A stretch of 64,000 bases of DNA from Methylophilus rhizosphaerae (GTDB lineage: Bacteria > Bacteroidota > Bacteroidia > Chitinophagales > Chitinophagaceae), in assembly GCA_943370285.1 (NCBI GenBank), contig CALRQJ020000001.1, positions 98,276-162,275 on the forward strand. Direction: 5' to 3'. A program made the position numbers and the translations under genes. Each line of letters begins with the position of its first letter. Position 1 is the first letter of the stretch. Shown here piece by piece: positions 1 to 64,000 of this stretch. The notes beneath the pieces are model-generated. The model did no database searches. It had not been told where the DNA came from and was given only the letters and a program-made list of their open reading frames with translations.

Positions 1-1
1 A

Positions 2-445
2 CAGGTTGGATTTTCACCCGTTGAAATCACCACCATTGCATCTATAGTTGAAGAAGAAACCAACAAACACGACGAAAAAGGAAATGTAGCTAGTGTCTAT
101 ATCAATCGTTTAGCTAAAGGCATGAATTTGGGTGCTGACCCCACTGTAAAATTTGCTTTGAAAGATTTTGCATTAACTCGTATTTATTATAAACACTTGA
201 GCGTAGCATCGCCTTATAACACCTATCGTAATAAAGGTTTACCACCAGGGCCGATATGTACACCGTCAAAAATTAGTATCGATGCTGTATTGAATGCTCC
301 TAAAACAGATTATATCTTTTTTGTAGCTAAGAGTGATTTCAGTGGATATCATCATTTCAGCAGTAACTTCGCAGAACATGACCGTTATGCTAAAATTTAT
401 CAGCAAGCATTAACGGAGTGGATGGAACGCAAACAAAAAAAATAA
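2..445 (+). CDS. mltG: Endolytic murein transglycosylase MltG/YceG family, C-terminal part (5' end lies outside the window)
   Basis: The frame is open from nt 2. The translation ...IASIVEEETNKHDEKGNVASVYINRLAKGMNLGADPTV...GLPPGPICTPS... matches the conserved YceG/MltG core. Confidence 0.8.
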   Translation, partial: QVGFSPVEITTIASIVEEETNKHDEKGNVASVYINRLAKGMNLGADPTVKFALKDFALTRIYYKHLSVASPYNTYRNKGLPPGPICTPSKISIDAVLNAPKTDYIFFVAKSDFSGYHHFSSNFAEHDRYAKIYQQALTEWMERKQKK

Positions 446-446
446 G

Positions 447-1421
447 TTGAATAAATTAGAACGCATTGTATACACCTCAAGACCCGTTGTCTTTATTAGC
501 AATAAAGCCAAAGAGATTATTTTACCGGGTTTTTATGGCGTTCCGCTTTACGATGTATTGAAGTTTTTTTTTAAGCAAATAAATACGGTTGGCATTGAAG
601 AAAGAGCTGCTGCTATTTCGTTCAACTTTATTATGGCAATACCTGCTGCTACTATCTTTTTGTTTACGCTGGTGCCTTACCTTCCTATTGCTCAACAATT
701 TACAGAGGAGATACTAAAACTTACGAGAGATTTAACGCCCAATCAAAATACTTATCGTTTGGTTAGCGGGTTTTTAGATGATTTTTTTAATCGACCCAGA
801 AATGCTTTACTGTCGTTTGGTTTTTTATTGGCCATCTATTACTCTTCAAACGCCATGATGGGAGTTATCCGCACATTTGATAAATCGATTTATGAAGAAT
901 CTAAAACTGGATTTTTCATTCAAAGGAAAAGGGCTATACTGCTGACTTTAATCATGATTACACTTGTAATCGGCACTGTACTTATTTTATTAGGCCAAGA
1001 TGCTTTATTCAAATTTTTAATGAAATGGCTTCACATCAAAAACAAAGAGGTTCGTTGGTGGATATTAAATTTACGTTGGCTATTTATCTTACTTTTCTTT
1101 TTCTATGGCATTGCTTTAACGTATAAATATGCACCATCGGTAAAAGAACGTTGGAATTTAAATTCTCCCGGCTCATTGCTGGCTACTTTTCTCACTATCA
1201 TCACCACAATATTATTCTCTTGGTGGGTAAATAATTTTAGCAACTACAACAAAATTTATGGGTCTATCGGAACATTATTGCTATTGATGTTGTTAATCTA
1301 CATCAACTCTTTGGTTCTTTTGGTAGGCTTTGAATTAAATGTAAGCATTACAAAACTTAAAGCTGAAGCTTATCAGCGTAAACTAAAAGAGATGGGTGGT
1401 TTGGAAGAACCAAAAATCTGA
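447..1421 (+). CDS. YihY/BrkB family inner-membrane protein
   Basis: 324 aa with about 6 TM segments. TTG start 1 nt after the mltG stop. Overall resemblance to YihY (former RNase BN) family proteins. Confidence 0.7.
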   Translation: MNKLERIVYTSRPVVFISNKAKEIILPGFYGVPLYDVLKFFFKQINTVGIEERAAAISFNFIMAIPAATIFLFTLVPYLPIAQQFTEEILKLTRDLTPNQNTYRLVSGFLDDFFNRPRNALLSFGFLLAIYYSSNAMMGVIRTFDKSIYEESKTGFFIQRKRAILLTLIMITLVIGTVLILLGQDALFKFLMKWLHIKNKEVRWWILNLRWLFILLFFFYGIALTYKYAPSVKERWNLNSPGSLLATFLTIITTILFSWWVNNFSNYNKIYGSIGTLLLLMLLIYINSLVLLVGFELNVSITKLKAEAYQRKLKEMGGLEEPKI

Positions 1422-1450
1422 TCGAATTTTAGCACATAAAAATAAAAATC

Positions 1451-2062
1451 ATGAAAAAATTGATTATTGCCACATTGATGATAGTGGTATGTAGTTTGAC
1501 TGTAATGGCTCAAAACATTCAGCCCATTGCAAACGGCAGTAGCATACCTATGGCAGATGTAAGTATGACATCTGTAAATGGAAATGCTGTAGCCATTAAA
1601 GATGTAATGGGCAAGAATGGCGTATTGGTGATGTTTAGTTGTAATACTTGTCCGTATGTGGTTAGATATGAAAGCCGAATTTTGAATACCATCGCATTAG
1701 CCAAAGCACAAGGGCTTGGTGTCATCATCATTAATGCTAATGAAGCGTTAAGAACTGAAGACGATTCTTTTGACGCCATGAAAGTTTACGCCACTAAACA
1801 AGGTTTTACTGTACCCTATGTAGTGGATAGAGATTCCAAAGTGGCTAATGCTTTTGGTGCTACTCGTACACCGGAATGCTTTTTATTTAACAATGAAAGT
1901 AAGCTTATCTATCATGGTGCAATTGATGATAATGCTAACGACGCCAATGCAGTAACTCGAATTCATATAAAAGAAGCAATTACTGAATTAATAAGTGGCA
2001 AAGCCATTAGTGTTAAAGAATCGAGAAGTGTAGGCTGTACCATCAAGCGAAAAGAAAACTAA
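1451..2062 (+). CDS. Secreted thioredoxin-fold (redoxin/TlpA-like) protein
   Basis: N-terminal signal peptide and a CxxC motif (CNTCPY) in a thioredoxin-fold context. Confidence 0.65.
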   Translation: MKKLIIATLMIVVCSLTVMAQNIQPIANGSSIPMADVSMTSVNGNAVAIKDVMGKNGVLVMFSCNTCPYVVRYESRILNTIALAKAQGLGVIIINANEALRTEDDSFDAMKVYATKQGFTVPYVVDRDSKVANAFGATRTPECFLFNNESKLIYHGAIDDNANDANAVTRIHIKEAITELISGKAISVKESRSVGCTIKRKEN

Positions 2063-2086
2063 TACATTCCATTTTTCAAAACAATC

Positions 2087-2116
2087 AACCCACCTACAAT
2101 CGGTGGGTTTTATATT
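2087..2116 (+). terminator. Rho-independent terminator candidate
   Basis: AACCCACC (2087-2094) pairs with GGTGGGTT (2102-2109) around a 7-nt loop, followed by TTATATTT. Confidence 0.5.
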
Positions 2117-2122
2117 TGCAGC

Positions 2123-2473
2123 ATGATTACGATTTACGGCATTCCCAATTGTGATACCATCAAAAAAACAATAGATTGGTTCAATCAACATAAGATCAGT
2201 TTTACATTTCATGATTATAAGAAACAAGGAATAAGTACTGCTACGCTTAACAATTGGTGTAAACAAGTTGGGTGGGAAAAATTATTTAATAAAAGATCAA
2301 CTACTTGGAAAGCTCTCAATTCACCAACACCCATTTCTGTTAATACTGAAAAAGAAGCGATTGCAATCATGGCAATCCATCACAGTATTATCAAACGTCC
2401 GGTGATAGAAAAAGATGGTAAAGTAGTGGCCGTTGGCTTTAAAGCGGATGAGTTGGCTGCAGCATTAAAATAA
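2123..2473 (+). CDS. ArsC/Spx/YffB family reductase-like protein
   Basis: The N-terminus MITIYGIPNCDTIKKTIDWF...HDYKK is the typical ArsC-family thioredoxin-like start. 116 aa. Confidence 0.8.
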   Translation: MITIYGIPNCDTIKKTIDWFNQHKISFTFHDYKKQGISTATLNNWCKQVGWEKLFNKRSTTWKALNSPTPISVNTEKEAIAIMAIHHSIIKRPVIEKDGKVVAVGFKADELAAALK

Positions 2474-2553
2474 TTTTTCCATTTTGTATGGAAAGTTTAT
2501 TGGCTGGCATCTAAGGGTAAATTGTCATTCCATTCACCCCAAAATCTCAGCTT

Positions 2554-2769
2554 ATGAATGCAAGTTCAAAATTGCTGCAACATGCCATTGTTATTGGTGT
2601 TATTGGCCTCAACAGTTATGCCTTGGCAAGAGCAATTAAGTATGAAAGTTATATCGGTATTCTATTGGCTTTAGCAGGATTTACCGTGCTATTTTATGTA
2701 GTAAGCATATTTAGAAAAATCCGCAAACTCGAAGAAGGAACAGAACAGGAAGAACAACTATTCGATTAG
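2554..2769 (+). CDS. Small hypothetical membrane protein
   Basis: 71-aa ORF with two hydrophobic segments. No recognisable family. Confidence 0.3.
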   Translation: MNASSKLLQHAIVIGVIGLNSYALARAIKYESYIGILLALAGFTVLFYVVSIFRKIRKLEEGTEQEEQLFD

Positions 2770-3246
2770 TTTTTTCAGTTCTAGCTCAAATCTGGCTTCG
2801 GGTAATTGATGGTTGAAAAACTGTCTGTACTTTTTTGTGTTGTTTACAAATAAAGAAACAGGAATAGCGCCGCCCCAAGTAGAGTCTATTACCGGACAAA
2901 ATTTATCCGCATTGGTTTCATCTAACCAAACTACTTGGCTGGTGTACCCTTTTTCTTTTACAAAAGCTGTTAGGCTTTTAGGAAAATCTTCCGGAAAATC
3001 TAGACTGATCAATATTATCCTCACTTTACTGTCTTTGTATTTTGAAACGATAGATTCGAACCAAGGAATTTCTCTTACACAAGGACCGCACCAAGTTGCC
3101 CACATGTTTACAATCAGTGGAACTGTAGCTGTATCAATCATTTGTTGAACATCTGAAATCTTCACTTTTTTGATATCCTGTGCATGAACACTACTTACAT
3201 GCAACAATGCATAAAAGAGAATGAGCAATAGTTTTTTCATATCCAT
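2758..3246 (-). CDS. TlpA-like thiol:disulfide oxidoreductase (secreted thioredoxin)
   Basis: Signal peptide plus the WCGPC active-site motif (WATWCGPCVREIP). Confidence 0.8.
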   Translation of the reverse strand: MDMKKLLLILFYALLHVSSVHAQDIKKVKISDVQQMIDTATVPLIVNMWATWCGPCVREIPWFESIVSKYKDSKVRIILISLDFPEDFPKSLTAFVKEKGYTSQVVWLDETNADKFCPVIDSTWGGAIPVSLFVNNTKKYRQFFNHQLPEARFELELKKLIE

Positions 3247-3249
3247 TTT

Positions 3250-3831
3250 TTATTGCAATCCCCATTCTTCCTTTAACAAGGTTTGTCTTTCAGAAGAAAG
3301 AGAATTATTATCATAGTGCCCCGCCTCATTTTTTTGACGGTACGCTTCATAAATACTTACGGCACAAGCTACAGAGATGTTTAAGCTTTTTATCATCCCT
3401 ATTTGTGGTATGATAAAGTTGCCATCAGCCATTGCCCTTATCTCATCACTCACTCCTTTTTTTTCATTGCCAAATACCAAGGCAACACTATCGGTAAAGT
3501 CAATGTCGTATAAACTAACAGCATCAGCCGAAAGGTGTGTGGTGTAAATTTTATTATACTTTTTTCTCAAATCAGCAATCAGCAATGTTGCATTATCATA
3601 TTGGTGAATCGTTAGCCATTTGTTGGCGCTGCTACTACTTTTAAAGCCAAATCTTTCATGTTTCGGAATTTTGGTAGTGAGTATATAGATATCCTGAATA
3701 CCTACAGCATCACAGGTACGCATAACGGCAGAAATATTATGCGGATCTTCTACATTTTCAATTACAACAGTCAAATTTGTTTGACGTTTACTGAGTACCT
3801 CTAATAATCTATTACTTCTTTCTTCTGTCAT
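3250..3831 (-). CDS. SpoU/TrmH family RNA 2'-O-methyltransferase
   Basis: SpoU motifs are present (VFGNEKKGVS, IPQIGMIKSLNISVACAVSIYE). The start was moved to the internal MTEERS... codon to avoid overlapping the upstream gene. Confidence 0.75.
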   Translation of the reverse strand: MTEERSNRLLEVLSKRQTNLTVVIENVEDPHNISAVMRTCDAVGIQDIYILTTKIPKHERFGFKSSSSANKWLTIHQYDNATLLIADLRKKYNKIYTTHLSADAVSLYDIDFTDSVALVFGNEKKGVSDEIRAMADGNFIIPQIGMIKSLNISVACAVSIYEAYRQKNEAGHYDNNSLSSERQTLLKEEWGLQ

Positions 3832-3835
3832 AATA

Positions 3836-5008
3836 TCAGCATTTTTCAAGTGCTTGAGTAATATCGTTGATGATATCCGCAGCATGCTCTAACCCTGCAG
3901 AAATACGAATTAGCCCAGGTGTAATATTTACAGCTAAACGTTCTTGTTCTGTAAGCTTTGCATGTGTAGTACTTGCAGGATGCGAAGCAATACTTCTTGT
4001 ATCGCCAAGATTTGCAGTAAGTGAAAGCAACTGTAAACTATCTAAGAATTGTCGGCCCGCTGCCAAGCCACCCTTCAATTCAAAACATACAATACCTCCC
4101 CCATTTTTCATTTGCTTCTTGGCAATATCATATTGTGGATGCGTTGGTAGAAATGGATATTTTAACCAAGCTATTTTTTCATGCTGCGATAAGGCTTCGG
4201 CTATTCGCAAGGCATTAGATGCATGGCGTTCCATCCGCACTTCTAACGTTTCAATACTCTTACTTAAAATCCATGCATTAAATGGAGATAAGGATGGACC
4301 AGTACTTCTGCAGAATAGAAAAATATCTTTAATCAAATCTTTTCTGCCCACTATTACACCGCCTAATACTCGACCCTGTCCATCCATCCATTTGGTAGCA
4401 GAATGAATAACCAAATCGGCACCAAAATCAACTGGTGTTTGGTTTACAGGTGTTGCAAAACAATTATCAACATTAAAAATGAGTTGGTATTTTTTTGCCA
4501 ATTGTCCTACCATCTCCAAATCAATAATATCTAATCCGGGATTGGTTGGCGATTCCAAATAAATCATTTTGGTATTGGGCTTGATAGCAGCCTCCCAAGT
4601 TGCCGCATCAGCATTGGCACTTACATAACTATACTCAATGCCGTATTTGGGTAAAAATTTTGAGATGACGGTATGTGTACTTCCAAAAATGGCATTGCAA
4701 CATAACAAATGATCGCCTTGTTTCAACAATGCCATAAACGATGCAAAAATGGCACTCATACCCGATGCAGTAGCAATGCCGGCTTCCGCACCTTCGAGCA
4801 AACAAATTTTGTCTACCAATTCTTGCACATTGGGATTACTAAAACGGCTGTAAATATTTGCGTCTGTTTCATCGGCAAATGCAGCCCTCATAGATTCAGC
4901 ATCATCAAAACAAAAACTACTCGTTAAAAATAATGGGGCAGCATGTTCCATCTCACTGGTTCTATCAACACTTGCTCTTATTGCTTTGGTTACCCGATGT
5001 TGTTCCAT
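3836..5008 (-). CDS. Cys/Met-metabolism PLP-dependent enzyme, O-succinyl/acetylhomoserine sulfhydrylase (MetZ-like)
   Basis: 390 aa with the PLP-lysine motif SATKWMDGQGR. Located close to metX. Confidence 0.8.
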   Translation of the reverse strand: MEQHRVTKAIRASVDRTSEMEHAAPLFLTSSFCFDDAESMRAAFADETDANIYSRFSNPNVQELVDKICLLEGAEAGIATASGMSAIFASFMALLKQGDHLLCCNAIFGSTHTVISKFLPKYGIEYSYVSANADAATWEAAIKPNTKMIYLESPTNPGLDIIDLEMVGQLAKKYQLIFNVDNCFATPVNQTPVDFGADLVIHSATKWMDGQGRVLGGVIVGRKDLIKDIFLFCRSTGPSLSPFNAWILSKSIETLEVRMERHASNALRIAEALSQHEKIAWLKYPFLPTHPQYDIAKKQMKNGGGIVCFELKGGLAAGRQFLDSLQLLSLTANLGDTRSIASHPASTTHAKLTEQERLAVNITPGLIRISAGLEHAADIINDITQALEKC

Positions 5009-5037
5009 ATAAAATTTATATAAAATAATATTTCAAA

Positions 5038-5457
5038 TTAATTAACGGTTACTTCCCAAGTAATGTTTGCTCCTGCTCTTCTCAACGTTTCTGCAACAGA
5101 ACAATATTTTTCAACACTCAAACTACAGGCTCTTTTTGCTTTCTCTACATCAACAGTCCCTGAAAGTTGAAAATTGATATGAATTGTTTTCCATAACGAG
5201 GGTTCTTTCCCCGGTTCTCTTTCACCATCAATTTGCATGCTGAAATTTGTTAGCAGCTGTTTTTGTTTTTTCAAAATCATCACCACATCAATACCGCTAC
5301 ATCCGCCTAAAGCCATCAACAACATTTGCATGGGTCTAACCCCATCTCCAACACCACCACTTTCTGCACTCGTATCTGTTAAAACCGAACGACCGTTAGC
5401 GTCAACAGCTTCAAATCCATAATCTCCACTAACTCTATTTAACGTAACTGAAATCAT
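5038..5457 (-). CDS. OsmC/Ohr family peroxiredoxin-like protein
   Basis: 139 aa with OsmC-like conserved Cys contexts (GGCSGIDV, KYCSVAETL). Confidence 0.7.
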   Translation of the reverse strand: MISVTLNRVSGDYGFEAVDANGRSVLTDTSAESGGVGDGVRPMQMLLMALGGCSGIDVVMILKKQKQLLTNFSMQIDGEREPGKEPSLWKTIHINFQLSGTVDVEKAKRACSLSVEKYCSVAETLRRAGANITWEVTVN

Positions 5458-5523
5458 TTACCGCTATTTTTTACAAATGTAAATCAACCAAACCTTTACT
5501 TTGCAACTCATTAGCATTCTAAT

Positions 5524-6549
5524 TTGATGGAATACTACAACCATAAATATCGTTTTGATTTGGAGAGTGGCGCATCACTACCTGAAATTACTATTGCCTA
5601 CAAAACCTATGGTCATTTAAATGCCGATAAATCGAATGTAGTATGGATTTGTCATGCCTTAACTGCTAATGCTGATGTTTGTGATTGGTGGCCGGGTGTT
5701 GTAGGCGAAGGCTGTGTAATCAACCCTTCGGAACATTTTATTGTTTGTGCCAACATTATGGCTTCTTGTTACGGCAGTACCGGACCATTAAGTATTAATC
5801 CATCAACAGAAAAACCTTACTACGATAGTTTTCCATTGATTACGATTAGAGATATGGTAAAAGCACATATCTTATTACGTCAACATTTGAATTTACCCTA
5901 CATTCATTTATTAGTAGGCGGAAGTTTGGGCGGCTATCAAGCATTAGAATGGGCAGTGTTAGAACAACAGCTTATTCGTCAACTTTTTTTATTGGCTACA
6001 TCACCTGCTGAAAGTGCATTTGGCATTGCGGTGCATACTGCACAACGATTAGCCATTGAAGCTGATGCTACTTGGCTTACCCATCAACCCAATGCAGGTA
6101 TTAAAGGATTAAAAGCAGCTAGGGCAGTTGGCATGCTTACTTATCGAAACTACGGAATATTAGTCCAGAAACAAACTGATACCGATACAGAAAAATTAGA
6201 CCAATTCAAAGCTTCATCTTATATCAACTATCAGGGCGATAAATTGGTGAACCGATTTAATGCATATAGTTATTGGCAACTAACAAAGTCAATGGATACG
6301 CATCATTTGGGCAGAGGAAGAGGCGGAAAAATTGAAAAGGTACTTGCAAGCATAAATATCCCAACATTAATAATTGGTATCAATAGCGATATTCTATGTC
6401 CGTTACAAGAGCAACAATTTATGGCCAAACATTTACCGCATGCAACATTGGTTGAAATAGATTCGGCCTACGGTCATGATGGGTTTATGGTAGAATCTGA
6501 AAAAATAAGTGCAGCATTGAAGCAATGGCAAGCACAAACAATTTTTTAA
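5524..6549 (+). CDS. metX: Homoserine O-acetyltransferase
   Basis: Alpha/beta hydrolase with the GGSLGG nucleophile elbow and the MetX-type N-terminus (...ITIAYKTYGHLN...VWICHALT). Confidence 0.85.
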   Translation: MMEYYNHKYRFDLESGASLPEITIAYKTYGHLNADKSNVVWICHALTANADVCDWWPGVVGEGCVINPSEHFIVCANIMASCYGSTGPLSINPSTEKPYYDSFPLITIRDMVKAHILLRQHLNLPYIHLLVGGSLGGYQALEWAVLEQQLIRQLFLLATSPAESAFGIAVHTAQRLAIEADATWLTHQPNAGIKGLKAARAVGMLTYRNYGILVQKQTDTDTEKLDQFKASSYINYQGDKLVNRFNAYSYWQLTKSMDTHHLGRGRGGKIEKVLASINIPTLIIGINSDILCPLQEQQFMAKHLPHATLVEIDSAYGHDGFMVESEKISAALKQWQAQTIF

Positions 6550-6567
6550 AAATCCTAACCTGTAATA

Positions 6568-7479
6568 GTGACCCAAACCAACAATACATTTTTCACCGGC
6601 GTAGCATTTGCGGTAATTGCTTGTTTAATTTGGTCGGGTAACTTCATTGTTGCTAAGGCTGTGGCTACAGAAATTCCACCAAGTGCATTGGCTTTTTATC
6701 GTTGGTTAACTGCTACTATTTGTATTGCCCCATTTGCTTATACTAAGTTTAAAGTGGAGTGGCCCATTGTACAGCAACATCGCAATTATTTGTTGATTAC
6801 TGCTTTCTTCGGATTTACTTGCTACAACTGCTTTTTATACATGGGGGCTCATTATACATCTGCCATTAATTTAGCACTGATTGGCACCACTTCTTCTCCT
6901 GTATTTGCAACGATACTTGCAGTAATGATGTTTAAAGAGAAGATTGGTTGGTTTAGAATTGTAGGCATGGCTGTTTGTTTAATTGGTATTGTATTGTTAT
7001 TATCCAAAGGCAGTTGGGAAAGATTAGCTCAATTTCATTTTTCTACCGGTGATATATTGACACTCTTAGGTGCATTGAGTTTTGCTTTCTATAACAATTT
7101 GGCCAAACGAAAACCTAGCAGTATGTCTAATATTAATTTCTTGTTTACCGGTTTTACTGCGGGAACCATTATGCTATTTCCATTTTTTATGGCGGAAAAT
7201 ATTTGGGTGGAGCAAACCACTACATGGAGTTGGAACATCGGCGCTGCCATCTTGTATTTAGGCATTGGTACTTCAATTCTGGCTTATTTGTTTTGGAATA
7301 AATCCATCCAAATTCTGGGGCCAAGTCGTACAGTGTTGTTTGGCAATTTAATTCCTATTTTCAGTAGTATAGAAGCAGTGTTATTATTAAATGAATCATT
7401 CACATTGATTCAAGGTATCAGCAGTATTATTGTATTAACGGGATTGATCATTGCTAATTTGTATTATAACAAACATTAA
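6568..7479 (+). CDS. DMT superfamily (EamA-like) transporter
   Basis: 303 aa with about 10 TM segments in two EamA-like halves. GTG start. Confidence 0.7.
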   Translation: MTQTNNTFFTGVAFAVIACLIWSGNFIVAKAVATEIPPSALAFYRWLTATICIAPFAYTKFKVEWPIVQQHRNYLLITAFFGFTCYNCFLYMGAHYTSAINLALIGTTSSPVFATILAVMMFKEKIGWFRIVGMAVCLIGIVLLLSKGSWERLAQFHFSTGDILTLLGALSFAFYNNLAKRKPSSMSNINFLFTGFTAGTIMLFPFFMAENIWVEQTTTWSWNIGAAILYLGIGTSILAYLFWNKSIQILGPSRTVLFGNLIPIFSSIEAVLLLNESFTLIQGISSIIVLTGLIIANLYYNKH

Positions 7480-8257
7480 ATTGGATACACAAACCATCAT
7501 CTTACTTTGTATTGCAGCATTTGCAGCAGGATTTGTTGATGCCATTGTTGGCGGAGGTGGCTTGATTCAGTTACCTGCAGCATTGATATTATTGCCGCAC
7601 CTTCCTGTTGCCAATGTGATTGGCTCATTAAAAATCCCTGCTTTCACAGGAACGAGTTTTGCTGCCTATCAATATGCCAAACAAGTAACATTGAATGTAA
7701 AATTATTAGTACTGATGTGCCTGTTGGCATTTAGTTGTTCTTTCGCCGGTAGCGAATTACTGACACTCGTCAGCAATAATTTTATGAAACCGGTGCTCTT
7801 AGTTGTGCTAACTTTTGTTGCCATTTATACTTTTCGCAAAAAGAATTTTGGACAACAAAGTCACAAAGAACATACCCCAACGCAACAATTATGGTACGGT
7901 GCAGCAATAAGTGTAGCTATTGGTTTTTATGATGGGTTTATTGGTCCCGGTGCCGGCAGCTTCTTAATCATGGCATTTATAGCCTTGATGGGTTTTGATT
8001 TTTTGCATGCTTCTGCCAATGCTAAAATGGTCAATTTGGCTACCAATTTTGGCTCTATCATGTTGTTTTTATTGAAAGGAAAAATCATTTGGGCCATTGC
8101 CATTCCGATGGCGGTAAGTAATGCCGTTGGCGGAATCATTGGTGCAAAATTGGCTATTGCCAAAGGCAACAAGTTTATCAGACTTTTTTTCTTGCTGGTG
8201 ATTATCGGCACACTCATTCGTTTTGGGTTCGATGTGTTGAAGTCTTTTTGGAATTAA
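7451..8257 (+). CDS. TSUP (TauE/SafE) family membrane transporter
   Basis: Multi-TM protein with the GFVDAIVGGGGLIQLP motif typical of TauE/SafE. The true start may be a few codons downstream, for example the TTG just after the upstream stop. Confidence 0.65.
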   Translation: MLICIITNIKLDTQTIILLCIAAFAAGFVDAIVGGGGLIQLPAALILLPHLPVANVIGSLKIPAFTGTSFAAYQYAKQVTLNVKLLVLMCLLAFSCSFAGSELLTLVSNNFMKPVLLVVLTFVAIYTFRKKNFGQQSHKEHTPTQQLWYGAAISVAIGFYDGFIGPGAGSFLIMAFIALMGFDFLHASANAKMVNLATNFGSIMLFLLKGKIIWAIAIPMAVSNAVGGIIGAKLAIAKGNKFIRLFFLLVIIGTLIRFGFDVLKSFWN

Positions 8258-8264
8258 AATTTTA

Positions 8265-8921
8265 CTACGTCACCACCCAAGCCAAAACCAATTGGTGCAT
8301 CATCTTATAGTGCAACTGCAAGTGTATTTGCTCATCAGGTGAAACAAAACTAGCGTTGAAGGCTCCTTCAGTCGAAAAATGAAAAGGCCCAATCTTCATC
8401 ATTTCACTAAAATCTACTTGGCCCAAACTCCACCATTTATACATGGCTTCTTTTGCACTCCATAACAGGGTAATTCCATCAACATCTTTTTTTGCTAGCG
8501 CTTCAGCAAACTGTTGTCGCTCTATAGGACTCAAAAATTTATGGGCAATCTTGAAGACCCTTGCCGTAGGCATCTCAATATCAATCCCTACTCTATGCGT
8601 ACTACTTACAACAGCTGCTGCGTAATCACCACAATGAGAAATAGAAAAATGGTATTGTTCATTTGCCAAATAAGGTTTACGGGTATCGGCTATTACAATT
8701 TCTCCGTAAGGAAAATCAGGAAACAAATAGCGCAACAAATACCGGGCTGCCAAATGCTGTAATCGTTTATGCGGATGGGTAATGTCACGCTGCAATGGCA
8801 CCGTTTTGGCAAAAAAGCTTTCGGATTCTTCTATCTTCCAAATGGCTAGTCTTGTGGTAGCGTTGATATTTTGTTGATAAAACAAGGGCATCAGCAAATT
8901 TGAGCAATTTGATTTATGCAA
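8265..8921 (-). CDS. 4'-phosphopantetheinyl transferase (Sfp type)
   Basis: VGIDIE and WSAKEAMYKW motifs of the PPTase superfamily. Confidence 0.75.
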   Translation of the reverse strand: MHKSNCSNLLMPLFYQQNINATTRLAIWKIEESESFFAKTVPLQRDITHPHKRLQHLAARYLLRYLFPDFPYGEIVIADTRKPYLANEQYHFSISHCGDYAAAVVSSTHRVGIDIEMPTARVFKIAHKFLSPIERQQFAEALAKKDVDGITLLWSAKEAMYKWWSLGQVDFSEMMKIGPFHFSTEGAFNASFVSPDEQIHLQLHYKMMHQLVLAWVVT

Positions 8922-9007
8922 ACAGATTTATTTATTTGCAAACCACAATTTATAGGCTATAAAACTTAGTTGTTTGTATTAGCTTTCCGTTTTTAAAATT
9001 TCGCATT

Positions 9008-9544
9008 ATGATTTTGACTGACAAACGTATTTTGGAAGAGATGGGAAAAGGAACCATTAAAATTGTGCCTTATAACCGAGCCGATTTAGGCAGCAATAGT
9101 TACGATGTACACCTTGGAAGTACGTTGGCGAAATATGTAGATGCAGAATTAGATGCCAAAAAGCATAACCAAATAGAGGCTTTTGAAATTCCCGATGAAG
9201 GCTTTGTACTGCATCCGCATGAATTTTACTTAGGCGTAACATTAGAATATACCGAAACCCATGCCCATGTTCCTTTTTTGGAAGGTAAATCATCTACCGG
9301 TCGTTTGGGAATTGACATTCATGCTACCGCCGGTAAAGGCGATGTAGGTTTTTGCGGCAATTGGACCTTGGAAATATCTGTAAAACAACCGGTTAGAATT
9401 TATAAAGGTATGCCGATTGGTCAGCTCATTTACTTTCCGGTAGATGGTGAAATTGAAATAAAATACAATCAAAAAGGCAATGCTAAGTACAGCGGTCAAC
9501 CTAACCGCCCTGTTGAAAGTATGATGTGGAAGAATAAGTTTTAA
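9008..9544 (+). CDS. dcd: dCTP deaminase
   Basis: 178 aa. The N-terminus MILTDKRILEEM... and the dUTPase-like fold motifs (GKSSTGRLGI) match dCTP deaminase. Confidence 0.85.
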   Translation: MILTDKRILEEMGKGTIKIVPYNRADLGSNSYDVHLGSTLAKYVDAELDAKKHNQIEAFEIPDEGFVLHPHEFYLGVTLEYTETHAHVPFLEGKSSTGRLGIDIHATAGKGDVGFCGNWTLEISVKQPVRIYKGMPIGQLIYFPVDGEIEIKYNQKGNAKYSGQPNRPVESMMWKNKF

Positions 9545-9602
9545 CAGCTGAGGGAGAAGTGTACTTATTTAAATTGACCTTCAAAATTTATTGGATGGCG
9601 GC

Positions 9603-10133
9603 TTAAGCATTTTGCTTTTCTTTTTCAATCATCCAATCGATAAAGTCATTCACATGCAACTCTTTTAGAGCGGCATAGACTTTTTTATCTTGATGAGCTT
9701 TTTCGGCCAACTCATATTTCATTGCTTGATATTTTACTCTTGCCCAATCATTTTTTATTAAAAAATCTCTCGATAATAGATGTCTTTCTAGCGCCTTACT
9801 GTGCTTAGGACAAACATAGAGATGGTGCATTATAACATCAAATACGACATGGCTACCGCTGTGGATTCTTTTAAATACCTCCCTGTCTTCAATGCCCTGG
9901 TTGCCGTTGTGGAAATAGCCTATTGATTCGAGTCTAGATTTTAACGAATCAAAATCTGATTGTTCAGCATAAACAACATCAATATCTATAATGGGTTTGG
10001 CATCCAAATGAGGAACAGCAGTACTACCTATATGTTCAATGGTACATACCATGCCGGTTAAGGCAATTTCTATCTCGTTTTTTAGCTTGTTGAAATCATT
10101 AACCCATTCTGGGGAATATTTTTTCAGTAGCAT
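9603..10133 (-). CDS. GrpB (UPF0157) family protein
   Basis: HIGSTAVPHLDAKPIIDIDV motif typical of GrpB nucleotidyltransferase-like proteins. Confidence 0.7.
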   Translation of the reverse strand: MLLKKYSPEWVNDFNKLKNEIEIALTGMVCTIEHIGSTAVPHLDAKPIIDIDVVYAEQSDFDSLKSRLESIGYFHNGNQGIEDREVFKRIHSGSHVVFDVIMHHLYVCPKHSKALERHLLSRDFLIKNDWARVKYQAMKYELAEKAHQDKKVYAALKELHVNDFIDWMIEKEKQNA

Positions 10134-10160
10134 AGTTGTTAGTGGTACTAAGTCATTTAA

Positions 10161-10637
10161 TTACTTATTCAAATACCAAAAAGCACTGTTCAACAGCGTA
10201 GCAAAACTTACCCAAGCTATATAAGGTACTAATAACCAAGCAGCTAGCTTACTTAACTTGCTGAAAGAAATAATAGTTAATAAAATGCTGCACCATAATG
10301 CTATAATTTCAACCAATGCCCAACCCATGGCATGGAACTTAAAAAAGATGATGGACCACCAAAAATTCAACATCAATTGAACGCCGAATATGGGTAAAGC
10401 CAAGGTTCTTTGTTTAGAGGCCGGCTGCTGCCAAACCAAAAAGACACTCACACCCATCATAATGTATAAAGCTGTCCAAACCGGACCAAAAACCCAATTG
10501 GGCGGATTAAATGATGGCTTATTAACCGTTGTAAACCAAGTATTTACTTGGCCTGCCGTAAAATAACCACTAATTCCGCCTATAGTAAGCGTAAGCAAAA
10601 CGAATCCAATTAGTTGTACGAATTTAAAGTTTGCCAT
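10161..10637 (-). CDS. tspO: TspO/MBR tryptophan-rich sensory protein
   Basis: 158 aa, 5 TM segments, Trp-rich, with PPNWVFGPVWTALY and FFKF motifs. Confidence 0.8.
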   Translation of the reverse strand: MANFKFVQLIGFVLLTLTIGGISGYFTAGQVNTWFTTVNKPSFNPPNWVFGPVWTALYIMMGVSVFLVWQQPASKQRTLALPIFGVQLMLNFWWSIIFFKFHAMGWALVEIIALWCSILLTIISFSKLSKLAAWLLVPYIAWVSFATLLNSAFWYLNK

Positions 10638-11736
10638 ATTTTTTGTTGTATGCTATTAACCAACCGGTTACTTCATTGTAACTATCAACACCATTAGATT
10701 GTTGGTTGGCTTTTAAATATTGATCGTAAAATAGTTTTATGATGGGTTCAACGGGATTCTTATGTTTATTTAAATAATGCTTTAAATCTTTGAAATCATT
10801 CTTAACCAACAGATTAAGTGATTTATAATTATTTTTAGCTGCTATCGAGTCTCTCATAAACAACTCTCTGTTGGCATAATGAAACATATCAAAATAGCAA
10901 GAATAGCGAAGTAAAGGATCTTTTGAATCTGAAGCAGCTAAAAACCCTGTAAAATTAGCTTCACTTTCACTGGCATAGCCTAACTGATGGGCTATTTCAT
11001 GGCAAGTCACAAATGGCACTAACATTTTGGGGCCTGCAAGGTTAACTTGACTTTCACCACTAAACGGATTGTAGTACCCTAAATACCCTACCCAATTGCC
11101 CAACCTTCCATACAATGATTTTTTAATAGACTGGTTATCAATACTTAAGAAAGGGTAATCGGTTTTTACGGATTGATAAGATTGAAAAGCACTGTTGAAA
11201 ATTGATGGATAGGTGGGATACCGGTAATTACTGTCGCCCAATGTCAATCGAGTGGTATTAAGACTATCCAATAAGCTGATTGTTAATAATTTAAGGTCTT
11301 CTGTTGAATATTTAACAACACTTAAATTTAGCTGATGTGCAATGCCAAGACGATTATAATTCAGTCCCCACAACAAGTTAAATCCAATATAGATGGTACA
11401 CAAAACCTTTACAGCTGACTTTATATAGTTGAACATCAATTTTTTAGTCAGTTCCTTTCTCCAAATCTTTTTAAATAGTTTAACCAGATGATAGAGTAAC
11501 CAGCATCCAGCAGCGCCATAACCTATATCTCCCAAACTAAATGGCAACCAACCGGTTAACCATCTGGTTGCTGTAGCAATGTAGGGGTAAACTCCGGTTG
11601 AATAATAGTCTTCTACCCAACTCGGATGTATCGACCAAACTTTTATAGCTATAACCATTGTCAACAAAATTGCCCAACTTACATTTGTGCTGTTGACCCA
11701 TTTAGGCAATCGCTGTCTCAAACTTCTATCCCCCAT
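10624..11736 (-). CDS. DUF3810-like membrane zinc-metalloprotease-like protein
   Basis: N-terminal TM segments and an HExxH motif (CHEIAHQLGY). Confidence 0.6.
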   Translation of the reverse strand: MGDRSLRQRLPKWVNSTNVSWAILLTMVIAIKVWSIHPSWVEDYYSTGVYPYIATATRWLTGWLPFSLGDIGYGAAGCWLLYHLVKLFKKIWRKELTKKLMFNYIKSAVKVLCTIYIGFNLLWGLNYNRLGIAHQLNLSVVKYSTEDLKLLTISLLDSLNTTRLTLGDSNYRYPTYPSIFNSAFQSYQSVKTDYPFLSIDNQSIKKSLYGRLGNWVGYLGYYNPFSGESQVNLAGPKMLVPFVTCHEIAHQLGYASESEANFTGFLAASDSKDPLLRYSCYFDMFHYANRELFMRDSIAAKNNYKSLNLLVKNDFKDLKHYLNKHKNPVEPIIKLFYDQYLKANQQSNGVDSYNEVTGWLIAYNKKYGKL

Positions 11737-11830
11737 AGCATGCTAAATTAAGGAGAATGTAGGTGTAGTAAATTTTCCTTTTGACAATTGGGCATTTTAA
11801 CCTTACCTTTGCCGACCCTAAAAACTGACC

Positions 11831-12373
11831 ATGATGAACCGAAGGGAGTATGAAATACCTTTTGTAGGGCTGAAACCGGGAATTCATGTGTTTGAGTATA
11901 AGGTGACCGATAAGTTCTTTGAACCCTACCAACCACAGGATTTTACGAACTGTGATGCACAAATAAAGCTAAACTTAGACAAAAAGACCGGCTTTATGAT
12001 GCTCAAGTTTGATGTGGCAGGTAAGGTAGAAGCAATATGTGACCGTTGTGGTAATCCATTAACACAACAGTTATGGGAGGAGTTTAATATCCTTGTTAAG
12101 ATGGTGGACGAACCGGATACCATGAACGAACAAGAAGAAGACCCCGATGTATTTTACATCAGCCGTAACGAAAGTCACTTGCATGTTGCAGATTGGTTGT
12201 ACGAATTCATTAATTTGAGCGTACCAACCCAAAAACGATGTGCAGATAATGAAAAGGGTGAATCGGGCTGTAATCCTGAAGTACTAGAAAAACTTCGCAA
12301 TATGGAAGACAGTGTAAGCAGAGACACTAACCCTTTATGGAAAGGACTAGAAAAATTTAAAGACTTAGAATAA
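11831..12373 (+). CDS. YceD/DUF177 family protein
   Basis: CDRCGNP and C-terminal Cys motifs. Occupies the conserved position immediately upstream of rpmF. Confidence 0.75.
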   Translation: MMNRREYEIPFVGLKPGIHVFEYKVTDKFFEPYQPQDFTNCDAQIKLNLDKKTGFMMLKFDVAGKVEAICDRCGNPLTQQLWEEFNILVKMVDEPDTMNEQEEDPDVFYISRNESHLHVADWLYEFINLSVPTQKRCADNEKGESGCNPEVLEKLRNMEDSVSRDTNPLWKGLEKFKDLE

Positions 12374-12402
12374 CCTTTTTTTGACAAGATAAATATTGAT
12401 TT

Positions 12403-12597
12403 ATGCCAAATCCCAAACGCAGACATTCTCAGCAGCGTAGCGCCAAGAGAAGAACGCATTATGTAGCATCAGAAATTACCCTAAGCAAAGACAGCACAAC
12501 TGGCGAATTGCATGTTCGTCACCGTGCACATGTTAGTGAAGGTAAACTGTATTACAAAGGAAAAGTAGTATCTGAGAAAGCGCCGCTAAAAGCGTAA
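12403..12597 (+). CDS. rpmF: 50S ribosomal protein L32
   Basis: MPNPKRRHSQQRSAKRRTHY N-terminus. Confidence 0.9.
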   Translation: MPNPKRRHSQQRSAKRRTHYVASEITLSKDSTTGELHVRHRAHVSEGKLYYKGKVVSEKAPLKA

Positions 12598-12632
12598 TCG
12601 ACCAGATTATTTACGAATATAACCTGCCGGAC

Positions 12633-13592
12633 ATGAACATTGGCCTTGACATGATGGGTGGCGATTTTGCCCCGCTTGAAGCGGTGTTGGGTCTCCAAAC
12701 ACATTTGTCAAGGAACAATGGTCCGGCTGTTCTGTTTTGTATAGGCGATGAAGCTCAGTTAAATCCGCTTTTACAAGAACATAACCTGATCTCCCACCCT
12801 CGTATTCAAGTAGTGCATGCTCCTGAGGTAATCGGCTACAACGAACATCCTACCAAAGCCCTCAAAGAAAAACAACGTTCCTCTATTGCCATCGGTTTCC
12901 ATTTACTAGCGACCGGCAAAATAGATGCTTTCATTAGCGCAGGTAACACAGGCGCAATGTTGGTAGGTGCCATGTTTAGCATCAAGGCTATAGAAGGGGT
13001 GCAAAGACCCACTATTGCCACCGTAATGCCTAAATTAAATGGTAGCACCGGTATTCTGTTAGATGTTGGACTAAACGCCGATTGTAAACCCGAACACCTT
13101 AATCAGTTTGCAGTACTCGGTAGTTTATACGCCAATAATATTTTGGGCATAACACAACCGAAAATTGGCTTATTAAACGTAGGTGAAGAAGAAGGCAAAG
13201 GCAATTTATTAGCTCAAGCTACTTACCCACTGTTGAAAGTAAATACGCAGATTAATTTCTGCGGCAATGTGGAAGGTAGAGATATGTTCAACGACAAAGC
13301 CGATGTCATTGTCTGTGATGGATTTACGGGAAATATTGTGCTAAAAATGGCCGAATCGATGTACGATATTGCTTGTGAAAGAAATCTAGAGCATGATGCC
13401 TACTTAAGTAGATTTCATTATGAAAACTATGGCGGCACACCGGTTTTAGGTGTAAACAAGCCGGTTATTATTGGGCATGGCATCAGCAATGCCGTGGCAT
13501 TTGACAACATGATTGTCTTAGCCGAAAAAATGATAGAAAGCGATCTTTGCGGAAAAATCAAAGCTAGTTTTCAACACGAAACGGAAGCTTAA
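12633..13592 (+). CDS. plsX: Phosphate acyltransferase PlsX
   Basis: MGGDFAP, SAGNTGA and DGFTGNI motifs. Conserved rpmF-plsX synteny. Confidence 0.9.
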   Translation: MNIGLDMMGGDFAPLEAVLGLQTHLSRNNGPAVLFCIGDEAQLNPLLQEHNLISHPRIQVVHAPEVIGYNEHPTKALKEKQRSSIAIGFHLLATGKIDAFISAGNTGAMLVGAMFSIKAIEGVQRPTIATVMPKLNGSTGILLDVGLNADCKPEHLNQFAVLGSLYANNILGITQPKIGLLNVGEEEGKGNLLAQATYPLLKVNTQINFCGNVEGRDMFNDKADVIVCDGFTGNIVLKMAESMYDIACERNLEHDAYLSRFHYENYGGTPVLGVNKPVIIGHGISNAVAFDNMIVLAEKMIESDLCGKIKASFQHETEA

Positions 13593-13616
13593 TCTAGCTC
13601 TTAGCTACAACCCCAA

Positions 13617-14249
13617 CTATACAATCTTATCTTTAAATGCTTTAGCAACGGCTTCACTCTTGCTGTTTACATGTAGTTTTTCGTAGATTTTTTTGATGTG
13701 ACTTCTCACTGTATCAATAGCAATAAACATTTCAGCAGCAATCATTTTGTAGCTATAGCCATCAACCAATAATTGCAATACCTGTTTTTCACGGTCAGAT
13801 AGATTGTAGTCCTCTCCTTTCTCATTATTCATAGAAGAGAACATTTTTAGTACTTGCGTAGCAATAGAAGCAGTCATAGGTGCACCACCTGTATTGGCTT
13901 CTGCAATATATTCGAGCAATTTACTCGGTGGTGTTTTCTTCAAAATATAACCGTTAGCACCATTACTTATAGCTTGAAAAACATTCTTATTATCGTCAAA
14001 TACAGTGAGCATCAACACTTTAACATCGGTATTGATGGCTCTGATTTTTTTTAATCCTTCAATTCCATTTACACCGGGCATATCAATATCCATCAACAAC
14101 ACATCGGGCTTAAAAGCAACTACTTCATCCACCACATTATTACAGTTTTTGAAAGCTGCTAATACTTCAAAACCATCAGAACCGCTGATAAGCATGGTTA
14201 AACCTTCACGCAGTTGCGGATTATCTTCGTATAATATCACTTTTATCAT
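13617..14249 (-). CDS. NarL/LuxR-type response regulator
   Basis: REC domain (LLMDIDMPGVNG) plus a LuxR HTH (LSDREKQVLQLLVDGYSYKMIA...). The start is set at MIKVILYEDN. Confidence 0.8.
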   Translation of the reverse strand: MIKVILYEDNPQLREGLTMLISGSDGFEVLAAFKNCNNVVDEVVAFKPDVLLMDIDMPGVNGIEGLKKIRAINTDVKVLMLTVFDDNKNVFQAISNGANGYILKKTPPSKLLEYIAEANTGGAPMTASIATQVLKMFSSMNNEKGEDYNLSDREKQVLQLLVDGYSYKMIAAEMFIAIDTVRSHIKKIYEKLHVNSKSEAVAKAFKDKIV

Positions 14250-14383
14250 GTTCTGAAATTTGTACAAATCTATTTTTATTTCGCTGCACAAACAATCACA
14301 TAATCATGTTAAAAAATACTAAACAGCAAGACAAGAAATTGACATTATAGGATGCCACAGATTAACACAAATTATTACCTTTA

Positions 14384-17143
14384 ATGCCCATGTTGTTTAA
14401 AATCGGTAAACCTTTATTGCTTATTGCTATTGTTGTACACACCGTCAATATCTGCCAAGGGCAGAACTATTCATTGAACAACGGATTTGTAAACGGCCAA
14501 ACCATCACCACTTGCACCGGTACTTTTTACGATAGAGGCATTACGGGTAATTATAGCAACAATGAAAACTATACGGTAACATTTTGTCCGGCTACGCCGA
14601 ATACAAGAATGAGAATGGACATTGACCAAATGGCTTTAGCCGGTGGCGATACCTTATGGGTGTACGATGGCCCCGATGCCAACGCACCATTGATTTCTAT
14701 TTTAGACCTCAATTCAACAGGAGCAAATTCTATCATTGCCAATAATACTAGTGGATGCTTAACGGTTACTTTCAAATCAGATAATAACCTTACTAGCACA
14801 GGTTGGCTTATTCGACTACGATGCGCTGCGCCTTGTCAAACAATTGCAGGTACTATCACAACCAATCCGCCAAAAGATGCGAATGGTAATGTTTCAGTTT
14901 GCTTAGGCGAACAAATAACGTTTACAGCCAATATCAATTTTCCTCAAAACAATACCTACTATAATCAAAGTACTGCAAACAGTTTCTTTAATTGGAAGTT
15001 GAGTTTGGCCGGAGACACTTCGGGATTTAACATTACACAATTAACCAAAACCGTTACGCAATCGGCAGGCTACCGGGTGGTGCTGACGGTCACCGACTCT
15101 AATGGCTGTAAAAACAGCCAACCCATTCAAGTTAAAGTAAGAGGCTCGGTAAGACCAACATTTAACATGACAGGTGCAAGTATTTGTCAGTTAGATACCA
15201 CCATTTTACAAGGCAATTATGCTTTAAACCAAGGCCTTTTTATAACACCACCTTTTTCGGGGGACTCCATTTTTTTACCCGATGTTGGAGGAACATCAAC
15301 GGGTTGTAATTCGCCGTATACGGATACCATAAGAATTGTTGACTTTGGAGAAGGACAAATATTAACCTCAGTAAATGATTTTTTAGGTGTGTTCATTAAT
15401 ATGGAACATTCTTATTTAGGCGATTTATCGATGCAATTAATTGCCCCAAATGGTAATATTGTTTTTCTTAAAAAATACCCAGGTGGCGGAACTGCAGATC
15501 TAGGAGAACCTGTTCCGGGTGATAATAGTAACCCCATTGCAGGTGTGGGTTATTTGTATGGCTTCACACCAAATCCTACCAATGGTACCATGGCAGGGAC
15601 TACACCTAGCACCCATACCTATCGAGATAATTCCGGTGTGGTAAGAACGAATGCACCCTACTTACCGGCAGGCACTTACCAGCCTGCAGATCCATTTACA
15701 AACCTTATTGGCACCCCTTTAAATGGCAATTGGGTCATCAAGATTTGCGACCATTTATCACAGGATAATGGTTTTGTTTTTAATTGGAGCTTGAATTTCA
15801 ACCCCAACTTATATCCCAATAACGAAACCTATCAAATAGGGGTAGCTAGTGCTGCTTGGCGACCTGCACCCGGCATTGTAAGTGGTACAGCAAATACCTT
15901 AACCGTATCGCCTCGTAACCCCGGCATTGCCAATTATACCTATGTATTAACAGATAGTGCCAATTGCAATTACGATACTACCGTACAAGTACTGGTTAAT
16001 GCTTTGCCCGAAAAACCCAATTTAGGTGCCGATACCAGCATTTGCAATGGACAAACCATTAACCTCGCTGTTTTAAATCCGCAGCCCGGAGATGCGTATA
16101 CTTGGAGTACCGGACAAATGGGTGTCAATCAAATTTCCATTACCCAACCCAGTTTGTATAGTGTGTTGGCCCAAAACAATAATGGCTGTAAAAATAGAGA
16201 TACAATATTGGTTATTCCGAATGCACCAATTGCTATTAATTTAGGCGTTGATACCGCTTTTTGTGCCAGTAATCCTAATGTATTAACGCCTACAACTACC
16301 GGTGATATTAATCAATACACTTGGAGCAATGGTAGTAGTTTGCCAATGTTGCCTATAGCACAAACGGGATTGTATTGGGTGGAAGGCAGAAATCCCAATG
16401 GTTGTAAAGTGAGGGATAGTATTTTGATTGTTGACAATCCCATCAACAGTTATTTTTTGCCTAACGATACTTCAATTTGTTTCAATGGTAGTTATATGTT
16501 GAGTTTAACGCCACCGGTCAATACGAGTATAACTTGGAATGATGGCATTGTTGGCAATACTCGTACCATCAACTTCGGCACTAATTATAGCATTGTGGCC
16601 AACAATATTGGCTGCTTAAGGATTGATAGTTTCCAGGTTGGCACCAAACCTTTACCCATCATTAATGTAGGTAGAGATACGAGTATTTGTTTGGGATTTG
16701 ATGTTCCGCTGAAAGTGAATTATCCAGGTGCTACCTATCGTTGGAGTACAGGATCTACAGATTCAGCTATCATCATTAAAAATGCCGGTATTTATTGGGC
16801 CGAAAGTTTGTTGAATACATGTACATGGAGAGATTCGATGACGTTGGCGTTTAAAGATTGTAGTTGTAATGTAACCATCCCAAATGCTTTTTCGCCTAAT
16901 GCCGATGGTATCAACGACCAATTACGAGTAGCTATCAGTTGTTTTCCCGAAAATTATCGGTTTACCATTTTCAATCGTATGGGTCAACCGGTTTTTAATA
17001 CTACAGATTACAGAAAAACTTGGGATGGTACTCAGAACGGCAAACCATTGCCAGTAGCCACTTATTATTATATCTTAGATTATTACAATGCCGGTTTACA
17101 ACAACAAGAAAAGTTGAGTGGTTCAATTACTATCATTAGATAA
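14384..17143 (+). CDS. Large secreted T9SS cargo protein with a gliding-motility-associated C-terminal (CHU_C) domain, a proprotein-convertase P-like domain and an N-terminal CUB-like domain
   Basis: Signal peptide. NAFSPNADGINDQL near the C-terminus. HSYLGDLSMQLIAPNG P-domain-like motif. Repeated Cys-containing Ig-like modules. Confidence 0.75.
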   Translation: MPMLFKIGKPLLLIAIVVHTVNICQGQNYSLNNGFVNGQTITTCTGTFYDRGITGNYSNNENYTVTFCPATPNTRMRMDIDQMALAGGDTLWVYDGPDANAPLISILDLNSTGANSIIANNTSGCLTVTFKSDNNLTSTGWLIRLRCAAPCQTIAGTITTNPPKDANGNVSVCLGEQITFTANINFPQNNTYYNQSTANSFFNWKLSLAGDTSGFNITQLTKTVTQSAGYRVVLTVTDSNGCKNSQPIQVKVRGSVRPTFNMTGASICQLDTTILQGNYALNQGLFITPPFSGDSIFLPDVGGTSTGCNSPYTDTIRIVDFGEGQILTSVNDFLGVFINMEHSYLGDLSMQLIAPNGNIVFLKKYPGGGTADLGEPVPGDNSNPIAGVGYLYGFTPNPTNGTMAGTTPSTHTYRDNSGVVRTNAPYLPAGTYQPADPFTNLIGTPLNGNWVIKICDHLSQDNGFVFNWSLNFNPNLYPNNETYQIGVASAAWRPAPGIVSGTANTLTVSPRNPGIANYTYVLTDSANCNYDTTVQVLVNALPEKPNLGADTSICNGQTINLAVLNPQPGDAYTWSTGQMGVNQISITQPSLYSVLAQNNNGCKNRDTILVIPNAPIAINLGVDTAFCASNPNVLTPTTTGDINQYTWSNGSSLPMLPIAQTGLYWVEGRNPNGCKVRDSILIVDNPINSYFLPNDTSICFNGSYMLSLTPPVNTSITWNDGIVGNTRTINFGTNYSIVANNIGCLRIDSFQVGTKPLPIINVGRDTSICLGFDVPLKVNYPGATYRWSTGSTDSAIIIKNAGIYWAESLLNTCTWRDSMTLAFKDCSCNVTIPNAFSPNADGINDQLRVAISCFPENYRFTIFNRMGQPVFNTTDYRKTWDGTQNGKPLPVATYYYILDYYNAGLQQQEKLSGSITIIR

Positions 17144-17158
17144 CCTTGTACTTGTCTA

Positions 17159-18676
17159 TCACAGCTGTAGGCTGACAATTAGAAACAAGGCACTTACCAG
17201 CAATAATAAACCGATGAATGGCATGATAAATTTCAACCATGCTTTATAACTTAATTTAACCATTGCTAAAGCAGGGAATAAAGAAGCAGTTGGTGATATT
17301 AAAAACATGATTCCCATACCAAACAAATAAGCGTTCACAATTTCTCTGCCCGGAATATTCAGAAGAATAGCCAATGTGCCAATAATCGGCATAGTCAGTA
17401 CTGCCATGCCCGATGAAGAGCTTACCGGAATGGAAAAGAAAAAATAGAACAACATAATGAGCACAATAAAAATCGCAGCGGGAAAATGTTCTAACAAATT
17501 GGAGGCATGAAAAAGAATGGTATCGCTTACAAAGCCATCATTCAATACAATAGTTACACCCCTTGCTAAACCTACAATTAATGCCACCGAAAGCAAGGAA
17601 GCCATGCCGGTAGCAAACTCTGCTAGAAATAATTTTTCATTGATTCGATTAATAACTGCTACCAGCAAAGCTGCTGCGAAAAATAAGGCCGACATTTCTA
17701 TGGTCCACCAATCAAAAAACACAATCCCCAAAATCATACCTGTAAACGTTAGAAAAAATAACAGTAGCAATAATTTAGTTTTGATCGTTAGCTGTGGTTT
17801 TTCAGCAGTTGTGTTGGCAAGATTTGTTTCTACCATTGCATTAGTAATACCATCAACAGTATAAGCAATGGACAACTCAGGCCGCTGCTTTACTTTATTA
17901 GCATACCGTAACAAATACCAAATAAATAACCCTGTGGTGATGACAAAATAGATAAGCCGTCCATACAAACCATCTATCCAATTAATGCCGAGTGTATTCG
18001 ATGCAATAATAGCAGAAAAAGGATTAGAAAAACTCGATATGTAACCTAATGCAGCGCCACCAAAAACGATGGCTAAGGGAACAATCAAATCGTAACCGGC
18101 TGCTAAAAACAGCGGCACTAAAATAGGATAAAAAACGACCGACTCAACATCCATTCCATATGACCCACCCAAGAAAGAAAAAATAGTGGTAAGCACTACC
18201 ATCAGCAATTTTTCTCTTCCCTGCATACGATGCGCCAAGTATTGAATGCCTGCTACCATAGCACCTGTGTTATTAAACACTTGCATAAATCCACCAATCA
18301 TCAAAATAAACAATACAATATCGATACTCTCAATAATACCTTTAATGGGTGCTTGCAAAATGGAAATAATACCTTGCGGTTTTGAAGCTTCTTTTTGATA
18401 GGTATTGGGTACAGAGATAGGTTTACGAATGTCGCCATTTGAAAATTTATCCAATGCTACTTTTATAGACAAACTATCTAAAGTATGTTGGGTAAAAGGC
18501 AATACCACTGACCCTGATGTGGAACTAACGACAAAAGTAGTATTGTTGTCATTGGTCAATTTACTGTATTGCCCGGAGGGTAACACCCAAGTACTTATGG
18601 CAGCCAAAACAATGACTAACATAATAAGTGTTATGGCAGAAGGAATCTTGAATGCTATTTTCATGGAGTAGTGCAT
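17159..18676 (-). CDS. YfcC/DcuC-superfamily anion transporter-like membrane protein
   Basis: 505 aa, polytopic. Overall resemblance to YfcC family proteins. Confidence 0.55.
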   Translation of the reverse strand: MHYSMKIAFKIPSAITLIMLVIVLAAISTWVLPSGQYSKLTNDNNTTFVVSSTSGSVVLPFTQHTLDSLSIKVALDKFSNGDIRKPISVPNTYQKEASKPQGIISILQAPIKGIIESIDIVLFILMIGGFMQVFNNTGAMVAGIQYLAHRMQGREKLLMVVLTTIFSFLGGSYGMDVESVVFYPILVPLFLAAGYDLIVPLAIVFGGAALGYISSFSNPFSAIIASNTLGINWIDGLYGRLIYFVITTGLFIWYLLRYANKVKQRPELSIAYTVDGITNAMVETNLANTTAEKPQLTIKTKLLLLLFFLTFTGMILGIVFFDWWTIEMSALFFAAALLVAVINRINEKLFLAEFATGMASLLSVALIVGLARGVTIVLNDGFVSDTILFHASNLLEHFPAAIFIVLIMLFYFFFSIPVSSSSGMAVLTMPIIGTLAILLNIPGREIVNAYLFGMGIMFLISPTASLFPALAMVKLSYKAWLKFIMPFIGLLLLVSALFLIVSLQL

Positions 18677-18808
18677 GAGCTTTGAATTTGCTCATTTAAT
18701 CTCCAAAGTATAAAAAACTAGGCAGAAAGTTGTGTAAGAATAACTATTACAAAAAAATGCCTTACAAAGTGTCCATCAAAACGGTGCGATACGCTAGGCT
18801 GAAAAAGC

Positions 18809-19564
18809 TTAGTTTAATACAAGATATTCGCCTTTTTTATTGACAGAAATAATGGGGAGCTTTTTCTTGTCTTCAAAATAATCAAAGACTTCTTTTAATC
18901 GATTCGCAAACTGTTGTACTTCGGTATTGTTCTTAACCAATTTGTTTAATGCTTCTACACTTTTGGGATTATTATACCGCACCGGAAAAATATGTACCGG
19001 AATAAAATCTTGTCCTTGAGATTTAGCATGTGCCGCCAAAATGTATAACTCTTCTATTTGATTGTCTAGGATAGGAATACAACCGGTTGTTACACATTTG
19101 CCATGGATAAAAATATCGCTACCGGGACTAATAGAATCGCTGAGAATTTTATCGGAAGCATTAGGATAATTTAAACCTAACGACAGGTGAAAAGAACTTT
19201 TAGGATTAAACTGGTTGATGTAATAAAAACCTTCCGGCACCTGATAATCGCCTTCCATTCTTTTTGGTCCTAGACTACCTGCTAAAGCACAAACTTTATA
19301 TGTTTTGAATAACTTAAATGCTTCTTTATCTGAATTGCGAACCCATACTTCTAACTGACTGTCAAACTTAAAACTGCGGATATACATTTGCTTCACCGGC
19401 CATTGTAAGCCTGCCGCCTCCATTTGCTTCTTCAGCGTATCTTCTTTCAATTTTACAGCCGTTGCAAAACGAGGATAACTTTTTTGATAATCCACAAAAG
19501 ATGGCTGCGCTATTGACACAAAACCGATGCAAAAACTAAAAAGAAAAGTAATCAGGGTTTTCAT
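18809..19564 (-). CDS. L,D-transpeptidase family protein
   Basis: Signal peptide and the catalytic His/Cys context IHGKCVTTGCIPI. The start is set at MKTLITF. Confidence 0.6.
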   Translation of the reverse strand: MKTLITFLFSFCIGFVSIAQPSFVDYQKSYPRFATAVKLKEDTLKKQMEAAGLQWPVKQMYIRSFKFDSQLEVWVRNSDKEAFKLFKTYKVCALAGSLGPKRMEGDYQVPEGFYYINQFNPKSSFHLSLGLNYPNASDKILSDSISPGSDIFIHGKCVTTGCIPILDNQIEELYILAAHAKSQGQDFIPVHIFPVRYNNPKSVEALNKLVKNNTEVQQFANRLKEVFDYFEDKKKLPIISVNKKGEYLVLN

Positions 19565-19618
19565 GTGTTGCAAAATAATTAATCTGCCTTTCAAACGACG
19601 TAATTGTGCTAATAAGTA

Positions 19619-19644
19619 TAAAAAATCCCGCCCTTGGGCGGGAT
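19619..19644 (-). terminator. Rho-independent terminator downstream of hppD
   Basis: ATCCCGCCC (19625-19633) pairs with GGGCGGGAT (19636-19644). On the minus strand the stem is followed by a T-run. Confidence 0.7.
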
Positions 19645-19657
19645 GATTAACAATTGT

Positions 19658-20788
19658 TTACAAGTTGCCTCTCAAATCTTGCTCTCTTTCCAATGCTTCG
19701 AATAATGCTTTGAAATTTCCTTTACCAAAACTTTTGGCCCCTTTGCGTTGAATAATTTCAAAAAACAGAGTAGGTCTATCTTCAACCGGTTTGGTAAAAA
19801 TTTGTAACAGATAACCTTCATCATCTCTATCAATCAAAATACCCAACTCACTCAATGGTTTTAAATCTTCATCAATGGTACCAACACGGTCTAAAACGGT
19901 TTCGTAATAACTGCTCGGAATAGACAAAAACTCAACACCACGATTTTTTAAATCCGTAACCGTTTCTACAATATTGTTAGTAGCGATGGCCACATGCTGC
20001 ACCCCTTCGCCATCATAAAAATCTAAATATTCTTCTACCTGACTTTTCTTTTTTCCTTCAGCCGGTTCGTTAATCGGGAATTTCACAAAACCATTACCAT
20101 TACTCATCACCTTACTCATCAACGCAGAATATTCGGTAGAAATATCATTGTCATCAAAGGTCAAAATATTTCTAAAGCCCATCACATCTTCATAAAATTT
20201 AACCCATGGATTCATTTGATTCCAACCCACATTACCTACACAATGATCAACATATAAAAGTCCTGTTGGTGCAGGATTATAGTCACTTTTCCAAGCCCTA
20301 AATCCCGGCATAAAAATGCCATTGTAATTTTTTCTTTCAACAAATACATGAACCGTATCACCATAAGTATGAATGCCGCTTAACACTACTTCACCGTTAT
20401 CATCTTTTAGTGTAGTTGGCTCCATATAACTTTTACCACCACGGCTTGTAGTTTGGTGCCAAGCATCGGTAGCATCATCTACTTTTAATGCCAACACTTT
20501 AACACCATCGCCATGTTTGTAAATATGATTGGCAATAGGGTTATTGGAACGCAAAGGTGTGGTCAATACAAAAGTTAATTTCTCTTGACGGATAACATAA
20601 CTCACTTTGTCTTTAACACCGGTCTCCGGACCTGCATAGGCTAAACTTTGAAAGCCAAAAGCAGTTTTATAAAAATGTGCGGCTTGCTTGGCATTGCCCA
20701 CATAAAATTCTACATAATCGGTTCCTTGTAAAGGCAAGAAATCAACGGTTGTTGGCGCAGTAGCCGATGTAGCAGTTATTGTTTCCAT
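19658..20788 (-). CDS. hppD: 4-hydroxyphenylpyruvate dioxygenase
   Basis: 376 aa with two VOC-fold halves and the C-terminal ...FFEIIQRKGAKSFGKGNFKALFEALE motif. Confidence 0.9.
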   Translation of the reverse strand: METITATSATAPTTVDFLPLQGTDYVEFYVGNAKQAAHFYKTAFGFQSLAYAGPETGVKDKVSYVIRQEKLTFVLTTPLRSNNPIANHIYKHGDGVKVLALKVDDATDAWHQTTSRGGKSYMEPTTLKDDNGEVVLSGIHTYGDTVHVFVERKNYNGIFMPGFRAWKSDYNPAPTGLLYVDHCVGNVGWNQMNPWVKFYEDVMGFRNILTFDDNDISTEYSALMSKVMSNGNGFVKFPINEPAEGKKKSQVEEYLDFYDGEGVQHVAIATNNIVETVTDLKNRGVEFLSIPSSYYETVLDRVGTIDEDLKPLSELGILIDRDDEGYLLQIFTKPVEDRPTLFFEIIQRKGAKSFGKGNFKALFEALEREQDLRGNL

Positions 20789-21024
20789 ATAGCTGTAATT
20801 TAATCGTTTTTGTGTTGAAATGTAAAAGATGATTGGGGTTAATCATCGACAAGAAAAGCAATAAAACCTAGCAAGCAGGAGTATCCATTGCCAAAGATTC
20901 CATCAGCAAACAGAAGCTGCGGCGTTTGTCCAAAAAAGTTTTATGGGGATAATCGGGCCTCATTAAGGCAAAAATAGTGTTTTAAACTTCACAGGAACTT
21001 ATCTTCGCCACACATTTATTAACT

Positions 21025-22143
21025 ATGAAAGTAGGTATTCTTGGAGGAGGGCAATTGGGTCGTATGCTATTACAGGCTGCGGCTAACTACACTGTTACTA
21101 CTTATGTGTTAGAAAATGATGAGCACTGTCCTGCCGCCCATTTATGCCATCATTTTGTGAAAGGTGATATCAAAGATTATGATACGGTATATGCTTTTGG
21201 TAAAAATCTAGATGCTTTGACCATCGAAATTGAAGCCGTAAATGTTGCTGCATTAGAACAATTGGAAGCAGAAGGTGTGAAAATTTATCCCTCACCATCA
21301 GCTATCAAAACGATAAAAAATAAGATTACACAGAAACAATTTTATCAGTTACACCATATTCCTACTTCCGATTTTTTGATTACCGAATCTAAGACTGATT
21401 TAGAAGAACATACTGATTTTTTACCCGCTGTTCATAAGTTGGGCGAAGGTGGTTACGATGGAAAAGGTGTACAAATTATTCGTGCAAAAGAAGATATTAG
21501 CAAGGGTTTTGATGCACCTGCTATTCTTGAAAAAATGGTGCCCATCAAAAAAGAAATTGCTGTTATTGTGGCAATGAATGATAAAGGCGAAACAGCTATT
21601 TTTCCTCCTGCAGAAATGGTATTTGACCCGGTGTTGAATTTGTTAGACTATCAATTGAACCCGGCATTATTACCCGATAAAATTTTATGGCGAGTAGAAG
21701 CGATTGCATTGAAAGTGGTAAAGGAATTAAAAAGTCCGGGGTTATTTGCAGTTGAATTATTTGTCGATAAAAACGACGAAGTACTAGTGAATGAAACCGC
21801 ACCGAGGGTTCATAATAGTGGACATCATACCATCGAAGCCAATTATTGCAGTCAATATGATATGTTGTGGCGAATTATGTTGCAATATCCATTAGGAAAT
21901 ACTGATCCCATTTTACCTTCGGCGATTGTGAATATTCTTGGCGCTGAAGGTTATAGTGGCGCTGCAAAATATGAAGGCTTAACAACCGTACAGCAAATAG
22001 ATAATGCGTTTGTGCATTTGTACGGAAAAGCCGAAACAAAGCCCGGCAGAAAGATGGGGCATGTAACCATCATCAGTAAAGATTATCAAGACTTAACCCA
22101 TCAGGCTCATAAAATAAAACACACTTTAAAAGTAATTGCATAG
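21025..22143 (+). CDS. purK: 5-(carboxyamino)imidazole ribonucleotide synthase
   Basis: ATP-grasp protein with the start [15 protein letters not shown]. Adjacent to purE. Confidence 0.9.
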
Positions 22144-22166
22144 TACTCATCCATTCAATACAAAAT

Positions 22167-22688
22167 ATGGCAACTCAACCTCTTGTTGGAATCATTATGG
22201 GAAGCGATAGCGACCTACCTGTTATGCAAGCTGCATCAGACATGCTGCAACAGTTTGGAATTGATTTTGAGCTTACGGTAGTATCAGCCCACCGTACGCC
22301 ACAACGTATGATGGACTATGCCCACACAGCCCGAATAAGAGGTTTGAAAGTCATCATTGCAGGTGCAGGTGGCGCTGCTCATTTACCCGGTATGGTAGCC
22401 GCTATTACTGATTTACCGGTGATTGGCGTTCCGGTAAAATCGTCTAATTCTATTGATGGTTGGGATTCTATACTGTCCATTTTACAAATGCCCGGTGGCA
22501 TTCCTGTAGCAGCCGTAGCATTGAATGGCGCTAAAAATGCAGGCATTTTAGCTGCTTCCATTATTGGTGCTTTTGATGCGACTATTGGCGAAAAAGTAGC
22601 TGCTTATAAACAACAACTTAATAACGAAGTGTTACATAAAGTAGCAGGTTTAAAACAAAGTGGTTGGAACAATCAATTTGATGTGTAG
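22167..22688 (+). CDS. purE: N5-CAIR mutase
   Basis: [19 protein letters not shown] and [10 protein letters not shown] motifs. Confidence 0.9.
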
Positions 22689-24277
22689 CTAACTACACCA
22701 AAACCTTTGGTAAATGGTTGGGAAGATTGGTAAATCATATCAATCCATTCAAAGCCATATTGAGCAATATATATCGCTACATTATCTACTCTTTCTTGCA
22801 AACTACTATTCGGGAAGAGCTGTGTTTTTAGTGTGATAATTTGTCTTTGCTCAGTTTCAAATTTTCGTTTTTCAGCCCGCAACATTTTCTTTTCCAATTC
22901 AGTCACCGCTTTTAATGCCCTTACCTGTAACGCTGCTACATGCTGGGTTAAAGTTACATCAACCGTTGATGCAGTAGCTTGCAATTGCACGTAGTAGTTA
23001 AGAAGTGTTTCTTTATGTGTATCCAGACTTAATTCATGTGCTGTTTCTCTTTTCACTAATTCTTCTACCAAAGCGGCAGTGGGTTGAAAAAAATTTTCGG
23101 CTGAAAAACCAAGTGATTCGATTTTAAGTTGTTGTTGATTCGTCATTGCCATAAATGAATTACGCAACAACACAACAGGATAAGGAACTTTTGCCGCTTC
23201 AAAAACGGATTTTAATTCTAACCAATACGCTACTTCTCCCCCGCCACCAATAAATGCTACGTTTGGCAAAATGGTTTCTTGAAAAACGCCACGCAAAATT
23301 ACATTAGCGCTAAATCGTTCCGAGTGTTGATGCAACTCGGCTAAGATGGCATCTTCCGTCCATGATATTTGTAAAGCTTCCACTTTAAACAAATCGCCAT
23401 CTTTTTCAATACGTTCTCTTTTATCATCCATTAAATAAAACAAATTAATGGGGCGACCTGCTGCTTGAACTTTATAGTGTTGGTTTAAAGCTTCGATAGT
23501 TGGCGTTACTGCTTTATTGGAAAACTGTGTGAGCAATTCTTTTTCAACAATGGGTTGAAATGCTTTTTTAAGATTGGCATTATCGGGTATCAATACCAAT
23601 AACCCATACTGACTGAATAGGGCATTTACCAACTGCAAAGTTGCTTGCTGAATCGTTGTTCCAAGCGTATAACTTGCTCTAAACAATGTACAAATAGCAG
23701 CACCATGTGGCAAAACCAATAACTGTCCCTCTAAAGCATCTATCAAGGCAATAAATGCTTTGTCTACTTTCATTCTGCCTACTGCACCGGTTTGGTTGGT
23801 TTGCCAGGTTAATGTAGTACCGTTGATGTTTACATGGCCGAGTTCATCCAAATCTGCATCTTCGCTACCCATGTAAAACACCGGTACAAAATTGTACTGC
23901 GGCATGGTTTCATGCAAATGTGCAGCCAACTTTATAGTGTGCAGAATTTTATAAATAAAATATAAATGACCAGTAAAAATATTGGGTTGGTGTGCAGTAC
24001 AAATAGTGAAGGTATTTGGCGCTAATAACTGTTCAAGATATTGTTCTTGTGTTGCCGTTAATGCAATGCCGGCATATTGTTGCCGTAACTCGGCCACTAA
24101 TAAAGCTCGATTGGTAGCAAAACTTTGTCTGGCATGAATGGCAGCTTCAATACCTTTTGTATCAGCCGAATGCTGAATAAATGGCTTGATAGCATCGGCT
24201 CCTGCTAAATAATCGTTCACCAATTTTGAGAAAAAACCGGTGTTTTGATAAGGAATAAACGTACAGTTACTTTCCAT
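22673..24277 (-). CDS. bshC: Bacillithiol biosynthesis cysteine-adding enzyme BshC
   Basis: About 535 aa. BshC-like N-terminus (...[17 protein letters not shown]) and general family resemblance. The start is set at MESNCTF. Confidence 0.7.
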
Positions 24278-24355
24278 GAAAAAAATTATCGGGCAAGTTA
24301 GTAACAATCATTTTGCATTACCAACCACTCACCAAGTTTTTCTAATTTCAACAAC

Positions 24356-25663
24356 TTAGATTACTTCGCCTTCTAAGTCATAATCGTAAGCCTTGGTAAT
24401 TATTACTTGAACAATATCGCCGGCATTTAGTTTAGTCTTCGAGTGAACTACCACTTCATTGTCTACTTCTACACTATCAAATTCGGTACGGCCTAAATAG
24501 CGGCCGGCTTCTTTTTTATCGATTAATACTTTGAAAATCTGTCCAACTTTTGCTTCATTTTTTTCTAAACTAATCTCTTGCTGCACTTCCATAATTTCTT
24601 GTGCACGGCGTTCTTTTTCTTCTTGTGGCACATTATCTACCAAATCATAAGCACTAGTGCCTTCTTCATGGCTATAAGAGAAAATGCCCACTCTATCAAA
24701 GCGGTGTAGGCGAAGAAAATCTTTCAACTCTTCTACATCTGCTTCTGTTTCTCCCGGAAATCCGGCAATCAAAGTGGTACGTAAACAAATACCCGGAACT
24801 TTTGCTCTAATCGCATGAATCAAATCCGTCATTTCTTCTCGGGTGATATTTCTACGCATAGCTTTCAACATATTATTACTAGCATGTTGTAAAGGCATAT
24901 CTAAGTACTTGCAGATATTGTCTCTTTCATTCATCACATCTAAAATGTCCATCGGAAATTTTGATGGATAAGCATAGTGCAATCGAATCCACTCCAACCC
25001 TTTTACTTCAGCTAAAGCATGCAATAATTTGGGCAATGCTCTTTCTTTATAAATATCCAAACCATAATAAGTAAGTTCTTGAGCAATCAGCATGATTTCT
25101 TTCACTCCACCTTTCACTAAACGTTCTGCTTCGGTAACTAAAGATTCAATCGGTCTGCTAACATGCTGCCCCCGCATTAACGGAATGGCACAAAATGCAC
25201 AAGTTCTGTTACAACCTTCACTAATTTTAAGATATGCATAATGCTGTGGTGTACTCAATAAACGTTCACCCAACAATTCTGCTTTATAATCTGCATCAAA
25301 ACGCTTTAAGATGAGTGGCAATTCCATCGTACCAAACCATGCATCCACTTCCGGAATTTCGGCTTCTAAATCACCTTTGTATCGTTCACTCAAACATCCG
25401 GTAACATAAACTTTGTCTAGCTTACCTTTCTTTTTCAGGTTAACTTGGTCTAGAATCGTATTGATGCTTTCTTCCTTGGCTTTATCAATAAAACCGCAGG
25501 TGTTTACCACCACAATATTGTGATCTATTTTGCTGTTCTCATGTACCACATCAATGTCATTGGCTTTGAGCTGTCCGCTAAGCACTTCGCTATCTACCAA
25601 GTTCTTACTACAACCTAATGTAATGATGTTGACTTTATCTTTCTTGAGGGTTCTTGCTTTCAT
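24356..25663 (-). CDS. rimO: Ribosomal protein S12 methylthiotransferase RimO
   Basis: MTTase N-domain (ITLGCSKN), radical-SAM motif CNRTCAFCAIP, and a TRAM domain at the C-terminus. Confidence 0.9.
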   Translation of the reverse strand: MKARTLKKDKVNIITLGCSKNLVDSEVLSGQLKANDIDVVHENSKIDHNIVVVNTCGFIDKAKEESINTILDQVNLKKKGKLDKVYVTGCLSERYKGDLEAEIPEVDAWFGTMELPLILKRFDADYKAELLGERLLSTPQHYAYLKISEGCNRTCAFCAIPLMRGQHVSRPIESLVTEAERLVKGGVKEIMLIAQELTYYGLDIYKERALPKLLHALAEVKGLEWIRLHYAYPSKFPMDILDVMNERDNICKYLDMPLQHASNNMLKAMRRNITREEMTDLIHAIRAKVPGICLRTTLIAGFPGETEADVEELKDFLRLHRFDRVGIFSYSHEEGTSAYDLVDNVPQEEKERRAQEIMEVQQEISLEKNEAKVGQIFKVLIDKKEAGRYLGRTEFDSVEVDNEVVVHSKTKLNAGDIVQVIITKAYDYDLEGEVI

Positions 25664-25770
25664 AAAGGTGGCAAAGGTAAGAAAGAGACCGTTGCCAAAT
25701 TCTATTGGCTTTTAACAACCATTTTGCCTTTAAGCGGCTAAGTTTGCACTATCACCAACCATCAGGCAGT

Positions 25771-26235
25771 ATGAAAAAATGGATGTTCACCTTGGCTATT
25801 TGTTGTTTTGCCTTAGGCGGATTTGCCCAAACCGATTATGACCAAGCCATTGGCTTGAAATTCCCTGGCGGATTAGCTGCTACCTATAAAAAAATGCTCA
25901 AAAACAATAAAGCCTGGGAAGCACAAGCCATGTTTTGGGATAAAGGGGCCCGATTTGTTGCCTTATACGAATTTCATTTCTACAATTTAGATGCAGCCGG
26001 CAGATTGGCTTGGTATGTAGGCCCAGGTGCCCATATTGGTTTTTACAAAAACAAGTTTCAGGAGAGTTATAATAGCTCGGCAGATATTGGTATCGATGGT
26101 GTAATTGGGGTAGATTATAAAATCAAAAATATTCCCATCAACCTGAGTTTAGATTGGCAGCCCTCTATTTCATTAATTGGCAAATCTAATACTAGTCCTG
26201 CTTTAGGCGGATTAGCAGTACGCTATACCTTTTAA
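25771..26235 (+). CDS. Small putative outer-membrane beta-barrel protein (paralog A)
   Basis: Signal peptide. Shares the motifs GPGAHIGF, G(I/L)D(G/A)V(I/L)G(V/L)DYK, DWQPS and a terminal aromatic residue with the next ORF. The start is set at MKKWMFT. Confidence 0.55.
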   Translation: MKKWMFTLAICCFALGGFAQTDYDQAIGLKFPGGLAATYKKMLKNNKAWEAQAMFWDKGARFVALYEFHFYNLDAAGRLAWYVGPGAHIGFYKNKFQESYNSSADIGIDGVIGVDYKIKNIPINLSLDWQPSISLIGKSNTSPALGGLAVRYTF

Positions 26236-26290
26236 AAATGCAGTCATCATTTTTGGCATCATTTTTTATAGAAAAAACAAAACACTTGTT

Positions 26291-26773
26291 ATGAAAAAAA
26301 TAATCGTTGCAACCTGCTTTGTTTTTGCAATCGTTTTTACCACCGATGCTCAAAATAATAGTACCAGCTATCAACAAGCATTGGGTGTAAAATTTTATCC
26401 CGGTGCGGTTACGTACAAATCTTTTACTACCTCCAAAAAAGCCTTTGAAGGCATTGGTTATTTTAACAATGATGGGTTTAGGGTAACGGGTTTAATGGAG
26501 TTTTATGGCGATATCAACAATGCTCCCGGTTTAAAATGGTATGCCGGACCCGGTGCCCATATTGGCTTTTGGAGCAATGATTGGAGAGATCGTTATCCCA
26601 ATAGAAACGACGGTGTTGCCATTGGTCTAGATGCGGTATTGGGCTTGGATTATAAATTTAAAGGTGCACCCATCAATATGAGCATTGATTGGCAACCTTC
26701 CTTCAACTTGATTGGCTATAATTATTTTGAAGGCGGTTGGGGCGGCATTGCATTGCGATATGTCATCAAATAA
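26291..26773 (+). CDS. Small putative outer-membrane beta-barrel protein (paralog B)
   Basis: Signal peptide. Clear paralog of 25771..26235. Confidence 0.55.
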   Translation: MKKIIVATCFVFAIVFTTDAQNNSTSYQQALGVKFYPGAVTYKSFTTSKKAFEGIGYFNNDGFRVTGLMEFYGDINNAPGLKWYAGPGAHIGFWSNDWRDRYPNRNDGVAIGLDAVLGLDYKFKGAPINMSIDWQPSFNLIGYNYFEGGWGGIALRYVIK

Positions 26774-26812
26774 TTACACATTCAGAAACAGTAGCCAATT
26801 ACTTAAAAACGT

Positions 26813-27688
26813 ATGACCATGAAAAAAATATTTATGCTACTGTTTCTTTTCTTTGTTGCTGTAGCCAATGCCCAAGACAGCTTAACCGTTTATTTTGATT
26901 TTGATCAATCGGCTTTAAAACCAAGCGAAAAAACGGTACTGGCCAAGTATTTTTCACAGGGCAAACCCATTACCGGTGTTGCCATTTATGGACATTGCGA
27001 TCAATTAGGAACAGATGATTACAACGACAAACTATCATTACAAAGAGCACAAACCGTACAACAGTTTATAGCCCGTTTTGGCATTTATGGCAATATCATC
27101 AGCGAAACAAAAGGCTTTGGCAAACGAATGTTGGTGCAGTCAGCTACCAACGCCAAGGCACGACAACAAAACAGACGAGTAACTATAGTTGTCACGATAG
27201 CCACTGTTGCCGTAGAAAAAGAAACAGCTGTACCACCGGTAGAAGTACCCGTTGCCCCAAAAAAAGAAGCAGGATTAAAAGAAGTCAACAAAGAAAATAT
27301 TGACTCGGTAGAAGCCGGTGAAAAACTCTTACTGAAACACATTAATTTTTATGGCGGCAGACATATTTTTTTACCGCAAGCCATGCCTGCGCTGAATGAA
27401 TTACTCACCATTTTAAAACAGCGGCCCAATTTAGTGATAGAAATTCAGGGGCATATTTGTTGCGGACAAAATTTAGGTGCCGATGGAATGGATATCGATA
27501 CGAATGAACCGGTACTTTCATTGAACCGTGCCAAAGCCGTGTTCAATTATTTAGTACTGAATGGCATTGACGAGGAAAGGCTTACCTACAAAGGTTTTGG
27601 CTATACGCAGCCCATCATTAACCCCGAAATAACCGAAGCCGACAAAACCACCAACCGAAGGGTGGAGATAAAGATTATTAAGAAATAG
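26813..27688 (+). CDS. OmpA-family protein with two OmpA-like domains
   Basis: Two copies of the OmpA C-terminal signature (LSLQRAQTV...NRRVTIVV and LSLNRAKAV...NRRVEIKI). Confidence 0.8.
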   Translation: MTMKKIFMLLFLFFVAVANAQDSLTVYFDFDQSALKPSEKTVLAKYFSQGKPITGVAIYGHCDQLGTDDYNDKLSLQRAQTVQQFIARFGIYGNIISETKGFGKRMLVQSATNAKARQQNRRVTIVVTIATVAVEKETAVPPVEVPVAPKKEAGLKEVNKENIDSVEAGEKLLLKHINFYGGRHIFLPQAMPALNELLTILKQRPNLVIEIQGHICCGQNLGADGMDIDTNEPVLSLNRAKAVFNYLVLNGIDEERLTYKGFGYTQPIINPEITEADKTTNRRVEIKIIKK

Positions 27689-27736
27689 ATTTCTTTTTCT
27701 CTCCCATTTCAATTTTTCTTATCTTCCAAATCTGTC

Positions 27737-27881
27737 TGTTGCAGTTGGCACTGCTGTACAAGTGTCGAGACGCTTTCGGTCTCGATGCCGAATGTAAACT
27801 TCGGTATGCGACCTGCAACAACTTATACCTAGTAGTTCCAAAGCTTGTAACCAAAAACTGTATTTCCGCCAAAGGTGGGAA
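27737..27881 (+). promoter_or_regulatory. Candidate structured 5' leader RNA of cphA (three-way junction plus a start-proximal hairpin)
   Basis: Outer helix TGTTGCAG (27737-27744) / CTGCAACA (27813-27820) encloses the hairpins TCGAGAC/GTCTCGA (27765-27785) and GCCGAA/TTCGGT (27787-27805). A further 8-bp hairpin lies at 27863-27881, 19 nt before the ATG. Confidence 0.3.
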
Positions 27882-27899
27882 ACTTAAAACATCGCTTAT

Positions 27900-30518
27900 A
27901 TGAGAATTCTCGAGATTAAAGTATTAAAAGGCCCAAATTATTGGAGTGTTCGCCGTGGTAAACTCATTCAAATGAAATTAGATTTGGAAGAGCTGGAACA
28001 ACAACCTACCAATACCATCCCCGGTTTTAGAGAACGGTTAGAAAAAATGTTCCCTAGTTTATACGAACACCGTTGTAGCGAAGGTGTGCCCGGCGGATTT
28101 TTTCAACGGGTAGACGAAGGCACTTGGATGGGCCATGTAATTGAACATATTGCTTTAGAATTACAAACATTAGCGGGCATGGATTGCGGTTTTGGTCGTA
28201 CCCGTGGCACGGGAAAAGAAGGTGAATATTTTGTCATTTTTGATTATATGGAAGAAGATGCCGGCGTATATACTGCCAAAGCATCTGTTGCCATTGCACA
28301 AGCCATTATTGATAATGCAGATTATGATTTAGCTGCCGATGTTCAGCGCTTAAGAGAAATTAGAGAAGATACCAGATTGGGACCTTCTACCGGTTGTATT
28401 GTGGATGAAGCCGCTAAACGTGGCATTCCGCATTTGCGATTGAACAAACATAGTTTGGTACAATTGGGCTATGGGGTACACCAGAAAAGAATCAGGGCAA
28501 CCATTGCTTCTACTACATCGAATATTGCTGTTGATATTGCAGGCGATAAAGATGAAACCAAAAATTTATTAGGCGCTGCCGAAATTCCCGTACCAAAAGG
28601 GGTAATCATTAGAACAGAAGAAGGATTACAAGATGCGGTTGACAAATTGGGCTATCCTCTAGTAACTAAACCTTTAGATGGCAATCATGGCAAAGGTGCT
28701 ACTACCAATATTACCAATTGGGAGCAAGCATTGAAGGGATTTGAAGCGGCCAAAGTATATGGCAGAAGCATTATTGTAGAAAAGTTTATACAGGGTTTTG
28801 ATTTCAGGGTATTGGTGATTAATTACAAATTTGTTTGTGCCGCCTTACGTACACCGGCATCGGTAGTGGGTGATGGCAAACATACCATTCAGTGGTTGAT
28901 TGATGAAACCAACAAAGACCCACGCCGTGGTTACGGTCATGAGAAAGTGCTGACCCAAATTAATGTAGATGGCAGCACTATGAAAATGTTGGAAGAGAAG
29001 GGCTATACCTTAGACACTATTCCGCCTAAAGGCGAATTGGTACTCTTAAAAACAACAGCAAATCTATCAACCGGCGGTACTTCTACCGATGTAACAGACG
29101 AAGTGCATCCCGTTAATATTTTCATGGCTGAGCGGATTGCCAAAATTGTAGGTTTAGATATTTGTGGTATTGATATTATGGCGCCTGATTTAAGGTCACC
29201 TGTTTCCGAAAATGGTGGTGCTGTGTTAGAGGTGAATGCCGCACCCGGTTTTAGAATGCATATCGACCCGGCCGAAGGCCTTCCACGTAATGTGGCTGAA
29301 CCCGTGATAGATATGTTATTCCCCAAAGGGTCGAATGGTCGAATTCCCATCATTGCCATTACGGGTACCAATGGTAAAACCACCACTACCCGATTGACTT
29401 CTTTTATTGCTAAAGTAGCCGGTAAAAAAGTAGGCTATACCACAAGTGATGGGGTGTATATTCAAAACCAATTGATGATGAAGGGAGATTGTACCGGTCC
29501 GCTTTCTTCACAATTTGTACTCAAAGACCCAACGGTAGATTTTGCTGTATTAGAATGTGCTAGAGGCGGTATTTTAAAAGCCGGTTTGGCTTTTAGAAAT
29601 TGTGATGTAGCCATTGTTACCAATGTAGCTGCCGATCATATGGGCTTGGGTGGCATCAATACCATTGAGCAAATGGCTAAAGTAAAAGCGGTGGTGCCGG
29701 AAACGGTTTTCCCTCACGGTTATGCCGTGTTAAATGCCGATGATGATTTGGTCTATGCCATGAAACATAACCTCAGCTGTAATGTGGCCTTGTTTAGTAT
29801 GGATGAAAACAATCCAAGAATTAAAGCCCATTGCGAAAAAGGTGGATTGGCCACCGTGTACGAAAATGGCTATATCAGCATTTTGAAAGGCAACTGGAAG
29901 ATTAGGGTAATTGCCGCTAAAGATGTTCCCCTCACCTTCGAAGCAAAAGCCATTCACAATATCAACAACTGTTTGCCTGCGGTAATGGCTACTTATTTGT
30001 ACAGAGATATTACGATTGAAGACATTAGGACCGGTTTACAAAGTTTTGTGGCCAGTAGTGCTACTACGCCGGGCAGGTTGAATTTCTTCCACTTTAAACA
30101 TTTTACCTTCTTGGCCGATTTTGCCCACAATCCGCATGGCTTAAAATTGTTGTGCGAATTTGTAAGCAAATTAGATTATCCGTATAAAGTGGGTATTATC
30201 AGTGGTACGGGTGACAGAAGAGATGAAGACATTATGGCTTTGGGTGAAATTTCGGCGCATTATTTTGATGAAATCATTATTCGTTGTGACAAAAATTTAC
30301 GAGGCAGAACGGCAGATGAAATTATCAACTTGTTACAGACGGGAATTGCGAAAGTGAACCCACAAGTACCAACCATGGTGATTGCTAATGAGAACCTAGC
30401 TTTAGAACATGTATATGCCCATACCAAACCCGGCAGTTTAGTGACGATTATGTGTGATGTGGTTGCCGGTGCGTTAGACAAAATAAAAGAATTAAAAGAA
30501 CGGGATGAAAGAAGCTAA
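27900..30518 (+). CDS. cphA: Cyanophycin synthetase
   Basis: 872 aa. Characteristic N-terminus MRILEIKVLKGPNYWS, an ATP-grasp domain and a Mur-ligase-like domain (ITGTNGKTTT). Confidence 0.9.
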   Translation: MRILEIKVLKGPNYWSVRRGKLIQMKLDLEELEQQPTNTIPGFRERLEKMFPSLYEHRCSEGVPGGFFQRVDEGTWMGHVIEHIALELQTLAGMDCGFGRTRGTGKEGEYFVIFDYMEEDAGVYTAKASVAIAQAIIDNADYDLAADVQRLREIREDTRLGPSTGCIVDEAAKRGIPHLRLNKHSLVQLGYGVHQKRIRATIASTTSNIAVDIAGDKDETKNLLGAAEIPVPKGVIIRTEEGLQDAVDKLGYPLVTKPLDGNHGKGATTNITNWEQALKGFEAAKVYGRSIIVEKFIQGFDFRVLVINYKFVCAALRTPASVVGDGKHTIQWLIDETNKDPRRGYGHEKVLTQINVDGSTMKMLEEKGYTLDTIPPKGELVLLKTTANLSTGGTSTDVTDEVHPVNIFMAERIAKIVGLDICGIDIMAPDLRSPVSENGGAVLEVNAAPGFRMHIDPAEGLPRNVAEPVIDMLFPKGSNGRIPIIAITGTNGKTTTTRLTSFIAKVAGKKVGYTTSDGVYIQNQLMMKGDCTGPLSSQFVLKDPTVDFAVLECARGGILKAGLAFRNCDVAIVTNVAADHMGLGGINTIEQMAKVKAVVPETVFPHGYAVLNADDDLVYAMKHNLSCNVALFSMDENNPRIKAHCEKGGLATVYENGYISILKGNWKIRVIAAKDVPLTFEAKAIHNINNCLPAVMATYLYRDITIEDIRTGLQSFVASSATTPGRLNFFHFKHFTFLADFAHNPHGLKLLCEFVSKLDYPYKVGIISGTGDRRDEDIMALGEISAHYFDEIIIRCDKNLRGRTADEIINLLQTGIAKVNPQVPTMVIANENLALEHVYAHTKPGSLVTIMCDVVAGALDKIKELKERDERS

Positions 30519-30591
30519 AAGCCGTTGATGGCTTAACCGAATGAGTTGAAATGGGCTACAGCAGGAGATTCTAAGAAATTGGCAAAAAAAT

Positions 30592-30623
30592 TTTGGCACT
30601 CCACTGCTCCACCCCTATTTTTG
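30592..30623 (+). promoter_or_regulatory. Bacteroidota-type promoter candidate for tRNA-Gln
   Basis: TTTG (30592-30595) is followed 20 nt later by TATTTTTG (30616-30623, fits TAnnTTTG), about 30 nt upstream of the tRNA. Confidence 0.4.
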
Positions 30624-32309
30624 CACTCCCAAAAGCAATTTTGGAACAAGGATTGGCCTATAGTATAATGGTAGTACGACAGATTTTGGTTCTGTTTGTC
30701 TTGGTTCGAATCCAGGTAGGCCAACACTACTACCAAAAAGACAACTTTTAAAAAGGTTGTCTTTTTGTTTTTCAGCCGAAACCATTGATTCTACTGCTAT
30801 TTCTTTAAAAATGGAATTGACTTTGGCGGTTCGAACTACCCCATTTTCTTTATCGTATAGCATACCTTCAGGAAATACCAGATATTGTAATCGCTGCTTG
30901 TCAAAAAAATCAGCTAAAACCCACATCTGACATATGTTTTCAGCGATTTCCAAGCCTTTACTTATGCTTTTTTTAAGGTTCGAACTCAAATTTTCATTTT
31001 GTGAATTTTCTTGCAGCATTTCATCGATTTGAGCTTGATACTTTTTTGTGAATTTGGCATATTGTTCTGCTGTAATTTCATTCAAGACAAATCTTTCTTC
31101 TAATGCATGAAGGGTATTTTGGAGTTCCCCAATACGTTTATTATTTGCTTTTTTATCTACAGGATTTTGTTCTAAAAGGGTTGATAGCTTAGCCTCCAGT
31201 TTTCTTTTTATAGTATCTTTTTGGGTATTATCATATTCAAAGTTGGAAAGAATAGCTAAAAATTGGCTATTCAATTTTTTAGCATTGATATTTACTTTAG
31301 AACCTTTGTCTCTTGACTTGTAATAGTATATCTTTTTCTTCTTGTTGTAATAACCTGTAAATGGACTTTTATTTACCAAATCCTTCATAAAGACTTTCAG
31401 TGCTAATTCATCTTGATTATTCATTTTAGCAATCCCACTTCGAGGATTTTGGCTTCCAATATTATTGGCTTGTAAAAAAGTCTTCTCATCAATCAAAGGA
31501 GGATGCATTCCGATATTGACTTCATCGGGCAAAATGGAGGCAACTACATACCCGCAGTAAAATGGATTTGCTAATATCCAAGCTATGTTACGCAGAGAAA
31601 CTTTAAGCCCTTTTGTCGCCAGTTTCTCAATGATTTGCTGATTAGACATCTTACCGGATGCTTTCCATTGGAACGCCTTTTTGATTAACAACCCCTTCTC
31701 ATTAATCACATAGACGTGTTTGTCTGCTGTGGAGTGCTTGTTTTGATTATCATATCCAAGTGGTGTGCTATACGGCCAAAATCCCTTTCTAAGCATTGAT
31801 TTTGTGCCCGATATACTCTTATCCCTTCGCATATCATTATCCAACTTACTGATTAACATGTAAAGGTTTTCTTGAAAGTTACCTGTAGGTGTTGATGAAT
31901 CAACTTCCTGCGTAATTGCAACTATACGTACGCCCAATTTGCGCAAGTTTTCTAAGAGAAATATTCCATTAGCTCCAGAACGGGAGAAGCGATCATAACT
32001 GTATACCAATATGCCTGCTACAGTTTTATCTTTTTCAATATCCTTTAGCATCCTCTGAAACTCCCTTCGCTCATCATTCTTTGCTGACTCATAAGTACCA
32101 CCATATTTACTCTTAATAATCAAGTTACTTTTCAAAGCAAATTCATCAATTCTTTCAAATTGCCAAACAAGACTATTACCGTTTATCATTTGATCTTTTG
32201 TTGAAACACGATCATATGAGTAAAATATGTTACTTGTTCTTTGGCTTACAATAGTACTTGTTTTAGATACATGCTTTTTGATGAGTTCTTGAACATTATC
32301 CCGTTTCAT
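30615..32309 (-). CDS. Large serine recombinase (resolvase/invertase N-domain plus recombinase domain plus coiled-coil)
   Basis: Catalytic-serine motif YDRVSTKDQ, resolvase core (ILVYSYDRFSRS) and a recombinase domain (GFWPYSTPLGY). The last ~52 codons are the antisense of the tRNA-Gln terminator and the tRNA itself. Confidence 0.85.
   Translation of the reverse strand: MKRDNVQELIKKHVSKTSTIVSQRTSNIFYSYDRVSTKDQMINGNSLVWQFERIDEFALKSNLIIKSKYGGTYESAKNDERREFQRMLKDIEKDKTVAGILVYSYDRFSRSGANGIFLLENLRKLGVRIVAITQEVDSSTPTGNFQENLYMLISKLDNDMRRDKSISGTKSMLRKGFWPYSTPLGYDNQNKHSTADKHVYVINEKGLLIKKAFQWKASGKMSNQQIIEKLATKGLKVSLRNIAWILANPFYCGYVVASILPDEVNIGMHPPLIDEKTFLQANNIGSQNPRSGIAKMNNQDELALKVFMKDLVNKSPFTGYYNKKKKIYYYKSRDKGSKVNINAKKLNSQFLAILSNFEYDNTQKDTIKRKLEAKLSTLLEQNPVDKKANNKRIGELQNTLHALEERFVLNEITAEQYAKFTKKYQAQIDEMLQENSQNENLSSNLKKSISKGLEIAENICQMWVLADFFDKQRLQYLVFPEGMLYDKENGVVRTAKVNSIFKEIAVESMVSAEKQKDNLFKSCLFGSSVGLPGFEPRQTEPKSVVLPLYYRPILVPKLLLGVQK
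30654..30724 (+). tRNA. tRNA-Gln (anticodon UUG)
   Basis: Cloverleaf folded by hand. Acceptor TGGCCTA/TAGGCCA. D-stem GTAT/GTAC. Anticodon stem ACAGA/TCTGT with loop TTTTGGT. T-arm CTTGG-TTCGAAT-CCAGG. Discriminator A. No encoded CCA. Confidence 0.9.
30735..30772 (+). terminator. Rho-independent terminator after tRNA-Gln
   Basis: AAAAAGACAAC (30735-30745) pairs with GTTGTCTTTTT (30756-30766), followed by GTTTTT. Confidence 0.6.
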
Positions 32310-32463
32310 TTGGTGTTTGATTTAAATTTTCCTGTAATAAAATCGCAATGATGATATCGCAAAACACATCGATTTGTTCTTCGAGTTGTAATTCATCAAT
32401 GTTTTTTTCTACTGTATTAATCGCATTGTTCTTGTCTTTTTTAGTTTTTTTTAATTCAGACAT
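32296..32463 (-). CDS. Unannotated 55-aa ORF overlapping the recombinase start
   Basis: Hand translation gives MSELKKTKKDKNNAINTVEKNIDELQLEEQIDVFCDIIIAILLQENLNQTPNETG. Its stop lies 14 nt inside the recombinase gene. It is below the ORF-track length cutoff. Confidence 0.25.
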   Translation of the reverse strand: MSELKKTKKDKNNAINTVEKNIDELQLEEQIDVFCDIIIAILLQENLNQTPNETG

Positions 32464-32548
32464 TTCAATTAAAGCAAAGTATCGTCATCTCAAATGAAGG
32501 ATACCTGATAATTAATTGTGCCGTCTCAAACGGAAACTAGTATTTATA

Positions 32549-33478
32549 TTAATTTACTTTTTTTATTCGTGTAAAGGATAGAATATTATTATCTCTGGTA
32601 TGTAAATCCACCGATTCATAGTTTTTGAGCCCCAATATTTCTTTTATCTTCTTTGAATCTGCTTCTGATAATATACCCGATTTTTCAGCTTTTATGTCCT
32701 GAATATCTCCTTGTTTACTATTCTTGGTAACGATTATCTTTTTAATATTACTTTTCCTAATCTGACGTATCACTTCTAATTCACTATCGTTGAAAACCCC
32801 TGTCTTACTTAAAAAAGTTTCAGCTTCCTCTTGAACAATGAATTTTTTGATAAAAGAACTAATTGGAAGTAGTATATGCGGAACAGATACGTTAACAATA
32901 TTTTTTGATGTAGCATAGTCATTAGTTGCCAACTCATAAGTGTCAAATTTTCCGTCTTCATAGATAATAATACCTACTTCATGATTATTAATAAAACATC
33001 TTAAAACAAGTTGAAAAAAGTAGGTAATATCTGCATCTGGAACAGACATCCTGATAGGGTCATTTAAAATTGTATTAATTGCTTCTAATAACCTGAATTC
33101 ATCATTATTCAATGGCCGTTGCTTAGCAATAGAAGTGAGTATAGCCGCATTTTCTTGCAAAGTTTTTTTGCCTAATCCGTCTTTATATGCTCTTATAAAC
33201 AAAAATTCATGAAGTGCTTTCATGAGATTAAGCGAACAGCCAAATTTTCTCATTGACTCTAAAGTGCACAGCCATAAGTATTCGACAAATGATAAACTTA
33301 TCCACTTACGTTCATTCACCACCGTATTCAGTAAGCCTGCCATCTTCCAAGCATGAAACGTTTTTATGTCAATCCCTGTTTCCCTCACAGTCATTATTCT
33401 ATCCAATAATTTACCCTGGCTTATAGCTAATTCGATACTGGTAGGGCCACTTAATTCTGATGGTTTTATTAAAATCAT
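32549..33478 (-). CDS. Hypothetical protein with an N-terminal MerR/excisionase-like HTH
   Basis: MTVRETGIDIKTFHAWKMAGLL resembles the MerR-type HTH pattern. The remaining ~260 aa are unrecognised. The start is set at the internal ATG (33478), which leaves an 80-bp divergent promoter region. Confidence 0.5.
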   Translation of the reverse strand: MILIKPSELSGPTSIELAISQGKLLDRIMTVRETGIDIKTFHAWKMAGLLNTVVNERKWISLSFVEYLWLCTLESMRKFGCSLNLMKALHEFLFIRAYKDGLGKKTLQENAAILTSIAKQRPLNNDEFRLLEAINTILNDPIRMSVPDADITYFFQLVLRCFINNHEVGIIIYEDGKFDTYELATNDYATSKNIVNVSVPHILLPISSFIKKFIVQEEAETFLSKTGVFNDSELEVIRQIRKSNIKKIIVTKNSKQGDIQDIKAEKSGILSEADSKKIKEILGLKNYESVDLHTRDNNILSFTRIKKVN

Positions 33479-33558
33479 TTTTAGATTGATTTTTTGATAG
33501 CTATTTTTATTAAATTTGCTATCACAAAGATAATCTATCAATTTCAAAAACAAAGCAA

Positions 33559-33984
33559 ATGAAGAAAAAAATCAAAAAATCAGATGCTAAGGGTTTAATA
33601 GGCCGTGAATTGCGATTCTGCGAATATTGTGGCGACCCTTTACCCTTATTATCTAAAATAACACGGAAACACTGTGAATATAGCGCAGTTAATGGCGTAA
33701 TAAAAGACTGCAAAACCGCAAAGGCAAGACAAAATGACAAAGAGGAAAGAGAATTTTTCCAAAAACTAAAGAGCACCATTAAAGAGATCGACGGCAGAAT
33801 TAGGAAGATGCTGATCGAAAAAGGAAACTTAGTTGACTTACAGGATTTAGAAGCTTATGACATTCACTTAAATAAAGCACTGCATCAAGATTTTAAAACG
33901 GATGGTCAGTTAATCTGTACTTATATCAACTACATTATTCATGGAAACCCGATTACCGAAAAATTTCAAATTAAACCATTATGA
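33559..33984 (+). CDS. Hypothetical Cys-rich (zinc-ribbon-like) protein
   Basis: 141 aa, basic N-terminus, CEYC...C...C cysteine pattern. No recognised family. Confidence 0.4.
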   Translation: MKKKIKKSDAKGLIGRELRFCEYCGDPLPLLSKITRKHCEYSAVNGVIKDCKTAKARQNDKEEREFFQKLKSTIKEIDGRIRKMLIEKGNLVDLQDLEAYDIHLNKALHQDFKTDGQLICTYINYIIHGNPITEKFQIKPL

Positions 33985-34283
33985 CAGAGAACGCTAAATT
34001 ATTGGCAACAATGAAACAACTCAATATGAGCAACCAATACAAGCAGCTTGCGTATGTTTGTATTGGCGTAACACTAACAGTATCATTAACTGCTATCGGC
34101 TTATATTATTACAATATAAATTTGAAAAAGAAATTCAAAGCTAAATCTGAGCGTGTCAGAGAAAGTTTTGCCGATATTACTAATAGTCAATTGGATGAAA
34201 TTTTAAAACTCAAACAGCAAATACGAGATATAAAACAACCAGATCGTGAAAAAACAAAAGATAATTCACCTAATCAAGAATAA
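33981..34283 (+). CDS. Hypothetical single-pass membrane / coiled-coil protein
   Basis: 100 aa. ATGA overlap with the upstream ORF. TM segment LAYVCIGVTLTVSLTAIGLYYY followed by a charged helical tail. Confidence 0.4.
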   Translation: MTENAKLLATMKQLNMSNQYKQLAYVCIGVTLTVSLTAIGLYYYNINLKKKFKAKSERVRESFADITNSQLDEILKLKQQIRDIKQPDREKTKDNSPNQE

Positions 34284-34628
34284 CTGAGCGTAAATATATT
34301 ACTCAGCTTGCTGCTTACAACAAGGGACATTGCTACGCAGTAATGTCTATACTTTAATCTGCCCTTTTTTTTCTAAATAAATTACTGACTAAGACACCAA
34401 AGGTTTTTTGCTCCTATTTCGTCTACTAAAATTGTACCCCAAGCCTAACCTAGTAGGTTTATACATGTCTCTATTTTAAATCATCTTTCAGCTGTAATCT
34501 TATTCCGTATAATTATGATGTATTAAGCTTTGCCTAATTATTTTTAAAAATATCATTTAACCTAGTATTTTAAAACTATCTCTAGTAAAAACTGGAAGAT
34601 GATTGAAATAAAATCGTCTCTAAATGGT

Positions 34629-34702
34629 TCACGTGAAATCTCGTTTAATCTCGTGATATCTCTCTATTTCACGAGAAATCTCCGTAATTCTCGAGAAATC
34701 AC
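34629..34702. repeat. Four iteron-like 14-bp repeats at exact 20-bp phasing
   Basis: TCACGTGAAATCTC (34629), TCTCGTGATATCTC (34649), TCACGAGAAATCTC (34669), TCTCGAGAAATCAC (34689). Consensus TCWCGWGAAATCTC. Confidence 0.8.
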
Positions 34703-35110
34703 GGTAAAAGAGGTAAAAAATTTTTGCTGAGATTCTATGTTTTTCTTGCACTGTCTACACGAATATTCCTCTTCCAAATGATGATTTATCTGTGTCGTAA
34801 TCGCGGATGATACGTTGAGGTATTTATCAATACCAAAAGGGTTTTTCAATTCCATTTGCGACCAGTGAAATAACGGATTGCGTACCAACTGTCGCATACT
34901 GCCCTGATTCCAATAAAAAATTATCGTGGCTGGATATTTTTGGAGAACATCTTTCTAGGGAACAGTTACGAAATGTTGATTAAAATTTACGGTTGAATTA
35001 TTTGTAACTGAAATTTCCACTTTATTTTCAACCTGTGCCAAAACAGTAAATGCAAAGAAATAAAATGACAGAAAAAAGATACTCTTTATGAATTTTATTT
35101 TAATCTTCAT
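34664..35110 (-). pseudogene. Decayed chimeric reading frame: DUF4861-like N-terminus (in-frame TAG) fused to an internal glucuronate isomerase (uxaC) fragment
   Basis: The hand translation MKIKIKFIKSIFFLSFYFFAFTVLAQVENKVEISVTNNSTVNFNQHFVTVP*KDVLQKY... parallels the N-terminus of the DUF4861 gene at 40432..41565. Downstream, RNPLFHWSQMELKNPFGIDKYL...EEYSCRQ matches the conserved UxaC block GNPLYHWTHLELRRPFGI...FSARG. Confidence 0.45.
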
Positions 35111-35116
35111 AATTTA

Positions 35117-36415
35117 TCAGTAATCAATCTTTTTTAATTTAGGAACCAGGAAATGCATAATGGCCCATGCCAGCAAATAAGCTAAACCACAAACAATAAA
35201 CATAATGAAATAGCCCGCATCCTTTTCGCCAATTGATTTGTAGTAATCAAATAATTTACCTGCGCCCCTGGCAAATAATATTCCGCCAATGGCGCCAAAC
35301 ATACCACCAATACCGGTAACAGATGCTGTTGCATTTTTTGGAAACATATCACTTACTGTAGTAAAAATATTTGAACTCCAGGCCTGGTGTGAGCCCATGG
35401 CACAACCTATTACAATAACTGCCAGCCACATGTTAAAGCTGCCTAGGTATTGTGCAAATAAAACCGGAAGAATACTGATGGCAAAAATCAGCATAGCTGT
35501 TTTACGGGCTTTAAAAACCGGCCAGCCTTTTTTAATAAACCACATGGGCAGCCATCCGCCAAATACACTGCCAATAGTGGATAATGTATAAGCCAATGCC
35601 AAAGGCAAAGATTTTGCAGTACCTAATAAACCATATTGTTTTTCTAAAAAATCGGGCAACCAGAAAAGATAAAACCACCAAACAGGGTCGGTTAAAAACT
35701 TACCAACCGCAAATGCCCAGGTTTGTTTATAGGTTAATAATTTGGTCCAGGATATAGTTTTAGTAACACCATGTTCATCTTGTTCATCTTCGGGATCGCT
35801 ATGGATAAAATCTAACTCTGCCTGTGATAATTTTTTATGTTTTTTAGGTACTTCATATAAAACAAACCAGAAAATCAACCAGATAAAACCAACCAAACCG
35901 GTTAAAATAAATGCCCACTTCCATCCCCATAATTCAGCGATAGCAGGTACGGTAAGAGGCGCTATAATGGCTCCAATATTTGCACCCGAATTGAAAATGC
36001 CTGTTGCAAAAGCTCGCTCTTTTTTGGGAAACCATTCTGCAGTTGTTTTAATAGCAGCAGGGAAATTACCCGATTCGGTAAAACCTAAAGCACCACGAGC
36101 AACCAAAAACCCAATTGTATTTGTAACAAAACCATGTGCAATAGCCGCTACACTCCACAAAGCGGTTGCCAACGCATAGCCTATCTTTGTACCAAGTTTA
36201 TCTATCAACCTTCCGGCACCTAAAAAACCAATTGCATAACAAATCTGAAAGGCAATAACAATATTGGCATAATCTGTTTCTGTCCAATTAAACTCCTTGG
36301 TTAGAGGCGACTTTAAAATGGCAATAACCGCCCTGTCGAGATAATTAATAGTGGTTGCAAAGAATACCATTGCGCAAATCGTCCACCTGTATTTTCCTAT
36401 AGCTTGCTGGTTCAT
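35117..36415 (-). CDS. exuT: MFS hexuronate transporter (ExuT-like)
   Basis: 432 aa, 12 TM segments. N-terminus ...YRWTICAMVFFATTINYLDRAVIAI typical of ExuT/ACS-family transporters. Sits in a uronate-catabolic context. Confidence 0.7.
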   Translation of the reverse strand: MNQQAIGKYRWTICAMVFFATTINYLDRAVIAILKSPLTKEFNWTETDYANIVIAFQICYAIGFLGAGRLIDKLGTKIGYALATALWSVAAIAHGFVTNTIGFLVARGALGFTESGNFPAAIKTTAEWFPKKERAFATGIFNSGANIGAIIAPLTVPAIAELWGWKWAFILTGLVGFIWLIFWFVLYEVPKKHKKLSQAELDFIHSDPEDEQDEHGVTKTISWTKLLTYKQTWAFAVGKFLTDPVWWFYLFWLPDFLEKQYGLLGTAKSLPLALAYTLSTIGSVFGGWLPMWFIKKGWPVFKARKTAMLIFAISILPVLFAQYLGSFNMWLAVIVIGCAMGSHQAWSSNIFTTVSDMFPKNATASVTGIGGMFGAIGGILFARGAGKLFDYYKSIGEKDAGYFIMFIVCGLAYLLAWAIMHFLVPKLKKIDY

Positions 36416-36421
36416 GTGGCT

Positions 36422-37087
36422 TTATTTTTTTATGGTTTTAATTATTTCCAACACTTTTATTGTTTCTGATTCTATTGTTGCAAAATCCCTGGCTTCCATT
36501 AATTTTTTACTGATGAGTTTGCTGCCCATACCTACTGCACAAACCCCGGCTTTAAACCAACCTTCAATATTTTCCCTGGTGGTATCTACGCCACCAGTTG
36601 GCATAAACAACAGTTTTGGAAAGATGTCCTTGATGCCACTCAAAAATTCGGGGCCAAGCATATTTCCAGGAAAAAGTTTTATGAATTTTACACCTGCATT
36701 TTCGGCAGCAATGATCTCAGATGGTGTCATACAACCCGGTGCATAAAAAATATCTTTGCCTACTGCATAGTCTGCTACTTCTTTCACGAACCCGGGACTC
36801 ACTAAGAAATCGGCACCTGCCAGCATATAATCTTCTGCCTGCTGCATGTTTTTTATTGTACCGACTCCAAGTAATAGGCCTGGCATTTCTTCATTTCTTA
36901 AAGCAACCATTTTTGTAAAATTCTTTAAAGCAGCTTCGCCCCTGTTGGTGTATTCAACCGCTTTTACACCAGCTTTATAAATAGCTTTTAAAACATCCAG
37001 GCTTATCGCTTCATCGGCATTAAAATATAATGGAAGCATTCCCTGCGCTATGATCGTATCTGATATTTGTTGTGTCTTACTCATCAA
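36422..37087 (-). CDS. eda: KDPG / 4-hydroxy-2-oxoglutarate aldolase
   Basis: 221 aa aldolase with FKLFPG and the PTGGV motif. Adjacent to kdgK. Confidence 0.8.
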   Translation of the reverse strand: MMSKTQQISDTIIAQGMLPLYFNADEAISLDVLKAIYKAGVKAVEYTNRGEAALKNFTKMVALRNEEMPGLLLGVGTIKNMQQAEDYMLAGADFLVSPGFVKEVADYAVGKDIFYAPGCMTPSEIIAAENAGVKFIKLFPGNMLGPEFLSGIKDIFPKLLFMPTGGVDTTRENIEGWFKAGVCAVGMGSKLISKKLMEARDFATIESETIKVLEIIKTIKK

Positions 37088-37088
37088 T

Positions 37089-37538
37089 TTATATTTTTAC
37101 TTTTATCACTAATTTTTTTATTTCCGCATCCCCAATCATTGGCGCATGAACATCTTCGGGAAAGAAAATGGCAAACTGGCCATCGGTTAATTGAAAATAC
37201 ATATCGGGTTGTTCATTGTATAGCTGAACATCTTTATCAGGATTATAACCGCCATTTTCTGTCAGGCATTTTTCTCTTGGCTTCCAGCCAAAGGTTTCAA
37301 GGCCGTTAATGCAAAGCTGAATGTCAATATGATTATTGTGACATTCAAATTTGGAAACAGATGCTTCTGCAGTCATTCCGGTTTTGTGTGAAAAGATGGC
37401 TTTTAATCCTTCTGATATATCTGATTTCCCATCGGGTTCATTTGCAATATCTGTTGCATTGATGAATTCAAATGCTTTTGCAAACAATGGATGAACAGAG
37501 AAATATTTTGGTGCGTTTTGAATGGTATCTACAATCAT
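37089..37538 (-). CDS. YhcH/YjgK/YiaL family (DUF386) protein
   Basis: 149 aa cupin-like protein with the typical start MIVDTIQNA..Y and a FECHNNHIDIQ motif. Confidence 0.7.
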   Translation of the reverse strand: MIVDTIQNAPKYFSVHPLFAKAFEFINATDIANEPDGKSDISEGLKAIFSHKTGMTAEASVSKFECHNNHIDIQLCINGLETFGWKPREKCLTENGGYNPDKDVQLYNEQPDMYFQLTDGQFAIFFPEDVHAPMIGDAEIKKLVIKVKI

Positions 37539-37629
37539 AAATCGTTACTTGGTGAATAGAATTATTACAGTACAAGAGTGCGACGTTAATGAAACTACAT
37601 AACAGCAATAAAGCCTGGTTCAAAAAAAA

Positions 37630-38655
37630 TTAACGTTGCACCCTTCCGCTTCCATCTCCCTTCATCAGGTCTTTTACATCGCTTAATGTAGCATGGTTTA
37701 AATCGCCGGGGATGGTATGTTTTAAAGCACTTGCCGCTACGCCAAACTCCGCAGCTTCTGACATTGGCATACCGGTTACCAGGCCATAAATTAAACCGCT
37801 TGCAAATGAATCGCCACTGCCAACACGATCTACAATGCGAACTTCATATTTCTTTGTATGATAAAAATCTGTACCATTGTACACCAGCGCACTCCAACCA
37901 TTATCACTGGCACTGTGGCTTTCTCTTAAAGAAGAAGCGATGTATTTAAAGCCAAACCTGTCCTTCATTTGTTTAAACACATCCTTAAAGCCATCCAGAT
38001 TTAATTCGCCTTTGGTAACATCGGTGTTAGCAGCTTTAAATCCTAAGCACAAATCCGCATCTTCTTCATTACCAATACAAACATCAACATGTTCGCAAAG
38101 CCTGGTCATTACTTCTCTTGCTTTTTCTTGGGTCCACAATTTTTTTCGGAAGTTCAGATCTATGCTGGTTGTAATGCCTTTTGCTTTGGCCGCTTTTAAA
38201 GCGGCTAAAGTAAGTGCCGCAGCTTTATCACTTAATGCAGGTGTAATGCCGGTAGTATGAAACCAGCTTGCCCCCTCAAGTATCTTATCAAAATCAAATT
38301 CGCTTGCATCAACCTCGGCAATAGAAGCACCGGCCCGGTCGTAAACTACCTGCGAGGCTCTCATGCTTGCGCCAGTTTCTAAAAAATATATTCCTAAACG
38401 ATCGCCGCCTCTTGCAATAAATTGCGTATCCACACCATACTTGCGCAAATGGTTGATGGCGGACTGGCCGATTGGATTGTTTGGCACTTTGCTTACAAAG
38501 GTTCCGTTCAATCCATAATTACACAATGCTGCTGATACATTGGCTTCCCCACCTCCGTATGTTATATCAAATGTGTCGGCCTGAACAAAACGTTTGAAAT
38601 CAGGCGTCGACAACCGCAACATGATCTCTCCAAGAGTTACTACTTTATTGCTCAT
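37630..38655 (-). CDS. kdgK: 2-dehydro-3-deoxygluconokinase (PfkB family)
   Basis: PfkB motifs (GGGEANV, DRVGSGDSFASG) and operon context. Confidence 0.8.
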   Translation of the reverse strand: MSNKVVTLGEIMLRLSTPDFKRFVQADTFDITYGGGEANVSAALCNYGLNGTFVSKVPNNPIGQSAINHLRKYGVDTQFIARGGDRLGIYFLETGASMRASQVVYDRAGASIAEVDASEFDFDKILEGASWFHTTGITPALSDKAAALTLAALKAAKAKGITTSIDLNFRKKLWTQEKAREVMTRLCEHVDVCIGNEEDADLCLGFKAANTDVTKGELNLDGFKDVFKQMKDRFGFKYIASSLRESHSASDNGWSALVYNGTDFYHTKKYEVRIVDRVGSGDSFASGLIYGLVTGMPMSEAAEFGVAASALKHTIPGDLNHATLSDVKDLMKGDGSGRVQR

Positions 38656-38680
38656 TTTTGTTTTTATTTTTTTATTATAA

Positions 38681-39511
38681 TTATTTTAAGGAAGCTATTG
38701 GCTGCGGATCCATATCAGTAAATTCTTTATTCTCGCCAGCCATGCCCCAGATGAATCCGTAATTTGCTGTGCCTACACCAAAATGCATACTCCATGGTGC
38801 GGAAATTGCGGCTTCATGATTGGCAACTATCAGGTGCCTGGTTTCCTGGGGCTCACCCATAAAGTGCATTACCCGTTGTGTTGCATCCACATCAAAATAA
38901 AAATAGGCTTCCATGCGGCGGGTATGCGTATGTGGCGGAACAGAATTCCAAACACTGCCTTCATCTAAAGTGGTTAAACCCATTACCAACTGGCAGCTTT
39001 GAATACCATCGTTGTGAATGTATTTGTATATGGTTCTTTTATTTGATGTAGGGATATCACCCAGGTTTACTGGTGCAGCTTCAGCTTTTGTCATTTTTTT
39101 GTTAGGGTAAGACTGATGCGCAGGAACAGATAACATATAAAAATGAGCCGGTGTATCTGCTGCATTGCTGCTGAAACTCACATCTTTTGTGCCTTTGCCC
39201 AAATACACACATTCCAGTTTATCCATTTCATAAACAACGCCATCGGCAGTTACTGTACCTTTGCCCCCCACATTAATGATGCCCATTTCTCTCCTTTCCA
39301 AAAAGAAAATAGCTTTTAGTTCGTCTTCATTTGGCAGGCTGATAGCTGCTGAAGTTGGTACAGCACCTCCAATAATTAAACGGTCGAAATGAGAATAAAC
39401 CAATTCAATTTTACCGGCCTGCATTAGATTTTGTACTAGGAAATTTTCACGCAGTTGCTGCGTATTCATTTGGCTCGTTTCTTTGGGACTGTTTTGAAAT
39501 CTTATTTGCAT
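38681..39511 (-). CDS. kduI: 5-dehydro-4-deoxy-D-glucuronate isomerase
   Basis: 276 aa cupin with a KduI-type N-terminus (...TQQLRENFLVQNLM...GKIELVYSHFDR). Adjacent to kduD. Confidence 0.85.
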   Translation of the reverse strand: MQIRFQNSPKETSQMNTQQLRENFLVQNLMQAGKIELVYSHFDRLIIGGAVPTSAAISLPNEDELKAIFFLERREMGIINVGGKGTVTADGVVYEMDKLECVYLGKGTKDVSFSSNAADTPAHFYMLSVPAHQSYPNKKMTKAEAAPVNLGDIPTSNKRTIYKYIHNDGIQSCQLVMGLTTLDEGSVWNSVPPHTHTRRMEAYFYFDVDATQRVMHFMGEPQETRHLIVANHEAAISAPWSMHFGVGTANYGFIWGMAGENKEFTDMDPQPIASLK

Positions 39512-39546
39512 TTATATAAGTTTTGAGTATTGAGAAACAAGTTATA

Positions 39547-40308
39547 CTATCTACCCATCCATCCACCATCAACAGTTATGATAGTTCCGTTGATATAGTC
39601 TGATGCAGGTGAAGAAAGAAATACGTAAGCACCGGCTAAGTCAGAAGTTTCGCCCCAGCGTGCAGCTGGAATTCTTGAGAGGATAGCAGCGCTTCTATCA
39701 GCATCTGCACGTAAAGCAGTTGTATTGTTTGTTGCAATATAACCAGGAGCAACACCATTTACGGTAATGCCGTGTGGTGCCCACTCATTGGCAAATGCTT
39801 TTAATAAAGAAGCTACAGCGCCTTTACTGGCAGCATATCCAGGCACATTAATACCGCCCTGGAAACTTAACAAAGAGCAGGTAAACACTATCTTACCATA
39901 TTTTTGTTCAAGCATCCGTTTTCCCAACTCCCTTGTTATGATAAATTGAGCATCGAGGTTTATATTGATTATAAGATCCCAAAATTCATCAGAATGAGTT
40001 GCTGCAGGCTCTCTCATAATATGCCCTGCATTATTGATAATAATGTCAATACGGGGATGGTCTGATTTTACTTTATTTAAGAAAGCATATATAGATTTCC
40101 TGTTGGAAAAATCAGCTACATAAGGATAGAATTTTTTTCCTGCAGCTTCCACTGCTTTAGACACTTCTGAGCCCGATTCAGGCATATTATTGGATACTCC
40201 TAGAATGTCAGCACCGGATTGTGCAAGTTCAATTGCTATTGCCATACCTATGCCACTGCTGCATCCTGTTACTAAGGCAATTTTGTTATCCACTCTGAAA
40301 TTTAACAT
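39547..40308 (-). CDS. kduD: 2-dehydro-3-deoxy-D-gluconate 5-dehydrogenase (SDR)
   Basis: SDR with TGCSSGIG and YAASKGA motifs. Paired with kduI. Confidence 0.8.
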   Translation of the reverse strand: MLNFRVDNKIALVTGCSSGIGMAIAIELAQSGADILGVSNNMPESGSEVSKAVEAAGKKFYPYVADFSNRKSIYAFLNKVKSDHPRIDIIINNAGHIMREPAATHSDEFWDLIININLDAQFIITRELGKRMLEQKYGKIVFTCSLLSFQGGINVPGYAASKGAVASLLKAFANEWAPHGITVNGVAPGYIATNNTTALRADADRSAAILSRIPAARWGETSDLAGAYVFLSSPASDYINGTIITVDGGWMGR

Positions 40309-40431
40309 GTTTGTAGTTTTGATTATTAATCTGATTTACAATAAGTATAAAAAAAGAAGGCCAGCAGATATGTGAGAACCACCTATATCAACTCCAATAA
40401 AAATTTTATTTCTGTCATTCATATTTATTTT

Positions 40432-41565
40432 TTACTTGTATAATATTTCCAGTTGATTCTGTAATTGCAATTTGTATTTATACAACCATGCAAACCATAT
40501 TTCATCATTCCTTACAATGCCCTCCTTATCCCAGCATGCACCGGCATAATACGTAAAAGGAATGCCTCTGACTGCTTTACTGTTCATGAGCAATTGGTTA
40601 AAACTGACTCTTATTTTAGAAGAGCTGTTTGCAATAATAGCCGTGCCAGTGGTACCATATTTCGGATGTGTTGGCTCCCAATAACCTAATATGCCTTTTT
40701 GTTCATGTAATAGCATTACCCCGGGTTCTTTTCTTGTTACAATACCTATCACCACAGGCAGCGTATCTAAAGTTGCACTGTTATACTCTACTGTTATTTT
40801 ATTCAACCAACTGCCTGCATCAAGGCTGATGGTTTTTACAGACGATACTAAATGCCCACTTATATTAACGGCATCGTAATTCAAACTAAATGTAATACGC
40901 AACGGTCCATGGTCTAATATTTTCCAAGAACTGAAATTGCCGGGATACCAGACTGAGTCTTTGAAATAGGGGGCTATATTTCCTGCTCCCAACGTATTTC
41001 CAACACTGTAATAGTCCAGTCCATCACCATGATCATCATGATAATCGTTCTTCAGGTAACGGTCATTTATCACTAACTTATTGGTCCTTTTTACCCAAAC
41101 ATCAATGCCATGAGCATTTTCGTTTGTTGTTTCCAAAGCCTTCCCATACATCCTGAATGCAATATGGTCATTTTCCCAGGCAAAATCATCTTTACGCTCG
41201 GGCACAAATCTTCCAAATACTTTTGATTGAACCGGCTTTCTTTTTCGGTTTATTACTTGCAGATGTATACTTTTCATCGCAGAAACGTCTACCTGCGTTA
41301 ATAAACTTTGTATCTGCCCTTTCCCCAGCGTTTCAAACTGAACAGGCAATTCATTCCCTGTCCGACTATCGAGAATTGCAAATAAACCGGTATCGGTAAT
41401 ATTAAAACGATCTGAAAATTGCTGCCATGGAATATTTATCACTTTGCCAACCATTGCAACCGGAGCATTATTAGTAACAACAATCATCCTAGCTTTGACG
41501 GCCTGTGCATGAATCATTGTTTCAGTTTGTAAAATGCCTAGTAGTAGAATTAGATTTTTCAACAT
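40432..41565 (-). CDS. DUF4861-like secreted protein
   Basis: Signal peptide. FAWENDHIAFRMYGKALE...GIDVWVKR motif as I recall it for DUF4861. Typical neighbour of kduI/kduD in Bacteroidota. Confidence 0.5.
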   Translation of the reverse strand: MLKNLILLLGILQTETMIHAQAVKARMIVVTNNAPVAMVGKVINIPWQQFSDRFNITDTGLFAILDSRTGNELPVQFETLGKGQIQSLLTQVDVSAMKSIHLQVINRKRKPVQSKVFGRFVPERKDDFAWENDHIAFRMYGKALETTNENAHGIDVWVKRTNKLVINDRYLKNDYHDDHGDGLDYYSVGNTLGAGNIAPYFKDSVWYPGNFSSWKILDHGPLRITFSLNYDAVNISGHLVSSVKTISLDAGSWLNKITVEYNSATLDTLPVVIGIVTRKEPGVMLLHEQKGILGYWEPTHPKYGTTGTAIIANSSSKIRVSFNQLLMNSKAVRGIPFTYYAGACWDKEGIVRNDEIWFAWLYKYKLQLQNQLEILYK

Positions 41566-41576
41566 TTTTTTAGCCT

Positions 41577-42791
41577 TTATTTTTTTAAAAATCCACCAGC
41601 ATTTTGCAACAATTCATCAAAATACTTCATAACGTAGCTTTTCGAGCCATCCTGCCTGATGAGCCAAAAGCCATTCATTTCCTGATTTGATTTAGCTGTT
41701 TCCGGGTAATTGATCTTTTTTCCATTAGCCGGTTCGTTGCAATACAATTCCCATTGAATAAAATAGGGTACTTTTTGGGCAAGGCATACTGCAAAATATG
41801 TATCCCATCTTTCCCTAAACTCTGCCGGAACGTTTTTAGTATTCATTTCCGGTATTCCTATCTCGCCCAGAAAAACAACATTATCTTTCATGTAAGGAGT
41901 ACGTTTCATTTTAGACTTCACAAAATCAATCCCTTTAAATAAGTCTAAACCAGTTTTATCAAAATCGGTTGCATCATACGCCGACCAGGATACCATATCT
42001 ACTTCTACAAAAGGTAAAACATGTGTGGTAACGGATGGAATACCATACATGGCATCGATTACTTTATTTACTTCGATAGCATGGTACACGCTACATTTAG
42101 AGTTAGGCAACTGTTTCCTTGCACGGTTTACTCCATCCTGCCTTGCTTTAAAAACTGCCTGCATACTTTTAAACCGTTTGTCTATATCTGCTGGTGGCTC
42201 TACTCTACCCCATTGGGCATCCCATCCCACACCGCCACGTACAATCCAGTCAGCTTCCCAGTTTTCAAGAATAAAATCCACTTTGCGGTTTTGATATTGT
42301 TGTAACAAGTATAAAGAGAGTTCATAATATTCCTGCTCTTCCCTCTCAAGACCTGCATCATCAGCATCAAGCATTTTAACTTGATTGGCACTGGTACTTA
42401 GCACAAAGGTTGAAAACGACATGGCAAATACCTCTTTGAATTGTGGATGTTCCGCCATTTGTTTTAGCGTAATGGCGTTCTTCATACTTGTATCAGAATT
42501 ATAAGCATACCCTGTCTGCTTTTTATAAAACCATAGTTTGCATACGCCTAAACCCAGCTCATTGAGCTTAGTGCAACCTTCGACCAGGTAAGGTTTATCA
42601 GTAAAATAGTATTTGCCTCCAACATGAGTGGCTCCCAAAATATCCCTCACATTCCCGGGGATCTTAGCTCCTTTGGAGGGTTTGTACTTTTCAATGACCG
42701 ATAAAATGGCCGCATCATTTGTTTGTGCTGAAAGAAAGATACTTATCCCGAAAAGCAAAAAAAACGATATGAAGAACCTGATATTTTTCAT
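41577..42791 (-). CDS. Uncharacterised secreted protein, possible clan GH-A-like TIM-barrel glycosidase
   Basis: Signal peptide. Candidate catalytic contexts FILENWEADW and VFLGEIGIPE. Its ATG overlaps the GH3 stop (TAATG). Confidence 0.35.
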   Translation of the reverse strand: MKNIRFFISFFLLFGISIFLSAQTNDAAILSVIEKYKPSKGAKIPGNVRDILGATHVGGKYYFTDKPYLVEGCTKLNELGLGVCKLWFYKKQTGYAYNSDTSMKNAITLKQMAEHPQFKEVFAMSFSTFVLSTSANQVKMLDADDAGLEREEQEYYELSLYLLQQYQNRKVDFILENWEADWIVRGGVGWDAQWGRVEPPADIDKRFKSMQAVFKARQDGVNRARKQLPNSKCSVYHAIEVNKVIDAMYGIPSVTTHVLPFVEVDMVSWSAYDATDFDKTGLDLFKGIDFVKSKMKRTPYMKDNVVFLGEIGIPEMNTKNVPAEFRERWDTYFAVCLAQKVPYFIQWELYCNEPANGKKINYPETAKSNQEMNGFWLIRQDGSKSYVMKYFDELLQNAGGFLKK

Positions 42792-44995
42792 TATAATATT
42801 TTTATGTTTAGTGTGCTCGTCAATTTTTCATCAGCCGAATTACTTCCAACCATCACGGTATAATCACCCGGGTATAGAATCCACTGATTTTTTATTACAT
42901 CCCATTTTTTTAAATCATCAGTGTTAATAATAAAATCTACTTTCTTTTTTTCTTTAACTCCCACTTTCACTCTTTTAAAGGCCTTCAATTCTTTTACCGG
43001 CATCCGATTAAGTTCAGGATATTTAATATATACCTGTACCACTTCGTCACCTTCCATTTTACCGGTATTTTCTATGTTAACTGAAAAATGAATGTTGCTG
43101 TCAATAGTAACAGGTTTTTCATTCCATTGATAGTTAAATGAAGTATAGCTAAGCCCAAATCCAAAGGGGAAAGAAACATCACCTTTGAAATATCGGTAGG
43201 TTCTGCCCTGCATGGAGTAATTATCATAAGCTGGCAAATCATTTACCGATTTATAAAAAGTTACTGGCAAACGACCGGAAGGGGAATGCTTGCCGAAAAT
43301 GATATCAGCCAATGCTGTGCCGCCCTGTTCACCGGGATACCAAGCAAGAAGGATAGCATCGGCATAAGGTTTTAAAGCTTCAATATCAATAGCGCTGCCG
43401 GCATTCAACACAAGTACCAATGGCTTTTTGTTGGCACGCAATTGCTGCAATAATTTGATATGCGGCAATGGGATAGAGAGATCAACCTTATCACCGCCAC
43501 TTTTAGACAAAAAGGCATCATGTTCTTCGCCTTCAAGTGCAGGGGTAAGTCCAAGGCATGCAATCGTTACATCTGCAAATCCGGCAGCCCACAATCCACC
43601 AAACCTTGCCGTATCACTATAATCGCTTCCTAATTCATATTGTACCGATATGGCAGGTCCTGCTTCTTCTGTTATACCTTCTAAAAAACTTACCATGTTA
43701 CCTGAAACACCATTATAGTTTCCCATAAGCGTATGCAGGTTGGAAGCGTTGGGTCCAATTACCATCAATGATTTAATGCTAGCCTTTTTAAGTGGCAACA
43801 GATTGTGATCGTTTTTTAAAAGTACGATGCTTTGCAAGGAGGCTTCTTTGGCAAGGCTAATGTGTGCAGGCGTATGTACATGGCTACTATTCAGTTGGTT
43901 AAAGGGATGCAGGTCGTTCGTATCAAATAACCCAAGCTTAAACAGGGTAGTTAAAGATGGCCGCAAAGCCTTATCTATATCTACCACGGTTAGCAACCCT
44001 TTTTCTAAAGCGGTTTTTGCATGGGTCTGTATCAGTTCGCTGCAATCTACATTTATGCCAGCCTTAATAGCAGCAGCTGCCACTTCCTCGGGTGTTGATA
44101 AAACTTTATGCCCCTTGTAAATATCATCTAACGCCCAGCAATCGCTTACCATATGGCCTTTAAAATTCCATTCACCCCTTATAATATCATTGATTAGCTT
44201 GTTATTGATACAACAGGGTTCACCATTCACCCGATTATAGGCACACATTACAGCTTCAACTTTAGCATCCACCAGCCTTTTAAATGCATATAAATAAGTT
44301 TCCCTTAAATCTTTTTCGGTAACCCTTGCGTCAAAACTATGACGCAATGCTTCGGGCCCACTATGAACGGCAAGGTGTTTGGCGCAGGCTGCTGTTTTTA
44401 GGTACTTTGGATTATTACCCTGCAAACCCATTACAAATGCTGTACCCATTGTTGCGGTAAGGTAAGGGTCTTCTCCATACGTTTCCTGACCCCGGCCCCA
44501 GCGTGGATCCCGAAAAATATTGATGTTAGGCGACCAAAAAGTGAGCCCCATGTACTGCAACCTGCTATTTCGTTTAACAGCTTCGTTGTGCTTAGCCCTT
44601 GCTTCGGTGCTTATAGCATCAGCTATATTCAATAACAAATTATCATTAAATGTGGCGGCAAGCGCAATTGCCTGTGGAAAAACAGTTGCCTGACCGGAAC
44701 GTCCAACACCATGCAATGCTTCGTTCCACCAATTGTAAGCAGGTATCCCCAACCTATCTATTGCCTTACTATTATAACCCAGCAACGAAATTTTTTCATC
44801 AAGCGCAAGTCTTGAAATTAAATCATTTAATCTTTGATCAATTGGCCGGGAGGCATCTCGAAATAAATAATTATTGGCCTGCCCATTTAAGTGCCCAATA
44901 AGAAAGAAAAAATAAAGCGCAATGAAAAATAAACTATTTCTTAAAAAAGAAAATTCGTTTTTCCTAATTATTAAACCCTTGTATCCATTCATCAA
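42791..44995 (-). CDS. Glycoside hydrolase family 3 (beta-glucosidase/beta-xylosidase type)
   Basis: 734 aa. GH3 N- and C-domains, nucleophile context KGHMVSDCWAL, and a Fn3-like C-terminal domain. Confidence 0.85.
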   Translation of the reverse strand: MMNGYKGLIIRKNEFSFLRNSLFFIALYFFFLIGHLNGQANNYLFRDASRPIDQRLNDLISRLALDEKISLLGYNSKAIDRLGIPAYNWWNEALHGVGRSGQATVFPQAIALAATFNDNLLLNIADAISTEARAKHNEAVKRNSRLQYMGLTFWSPNINIFRDPRWGRGQETYGEDPYLTATMGTAFVMGLQGNNPKYLKTAACAKHLAVHSGPEALRHSFDARVTEKDLRETYLYAFKRLVDAKVEAVMCAYNRVNGEPCCINNKLINDIIRGEWNFKGHMVSDCWALDDIYKGHKVLSTPEEVAAAAIKAGINVDCSELIQTHAKTALEKGLLTVVDIDKALRPSLTTLFKLGLFDTNDLHPFNQLNSSHVHTPAHISLAKEASLQSIVLLKNDHNLLPLKKASIKSLMVIGPNASNLHTLMGNYNGVSGNMVSFLEGITEEAGPAISVQYELGSDYSDTARFGGLWAAGFADVTIACLGLTPALEGEEHDAFLSKSGGDKVDLSIPLPHIKLLQQLRANKKPLVLVLNAGSAIDIEALKPYADAILLAWYPGEQGGTALADIIFGKHSPSGRLPVTFYKSVNDLPAYDNYSMQGRTYRYFKGDVSFPFGFGLSYTSFNYQWNEKPVTIDSNIHFSVNIENTGKMEGDEVVQVYIKYPELNRMPVKELKAFKRVKVGVKEKKKVDFIINTDDLKKWDVIKNQWILYPGDYTVMVGSNSADEKLTSTLNIKIL

Positions 44996-45030
44996 TAACT
45001 TGTTTTTATAAATTATAGAATACCAATTTA

Positions 45031-47811
45031 TTAAAATTCGCCGGCTACAATGTCATCATTCTCAAATATCACTCCCTGTTTCATTGCTACCTCAATATGC
45101 TTTTTTATTGATTTTTCGCTATAATCAATAATCAATTGATTGCTCCGTTTTTTTATCATCATTAATCCAGGTTTTTTCATAGAAACAGATATGTTTTTCC
45201 ATGGAAGCTTCAACATATCAGGTTTAAAAAAAACGGCTTGCACCTGTTTAATTTCTTTTTGTAAAACCGCTTGCAATGACATGCTATTTCTTAAAATGAT
45301 TATACTTTTTGTAGTTTGATACTTTTGAAAATCTTTTAATGAAACAGCTGGCAATATGGTAAAGGAGTAGGTACCCTCTTTTACTTTTGTACCCAACTTA
45401 ACGCCAAGTGTAAAAACATCTTTTGAAATCGAATCTACCCCTGCTGCAAGGTTGATATCCTTCCATGAACCCGTTTGCTTTTCCTGCTTACATTCTATAG
45501 GAAAATTTCCATGATTAATAACATAACCCACTGAATCATGATAAATTTTGGCAACTCCTGAACCCCCTTTAATAGTCCATATTTTTCCATTTAATAAACA
45601 CTGATTAATGGTTTGATAAAGTGAATCGCCACTTACACCATTTACTAAACAAATAATTTGATTATCAAAAAAGAACCAGGAACGATGTGCAGATACAGAG
45701 TCTTTATTATAATCATATCCAAAACATCCATATAAACCATCGCTTATTCCATATACAAATGATGTTTTTCCACGGGCACCATCTCCCCAATTAAATAAAG
45801 GAAGGGGTGATGTTTTTTGTGCAACTAAAGATCCCGGTAGTTTACGCCAGTTCCATATTGGAAAAATGTTTTCATATTCTTTACCATTTCTAACGAGGTA
45901 ATAGGTGCCATGTCCCTGGTAAAATCCTTTGATATTTTCTCCATTACCTGATTCGCTGCTTATTATACGGTCTGAAGTACCTTTTAACGAAAAATAATAA
46001 TGTTTCCGTTGATGAATCATTAAATCAGACCGCCAGAAATATTTATTGCCAATTAAAGGATTGGAAGTGTTGCTTTCAGACAAGCGCTGATAATATGCAT
46101 CATATTCATTTGTCCTAAACGTATCAACTTCCTTCATCCACCGTAATGAAACCTGCATATTACCTTTGTCAATCTTCTGTCTGGAAATTTCTCTGCCCAT
46201 TGCACTATACTCTAAAAAGCCATTCCTGGTCATCCACTGTTGCCCATCAAGTATATAATGAGAAATGATATTGATCTTATCCTGAGAGAACTGAAAGGAA
46301 GTTTGATTGGCCAGGTAAATAAAACGAACAGCGGTATTGGAAAATCCCTTACCATATCCTAATGCATAGTTTTGTGGACCATGCTGATAAAAACTATAAT
46401 CCGGCTGAATTCCTTCGTTTTGTGTTATTACGATTTCATCGGCAACCGATGCAAAAACCCTTTCTAATCCTATCCGATCATTGGTTAAACAGGCTGCATA
46501 TAAATGCGCAGTAGCTATCCATAATAAATTTTGGCCGGTAGCTTTTCCATGATAATCATAGTAATCTGGCTTTACTCCAAGCATTAGTAACTCAATGCCT
46601 CCTTTCACTGTGAATTCATCTAATTCATTTTCCATTAAAATGAGTACAGACCCTAAGTATCCGGGCACTCCTATTACATTCCACCAATAATTATTGGCTT
46701 TGGGTTTCTCTCTTATCCAATATCGTATTCCATTAAGAATAGCATTCTTTAATAAATTATTTTTATAATAACTACTTTTTTCATTTTTGTAATCAACAGC
46801 AATCTTTACCAGTCTGAACCAATGCTCAGCAGGTTGCCATCTGGAATCTGTCTTATCCATATAATTTATATCAAGCCAATTACCGGAAGGTGTAATTGAT
46901 TTAATTAAACTATCTGTACTTTGATCGGTTGTATATTCATCCTTAAACTCCTGTGCTAAATTAATCTGGTATAGCCTTGATTTAATCATAGAAACATCAT
47001 TCATGGCTTCAGTTTCGTTATACCATTTTACATCATCTACATACACATAGTTATCGTACAATGGCACAGCACCCCCACCACCGGGAAAAGATTCAAATGA
47101 AAGTTTGGTTATTCTACTGGCAGTTTCATCCCGCACAAATAGCATACTATCTACTTGAATTTTTTTTAGGCCATTGCACCAAACTTCTATTTTACCATCA
47201 GCTACATTATTGCTGCTTTGCATGGTAACCGTCATTCGAATGGTATTCCAATCGCCTTTTTTAAAAAAGAATTTTAGATAGCCGGGGTTTTCACCATATT
47301 TACCTTTCATGCCGGCATGATATACATAAAGCTGATTAGAAATAGTTGAATCATGGGCGTCAAACTGTAAACGGACACTTCCTCCGTTACCATTGGTTCT
47401 TGCTTCTTCTCCCCTTCCGCCATCATAACCCACCCCAATTACAAAACCAAACTGTTTGCCATGCAGACCTTGCTGAAAATTGGCATCGTATTTAATTCGA
47501 TACTCTAAGGTGTACTGCTTTGCCGGTTGAATATTTAATTGAACAGCAGCTCCTGTATTATTTACCTTCTCACCTTTATTAAAAGTTATTTTATATACTC
47601 CATTCTCAATAGCACAAAAATTTCTGCCATCCGGATAGCCTCCATTCCCGAAATCATCCTGCAGCATTTTATTTGTATAGATACTATTAGGGTGATTAAA
47701 GCTCACCTGCTTCTTTGCATACTGCTTTGGCCCTTCCTGCTTCTGAGCAATCACTAATTTGCCATTCACGGAAAATAAAACGAACAATATGATTTTTAAA
47801 ATAGTATTCAT
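45031..47811 (-). CDS. Polysaccharide lyase family 8 protein with an extra N-terminal jelly-roll lyase-like domain
   Basis: PL8 motifs NNYWWNVIGVPG and FYQHGPQNYALGYGKGF. An N-terminal ~270 aa domain ends ...SFESFPGGGGAVPLYDNYVYVDDVKWY. The start is set at MNTILKIILF. Confidence 0.75.
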   Translation of the reverse strand: MNTILKIILFVLFSVNGKLVIAQKQEGPKQYAKKQVSFNHPNSIYTNKMLQDDFGNGGYPDGRNFCAIENGVYKITFNKGEKVNNTGAAVQLNIQPAKQYTLEYRIKYDANFQQGLHGKQFGFVIGVGYDGGRGEEARTNGNGGSVRLQFDAHDSTISNQLYVYHAGMKGKYGENPGYLKFFFKKGDWNTIRMTVTMQSSNNVADGKIEVWCNGLKKIQVDSMLFVRDETASRITKLSFESFPGGGGAVPLYDNYVYVDDVKWYNETEAMNDVSMIKSRLYQINLAQEFKDEYTTDQSTDSLIKSITPSGNWLDINYMDKTDSRWQPAEHWFRLVKIAVDYKNEKSSYYKNNLLKNAILNGIRYWIREKPKANNYWWNVIGVPGYLGSVLILMENELDEFTVKGGIELLMLGVKPDYYDYHGKATGQNLLWIATAHLYAACLTNDRIGLERVFASVADEIVITQNEGIQPDYSFYQHGPQNYALGYGKGFSNTAVRFIYLANQTSFQFSQDKINIISHYILDGQQWMTRNGFLEYSAMGREISRQKIDKGNMQVSLRWMKEVDTFRTNEYDAYYQRLSESNTSNPLIGNKYFWRSDLMIHQRKHYYFSLKGTSDRIISSESGNGENIKGFYQGHGTYYLVRNGKEYENIFPIWNWRKLPGSLVAQKTSPLPLFNWGDGARGKTSFVYGISDGLYGCFGYDYNKDSVSAHRSWFFFDNQIICLVNGVSGDSLYQTINQCLLNGKIWTIKGGSGVAKIYHDSVGYVINHGNFPIECKQEKQTGSWKDINLAAGVDSISKDVFTLGVKLGTKVKEGTYSFTILPAVSLKDFQKYQTTKSIIILRNSMSLQAVLQKEIKQVQAVFFKPDMLKLPWKNISVSMKKPGLMMIKKRSNQLIIDYSEKSIKKHIEVAMKQGVIFENDDIVAGEF

Positions 47812-47894
47812 TCCAGTTAAAAGAAATTCGTTATAACAATTATGCTTTGAAAACACACTTTAAAATACCAAATCCTTAGCCTAAGTTTATGCTT

Positions 47895-49235
47895 CTACTT
47901 TACACCGGATAATTGGTCAGCCAATTGCTCAAGCGATTTTCCTTTTGTTTCCGGCATTTTAAAAATTACCCAAAGCAACTGTCCTACCATCATCAAACAA
48001 AAGAAAATAAATACCGGGGCTGCACCAACAGATTTGAATAAAAACGGGATGAATGATGGAATTAAGGCTGCCAATATCCAATGCACTGATGATCCAAAAG
48101 ATTGTCCAGCAGCCCTCAATTTATTGGGAAATATTTCAGAGATAAATACCCAAATAACGGCACCTTGTCCAATGGCATGCGAAGCAATGAAAAGGAAAAA
48201 GAACAAGGGTACCAGCATTCCTTTCCATTCCATCAAAAAAGCAACAGATACAAGACCCAATGATACAATATATCCTAAAGATCCTATAAAAAGTAAAGGT
48301 TTTCTACCATATTTATCAATGAGTGATATACCCACAACAGTAAAAATCAGGTTAATGAGTCCAATGCCTATGCTACTAAAAAAAGAAGCTGATTTTTCAA
48401 GGCCTGCCATTTCAAATATCCTTGGAGCGTAATATAAAAAAGCATTGATGCCCGATAATTGATTAAAAAAAGCGATAAAGAAGGCAAGCATTAAAGGGGT
48501 CCGATACTTTTTCATAAATATATTCTCCACCGTCTTTTCCTTTAGCTTGTCCCTTTCGATTTCTGCAATTTCCATGTCAATATCAATGGTAGGATCTATT
48601 TGTTTTAAAATACCTATGGCAGCTTCCTTATTATTTTTATACTCCAGTAACCAACGGGGGCTTTCAGGAATACCAAATACTAACAAAGTATAAATGCATG
48701 CTGGTATCATTTGTACACCCAGCATCCATCGCCAGGCACTTTCACCCATATCACGTAGAAAATAATTGGAAAGAAACGCCACCAAAATACCAAATACAAT
48801 ATTAAATTGATACATGGCTACCAATTTCCCACGGTTTTTTGCAGGTGCAATTTCCGAAACATAGGCAGGTGCAGCAATAGTGGAAACGCCAATACCAAGA
48901 CCTCCTAAAAACCTGAAGAAGGCAAAAGCAATAGGCCCTGTAGCAAATGCAGTTCCTGCTGCGGAAAGGAAAAAAAGAATGCCAATACCGATGAGTGTTT
49001 TCTTCCTACCATATTTGTTGGTTGGGAATGCACCAAAAATAGCCCCAATCAAAGTTCCCCACAGTGCAGTGGACATTACCACTGCACCATGAAATAAATC
49101 GGACGAATTCCATAGCTGCTGTAGTTGTTTATCTGCACCGGAAATTACAACCGTATCAAAACCAAATAAAAATCCGGCTAATGCTACCACCACCGACCAA
49201 TAGAATATTTTATAGTTTTTCATTATATAATTCAA
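47895..49235 (-). CDS. MFS sugar porter (xylose/galactose:H+ symporter type)
   Basis: Sugar-porter signatures GRKKTL, PESPRWL and PETKGKSLE. Confidence 0.85.
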   Translation of the reverse strand: MNYIMKNYKIFYWSVVVALAGFLFGFDTVVISGADKQLQQLWNSSDLFHGAVVMSTALWGTLIGAIFGAFPTNKYGRKKTLIGIGILFFLSAAGTAFATGPIAFAFFRFLGGLGIGVSTIAAPAYVSEIAPAKNRGKLVAMYQFNIVFGILVAFLSNYFLRDMGESAWRWMLGVQMIPACIYTLLVFGIPESPRWLLEYKNNKEAAIGILKQIDPTIDIDMEIAEIERDKLKEKTVENIFMKKYRTPLMLAFFIAFFNQLSGINAFLYYAPRIFEMAGLEKSASFFSSIGIGLINLIFTVVGISLIDKYGRKPLLFIGSLGYIVSLGLVSVAFLMEWKGMLVPLFFFLFIASHAIGQGAVIWVFISEIFPNKLRAAGQSFGSSVHWILAALIPSFIPFLFKSVGAAPVFIFFCLMMVGQLLWVIFKMPETKGKSLEQLADQLSGVK

Positions 49236-49416
49236 TTTGGTAAATATTTCTGCTATTTTGTAATTGATTCTTAAATATCAAAATCAAGATTTCGATTATA
49301 CACTTTTATATTTCGGAACAACATTTTACTTCTAACCATGCAGCGTATCGATCTACATCCGAAATTATAGACAGCTCCAATGACCCAATTTCTAAATGTG
49401 TACCCATTTTCCAGCT

Positions 49417-50460
49417 CTATTTTTTACTTCTCAAACTCTCCAAAACTGCGTAATAAGCTGCTTTACGCTCATAGTCATCATCAAAAAGCAAAGGCCATTC
49501 TATCATTTTATAAGTGGGTCTTAGCCAGGTATCCTTATCACCAACATTCCAAAAAGTAATCCCATATTTTTGAGCATCAGGTACTTCCTTTTGGTAGGCA
49601 TTAAATACAAAAACGAATTTGTCCTGTTGTACTCTCTTGAGTGAATCACTATACACATTTTTCCTGTTTTCCCCTACATTCACCATCATATCAAATTCAG
49701 AAATATGAATCTTTAAACCTGTTTTACTTAACTCCCGCAACACCCTTGCGATGGTATCATTTGAGTTAAATATTTTCAAATGAAACTGAACCCCTAACCC
49801 ATCAATAGGAATTTTACGTTTTTTGAAATCCATGGCAATCCGGATGATACCCTGTAATTTTTTTTCCGACCACTCCATTCCATATTCATTATAAATAAGC
49901 AAAGCATCCGGGTCAGCTTCATGCGCCCACTGGAAACACTTTGCCAAATAATCGTCGCCCATTTTCTCTTGTAAAATACAGGTACGTACTGAATCGCTTT
50001 CATGCGCTAAATATTCATTTACCACATCCCATGAAGCAATTTTTCCTTTGTAGTGCGCCACTACTGTTTGAATATGAAGCTTCACTTGTTTTTCAAATTC
50101 TATATTTGTTCCTTTGAACTGCTTCAACCAATCCGGCATTCCAGAAAACCACACCAATGTATGACCATGTACCCGCATATTATTTCGTTTTGCAAAAGCC
50201 ACGATAGAATCGCCCATAGTAAAATCATATCGGTTTTCTTCAGGATGAATCCGATACATTTTCATATCATTTTCAGCAGTAATACTGTTAAACTCGGCTG
50301 CCACAAGATTGCGATAAACAGCATTGTTTAATAATAATTTACCATCTACCGAAGCTCCAAGCGGATAGGATATAATATTTTTAATATACTCCTTTTGAGC
50401 ATTAGCGGGTGTTACAAAAAGAAGCAATATTAAAATCTGCAAGCCAAAAACTATTTTCAT
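49417..50460 (-). CDS. Glycoside hydrolase family 10 (endo-1,4-beta-xylanase)
   Basis: Signal peptide. WDVVNE (acid/base) and IHISEFDM (nucleophile) contexts. Confidence 0.8.
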   Translation of the reverse strand: MKIVFGLQILILLLFVTPANAQKEYIKNIISYPLGASVDGKLLLNNAVYRNLVAAEFNSITAENDMKMYRIHPEENRYDFTMGDSIVAFAKRNNMRVHGHTLVWFSGMPDWLKQFKGTNIEFEKQVKLHIQTVVAHYKGKIASWDVVNEYLAHESDSVRTCILQEKMGDDYLAKCFQWAHEADPDALLIYNEYGMEWSEKKLQGIIRIAMDFKKRKIPIDGLGVQFHLKIFNSNDTIARVLRELSKTGLKIHISEFDMMVNVGENRKNVYSDSLKRVQQDKFVFVFNAYQKEVPDAQKYGITFWNVGDKDTWLRPTYKMIEWPLLFDDDYERKAAYYAVLESLRSKK

Positions 50461-50490
50461 TTCAGGATTTTTTTAAATCGATTTTTTCAA

Positions 50491-51783
50491 TTACTCTTTC
50501 AACTTTTCTATCAGCCAATTATTGAATTGTATTTTTTGTTCAGGATAAATCCAATGCCCTGTTTCCAAATAAACCGCAGTTGATTTTGAGGCACTAATAC
50601 TATTATATGCTGCATACATTGAAGTGGGCGGACAGGTTTCATCATTAAACCCCCATGTATAATAACCTTCTGTTTTTAAGGTTTTGGCAAAGTTGACAAC
50701 ATCGTAATAAGACAAAGTATTGATAACTTCCTTATTGTTATAAAGGGGCAAGTTATTGTTGTCAAAAAAATGCGGCCACCCGCCTGCACGTTTACTGAAG
50801 TAACCAGTTAAATCGCATAAGGCAGGATGTATGGCTGCCAGATATTTAACCCGGGTGTCTAATGACGCTGTGACAATACTTAATGCTCCTCCCTGACTAT
50901 TCCCACTTACAGCAAGATGCTCACCATCAAATTCCGGAAGGCTGAGAATAAAATCATTAGCTCTGACACATCCCATATATACCCGCTTATAATAAAACTT
51001 ATCTCTGCTAGCTGCATTAAAGAAAAAATATCCTTTCAAGGCCCCGGCATTTAAATCATTATAAACTGAAGGATCCAGATTCACCGGAATACCATGAATA
51101 CCAATAGTAAAAACAATGATGCCTTTGTCAGCCATTTCTAGATCAGGGTTATAGGGTCTAATGCCTGCACCAGGAACCTGCAAAATGGCCGGGTACTTAC
51201 CCGGCTTTTTAGGCACACACAAAATGCCATATAATCTTGATGCACCATAGCTTTGTAAGTTTACCTGATACACATTGGTTAGCGAAGAGCTTTTATCCGG
51301 TAATAAAGTCAATTTGGTATCCAAAGGAATATTCGAAAGCTCTTCTTTTGCCTTTTGCCAGAAAGCGTCAAAGTCTGCAGGCTTTGTAACCGTAGGTTGT
51401 ATCTTCTCAATATCATATCCTATGGTCACCAGATTTCTATACTGCTTATTTTGCCAGGTAGTGGTTACCACACAGCGAAGAAAACCTGGTTCTTTCATTG
51501 TATAATTACCAGTCGTAAAACTTCCTTCAGACATTTGCAATGAGTCAATAACAAAAGGTTTCATTCTTTCGGGTCCAATCTGGTAAACAACCTTTACGTT
51601 TTTAACAGCTATACCATTTCTTAATACTGAAATTTTGAAATTTGAATTATCGCCAATTTTACATTCCCATTTTTCATGATTGGGGGTAATCATTACTTTA
51701 ATAAGCTGTTCTGTTGGTTGTGCCCATCCAATAGAAACAACCGAAAGAAATAGTATCAGCAGCAGACAATTAATCTTCTTCAT
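50491..51783 (-). CDS. Acetyl xylan esterase-like (AXE1/CE7-type) alpha/beta hydrolase
   Basis: Signal peptide, an N-terminal Ig-like region and the nucleophile elbow GNSQGG. Confidence 0.7.
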   Translation of the reverse strand: MKKINCLLLILFLSVVSIGWAQPTEQLIKVMITPNHEKWECKIGDNSNFKISVLRNGIAVKNVKVVYQIGPERMKPFVIDSLQMSEGSFTTGNYTMKEPGFLRCVVTTTWQNKQYRNLVTIGYDIEKIQPTVTKPADFDAFWQKAKEELSNIPLDTKLTLLPDKSSSLTNVYQVNLQSYGASRLYGILCVPKKPGKYPAILQVPGAGIRPYNPDLEMADKGIIVFTIGIHGIPVNLDPSVYNDLNAGALKGYFFFNAASRDKFYYKRVYMGCVRANDFILSLPEFDGEHLAVSGNSQGGALSIVTASLDTRVKYLAAIHPALCDLTGYFSKRAGGWPHFFDNNNLPLYNNKEVINTLSYYDVVNFAKTLKTEGYYTWGFNDETCPPTSMYAAYNSISASKSTAVYLETGHWIYPEQKIQFNNWLIEKLKE

Positions 51784-51787
51784 TTTT

Positions 51788-54658
51788 TCAATTTAATATG
51801 TGAAATTTTGGTGCACTGTTATATCCTTCCGTTCTGATTTTAACCCCCTTTTCATTTCCAGTATAGTTTACCTCAATTGCCCTTTTCTCCATTGGCATTA
51901 GCGTGAAATACCCATCACTGAAATAAGCTGGTAGCAGAATATTATTATTTGTATCTGAGAGGTTTAATTTTATGCCTACTACCGGTGAAGTTGACTTGTT
52001 TTCTACCTCTATCAACCACTTGCCATTCATTGATTTGCTTTTCGTAATATTTAATGAAACATCCGGCAGCTTATTGAAAGCCAGGAAATTACCTGTTTCC
52101 TTATTTGATTTCCAATATTCATTCGCCGACAATACTTTTCCATCTGAAGTTTTTAATTGAATTTTTATCAGGTAAACTTCAGGCAAATTAATTTCAGAAA
52201 AATCCGGTGTAAATATTTCAGTCTTACTATTTTGAAGAACGTCTGTTTTTTTAGTAGTGGTGAAAAGTATTTTTCCATAAATATCGATAACTGAAAAAGT
52301 AAGATTGACTGATTTGTAATTTTGCAGGGTTGTATTCACTGCAATCACTTTATTATCATGCAAATTCATTTGTACATGCACCGGCTCGCAGGCTTTCATG
52401 GTACCAAAATAGGAACCATGCGTTTCAAAATCCCATGAGTAAGTTTGCCAGATCATGCTGGGCCATGCAGGATGTGTCATCCATAGTAAAACACCACTAG
52501 CTCTATCCCACATTTTACTGTTCCATGCTTCAAACATGGCACGATGACTTTCATAATTGACCAATTGTACTTTTCTCGAAAATGCTTCAATCCCTTGTGG
52601 CTTTCCATATAAACTATCTACTGCCCGCAGGTACCCTTCGAGGTTTTGATTGTTTGAATGCAGGTCGTGGTAGTGCCATACATCATTAATAGGCCATTGA
52701 TCTTCGGGTTTAATAAACTTCTTTAATGTAGTGGCAACAGGAACTGAGAAAGTGCCTATTTCTGTACTAAATCCTTCTGCATATTTAGTGAAATAAAGGG
52801 CAGGGTCTTGAATATAGTGCCAGTCTCCGCTTTGACGCAGATTGATTTCCCGGGAGTTGCCATTATAATGCCGTGTACCATCTTCCTCCATCAATTGCCT
52901 GTACAACTCATCTTCAATACCAACCGGAGCATACCCTTCATTGCGGGGGCACCAAATGGCAATTGAAGGATGGTTGCGAAAACGACGGATTGTTTCCAAA
53001 CTATTCACCAAAAATAATTGCTGATCCAATGGGTTAAGATTATACCCTTCAGTAGAAATCCAGAAATCATTCCAAACTAACATTCCGTATTCATCAGCCA
53101 ATTCAAAAAAAGCTTCCTCAGTACATTCGCCTGTCCAGTTTCGAATCATATTGTAGTTAGCTTCTTTGTGCAATCGAAAGGATGGTTCCAATTGCTCTTT
53201 GGATACTTTTTTCATGGCATCGTCCATACCCCAATTTCCACCTCTGCAAAAAACAGATTGTCCATTTACTTTTATAACCAGGAAAGGATTATTGCTTTGT
53301 GATATTGTCTGAAAAATACTGGTATCAACCCCTTGTCTTAATGATGGAATGAATATTTTATTCTCAAAATCTCTACGCTTTACGTTATCGAATATGGGCT
53401 TTTTTTCTTTTATATCAGTTGGACTATAGGCAACCCGCCAACCTTGTTTTTGAGGTGCGTCAATCATCATTTCATAGGAAAATTCACGAATACCAAAACG
53501 AACCTGTTGTTCATCAGAAATGCGATTATTGTTATCAGTAACCGTCAATGCCAGTTGATACATTGAAGGATTACCATAACCATTGGGCCACCAAAGTTTT
53601 GGTTGAACCAATCGCAATGAAGGGTGGGTTGCAGGGGAGAATATAACTTGTTGGTTTTCGCCTGCTGCTAACTTAACCAGCTTTTCCACATTAATGTTAC
53701 CTATGGCTCCTTTTACTAATATGGACTGTTCCAGATTGCTATTATTTTTTACTCCTACTTTAATAGTAATTTCAGCTGATGAGGTGTCTGGCAAAGGAAG
53801 ATCAGTAATTACTTGAGGATTGGATAAAGTAACTGCTTTTGTATAATGAAGTTGCACATCCTGCCATATACCAATATTTCTATCACGGATGCCAGGAACC
53901 CAATCCCAACCCTCTGAAGAAATAAAGGTAGGTCCATCCAATGCAAGTTGTCCGCCATTGGGGCCCATGCCTGCTAATTTTGATTGCTCATGCGGAATGC
54001 CAGGATTGGGCGGAGGATAAATGTGCACTGCAAGTATATTCTTTTTATCTTTCTGAATAATTCCTGTTACATTAAAATTACCGCTAACAAATGCCCCCTT
54101 CATGGAACCAATAAGTTTTCCATTCAACCATATATCTGCTTTGTAATTAATGCCATTTAATTGTAACCAGGCTATTTTATTTACATCTTCTGAAGGAGCA
54201 GAAAAAGAAATTCTATACCACCAATCCTTTCTGCACAAGTCTTCAGGAATAGCCATATTATTCAATCCTATGTAAGGATCAGGATAAACACCTTGCTGAA
54301 CTAGAGTAGTCAATACCGTTCCAGGAACCACCGCATTGTACCACTTATTGCTGTTATAATTTGCAGAAAATATTGATTGTTCATTTGCGGTAACTGTATT
54401 ACCATCTGCCAATTCCCAACCATTGTTTAATTGGTAATTTCCCTGATCATTTTTAATCAATTTGGATATGGCAGGCAGTTTACCTTTTTTTGCAGGAACA
54501 TCTAGTTTTGAAATTCCTACAGGCAAACTGGCATCAGGCTGTGGCCTTGTAAGGCCAAAATTTGTTTTGCCCTGACCATATACGAATGGTGATATATATA
54601 TCATCAAAAACCATGTAATGATGCATACTATTTTGACTACTGATTTAGATATTGACAT
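51788..54658 (-). CDS. Glycoside hydrolase family 2 protein (beta-mannosidase / exo-glucosaminidase-like architecture)
   Basis: 956 aa with a GH2 sugar-binding, Ig-like and TIM-barrel layout. IAIWCPRNEG acid/base context. Confidence 0.7.
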   Translation of the reverse strand: MSISKSVVKIVCIITWFLMIYISPFVYGQGKTNFGLTRPQPDASLPVGISKLDVPAKKGKLPAISKLIKNDQGNYQLNNGWELADGNTVTANEQSIFSANYNSNKWYNAVVPGTVLTTLVQQGVYPDPYIGLNNMAIPEDLCRKDWWYRISFSAPSEDVNKIAWLQLNGINYKADIWLNGKLIGSMKGAFVSGNFNVTGIIQKDKKNILAVHIYPPPNPGIPHEQSKLAGMGPNGGQLALDGPTFISSEGWDWVPGIRDRNIGIWQDVQLHYTKAVTLSNPQVITDLPLPDTSSAEITIKVGVKNNSNLEQSILVKGAIGNINVEKLVKLAAGENQQVIFSPATHPSLRLVQPKLWWPNGYGNPSMYQLALTVTDNNNRISDEQQVRFGIREFSYEMMIDAPQKQGWRVAYSPTDIKEKKPIFDNVKRRDFENKIFIPSLRQGVDTSIFQTISQSNNPFLVIKVNGQSVFCRGGNWGMDDAMKKVSKEQLEPSFRLHKEANYNMIRNWTGECTEEAFFELADEYGMLVWNDFWISTEGYNLNPLDQQLFLVNSLETIRRFRNHPSIAIWCPRNEGYAPVGIEDELYRQLMEEDGTRHYNGNSREINLRQSGDWHYIQDPALYFTKYAEGFSTEIGTFSVPVATTLKKFIKPEDQWPINDVWHYHDLHSNNQNLEGYLRAVDSLYGKPQGIEAFSRKVQLVNYESHRAMFEAWNSKMWDRASGVLLWMTHPAWPSMIWQTYSWDFETHGSYFGTMKACEPVHVQMNLHDNKVIAVNTTLQNYKSVNLTFSVIDIYGKILFTTTKKTDVLQNSKTEIFTPDFSEINLPEVYLIKIQLKTSDGKVLSANEYWKSNKETGNFLAFNKLPDVSLNITKSKSMNGKWLIEVENKSTSPVVGIKLNLSDTNNNILLPAYFSDGYFTLMPMEKRAIEVNYTGNEKGVKIRTEGYNSAPKFHILN

Positions 54659-54695
54659 AACGTGTATTTAAAATGCTTGTATAGAAATATTAATT

Positions 54696-56666
54696 TCATT
54701 GAATCACTTTTTCGTTAAAAGGAATCATAGGTAAACCTGATGAGTTATACAATGTTGCCATTGGATTGGATTGCCAGGCATATTGCACCCTAACCGGATG
54801 CAACACCTCTTTTGAACTTACTACAATGGTTTGTCCATCAATAACAGCATTGGCCCAGAACCACTTACCTGTACTATCTGAAACGGCGAAACCAGCAATC
54901 GGCGAATTCCCTTTATTTACAAGTCCATTCTCGGCATAAGTAAATGAAATGCTCACTTGATTACCTTTTATGATGGCTGATTTAAACAAGGGGCCAGAAC
55001 CAATAACATTTTGATGATATACTTGCTGTTGAGCTGCCAGATAAAGCCGGCGTCCAACCTCTTGCTTATTAGGCGGATGAATATTGAATTCATCCCCAAT
55101 ATCAATAGCACAAGCCATTGCAGTATTGTTTGATGAAAACAAGGTACTCCTTTGAGCATCCCTGAATTGTGCCCAGTCATCATTGGCAACTGGCATATCA
55201 GATCTCGACTTATAGCTAGCTAATTGAACATAGAGAAATGGTGTATAACCCTGCTTCCATCGAACCCGCCAATCATCAATCAACATGGGTTGCAGCTCAA
55301 CATATTGTTTTGCTTTTGAAGCATTATTCTCTCCCTGATACCAGAGAAATCCTTTTATGCCATATGGAATCAACGGATGAATCATTCCATTGAAATTTAC
55401 GGTAGCTTTATTATAATAATCTTGCCAACCTGCCACTGCAGGCTCAATCGTGTTGCTGTGTTTCCAATCGCCATCCAATGCAAGTTGTTTTCCATCTGCA
55501 GATTGTAAATAACAATTGGTATTGCGATCGCCAATATCAGCAGTACCCCAATTTACATACATGCGAATTGCCAGAATATTCTTTCCTGCAATCAACAACC
55601 CTTTTGGAATAACAACCGTTTTATTCTTCAACTTTGAAACACCCTGAGCCAATTCTTTTCCATTGAGATACACATGATCATTTTGATCTTTGATTGGAAG
55701 GAATAACTCCTGTACATTTTTTATATCAGATTTAGTTAGCTCAAATGTTTTACGCATCCAAATGAGGCCCCAATAATTACCATATCCCATTTTAGCAGAA
55801 GACAAAGGGAACTGCGTTTTTGCCCATCCCGTATCATTGAAAGTCAATTGTGGTACACCTAATTTCAGACCATTAAAAGAGGTTTTTGCAACAACGTCCC
55901 TATCCGCTTCGGCTTTCAATGATTTTCTTACATATTCATTCCAATGTGCCGAATCTTCGTCCCTTTTATTTAAAACTGCAGTAAAATCAGGATGGGTTAT
56001 TAACCGGTCTTTACTCATCCAGGTTTCAATACCAGTAGCTCCCCTTGCCGCAACAATAATTCCTACTGGAATATGTTGATCAATATGCAAGGACCTTGCA
56101 AAGAAATAAGCAACTGCAGAAAATAATGGAGCATTTTGAGCATTACAGACCTTCCACTCTTTTTGAATTATATCATCAACAGGAATGATAGAGGTGACAT
56201 TATCAACTACACGGAAACGTATATCTGGATAGTTAGCATTTTTTATTTCTTCTTCTTTGTTAGTTATCTCCGAACCCATCCGCCATTCCATATTCGATTG
56301 GCCGGAAGCGACCCATACCTCACCTAACATTATATTATTATAGTTAATAGTTTCCTTGCCAGAAGAAATGTTCAACTGATACACTTTACCATCTGCCTGC
56401 AGGGCAGGCAAATAACCCATCCATTTTCCTTGCTCATCACTCTTTACCATTATTTGATTACCACCAAGCGATATAGTTACTATGGAAGATGATTTTGCCA
56501 GGCCCCAAACTGGAATAGAAATACCTTGTTGCAAAATGGCATTGTCGCCGAAAATCCCTGCCGCTTTAAGTTGCCCATTTACTTTGGCAATAGAAAAAAT
56601 ACACAGAACAATAATGCTGCAAAACAATTTGCAAATCCAATCATATCCGGTTTTCGATGACATCAT
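54696..56666 (-). CDS. SASA-family carbohydrate O-acetylesterase ('sialate O-acetylesterase')
   Basis: GEVWVASGQSNMEW motif of the SGNH-like SASA family. 656 aa. Confidence 0.75.
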   Translation of the reverse strand: MMSSKTGYDWICKLFCSIIVLCIFSIAKVNGQLKAAGIFGDNAILQQGISIPVWGLAKSSSIVTISLGGNQIMVKSDEQGKWMGYLPALQADGKVYQLNISSGKETINYNNIMLGEVWVASGQSNMEWRMGSEITNKEEEIKNANYPDIRFRVVDNVTSIIPVDDIIQKEWKVCNAQNAPLFSAVAYFFARSLHIDQHIPVGIIVAARGATGIETWMSKDRLITHPDFTAVLNKRDEDSAHWNEYVRKSLKAEADRDVVAKTSFNGLKLGVPQLTFNDTGWAKTQFPLSSAKMGYGNYWGLIWMRKTFELTKSDIKNVQELFLPIKDQNDHVYLNGKELAQGVSKLKNKTVVIPKGLLIAGKNILAIRMYVNWGTADIGDRNTNCYLQSADGKQLALDGDWKHSNTIEPAVAGWQDYYNKATVNFNGMIHPLIPYGIKGFLWYQGENNASKAKQYVELQPMLIDDWRVRWKQGYTPFLYVQLASYKSRSDMPVANDDWAQFRDAQRSTLFSSNNTAMACAIDIGDEFNIHPPNKQEVGRRLYLAAQQQVYHQNVIGSGPLFKSAIIKGNQVSISFTYAENGLVNKGNSPIAGFAVSDSTGKWFWANAVIDGQTIVVSSKEVLHPVRVQYAWQSNPMATLYNSSGLPMIPFNEKVIQ

Positions 56667-56683
56667 ATTGCTTTAGCGCTTGT

Positions 56684-58639
56684 TTATTGATGAGTTTTAT
56701 TATTAGTCAACTTCTTCAAGGGTTCAAATACTACTTGTATTTTTTCTGAATGGATTTTTTCCATTTTAATAGCCAGTTTTTTGAATCCAACGTTATCTGA
56801 ATTTTTTGTCAATGGAAATAATTGACCAGGCAGGTAAGCAGCATCTAATACCTGGAACACTGCATTGGCAGGACTTTTAATTGTAGCTATCATTTCTTTA
56901 TTATTTATTTGTAACAAAGCAGATTTGCCACCAGCACGAATGCTAATAGCTGCTTTTGTATGCATGCTCCACCAAACAGTGGCTGTTGCATTTGCAACAA
57001 AATCATCCTGCACAGTAATAACCGATGTGGATTTATTTAATTGAATTTTACGGGAGTAAGTTTTTACATCACGGGAATAACAGTTGGTAAGATTTAGTGT
57101 ATATGAACTTTCATTTACACCAATCTGCTGACTTAATAAAGTGGCTGCACCCATTTCATTTTGATCAGGACTGGCAGATGGATTAAACACCAGGCAATTT
57201 TTTCCTTCGGCTCTTAATCTGTAGAAATGCCATCGGCCTGCAACCGCTTGTATGGAATCTACCCCTTTATATGTAGGCAATGTGGTTTTAGAGAAATAAC
57301 CCGGATATGTATAATCATCGCGGCCAAGGTTGCCATAAGCCCAAACTTCCCCTAATGCCTGTATATCAAAACTGCCCGCATCTAAATGCCCGTGGTTAGC
57401 AAAATTACTCCCCCCATGCATTGATACAAATGCAGCATTTTTATTCCATCCATCTCTTAACGACATTACTTCAATACCATGGATATAGTTTTCTAATGAA
57501 ATTGTTCTGGCAGTAGATTTTGCCTTAACCATATTGGGGTTGTAATACAACATATCCATCCAATTCATCGTATTGGTTTCTTTACATAGATCGTATTGCA
57601 TTTTTGCAAGGGCAGAATCGTTGTTGTTTTTGGCAAACCAAAAAAAAGAACGACTTCTTCCATTCTTCACGGGATCATCGCCAATACTTAAACTGCTAAC
57701 CGGACCAGAAACATAAGCAGGGAACCATCCTGTTTTTTTAAACCCTGGCATTTGATCTAATCCGAATGCAGAACCCAATACCCGTTGCATGCTTTCCATG
57801 GCAATGGTAGTGTACATCAGGCCATAGCCCCAATACATTAAGCCTTCTTCACTTTGTCCATCGGGCTCAAAAGATTGAATGTATTTTGGCAGGGCATTGA
57901 TGGCCAAAGCAATAATCTCACTCATTTCCTGAGGGTCATCTTCATACATTGCCAAAGCAGCCATAATGATCCCGCCGTTGCAGATGCCATTCCAATTGTG
58001 ATTGGCTGTTGACCACCATATTCTCTTTTGTAATTGTTCTTTCCCTGGTTTTAATACATGTTTCATTACAGCATCCTTCATCATTTTTTTTTCATCGACA
58101 CTCAGGAAGGTGTACAATGCATCATATGCCAATGCAAAATCAAAACCGCTAATTCCTGCATCTAAAAAATGGCGGTTAGCACCCCAATCAGGAAAAGAGC
58201 TCATCAATTCAAATTGATTTACTATTCTACGTGCATAAGAAGTATCGCCGGTGAGTTGATACATCATTACTAGTGGCGGTAATTGAACAGCAAACTTGTG
58301 AACAGAAGGCACCCTGAGTTTTGCATCATCAAGAAAGTATTTCAATAATGGTTGTTGTAGGGTTTCATTAGCCTCTTTCTTATTTTGCAAAAAACCAATT
58401 CTGATGAGTGTATCGCCCTGCTTATACAACCTATTTAATCTGGCAATATCGTTGGTAGAAAAAAATAATCTTGGATGAATGTTTTTTATTGTGGAAGCAT
58501 CTAATCGCTCCTTAATCATTGCTGCAGTAACAGGAGTAAAACCTAATTCATTCTTTTGGCATACTGATTCTTTTGATAGAAAAAGTATAGTTATAAAAAA
58601 GGCATACCTAACAATAATATTATTGATCATCATCTTCAT
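56684..58639 (-). CDS. Heparinase II/III-like polysaccharide lyase family protein
   Basis: An (alpha/alpha) toroid N-region plus the NHGHLDAGSFD motif of the Hepar_II_III domain. Confidence 0.75.
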   Translation of the reverse strand: MKMMINNIIVRYAFFITILFLSKESVCQKNELGFTPVTAAMIKERLDASTIKNIHPRLFFSTNDIARLNRLYKQGDTLIRIGFLQNKKEANETLQQPLLKYFLDDAKLRVPSVHKFAVQLPPLVMMYQLTGDTSYARRIVNQFELMSSFPDWGANRHFLDAGISGFDFALAYDALYTFLSVDEKKMMKDAVMKHVLKPGKEQLQKRIWWSTANHNWNGICNGGIIMAALAMYEDDPQEMSEIIALAINALPKYIQSFEPDGQSEEGLMYWGYGLMYTTIAMESMQRVLGSAFGLDQMPGFKKTGWFPAYVSGPVSSLSIGDDPVKNGRSRSFFWFAKNNNDSALAKMQYDLCKETNTMNWMDMLYYNPNMVKAKSTARTISLENYIHGIEVMSLRDGWNKNAAFVSMHGGSNFANHGHLDAGSFDIQALGEVWAYGNLGRDDYTYPGYFSKTTLPTYKGVDSIQAVAGRWHFYRLRAEGKNCLVFNPSASPDQNEMGAATLLSQQIGVNESSYTLNLTNCYSRDVKTYSRKIQLNKSTSVITVQDDFVANATATVWWSMHTKAAISIRAGGKSALLQINNKEMIATIKSPANAVFQVLDAAYLPGQLFPLTKNSDNVGFKKLAIKMEKIHSEKIQVVFEPLKKLTNNKTHQ

Positions 58640-58643
58640 TTTT

Positions 58644-60449
58644 TTACTTCCAAAGCATAGTCCAATTACCAGAATAATAGGCTTTATCTATTAATGCTAC
58701 TAATTGCTGATTATTATCTAAACGGGCCTGATACCTTAGGTCTTGATAAATGTAAAAGTTGAGCCAAAAAGAATAATCATATTTCTCTTGCAAAGAATGT
58801 GGCTGTTTGTAAAATGAATACCAATAAGTATTGATATTATATTTTTCAGCAGCTTTCAAAGCCAGCAGGGCCCTACTCCAATTTTTTTCAGTGATTGTTT
58901 TGAACAAAGTTGAAAACCCTTTGTAACTGACATCCCCAGTATTAACCAGGTTTTGTTTATCGCTAATACCCATTTTTTTGAATGAAACTGAATCTTCAAA
59001 TATTTTATCACCATCTAGGTCATACAATACTTGATCTATAAATCCATTTCCATCAGTGTCTTCATATTTTATACTGGCAAATTTTTCGGGCATTAATTGC
59101 AATCTCTTCCTATTCCATTTTTCATAAAATCCTCCAAAGCCCTGGTATGAAAATGCAGTTTGATCTATTCGCCATCCGCCCCACTCAGCTCCATACAAAT
59201 GAATACGACCATCAAAAGCACCGATATATAATTTTCCTTTCCCTGAATTATCCATATCAAATTCACCCCGATCGCCAATTGCATCTGACTGTCCATTATT
59301 ATCAAGGCCTCCACCTTCAATTCCTGTTTTCCAAAAATCGAGTGGGTCGTAAAATTCTACCCTTTCCCATCGGTTGCAATCATCATCTTCATCAAATACC
59401 AGGCGGCATTGCTGCCAATCTCCTTTTTTAAAAATCATTTGATACGCCGTATCTCTATCCGGATAAAAAAGGGTATCAATATTTCGCCAACGGCTATCAT
59501 ACATAAAACTGTTTGCAGCAGTAAGCCCTCTTAATCCCTTGAACCGATGACCCTGATCTTCATAAGCAAACCCTTTGCCTTTAAACAGCAAACTCATGTC
59601 AAAATCAAATTCATTACCAGCACCATTATCATTATCAAGGTCCCAGGTAACAGCTGCATAATCAATTTTTTTAGTGAATTGTACATCCAAACTAGAGTCA
59701 ATTAAATTGAAACCATTTTTTTTATTATTGGCACTATCTCTAAAAACAGGAGTATCCACTAAACGTATTGCCCATTCAGTTAGCCCATCCTTGTCTGTAT
59801 CATAAAAAATAAAGGGGTTCTCCCAATTATATCTTAGATCACTGATTCTAAAACTGGAAGCATGCATTTTTAGAAAAGTAGAATTGCCGCTATAGTCTTT
59901 GTAAAAGTTGGCATGGCCGTAATGCTCCCATGCCCTCATCATAATTTTATTCCAATCTACATAATGCATTATCTGGTCTTTGTCTACATCCAGCACATAC
60001 ATAAAATCGGCACCCCAATCAAAATAGTTTCTAACTTTTGTTCCGGCGTTGTTTACGATTAATTGAATATCTGCTTTGCCATCATGATCTTCATCTATCC
60101 AATCGATGCTGAAGTCAAATGGCCCGGCAAAAATTCCATCTTTATTTTTGTCGATTAATAAGCAATCATTATCAGTATCTCCTTCTTTGTCTCCTTGCTT
60201 CATATCATCGTCATCATCAATCCATATAATGGGAATCGAGTCATTCAACATTGCTTTTAAGATGTCTGGATCGCCATCTTTGTCTAAATCAAAATAAGTA
60301 ATTTTAGAGATTATTGGTACCATTCTCCATGGCAATAATTGTGTGTTATGATTCCAATAAGAAATAGTATTTTTTTGAGAAAATAAACTTGATGAATAAA
60401 AAATAATTATCAAGAAAATAGTACTATTTATTAAATACTTTTTTAGCAT
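58644..60449 (-). CDS. Uncharacterised secreted acidic protein with multiple DxDxDG-type calcium-binding (FG-GAP-like) motifs
   Basis: Signal peptide. At least 8 Asp-rich loops (DLDKDGDPD, DKNKDGIF, DEDHDGKAD, DTDKDGLTE, DLDNDNGAG, DTDGNGFID, DLDGDKIF...). Sits 4-5 nt from both neighbouring genes. Confidence 0.4.
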   Translation of the reverse strand: MLKKYLINSTIFLIIIFYSSSLFSQKNTISYWNHNTQLLPWRMVPIISKITYFDLDKDGDPDILKAMLNDSIPIIWIDDDDDMKQGDKEGDTDNDCLLIDKNKDGIFAGPFDFSIDWIDEDHDGKADIQLIVNNAGTKVRNYFDWGADFMYVLDVDKDQIMHYVDWNKIMMRAWEHYGHANFYKDYSGNSTFLKMHASSFRISDLRYNWENPFIFYDTDKDGLTEWAIRLVDTPVFRDSANNKKNGFNLIDSSLDVQFTKKIDYAAVTWDLDNDNGAGNEFDFDMSLLFKGKGFAYEDQGHRFKGLRGLTAANSFMYDSRWRNIDTLFYPDRDTAYQMIFKKGDWQQCRLVFDEDDDCNRWERVEFYDPLDFWKTGIEGGGLDNNGQSDAIGDRGEFDMDNSGKGKLYIGAFDGRIHLYGAEWGGWRIDQTAFSYQGFGGFYEKWNRKRLQLMPEKFASIKYEDTDGNGFIDQVLYDLDGDKIFEDSVSFKKMGISDKQNLVNTGDVSYKGFSTLFKTITEKNWSRALLALKAAEKYNINTYWYSFYKQPHSLQEKYDYSFWLNFYIYQDLRYQARLDNNQQLVALIDKAYYSGNWTMLWK

Positions 60450-60454
60450 ATTTA

Positions 60455-61978
60455 TTATTTAAAAAAATAATTAGGAAATTTTGCTTCTTTAGATCCGGCT
60501 GGATTTCTTTTATTAGATTGCTTGCCTTCATCTTTATTTAAAGGCAAATACATACCGTTTGTTTGTTTTAGCAATTCAAATAAATCAGTATTCATTTTTT
60601 TAACAATTGGCGAAAAGCTCGGTTCGTTAATTAGATTTTTTGATTCATATGGATCTGAAATAATATCATATAACTCATCAATATCCCAAATACCTTGGTA
60701 ATGAATATATTTATATTGATTACTACGCAAGGCATGCATAGTAGGCGTTTGAGGATAATTCCTTTCCCAATAATATTCATACAATAAGACATCCCGCCAA
60801 GGAATGGACTTTCCTGTGAGTTGAGGCAAGAAACTTTTACCATCCATATATGAAGGTGCTTTTAAGCCAGCAGCATTTAACAGCGTTGGTGCAATATCAA
60901 TATTAGCAACAATGTCCTTAATTACGTTACCAGGTTTGATTATATCTGGGCAATGAGCAAGTAAAGGAACCCGCATTGACTCTTCATAGGCATTGCGTTT
61001 ATCAATTAAACCATGTTCTCCAAATAAGAATCCATTATCGCCCATATAAATTATCAAAGTAGACTCTAATAAACTATTTTCTTTTAAATACTTCATTATA
61101 CTACCAACAGATTCATCCACCCCTTTTAAGGTTCTAGCATACCGTTTATAGTATTCTTCAATGTCTAAAGTACTATGATAGGGAAAATCTATCCCATGCC
61201 ATGAATTACGTTGATTTTGAACCCACATGGGTTGATCAGAATGACTGCCAAGTTCCATAGTAATTGGCTTTTTAAAACTATCATTGAGATGGTCATTCTT
61301 AAATCGCTCAGGTGGAGTAAAATCTGCATGAACCCCTTTATGTGAGAGATAGAGCATAAAAGGATTTTTCTTATCAATTGTTTTTAACCAATCAATAGCA
61401 TAGTCTGTTAGCTCATCGGTTATATACCCTTTTTGTTTTGTTTTAACTCCATTAACATTCAATCCTTTTTCATCAGGCAAATAACTTCCCTGACCAGGGA
61501 ATGAAACCCACTGATTAAATCCACGTTGAGGATTTGCACTTTCGCCCCCCATATGCCACTTTCCTATAAATCCAGTTTTATATCCAACTTTCTGAAGATA
61601 TTGAGCAAAAAAGGTTAATTGGCTGGAAACAGGCTTATTATTATCTATCACCAGATGTTTATGAGCATATAATCCAGTCAAAATTGAAGCTCTAGATGGC
61701 GAACATAAAGCAGTAGTCACAAATGCATTGGGTAAATAGGCTCCCTCTTTTGCTAATTTATCTAAATTTGGAGTTTCAATAAATGTTTGAGTATGTAAAA
61801 ACCCGAGTGCATCGTATCGGTGATCATCTGTAAGAATGAAAACAATGTTTCTAAGTTTCCCCTCGGCTATTTTCTCTAATTGTAGAGAAGCTTTGGGCTG
61901 CTGTAGGATTGCGTTTTGTGCAATAGCCCAAGAACTTAGAAATAAAAAAATAAAAGTGAATACCCAATTACGTACCAT
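60455..61978 (-). CDS. Formylglycine-dependent sulfatase
   Basis: Signal peptide and the CSPSRASILTG (CxPxR) motif. Confidence 0.85.
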   Translation of the reverse strand: MVRNWVFTFIFLFLSSWAIAQNAILQQPKASLQLEKIAEGKLRNIVFILTDDHRYDALGFLHTQTFIETPNLDKLAKEGAYLPNAFVTTALCSPSRASILTGLYAHKHLVIDNNKPVSSQLTFFAQYLQKVGYKTGFIGKWHMGGESANPQRGFNQWVSFPGQGSYLPDEKGLNVNGVKTKQKGYITDELTDYAIDWLKTIDKKNPFMLYLSHKGVHADFTPPERFKNDHLNDSFKKPITMELGSHSDQPMWVQNQRNSWHGIDFPYHSTLDIEEYYKRYARTLKGVDESVGSIMKYLKENSLLESTLIIYMGDNGFLFGEHGLIDKRNAYEESMRVPLLAHCPDIIKPGNVIKDIVANIDIAPTLLNAAGLKAPSYMDGKSFLPQLTGKSIPWRDVLLYEYYWERNYPQTPTMHALRSNQYKYIHYQGIWDIDELYDIISDPYESKNLINEPSFSPIVKKMNTDLFELLKQTNGMYLPLNKDEGKQSNKRNPAGSKEAKFPNYFFK

Positions 61979-62081
61979 ATGTATACAATTAGTTCTTTTG
62001 ATGTTGTTTGATTTCAGTGTTACTTATCAAGCTGCTTGTTTTTTAATTAGAGAAATGATTACGACAATAGAATTAATTATT

Positions 62082-62617
62082 TTATTTAGTGATATTAAAT
62101 GAGCCTTTAGGTAAAGCACTTCCAGCATACTTCAATAATAGGTCGAAGTATTGTTGTGAAAAGCTTTTTGTACCATCTGGCCTTATCAGCCAAAAACCCC
62201 TCATTTCATCTGTTTTACGAACATCATCCAATTTTCTTAATGCCTCGTTTTTAGGTTCGTTACAATACAACTCCCACTGTATCAAATAAGGAACCTTAAG
62301 GGCCAAACACACTCCGATATAAGCATCCCAACGTTTTACGACCGGCCCTATTTCTGTTAGCCCTTCGTAGCGTTGTTCCGGAATCCCAATTTCACCCAGA
62401 AAAACTACTTTTTTACCCTTCATATATTTAGTAGGTCGAATATGCTGCTTTATAAATTCAATACCCTTGTACAAATTCAACCCTGTTTCATCCATACCAT
62501 CATAACAAGACCAAGACACCCATCTGTTTCTATAAGTGGAAGGACACTATTTGCAATCCAGGGTCTACCACCTTTACTATCCATTACCTTATTGTCTTCA
62601 ATAGCATAAAACACCTT
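62082..62617 (-). pseudogene. Truncated and frameshifted paralog of the 41577..42791 gene
   Basis: The ORF 62082..62519 aligns to the C-terminal 145 aa of the 404-aa protein (VVFLGEIGIPE, IQWELYCNEP, GFWLIR). Upstream, in another frame, KVFYAIEDNKVMD...NSVLPLIETD aligns to SVYHAIEVNKVID...THVLPFVEVD. The first ~225 codons are absent. Confidence 0.7.
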
Positions 62618-62849
62618 TCATTTAATTTTTTTATTCCCTTGCGTTGTTGCTCCATTTAAAGGTTGATTTGTATATATCTTTTATTAACTGATTGTTTAAA
62701 GCAGGGATCAATGATTTATTCTTTTACCTGCTTTTGAAATTGATAAAAAGTGAAACAGCACAATCAAGTTACAGAAAGTACTTAAAGTAAATTTTACCAT
62801 ATTGATATAATATCAAAACAAAATAAATGCATATGATTATATTTTAATT

Positions 62850-64000
62850 TTATTGTTTACTTTTTGTATTCATATGAATATTACGTTGTTCCCGATATTC
62901 ATTTGGTGAATAGCCAAATTGTTTTTTAAATTCCCGAAAAAAATGTGATTGATTATTAAACCCTGATTGATAAAAAATTTCGGAGACCGTTAATGTGGAA
63001 GTATCTAATAGATACGCAATTCGCTGCAATCTGATACTTTTTATGAGCTCCCCAGGAGTCATTCCTGATAAAGCTTTAATTTTTCGGAAAAAATTTGCCC
63101 TACTTAACGAAAGCGCTGTTTCAAGGAAATGGCTATCTAATTCCTGATTATCCAAGTTTGCCTCAATAATCCCTATGGTAGCTTTAAGAAAGTTCTTATC
63201 ATCTTCTTTCATTCCTGCTTCTGGCAATCGATCAACTATTCTATCCTGCTTAAAAAGATGATGTAATCTTTGTTGATATTCAATCAACTTCTTAATTCTT
63301 ACCAATAAATGCTCTGTATGAAATGGTTTTGGAATGTATGCATCAGCACCGGCTTCATACCCTTCGGTCTTGTTATCCATACTGCCTCGAGCAGAAAGTA
63401 TGATGAAAGGGATGTGACATGTTGATGGTGTTTCCTTTACAATACTGCAAACTTCAAGGCCGTTCATATCCGGCATCATTATATCACTTATAATAAGCGA
63501 AGGAATAATTCTACCAAGCAAGTCGAGTGCTTCCTTACCGTTAGAAGCCTCGTAAACTATATATATGTCTATTAAAATATCATTCAATAAAAATCTAATA
63601 GAAGCATCATCTTCAATAATCAATATACTTTTTTTGCTTTCGTCACCTATACTTTCTATAAGTGCATGTTTATTGTTTTCAATAGTTTCATGTAGTTCTG
63701 TTTCGTCAAGGCTGGCAGTCATTGATTCGAGTATAAAACTTGGTGATTCAAGTTTCTCGCTGCTTTTGAGAATTCTTTCATCGGGAGGGGTGAATGACAT
63801 TGGAAGTTCTACAATAAATGAAATCCACCTATCCTTATTGCTTACTGATATATTTCCATGTAATAAAGAAGCCAATTCTTTGCTGAAGGCAAGGCCGATG
63901 CCTGAACTAATCTTTGTTTGTTGCTTATCGTCCAAAACAACAAATTTTCCGAAAAGTTTATCAATCTCAGGCTGAGAAAGCTCATAACCTGAATTAGCAA
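62850..64000 (-). CDS. Hybrid two-component system regulator (HTCS: HK-REC-AraC HTH), C-terminal part; the 5' end lies outside the window
   Basis: HATPase end (SSGIGLAFSKELASLLHGNISV), REC (ILIIEDDASIRFLL...DIMMPDMNGLE) and AraC HTH (GFNNQSHFFREFKKQFGYSPNEYR). The frame stays open to nt 64000. Confidence 0.85.
   Translation of the reverse strand, partial: ANSGYELSQPEIDKLFGKFVVLDDKQQTKISSGIGLAFSKELASLLHGNISVSNKDRWISFIVELPMSFTPPDERILKSSEKLESPSFILESMTASLDETELHETIENNKHALIESIGDESKKSILIIEDDASIRFLLNDILIDIYIVYEASNGKEALDLLGRIIPSLIISDIMMPDMNGLEVCSIVKETPSTCHIPFIILSARGSMDNKTEGYEAGADAYIPKPFHTEHLLVRIKKLIEYQQRLHHLFKQDRIVDRLPEAGMKEDDKNFLKATIGIIEANLDNQELDSHFLETALSLSRANFFRKIKALSGMTPGELIKSIRLQRIAYLLDTSTLTVSEIFYQSGFNNQSHFFREFKKQFGYSPNEYREQRNIHMNTKSKQ

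What the first reader, a model, noticed from the sequence alone, without database searches (positions are those of the whole stretch)
30725..34745. Compact AT-rich element next to tRNA-Gln: a large serine recombinase plus a set of unrecognisable genes
Immediately after an intact tRNA-Gln and its terminator, the gene content switches from housekeeping to about 4 kb of visibly AT-richer DNA. It encodes a large serine recombinase, a 55-aa overlapping ORF, a MerR-like HTH protein with a ~260-aa unknown domain, and a divergent pair of coupled small ORFs (Cys-rich, then TM/coiled-coil). It also has 345 bp of ORF-free palindrome-rich DNA and a phased repeat array. The far side abuts decayed host genes. 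I see no relaxase, replication, capsid or known defence gene. The element is therefore either a minimal integrative element or satellite, or a carrier of an uncharacterised 3-4 gene module. tRNA-adjacent islands normally use tyrosine integrases, so a serine-recombinase element at this position is uncommon.
Basis: partly seen in the sequence, partly recalled or inferred. Interest (0 to 1): 0.7.

Follow-up and report, generated by a model that had tools for sequence, protein, structure and literature searches.

The report
Serine-recombinase island docked on tRNA-Gln
The 4-kb AT-rich stretch is the docking module (a large serine recombinase plus two conserved partner genes of unknown function) of a mobile genomic island inserted exactly at the 3' end of tRNA-Gln, and it appears to carry the neighbouring sugar-utilisation genes; it belongs to a large, apparently undescribed family of tRNA-targeting serine-recombinase islands in freshwater Bacteroidota.

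Summary
Window 30726-34763 has the lowest GC of any 4-kb stretch in the window (0.326 vs 0.377). It encodes a full-length large serine recombinase (LSR), an overlapping 55-aa ORF, a 309-aa protein with a MerR-like N-terminus, two small divergent ORFs, and four TCWCGWGA motifs spaced exactly 20 bp apart.

New findings:
1. The junction lies at the last base of tRNA-Gln (crossover dinucleotide AC, 30724-30725). The "tRNA terminator" is supplied by the element and lies inside the last codons of the LSR ORF. That ORF has no stop codon of its own and reads antisense through the tRNA.
2. A sister species has an empty tRNA-Gln site. It carries the same module plus the same exuT/kdgK/GH3 genes at tRNA-Pro(ggg). 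This genome's tRNA-Pro(ggg) site is empty. The unit that moved is therefore the module plus at least 13 kb, probably more than 33 kb, of polysaccharide-utilisation genes.
3. The trio 309 aa / ~55 aa / LSR recurs in more than 40 metagenomic loci, always abutting a tRNA 3' end (Pro, Gln, Met, Arg) and with varied cargo.

The island's far end (attR) was not reached. The functions of the 309-aa and 55-aa proteins are inferred, not shown.

The parts
30654..30724 (+). tRNA-Gln(ttg). It is intact and entirely host-derived. Its T-arm and acceptor 3' strand form the left (B) half of the attachment site.
   Evidence: ARAGORN and Rfam RF00005 at 65 bits. It is identical up to the junction in the empty-site sister locus L140.
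30724..30725 (.). Inferred crossover dinucleotide AC: the tRNA discriminator base A plus the next base.
   Evidence: Empty attB-Gln in L140 reads GGCCA|AC|AAAAATTTCCCGC. The occupied window site reads GGCCA|AC|ACTACTACC. Empty attB-Pro in L143/L144 reads CCCG|AC|TTGTTATC. The occupied sister site L094 reads CCCG|AC|ACTATTACC. AC is the only sequence shared by all four.
30726..30772 (.). Island left end (P' arm, ACTACTACC...). It carries a hairpin at 30734-30767 followed by a T-run. This acts as a replacement terminator for the tRNA, is bidirectional, and overlaps the last ~12 conserved LSR codons.
   Evidence: Terminator scan. RNAfold gives -16.8 kcal/mol, z = -6.0. An equivalent hairpin is present at all 23 LSR/tRNA junctions examined, across 4 LSR clades, with different stem sequences and compensatory changes (GACAAC/GTTGTC vs GGCAAT/ATTGCC). 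The native terminator in the empty site is a different hairpin.
30615..32309 (-). Large serine recombinase ORF, 564 aa. The catalytic motif is YDRVST (Ser36). The conserved core ends at ...CLFGSSVG (about 30720). The remaining 35 codons are antisense tRNA-Gln plus upstream host DNA.
   Evidence: The tail, residues 516-564, has pLDDT below 50. dN/dS against the sister copy is 0.13.
32296..32463 (-). orf55, a small acidic/amphipathic protein whose gene overlaps the LSR start by 14 nt. It is a candidate LSR accessory or directionality factor (inferred).
   Evidence: A 43-57-aa ORF occupies the same position in every module examined, and its sequence changes with the LSR clade. No family hit. dN/dS against the sister is 1.2 over 53 codons, and the sister copy is truncated to 47 aa.
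32549..33478 (-). orf309, a conserved partner of the LSR. It has an N-terminal MerR-like winged helix, then a helical region, then a poorly modelled C-terminal domain. Function unknown; proposed DNA-binding regulator or architectural factor.
   Evidence: No Pfam, PHROG, NCBIfam, PADLOC or PDB sequence hit. AF2 pLDDT is 74, and only residues ~1-75 match GlnR/TnrA/NmlR (rmsd 2-2.5 A, prob 0.95-0.98, E 0.1-1). It is followed by an LSR in every locus where the contig continues far enough downstream. The family has 1321 50%-identity clusters at E<=1e-3. dN/dS is 0.12.
33479..33558 (.). Divergent intergenic region between orf309 and orf141. It contains the dyad TGATAGC-N16-GCTATCA (33495-33524), a possible operator.
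   Evidence: Read directly from the sequence. Function is inferred only.
33559..33984 (+). orf141, a Cys-rich (CxxC...C...C) N-terminus followed by a helical protein. Lineage-specific; function unknown.
   Evidence: No significant family or PDB hit. Present only in the sister island (88% aa) among the loci searched. dN/dS is 0.15.
33981..34283 (+). orf100, with one predicted TM segment plus a coiled coil, coupled to orf141 by a 4-nt overlap. Its status as a gene is uncertain.
   Evidence: dN/dS against the sister is 0.90. No family hit.
34284..34763 (.). A 480-bp non-coding stretch ending at the module boundary. It contains four TCWCGWGA motifs at exact 20-bp spacing (34629-34696).
   Evidence: The motifs are conserved in the sister island, while the region overall is 85% identical. 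Homology to the sister stops at 34763 and resumes at 34932. No inverted-repeat or tRNA-like att arm was detected here.
34754..34894 (-). Internal fragment of glucuronate isomerase uxaC (profile positions 93-142 of 464), a decayed gene inside the island.
   Evidence: Pfam PF02614 at 2.7e-7. The corresponding 392 nt in the sister are unrelated.
34932..43693 (-). Cargo shown to travel with the module: exuT-type MFS, KDPG aldolase, DUF386, kdgK, kduI, short-chain dehydrogenase, DUF4861, a 404-aa protein, and GH3.
   Evidence: This region is 88-91% identical and collinear with the sister locus L094, where it is linked to tRNA-Pro rather than tRNA-Gln.
43694..64000 (-). Probable further cargo (not verified): polysaccharide lyase 8, sugar MFS, GH10, acetyl-xylan esterase, GH2, SASA esterase, DUF4962, sulfatase, and a response-regulator/AraC gene.
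   Evidence: Pfam. The native tRNA-Gln downstream flank (DUF2520 gene etc., L140 12828-22619) is absent from the whole window, so the insertion extends beyond 64000.

Best explanation
Window 30726-34763 is the tRNA-proximal integration and control module of a large genomic island.

Proposed mechanism:
- The island inserts by large-serine-recombinase (LSR) site-specific recombination exactly at the 3' end of a tRNA gene. The 2-bp crossover is AC, made of the discriminator base and the next base.
- The tRNA stays entirely host-encoded. Its native terminator is displaced to the island's far end. The island supplies a new hairpin terminator, which also encodes the last conserved residues of the LSR.
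- The LSR ORF has no stop codon of its own, so in the integrated state it runs on into antisense tRNA.
- The LSR probably reads the conserved T-arm (GTTCRAATC...G.....CC.AC) as one half-site. That would explain how near-identical islands sit at tRNA-Gln here, at tRNA-Pro(ggg) in the sister species, and at tRNA-Pro(tgg), Met or Arg elsewhere.
- The ~55-aa ORF, translationally coupled to the LSR and co-varying with the LSR clade, is the best candidate for a directionality or accessory factor.
- The 309-aa MerR-like protein is most likely a DNA-binding regulator or architectural protein of the module. Candidate sites are the 33495-33524 dyad and the 20-bp-phased TCWCGWGA array.
- The island's cargo here is the adjacent uronate/xylan/sulfated-polysaccharide utilisation cluster. 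At least 13 kb is demonstrated to travel with the module, and the total probably exceeds 33 kb.

Shown: junction position, empty sites, co-movement of module and cargo, LSR identity, and conservation of the trio and the hairpin.
Inferred: the AC crossover, T-arm recognition, the roles of orf55 and orf309, and the island's size and far end.
For: 1. LSR identity rests on Pfam, PHROG and NCBIfam hits, the catalytic YDRVST motif, and a full-length fold match to Bxb1, PhiC31, LI and other serine integrases at E down to 4e-17.
2. Empty tRNA-Gln site: sister genome L140 is 95.4-95.9% identical to window 18447-30726 and diverges exactly after ...GGCCAACA into a native terminator and a DUF2520 gene. 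L141 is the same.
3. Reciprocal occupancy:
   - The sister carries the same module (91.4% nt over window 30702-34763) plus the same exuT-to-GH3 genes next to tRNA-Pro(ggg)/OsmC.
   - This genome's own tRNA-Pro(ggg)/OsmC locus (L143, from the same sequencing run) is empty and has a native terminator.
   - Neither displaced flank lies within the window or L094. A simple inversion would have joined tRNA-Pro to the tRNA-Gln downstream flank, which is not seen.
4. Second independent case: L112 and L132 are 97.3% identical over 11.8 kb (three sulfatases, a GH, a 153-aa ORF, 309, 55, LSR) up to the tRNA end. They are flanked by tRNA-Pro(tgg)-tRNA-Ser-dnaA and by tRNA-Pro(ggg)-DHOase respectively.
5. 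Family-wide features:
   - All 309-aa homologues with readable downstream sequence are followed by an LSR of one of three clades (29-80% identity).
   - Wherever a tRNA is called, the LSR 3' end overlaps its 3' end.
   - In tandem islands in L082, the inner island is 10 kb with AbiE and helicase cargo, and its far arm mimics the tRNA 3' end at 8 of 11 consensus positions.
6. Hairpin plus T-run is present at all 23 junctions, z = -4.2 to -8.5, with clade-specific stems.
7. Purifying selection acts on the LSR, orf309 and orf141.
8. tRNA-Gln and tRNA-Pro(ggg) of this genome share the 14-nt T-arm TGGTTCGAATCCAG but not the acceptor strand.
Against: - Island size, and the claim that the whole sugar-utilisation cluster is cargo, therefore rest on the reciprocal-site argument.
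- No mobility or transfer gene occurs in the 29 kb to the right.
- Only the 4-kb module is compositionally distinct. The putative cargo has host-like GC.
- The module has a sharp right boundary shared with the sister (34763), followed by unrelated DNA in the two genomes. That could mark the true end of a small element.
- No significant P arm (inverted repeat of P', or tRNA mimic) was found at any module boundary or in visible cargo.
- orf55 shows relaxed constraint and is truncated in the sister, and orf100 looks neutral.
- The fold evidence for the MerR-like domain is weak (E 0.1-1).
- No experiment shows activity.
Confidence: 0.65

Rival explanations
1. A self-contained ~4-kb LSR element (30726-34763), has its own right end at 34763. 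On this view the neighbouring sugar-utilisation region is a separate entity. It would be either a decayed, integrase-less island mobilised in cis (accretion: element + CIME-like partner excised through the outer sites) or DNA carried along by LSR recombination with a distant pseudo-site.
For: - The compositional break is confined to 4 kb.
- The right boundary is identical in the window and the sister, followed by 168 vs 392 nt of unrelated DNA.
- In several clade-II loci, pairwise homology covers only ~3.3-3.4 kb, from ~495 nt upstream of the 309 gene to the tRNA.
- Tandem arrays do occur (L082).
Against: - No att-like arm is detectable at 34763 or at other module boundaries.
- The one island whose far end is defined (L082 inner island) is 10 kb with cargo between the module and its tRNA-like far arm.
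- In two independent pairs the cargo moves with the module. Short pairwise homology is equally expected for a conserved module with variable cargo.
Confidence: 0.2
2. The module is an immobilised or domesticated remnant. The different tRNA linkage in the two species would come from ordinary chromosomal rearrangements (multi-step inversions or translocations, or homologous recombination between element copies), not from LSR-mediated movement of an island.
For: - The module has been inherited since the split from the sister species. LSR dS is 0.18, similar to the ~4-5% divergence of core flanks.
- There is decay nearby (uxaC fragment; orf55 truncated in the sister).
- No far end was seen.
Against: - In four loci the breakpoints fall on the same dinucleotide at the tRNA 3' end.
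- Both alternative sites are intact with native terminators rather than hybrid joints.
- The LSR, orf309 and orf141 are under purifying selection.
- The same pattern recurs in unrelated metagenomic genomes.
Confidence: 0.1
3. A phage satellite, cryptic prophage remnant or novel defence cassette whose unknown genes (orf309, orf141, orf100, orf55) are the payload.
For: The genes are unannotatable. Related islands can carry AbiE, helicase or RM genes.
Against: - No capsid, terminase, primase or known defence hit.
- No relative of orf309 in 2.9 million viral contigs or in plasmids.
- Phage LSRs are at most 30% identical.
- orf309 and orf55 are linked to the recombinase whatever the cargo, which fits a recombination or regulation role rather than a payload.
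Confidence: 0.04

Closest known systems
Phage and ICE large serine integrases (PhiC31, Bxb1, TP901-1, Listeria A118/LI)
   Same: Same enzyme architecture (catalytic domain, recombinase domain, ribbon domain with embedded coiled coil), shown by a full-length fold match and Pfam. Same simple att logic with an inferred 2-bp crossover. A small partner protein could play the RDF role, as small phage RDFs do (own knowledge).
   Different: - The target is the extreme 3' end of tRNA genes, leaving the gene intact, rather than a site inside a protein-coding gene.
- Closely related enzymes use several different tRNAs.
- The ribbon domain has no Cys ligands.
- The ORF has no stop codon of its own.
- A conserved 309-aa partner has no counterpart in the known systems.
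- Sequence identity to phage LSRs is at most 30%.
SCCmec-type cassettes (CcrAB/CcrC serine recombinases at the 3' end of rlmH)
   Same: A non-conjugative cargo island is moved by large serine recombinase(s) into the 3' end of a conserved housekeeping gene without inactivating it. NCBIfam gives weak similarity to CcrB and CcrC, far below cut-off. Tandem or composite arrays occur.
   Different: A different recombinase clade (scores 74 and 32 bits against a cut-off of 900). The target is a tRNA rather than rlmH. The hosts are Bacteroidota. The cargo is catabolic (CAZymes, sulfatases) or defence genes. The accessory genes differ.
tRNA-targeting islands with tyrosine integrases (P4-like islands, Bacteroides NBU1/NBU2, most tycheposons)
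   Same: Same ecological logic: dock on a conserved tRNA gene, keep it functional, allow tandem accretion, and carry variable cargo. A minority (27 of 937) of the Prochlorococcus integrative elements catalogued with the tycheposons carry an LSR (bioRxiv 10.1101/2020.12.28.424599).
   Different: Tyrosine-integrase islands duplicate a 15-50-bp piece of the tRNA 3' part and cross over inside the gene. Here nothing of the tRNA is duplicated. The junction is after the discriminator base and only the terminator is replaced. The enzyme chemistry is unrelated. The review PMC5704250 states that serine-recombinase IMEs integrate within genes.
Integration-dependent control in mycobacteriophages (attP inside the 3' end of the repressor gene; own knowledge of Broussard et al. 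2013)
   Same: The attachment site lies at the 3' end of an ORF. The encoded C-terminus therefore differs between the integrated and excised states.
   Different: Here the ORF is the recombinase itself, and the enzyme is a serine rather than a tyrosine recombinase. No functional consequence is shown. The tail is predicted disordered, and its effect is pure conjecture.
MerR-family transcription regulators and excisionase-type winged helices
   Same: The first ~75 residues of the orf309 model superpose on GlnR, TnrA, NmlR and CueR DNA-binding domains.
   Different: No Pfam MerR or HTH_17 hit. The remaining ~230 residues have no structural or sequence relative. The protein is not a family member by any curated threshold.

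Membership tests
Large serine recombinase (serine integrase) | N-terminal resolvase-type catalytic domain with a nucleophilic serine | tested here: met
   PF00239 at 6e-22, residues 30-176. Motif YDRVST, with R34, V35 and S36 invariant across 30 homologues. PDB TP901-1 Int catalytic domain at 7e-9.
Large serine recombinase (serine integrase) | C-terminal recombinase domain plus ribbon domain with an embedded coiled coil | tested here: met
   PF07508 at 3e-9. The AF2 model shows a beta-ribbon at 308-332 and long helices at 343-457. It aligns over 536-564 columns to 9dxh, 9dxd, 9iu2, 9rah and 4kis.
Large serine recombinase (serine integrase) | Four Cys zinc ligands in the ribbon domain (PF13408) | tested here: not met
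   No PF13408 hit and no Cys in residues ~300-345. The L009-type LSR at the same tRNA has CPKC...HCSSSC. This is a variant feature and does not exclude membership at fold level.
Large serine recombinase (serine integrase) | Simple att sites exchanging at a 2-bp crossover, with no duplication of target sequence | tested here: inconclusive
   Two empty/occupied site pairs share only AC at the junction. attR and attP were not recovered, so the exchange point is inferred from one side only.
Large serine recombinase (serine integrase) | Directionality set by a recombination directionality factor | not testable with these tools
   orf55 is a positional and co-variation candidate only.
Integrative genomic island | Empty-site allele in close relatives, with the breakpoint at the att site | tested here: met
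   L140 (95-96% nt) and L141 are empty at tRNA-Gln. This genome is empty at tRNA-Pro(ggg), while the sister is occupied there.
Integrative genomic island | Both ends (attL and attR) defined | tested here: inconclusive
   attL is defined at 30724-30725. attR is not within the window and could not be fetched.
Integrative conjugative or mobilisable element (ICE/IME) | Relaxase, oriT, or type IV secretion / Bacteroidetes Tra genes | tested here: not met
   None found in 30.7-64 kb. The part of the island beyond 64000 is unseen. A different LSR clade (L009) lies next to genes that resemble Bacteroidetes conjugation (Tra) genes, judged by eye from the translations and not tested against any library.
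Phage satellite / prophage | Capsid, terminase, primase or other phage genes; presence in viral collections | tested here: not met
   PHROGs returns only the integrase. No orf309 relative in IMG/VR. Phage LSRs are below 30% identity.
MerR family regulator (for orf309) | MerR HTH domain above the curated threshold, plus a dimerisation helix and effector domain | tested here: not met
   No Pfam or NCBIfam hit. There is only a weak fold match of ~70 N-terminal residues (E 0.1-1).
Known anti-phage defence systems | Match to a PADLOC model | tested here: not met
   No significant hit. The best is LeoC at E 0.048 for orf100.

The most novel reading that the evidence does not exclude
These serine integrases may read the universally conserved tRNA T-arm as one half of their attachment site. 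That would let one enzyme lineage hop between different tRNA genes (Gln, Pro-ggg, Pro-tgg, others) while carrying tens of kilobases of catabolic or defence cargo.

The recombinase gene has no stop codon of its own. Its C-terminal tail, and the terminator embedded in its last codons, are rewritten by integration and excision. With the clade-matched ~55-aa protein and the 309-aa DNA-binding partner, this could act as a built-in sensor of the integrated versus excised state. If so, this would be a directionality and regulation scheme not described for serine integrases.
Probability: 0.2. Interest if true: 0.8.

Novelty: new variant of a known kind. Interest (0 to 1): 0.6.

Why it matters
- Ecology: the family would be a major, unannotated route by which freshwater Bacteroidota (Chitinophagaceae and relatives) exchange polysaccharide-utilisation, sulfatase and defence gene clusters without visible conjugation genes. 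The 309-aa partner family alone has more than 1300 clusters at 50% identity and no database model.
- Mechanism: the family shows serine integrases solving the "safe harbour" problem in the way tyrosine integrases do, by docking on tRNA genes. The solution differs, though. The crossover falls one base past the gene, nothing is duplicated, and the element brings its own terminator.
- Tool-building: integrases whose natural target includes the near-universal T-arm, and which tolerate different acceptor stems, could provide landing sites present in almost any genome.

Tried and rejected
1. Empty site among 80 GTDB species loci found with cphA. Synteny is too weak. This search did reveal a second LSR clade at the same tRNA-Gln.
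2. Exact-protein look-ups of the window's LSR, exuT and cphA returned only the same genome.
3. Simple reciprocal inversion between the tRNA-Gln and tRNA-Pro junctions. Rejected because this genome's tRNA-Pro is followed by its own native-looking flank, not by the tRNA-Gln flank.
4. Crossover inside the tRNA, with the element supplying the tRNA 3' part as tyrosine integrases do. Rejected because each tRNA keeps its own acceptor 3' strand next to near-identical elements.
5. Search for a P arm as an inverted repeat of P' near module boundaries. Best matches were 12-15 of 26, z 1.9-3.2, and not unique.
6. Strict scan for tRNA-like arms in visible cargo found none.
7. Reaching attR through the DUF2520 and esterase orthologues of this genome. 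One protein is not on record and the other sits on a 3.9-kb contig that stops inside DUF2520.
8. Whether the sister's 392-nt segment is also uxaC: no Pfam hit for its ORFs.
9. Sigma-70 promoter scan found no more sites than shuffled sequence (19 found vs 20.1 expected), and Bacteroidota promoters differ.
10. Rfam found nothing but the tRNA.
11. Literature: no paper in the held library describes serine recombinases targeting tRNA 3' ends in Bacteroidota or linked to polysaccharide-utilisation loci. Absence from this library is not proof of absence.

Full report
**What is in the sequence**

tRNA-Gln(ttg) occupies 30654-30724. From 30726 to 34763 the GC content is 0.326. This is the lowest of any 4-kb stretch in the window (mean 0.377, sd 0.018).

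The genes in this stretch are as follows.
- On the minus strand: a 564-aa ORF (30615-32309), a 55-aa ORF overlapping its start by 14 nt (32296-32463), and a 309-aa ORF (32549-33478).
- Diverging from these on the plus strand: a 141-aa Cys-rich ORF (33559-33984) and a 100-aa TM/coiled-coil ORF (33981-34283).
- Then 480 bp without ORFs. This stretch holds four TCWCGWGA motifs spaced exactly 20 bp apart (34629-34689). Only one other copy exists in 64 kb, and no shuffle of 100 reaches five copies.
- Then a 50-codon internal fragment of uxaC and an intact exuT-type transporter gene.

**The recombinase**

The 564-aa protein is a full-length large serine recombinase (LSR).
- It hits Pfam Resolvase and Recombinase, the PHROG integrase family at 5e-52, and gives sub-threshold XisF and CcrB similarities.
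- It carries the catalytic YDRVST motif, invariant across 30 homologues.
- It matches the TP901-1 catalytic domain in PDB.
- Its AF2 model (pLDDT 78) aligns over its whole length to recent serine-integrase synaptic structures, Bxb1, PhiC31 and LI integrase, with E down to 4e-17.
- Its ribbon domain has no cysteines.

**The junction**

The hairpin-plus-T-run at 30734-30767 looks like the tRNA's terminator. In fact it lies inside the LSR ORF and encodes the conserved ...KQKDNLFKSCLFG. The ORF then continues, with no stop, through antisense tRNA-Gln (VGLPGFEPRQTEPKSVVLPLYYRPI...) to 30615.

About 970 homologues exist. Those examined end with the same ...CLFGSxVG and then read into the antisense strand of different tRNAs. 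tRNA-Pro(ggg) was confirmed by ARAGORN in L081, L089 and L090. At least three other tRNA-like tails are also seen. The tail, residues 516-564, is predicted disordered.

**Empty sites and movement**

A 90%-identical orf309 led to a sister species (L094-L096).
- There, the same module (91.4% nt over window 30702-34763) and the same right-hand genes (exuT 95% aa, kdgK 94%; 88-91% nt to at least window 43693) are present.
- The left neighbour, however, is tRNA-Pro(ggg)/OsmC rather than tRNA-Gln/cphA.
- Each tRNA keeps its own acceptor 3' strand, and homology begins at the discriminator base.

Cluster members of cphA then gave the sister's cphA locus (L140, from the same metagenome as L094).
- It is 95.4-95.9% identical to window 18447-30726.
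- It diverges exactly after ...GGCCAACA into a native terminator (AAAATTTCCCGCTAACAGCGGGATTTTTTTT), followed by DUF2520, esterase and topA genes.
- A more distant relative, L141, is the same.

Conversely, this genome's own OsmC/tRNA-Pro(ggg) locus is empty. L143 comes from the same sequencing run as the window genome and is 96.5% identical to the sister. It reads ...CGTCCCGAC|TTGTTATC..., followed by native hairpins.

The only sequence common to the two empty and two occupied junctions is AC, which is therefore the likely crossover dinucleotide.

Neither displaced flank occurs in the window (to 64000) or in the 12.7 kb of L094 beyond the module. A reciprocal inversion would have joined tRNA-Pro to the tRNA-Gln flank, and that is not seen. 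The simplest reading is that the module and its right-hand genes move as one island. The island would be longer than 33 kb here.

The rest of the window encodes a polysaccharide-utilisation cluster: lyase 8, GH3, GH10, GH2, acetyl-xylan and SASA esterases, a sulfatase, transporters and a response regulator. It contains no mobility genes.

**A second case and the family**

L112 and L132 are 97.3% identical over 11.8 kb. The shared region holds three sulfatases, a melibiase-like GH, a 153-aa ORF, the 309-aa gene, the 55-aa ORF and the LSR. Identity runs up to the tRNA end and then stops. L112 continues with tRNA-Pro(tgg)-tRNA-Ser-dnaA, and L132 with tRNA-Pro(ggg)-DHOase.

A metagenome scan with the orf309 alignment gave 43 loci, mostly from lakes.
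- Every orf309 homologue with readable downstream sequence is followed by a 43-57-aa ORF and an LSR.
- The LSR belongs to one of three clades: about 70-80%, 41% or 29% identical to the window's.
- Wherever a tRNA is called (Pro, Arg, Met), the LSR 3' end overlaps its 3' end.
- The small ORF's sequence changes with the LSR clade, whereas orf309 stays about 50% identical.

A fourth LSR clade (L009 type, with a Cys4 ribbon) occupies the same position after tRNA-Gln in about 10 of the 80 cphA loci. In L009 it is followed by genes that look like Bacteroidetes conjugation genes, judged by eye from the translations and not tested against any library.

All 23 junctions examined carry a strong hairpin plus T-run directly after the tRNA (z = -4.2 to -8.5). 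The stems are clade-specific, and there are compensatory changes within the window's clade.

In L082 two islands lie in tandem. The inner one is 10 kb and carries a small serine recombinase, AbiEi/AbiEii and an AEP-TOTE/SNF2 helicase. Its far arm (GGACTCAAATGCAGTAGATCCA|AC) matches the tRNA-arm consensus GTTC.AATC..G.....CC.AC at 8 of 11 positions. This is the only far end seen. It suggests that the enzyme reads a T-arm-like motif on both partners.

**The unknown genes**

orf309:
- It has no hit in Pfam, PHROGs, NCBIfam, PADLOC or PDB sequences.
- Its AF2 model (pLDDT 74, good for residues 1-185) matches MerR-type winged helices (GlnR, TnrA, NmlR) over only the first ~70 residues.
- Its family is large: 1321 clusters at 50% identity with E<=1e-3.
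- It is absent from viral contigs and plasmids.

Against the sister copy, orf309, orf141 and the LSR are under purifying selection (dN/dS 0.12-0.15). orf55 (1.2 over 53 codons, truncated in the sister) and orf100 (0.9) are not.

I infer that the small ORF is the LSR-specific accessory or directionality factor. I infer that orf309 is a DNA-binding regulator or architectural protein. Neither role is shown.

**Weak points**

- attR was not reached.
- The module's right boundary at 34763 is shared with the sister and followed by unrelated DNA. This keeps a small-element-plus-accretion model alive.
- No att-like arm was detected at that boundary or in any visible cargo.
- The putative cargo has host-like composition.

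**Comparison and verdict**

By every testable criterion except the Cys4 ligands, the enzyme is a member of the large serine recombinases.

The system works like an SCC-type or phage-type serine-integrase island, but with the target logic of tyrosine-integrase tRNA islands. It differs from those islands in crossing over one base beyond the gene and in duplicating nothing.

Reviews state that serine-recombinase elements integrate within genes (PMC5704250). Only 27 of 937 Prochlorococcus integrative elements catalogued with the tycheposons carry an LSR. I found no description of this Bacteroidota family in the held library.

I rate it a new variant of a known kind, with interest 0.6.

Noticed in passing
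L123, L124, L126, L106, L113, L108, L116, L136 (e.g. L123 11773-11950): In many tRNA-Met-associated modules the LSR end abuts only the 3' ~45 nt of tRNA-Met (from the anticodon loop). This fragment is preceded by a conserved ~130-nt block (GCGTGAGGAAAACACCCCCTGAATTCGG...). It looks like the end of a second, tyrosine-type element that later integrated into the same tRNA and displaced its 3' part together with the LSR island.
   Followed up: partly
L009 12549-22319; also L032, L036, L041, L046, L053, L062, L071, L072, L078 just after tRNA-Gln: A different LSR clade (27% identity, with a Cys4 zinc ribbon) sits at the same position after the cphA-linked tRNA-Gln in about 10 of 80 Chitinophagaceae genomes. 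In L009 it is followed by genes that look like Bacteroidetes conjugation (Tra) genes, judged by eye from the translations and not tested against any library. This tRNA-Gln is therefore a hotspot for serine-recombinase elements.
   Followed up: partly
window 30615-30772 (and LSR C-termini P0001-P0045): LSR ORFs of this family have no stop codon of their own. The stop lies in antisense tRNA or beyond, so the tail depends on the integration site. A bidirectional terminator hairpin sits within the last ~12 codons, so transcripts ending there would lack a stop codon.
   Followed up: partly
window 31270-31410 (LSR residues ~300-345): The ribbon ('zinc-ribbon') domain of this LSR clade contains no cysteines, although the predicted fold still aligns with zinc-binding serine integrases.
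   Followed up: partly
window 34629-34696: Four TCWCGWGA motifs lie at exactly 20-bp intervals (two helical turns). They sit 70-135 bp from the module boundary and are conserved in the sister island. The binding protein and role (operator, origin, partition or transfer site) are unknown.
   Followed up: partly
L082 11531-21617 (also L083-L088): Two LSR modules in tandem. The inner 10-kb island carries a small serine recombinase, AbiEi/AbiEii and a ~1000-aa AEP-TOTE/SNF2-type helicase, probably a defence cargo.
   Followed up: no
window 37089-37538: The DUF386/YhcH gene between the aldolase and kdgK genes is present here but missing from the otherwise collinear sister locus L094. In addition, uxaC is reduced to a 50-codon fragment, so the hexuronate pathway encoded here looks incomplete.
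   Followed up: no
L140 9294-9749 vs window 27688-27900: The sister genome has an extra 151-aa ORF between the OmpA-like gene and cphA that is absent from the window.
   Followed up: no
window 31-44 kb vs L094: Divergence from the sister is very uneven along the island (76-96% per kb; dS 0.18 for the LSR, 0.37 for orf309 and exuT, 1.07 for kdgK). This suggests recombination or mosaicism within the island.
   Followed up: partly

Follow-up and report, generated by a model that had tools for sequence, protein, structure and literature searches.

What is the function of a strictly phased repeat array at one end of a small integrated element, and which protein binds to it? The window, i.e., the whole stretch of 64,000 nucleotides that was analysed, contains such an array on the plus strand at 34628..34707. 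It is made up of four 14-mers (TCWCGWGAWATCWC) that start at 34629, 34649, 34669 and 34689: TCACGTGAAATCTC (34629-34642), TCTCGTGATATCTC (34649-34662), TCACGAGAAATCTC (34669-34682) and TCTCGAGAAATCAC (34689-34702). A preliminary description of this DNA reported four 14-bp repeats at an exact 20-bp spacing with the hexamer cores CACGTG, CTCGTG, CACGAG and CTCGAG, and a check of the sequence returned the same positions and the same cores. Tandem Repeats Finder assigns periods of 20 (3.7 copies) and 10 to the array. Each unit is composed of a palindromic or nearly palindromic 10-mer, TTCWCGWGAA, and of ATCWC, which extends it asymmetrically. At the intervening 10-bp positions there are weaker WTCWC half-units, which is why the array is delimited as 34628-34707. 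The CG-step centres of the four sites lie at 34632/3, 34652/3, 34672/3 and 34692/3, and since the steps measure exactly 20 bp, proteins bound to these sites would be placed roughly on one side of the helix. The units are also directional, with a GAAAWY extension that points toward the element end in the window as well as in two relatives, L035 and L067.

The array is real, selected and element-specific. When at most one mismatch is allowed, the degenerate pattern has five matches in the window against 0.10 expected, and any of 100 shuffles contains one at most. Throughout the 3.85-Mb genome, there are four exact matches, all of them at the array, and six scattered singletons with one mismatch, and a reversed control pattern yields a single match in the same 3.85 Mb. 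Self-matching at a lag of 20 reaches 0.6 or more in only two 70-bp segments of the genome, namely the window array and the array of a paralogous element on contig 17. The window array is the most 20-bp-periodic stretch of the genome, tied with the equivalent site of this paralogue. That the motif might be a generic repeat spread over the genome, which had been named as a reason to abandon the preliminary description, is not what was found, as both the exact motif and the lag-20 periodicity are restricted to element arrays. Moreover, the array is conserved above its surroundings. Compared to L018, a metagenomic relative with flanks that are 96% identical to the window genome and an element copy that is 91% identical, the array is 93.8% identical against 83-85.5% for the neighbouring non-coding DNA, and 54 of the 56 bases of the 14-mers match, with both changes staying within the consensus. 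A role for RNA or single-strand structure was rejected: an Rfam search of the array region and the spacer gave no match, and the single-stranded DNA fold of the array is no better than that of shuffled sequences (z = -0.69). The 77-aa ORF that overlaps the array (34664-34897) was likewise rejected as a gene, since the frame does not stay open in L018; Pfam matches it to UxaC only over the part outside the element. A sigma-70-type scan, using a consensus that fits Bacteroidota poorly, detected no promoter-like site at or just outside the array.

The carrier of the array is an AT-rich insert of 4.04 kb (30726-34763) with five genes, located directly behind its host target, a tRNA-Gln(ttg) gene (30654..30724, plus strand). 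The linkage between cphA and this tRNA-Gln is kept in 70 of 80 metagenomic relatives without the element. On the minus strand, an operon begins with the gene of a 309-aa protein (32549..33478) and ends with the gene of a large serine recombinase (30615..32309), in which Pfam recognises Resolvase and Recombinase domains. The slot between them is taken by the gene of a 55-aa helical peptide (32296..32463), and in relatives by a gene of 43-69 aa. With both Pfam domains in a protein of ~550 aa, sharp boundaries and no flanking direct repeats, the insert has the properties of an integrative element of the large-serine-recombinase type. The recombinase frame meets no stop codon within the element and runs antisense through a hairpin and tRNA-Gln (30615-30776); the C-terminal tail of the recombinase would differ between the integrated and the excised state. 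For the 309-aa protein, the predicted fold (pLDDT 76) contains a MerR-type winged helix-turn-helix, with a match to the MerR family over the N-terminal 75-130 residues only. The protein has no family match, and its remainder corresponds to no known fold.

On the plus strand, two small genes follow each other. The first encodes p141 (33559..33984), an orphan zinc-ribbon protein with cysteines C21, C24, C39 and C51, for which a model (pLDDT 82.5) predicts a four-Cys zinc ribbon, a 38-residue helix and a small beta domain. p141 has no fold match in the PDB, no Pfam family and no recognisable DNA-binding family. The second gene (33981..34283), the start of which overlaps the p141 stop (ATGA), encodes p100, a membrane coiled-coil protein in which a single predicted transmembrane helix is followed by what is, by eye, a charged coiled coil. 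A p100-like gene lies downstream of p141 in every locus examined. The spacer between the p100 stop and the array (34284..34627) is free of ORFs. It includes hairpins after p100 (~34276-34370) and an AT-rich stretch with 83-85% conservation in L018; ~190 bp of conserved AT-rich DNA adjoin the array. No DnaA box (TTATCCACA-like, at most one mismatch) is present in 34284-34763, and searches of the gene content of the element with Pfam, NCBIfam and PHROGs revealed no helicase, primase, Rep family or NTPase. Beyond the element, the host gene exuT (35117-36415, minus strand) is transcribed toward the array end.

The element belongs to a small family. The paralogous element of the same genome (L016, contig 17) is inserted behind tRNA-Leu(taa); protein identities to the window element are 40%, 37%, 24% and 27%. 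Among 5.8 billion proteins, the 309-aa family comprises 35 clusters, found only in Chitinophagaceae, Chitinophagales and Bacteroidota MAGs, with 12 of 401 family genomes positive. Of the 28 loci in which the contig includes the 3′ end of the recombinase gene, 26 have this end against the 3′ end of a tRNA gene, which the recombinase frame enters in antisense orientation (window, L016, L018, L021, L024, L027, L029-L032, L036, L037, L059-L071 and L166). Twelve different anticodons are represented, namely those of Gln, Pro (three), Leu (four), Met, Arg (two) and Glu. These insertion sites suggest that the recombinase is directed at the 3′ tip of tRNA genes at large. A search at the DNA level in 40 related genomes revealed no relatives, the genus being a singleton in the collection, and no description of the element family was found in the published literature. 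A link with phages was considered and dropped, as viral contigs contain no p141 relatives. For the subfamily with an 84-aa ORF, no alignment of the distal ends was obtained. Several members show peculiarities of their own. In L037 (3628-4069), the 3′ 50 nt of tRNA-Pro(ggg) occur twice with a GIY-YIG gene in between, and the copy beside the recombinase has a replaced D-arm. A 308-aa MerR-like homologue (50% identity) is present in a different element (L038:4380-6500, and L039), beside the 3′ end of an apparent tmRNA gene and followed by an HTH_17 gene, with no adjacent serine recombinase. In some members, cargo lies between the core genes and the distal end, e.g., type I restriction-modification genes according to Pfam (L040:1-4700), three large ORFs of 388, 522 and 842 aa that by eye may be of the same kind (L062:7379-12634), and a Y-family polymerase-like gene with an IMS domain (L031:3583-5821). 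In the window genome, tRNA-Leu(caa) adjoins 60 C-terminal residues of a third recombinase (G000:C18:5524-5755, L017), probably a remnant of another element.

Where the element ends can be deduced from comparison to its relatives. The homology between the window and L018 extends from 30702 to 34763. At the left end (30726..30767, plus strand), the tRNA discriminator plus C is followed by ACTACTACC and by a hairpin with a 12-bp stem (30734-30767). The sequence shared on the tRNA side is ACTAYTACC plus this hairpin, and the junction is identical in L018 and L037, behind different tRNAs; this segment would be the P′ arm. At the other side, the segment from the array to the right end (34708..34763, plus strand), which carries GCACTGTCTACACGAA at 34748-34763, would correspond to the P arm of the attachment site. 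The array is positioned 56-135 bp inside the integrase-distal end at 34763, but the DNA to the right of the element differs from what natively follows tRNA-Gln, which leaves the exact crossover point, and with it the distance between array and crossover, uncertain. In L030 and L032, element homology starts ~40 bp outside their array. The array is found at the element terminus whether the spacer to p100 measures 50 bp or more than 450 bp, and no copy of the motif occurs on the recombinase-proximal arm or in the divergent promoter of the element. The array is therefore placed as an attP-arm site would be, on one arm, within ~150 bp of the crossover and at the integrase-distal end. In the window genome, scars in which GAACGCWCTGTWKCCATCCCGA is joined to CACTATTAC and the left-end hairpin are found after tRNA-Pro(ggg) (G000:C2:138475-138620, 148570-148640, 150070-150140 and 150620-150670), with ~12 kb of other genes between them. 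What precedes the left-end hairpin in these scars is a directly fused GCACTGT...CCCGA segment, and the right end of the element shares the motif GCACTGT...CGA. They look, from their sequence, like attP-type or tandem junctions from earlier elements, and their structure supports both boundaries of the element.

No direct repeat of the tRNA was found at the far end of the element; the lack of a long flanking direct repeat is the expectation for a serine recombinase. The sequence TGTTTTTC was tried as a shared att core and rejected, because the homology with L018 extends past both of its copies, which are thus no boundaries. The exact empty tRNA-Gln site was not found among metagenomes searched via cphA, where the relatives are 79-84% identical and have the native tRNA-Gln terminator. 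Directly beyond the right end, 34764-34929 contains an isolated internal fragment of uxaC of 157 bp (~residues 91-142). The equivalent in L018 is an unrelated sequence of ~390 bp, and from 34930 on, both genomes have the exuT flank in common; there is an intact copy of uxaC at G000:C4:1766-3157. When window 30726-34763 is compared to L018 and to G000:C2:134295-138474, the exuT-side flank is common to both genomes, and the other flank in L018 is tRNA-Pro(ggg)/OsmC/HgmA, not tRNA-Gln/cphA. As only one flank is shared, a genome rearrangement breakpoint falls exactly at the tRNA-side end of the element. Additionally, metagenome contigs break at or just inside the distal end or the array (L036:1, which equals L035:3246, L021:1 and L022:1), as would be expected if populations hold more than one junction form.

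Whether the array is conserved next to homologous recombinases had been posed as a test in the preliminary description. Arrays do recur at the same position in the paralogue and in relatives from Chitinophagaceae. This is the case in a subset of the homologous elements only, since at least 13 elements with both recombinase and MerR-like protein lack it. The half-site TTCNCG/CGNGAA is repeated at a 10-, 20- or 30-bp phase, and the CGNGAA core is common to most motif classes. L018 has the array of the window. Four copies of GTTCNNGAAC at 20-bp steps make up the array of L016, and CCGTTCNNGAACGG is repeated at 20-bp steps in L059. In L035, a relative with 60% identity, TTCWCGWGA is kept at exact 20-bp steps (CG centres at 3159.5, 3179.5, 3199.5 and 3219.5, and an additional one at 3149.5), and the spacers have diverged. 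Steps of 10 bp separate the five AATCAYGTGA units of L029, steps of 30 bp the TCGTGAATTCAC units of L030 and L032, and in L067 TTCACGTGAA recurs at steps of 20, 20, 10 and so on. L070 has seven TTCACGTGA units in a 10-bp phase, L167 has seven TTAYGTGGTT units, and the arrays of L071 and L166 are degenerate or consist of two units. The TTCACGTGAA-type cluster of L169 is situated between p100 and the following host gene. Nothing comparable was revealed outside the arrays by strict phased k-mer scans of loci of 8-16 kb, autocorrelation and counts of half-site clusters; an apparent half-site cluster in L031 (12798-12855) proved to be an unrelated 8-bp microsatellite (TTCACGAT/TTCACGCT). The only locus without p141 that has a phased array is L028, where four copies of a different motif, TTTACAGGTG, are arranged at 10-bp steps in the divergent promoter beside an RHH-like gene. 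Relatives that lack p141 encode other small, putatively DNA-binding proteins in the slot divergent from the 309-aa gene. Those of L061, L066 and L028 are RHH-like, and L063 and L065 have different CxxC zinc-ribbon proteins there.

To identify the candidate binder, the distribution of the arrays can be compared to that of the proteins. Clear arrays are present in 12 of 17 loci with p141, to which two weak ones can be added, and in one of the 15 loci that have recombinase and 309-aa protein without p141 (Fisher p = 3e-4, or 1.7e-3 with near-identical lineages collapsed, in a sample that is small and phylogenetically structured). Half-site clusters are confined to the arrays of loci with p141. 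Three tyrosine-integrase elements with a p141-like gene (L164, L165 and L168) have no array. The MerR-like HTH protein and the recombinase, which the preliminary description put forward as the obvious binders, are both found in the at least 13 elements that lack the array. For the MerR-like protein, there is the further objection that recognition helix and motif class do not go together. The helix of the window (DIKTFHAWK) is almost the same as that of the paralogous element (DSKTFHYWK), yet their motifs differ, and the helix of L067 (GSKLINDWT) differs from that of the window, yet their motif is the same. The window shares the TTCACGTGAA motif class with L067, L070 and L071, to which its p141 is 33-34% and its MerR-like protein 23-26% identical. 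With L016 and L059, which have a different motif, the identities are 24-25% for p141 and 37-38% for the MerR-like protein, and the recognition helices are near-identical. Moreover, the basic patch after the fourth Cys of p141 differs with the motif class, being CKTAKAR-like for CGTGAA and C(R/K)R(K/R) for GTTC.

Elements with a tyrosine integrase, located beside tRNA-Lys, additionally contain the p141-p100 pair (gene order Int-X-HTH_17-p141-p100). L169 has the HTH_17-p141-p100 layout as well, with the integrase off the contig and neither the serine recombinase nor the 309-aa protein detected on the contig. Relatives of p141 are nearly all stand-alone proteins of ~135-150 aa, and a search for informative domain fusions among the 126 representatives yielded none. 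Co-occurrence and co-variation with the motif make p141 the best candidate binder, and its proposed role rests on both, since p141 matches no DNA-binding family or fold. As far as the sequences of these loci can tell, motif class tracks p141 and not the MerR-like helix, and the array is independent of the recombinase and the MerR-like protein. The preliminary description thus described the kind of feature correctly, i.e., a phased array of sites of the protein-binding type on one face of the DNA near the end of a mobile element, which is borne out here, and probably assigned the wrong proteins to it.

The best explanation, to which we give a probability of about one half, is that the array is a docking array for p141 beside the P arm of the attachment site. 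It would consist of phased, directional binding sites for an element-encoded protein, most likely p141, the gene of which lies together with that of p100 345 bp upstream of the array and points toward it. Dimers of p141 would fill the palindromic units cooperatively, so that a higher-order complex assembles beside the recombination site, possibly held at the membrane by p100. Excision would turn the array end into the P arm of the attachment site, and the complex might act on this end, e.g., in the control of excision and integration or in the handling of the excised circle. We infer p141 binding, p100 tethering and the consequence for recombination. In phage lambda, the P arm, which lies at the int-distal end of the prophage, contains the Xis sites at a distance of tens of bp from the core. 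Similarly, the target of RdfS is a 40-bp stretch within attP, and the protein forms oligomers along the DNA (PMC11963761). The terminus-bound, one-armed and directional nature of the array and its Xis-like position favour an attachment-arm role. Other observations speak against a role in recombination only. As many relatives do without the array, which was absent from at least 13 homologous elements and hence does not accompany every cognate recombination system, it is not essential for recombination. To our knowledge, characterised large serine integrases need no accessory DNA sites. Because elements with serine and with tyrosine integrases both use the module, its function would be independent of the recombination chemistry. 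We know of no precedent for a membrane partner in the control of recombination directionality. A wider and more doubtful proposal is that the array, together with p141 and p100, makes up a portable DNA-anchoring module of three parts that is swapped among tRNA-linked serine- and tyrosine-integrase elements. In such a module, the zinc-ribbon adaptor would coat a centromere-like array at the tip of the element, and the single-pass p100 would hold the complex at the membrane. If true, this would amount to NTPase-free tethering or positioning of excised circles, or to gating of the attachment site.

Docking of p141 has to be weighed against other functions of phased repeats. The array and the AT-rich stretch could be the origin of the excised circle, with replication iterons bound by the 309-aa protein or p141 as initiator. 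Four direct repeats about two helical turns apart beside ~190 bp of conserved AT-rich DNA would suit such an origin, as would a module that is independent of the recombinase type and a motif that is element-specific and varies among elements as iterons do. However, neither candidate initiator has a Rep-type fold, no helicase, primase or Rep family is encoded, and 34284-34763 is devoid of a DnaA box. The array lies at the terminus instead of at a candidate initiator gene, there is no promoter copy of the motif for autoregulation, and most relatives lack the array. Iterons are usually spaced at ~22 bp, and not at the 10, 20 or 30 bp seen here. An origin is therefore rather unlikely, and less likely than docking of p141. 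The sub-terminal position on one arm only would also be suitable for arm-type or accessory sites of the serine recombinase or the 309-aa MerR-like protein, comparable to res sites II/III or to IS607. The MerR-type domain is supported by the predicted fold, the 309-aa gene is co-transcribed with the recombinase gene, and the 309-aa helix is fairly conserved, as is the CGNGAA core in most motif classes. In the IS607 family, moreover, a transposase domain coats multiple sub-terminal repeats (PMC6188088). Such sites are nevertheless unlikely here, given that at least 13 elements have both proteins and no array, and that motif class is linked neither to the MerR-like helix nor to the overall identity of the 309-aa protein. 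In addition, L169 has a motif cluster on a contig with neither protein detected, and the recombinase-proximal arm contains no copies of the motif.

A transcriptional device, i.e., an operator array for p141, or a roadblock or insulator that stops transcription across the element boundary, would have to act from a position 345 bp downstream of the p141-p100 operon, past its hairpins and at no promoter. Phased tandem sites are common operators, the exuT operon reads toward the array, and the array of L028, in a divergent promoter beside an RHH-like gene, is like an ordinary operator. The divergent promoter of the window element, however, is free of the motif, and the sigma-70 consensus, with its poor fit for Bacteroidota, finds no promoter-like site at or near the array, which makes this function improbable. 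Finally, the region is non-coding and AT-rich, and with the overlapping ORF being spurious, a chance or decaying repeat without function might be suspected. It is highly improbable in view of the pattern counts and the genome-wide lag-20 statistics, the conservation of the array above its flanks in the comparison to L018, and the recurrence of arrays in elements with proteins that are only 23-40% identical. The probability left over from these readings goes to other explanations.

Among known systems, the arrays bound by recombination directionality factors are in several respects similar to the array described here. Those of lambda Xis (X1-X1.5-X2), mycobacteriophage L5 Xis and ICEMlSym RdfS are likewise helically phased, at a distance of tens of bp from the crossover and on the arm that becomes the integrase-distal one upon integration (PMC11963761). 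They are bound cooperatively by a small element-encoded protein, as is proposed for p141. Their binder is a winged-helix protein, whereas the candidate here is a zinc-ribbon protein with a membrane partner. The recombinase is of the large serine type, of which the known representatives use protein-binding factors and no accessory DNA, and many sister elements have no array. Plasmid iterons, such as those of P1, F, R6K, RK2 and pPS10, consist likewise of three to seven direct repeats about two turns apart with an AT-rich neighbour and are replicon-specific. In contrast to these, the array is not accompanied by a Rep-like protein or DnaA box, its spacing is exactly 10, 20 or 30 bp, its palindromes are short, and it is tied to the terminus.

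Centromeres of type II and III partition systems offer another comparison. The parC of pSK41 has four 20-bp repeats bound by ParR; other examples are R1 parC, and tubC, which is bound by TubR. Four tandem units of 20 bp with a 10-bp sub-structure are found here as well. In these systems, a small dimeric adaptor links the DNA to its partner, a role for which p141 is a candidate only. Unlike them, the element encodes no ParM, TubZ or ParA NTPase, the partner would be a small membrane coiled coil, the array is not upstream of the operon, and the element is integrative. The sub-terminal repeats of IS607 (PMC6188088) and the res sites II/III also represent multiple phased sub-terminal sites of serine-recombinase elements, where they nucleate a filament or a synaptic complex. 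There, the recombinase itself binds, at both ends or res copies, whereas here the array is restricted to one end and its presence follows p141. Unlike in IS607, where a MerR-like DNA-binding domain is N-terminal, the recombinase has an N-terminal catalytic domain in the large-serine-recombinase layout. The difference from the arm sites of heterobivalent tyrosine integrases is that the recombinase is a serine recombinase and that the sites are on one arm only. RacA, which has a DNA-binding domain and a long coiled coil, is paired with DivIVA, a membrane-associated coiled coil, and recognises short inverted-repeat sites. p141 and p100 may form a similar pair without homology, at the scale of an 80-bp array and a 4-kb element, as judged from genes and sequence. 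From the predicted structures, a possible anchoring or centromere-like role for p141 and p100 is attractive.

Phased sub-terminal repeats as such are of a known kind, occurring in transposons, phage attachment sites, iterons and centromeres. The carrier appears to be undescribed, being a compact family of ~4 kb when free of cargo, with a large serine recombinase at the 3′ tip of many tRNA genes. An array that tracks an orphan zinc-ribbon protein and its membrane partner instead of the recombinase also appears to be undescribed, as does the spread of p141-p100 to tyrosine-integrase elements, with a half-site cluster on L169. If p141 binds the array, 80 bp of DNA and two small proteins would constitute a tractable system, offering a way to ask how integrative elements mark and handle one of their ends. 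It would, moreover, show whether serine integrases can come under DNA-architectural control.
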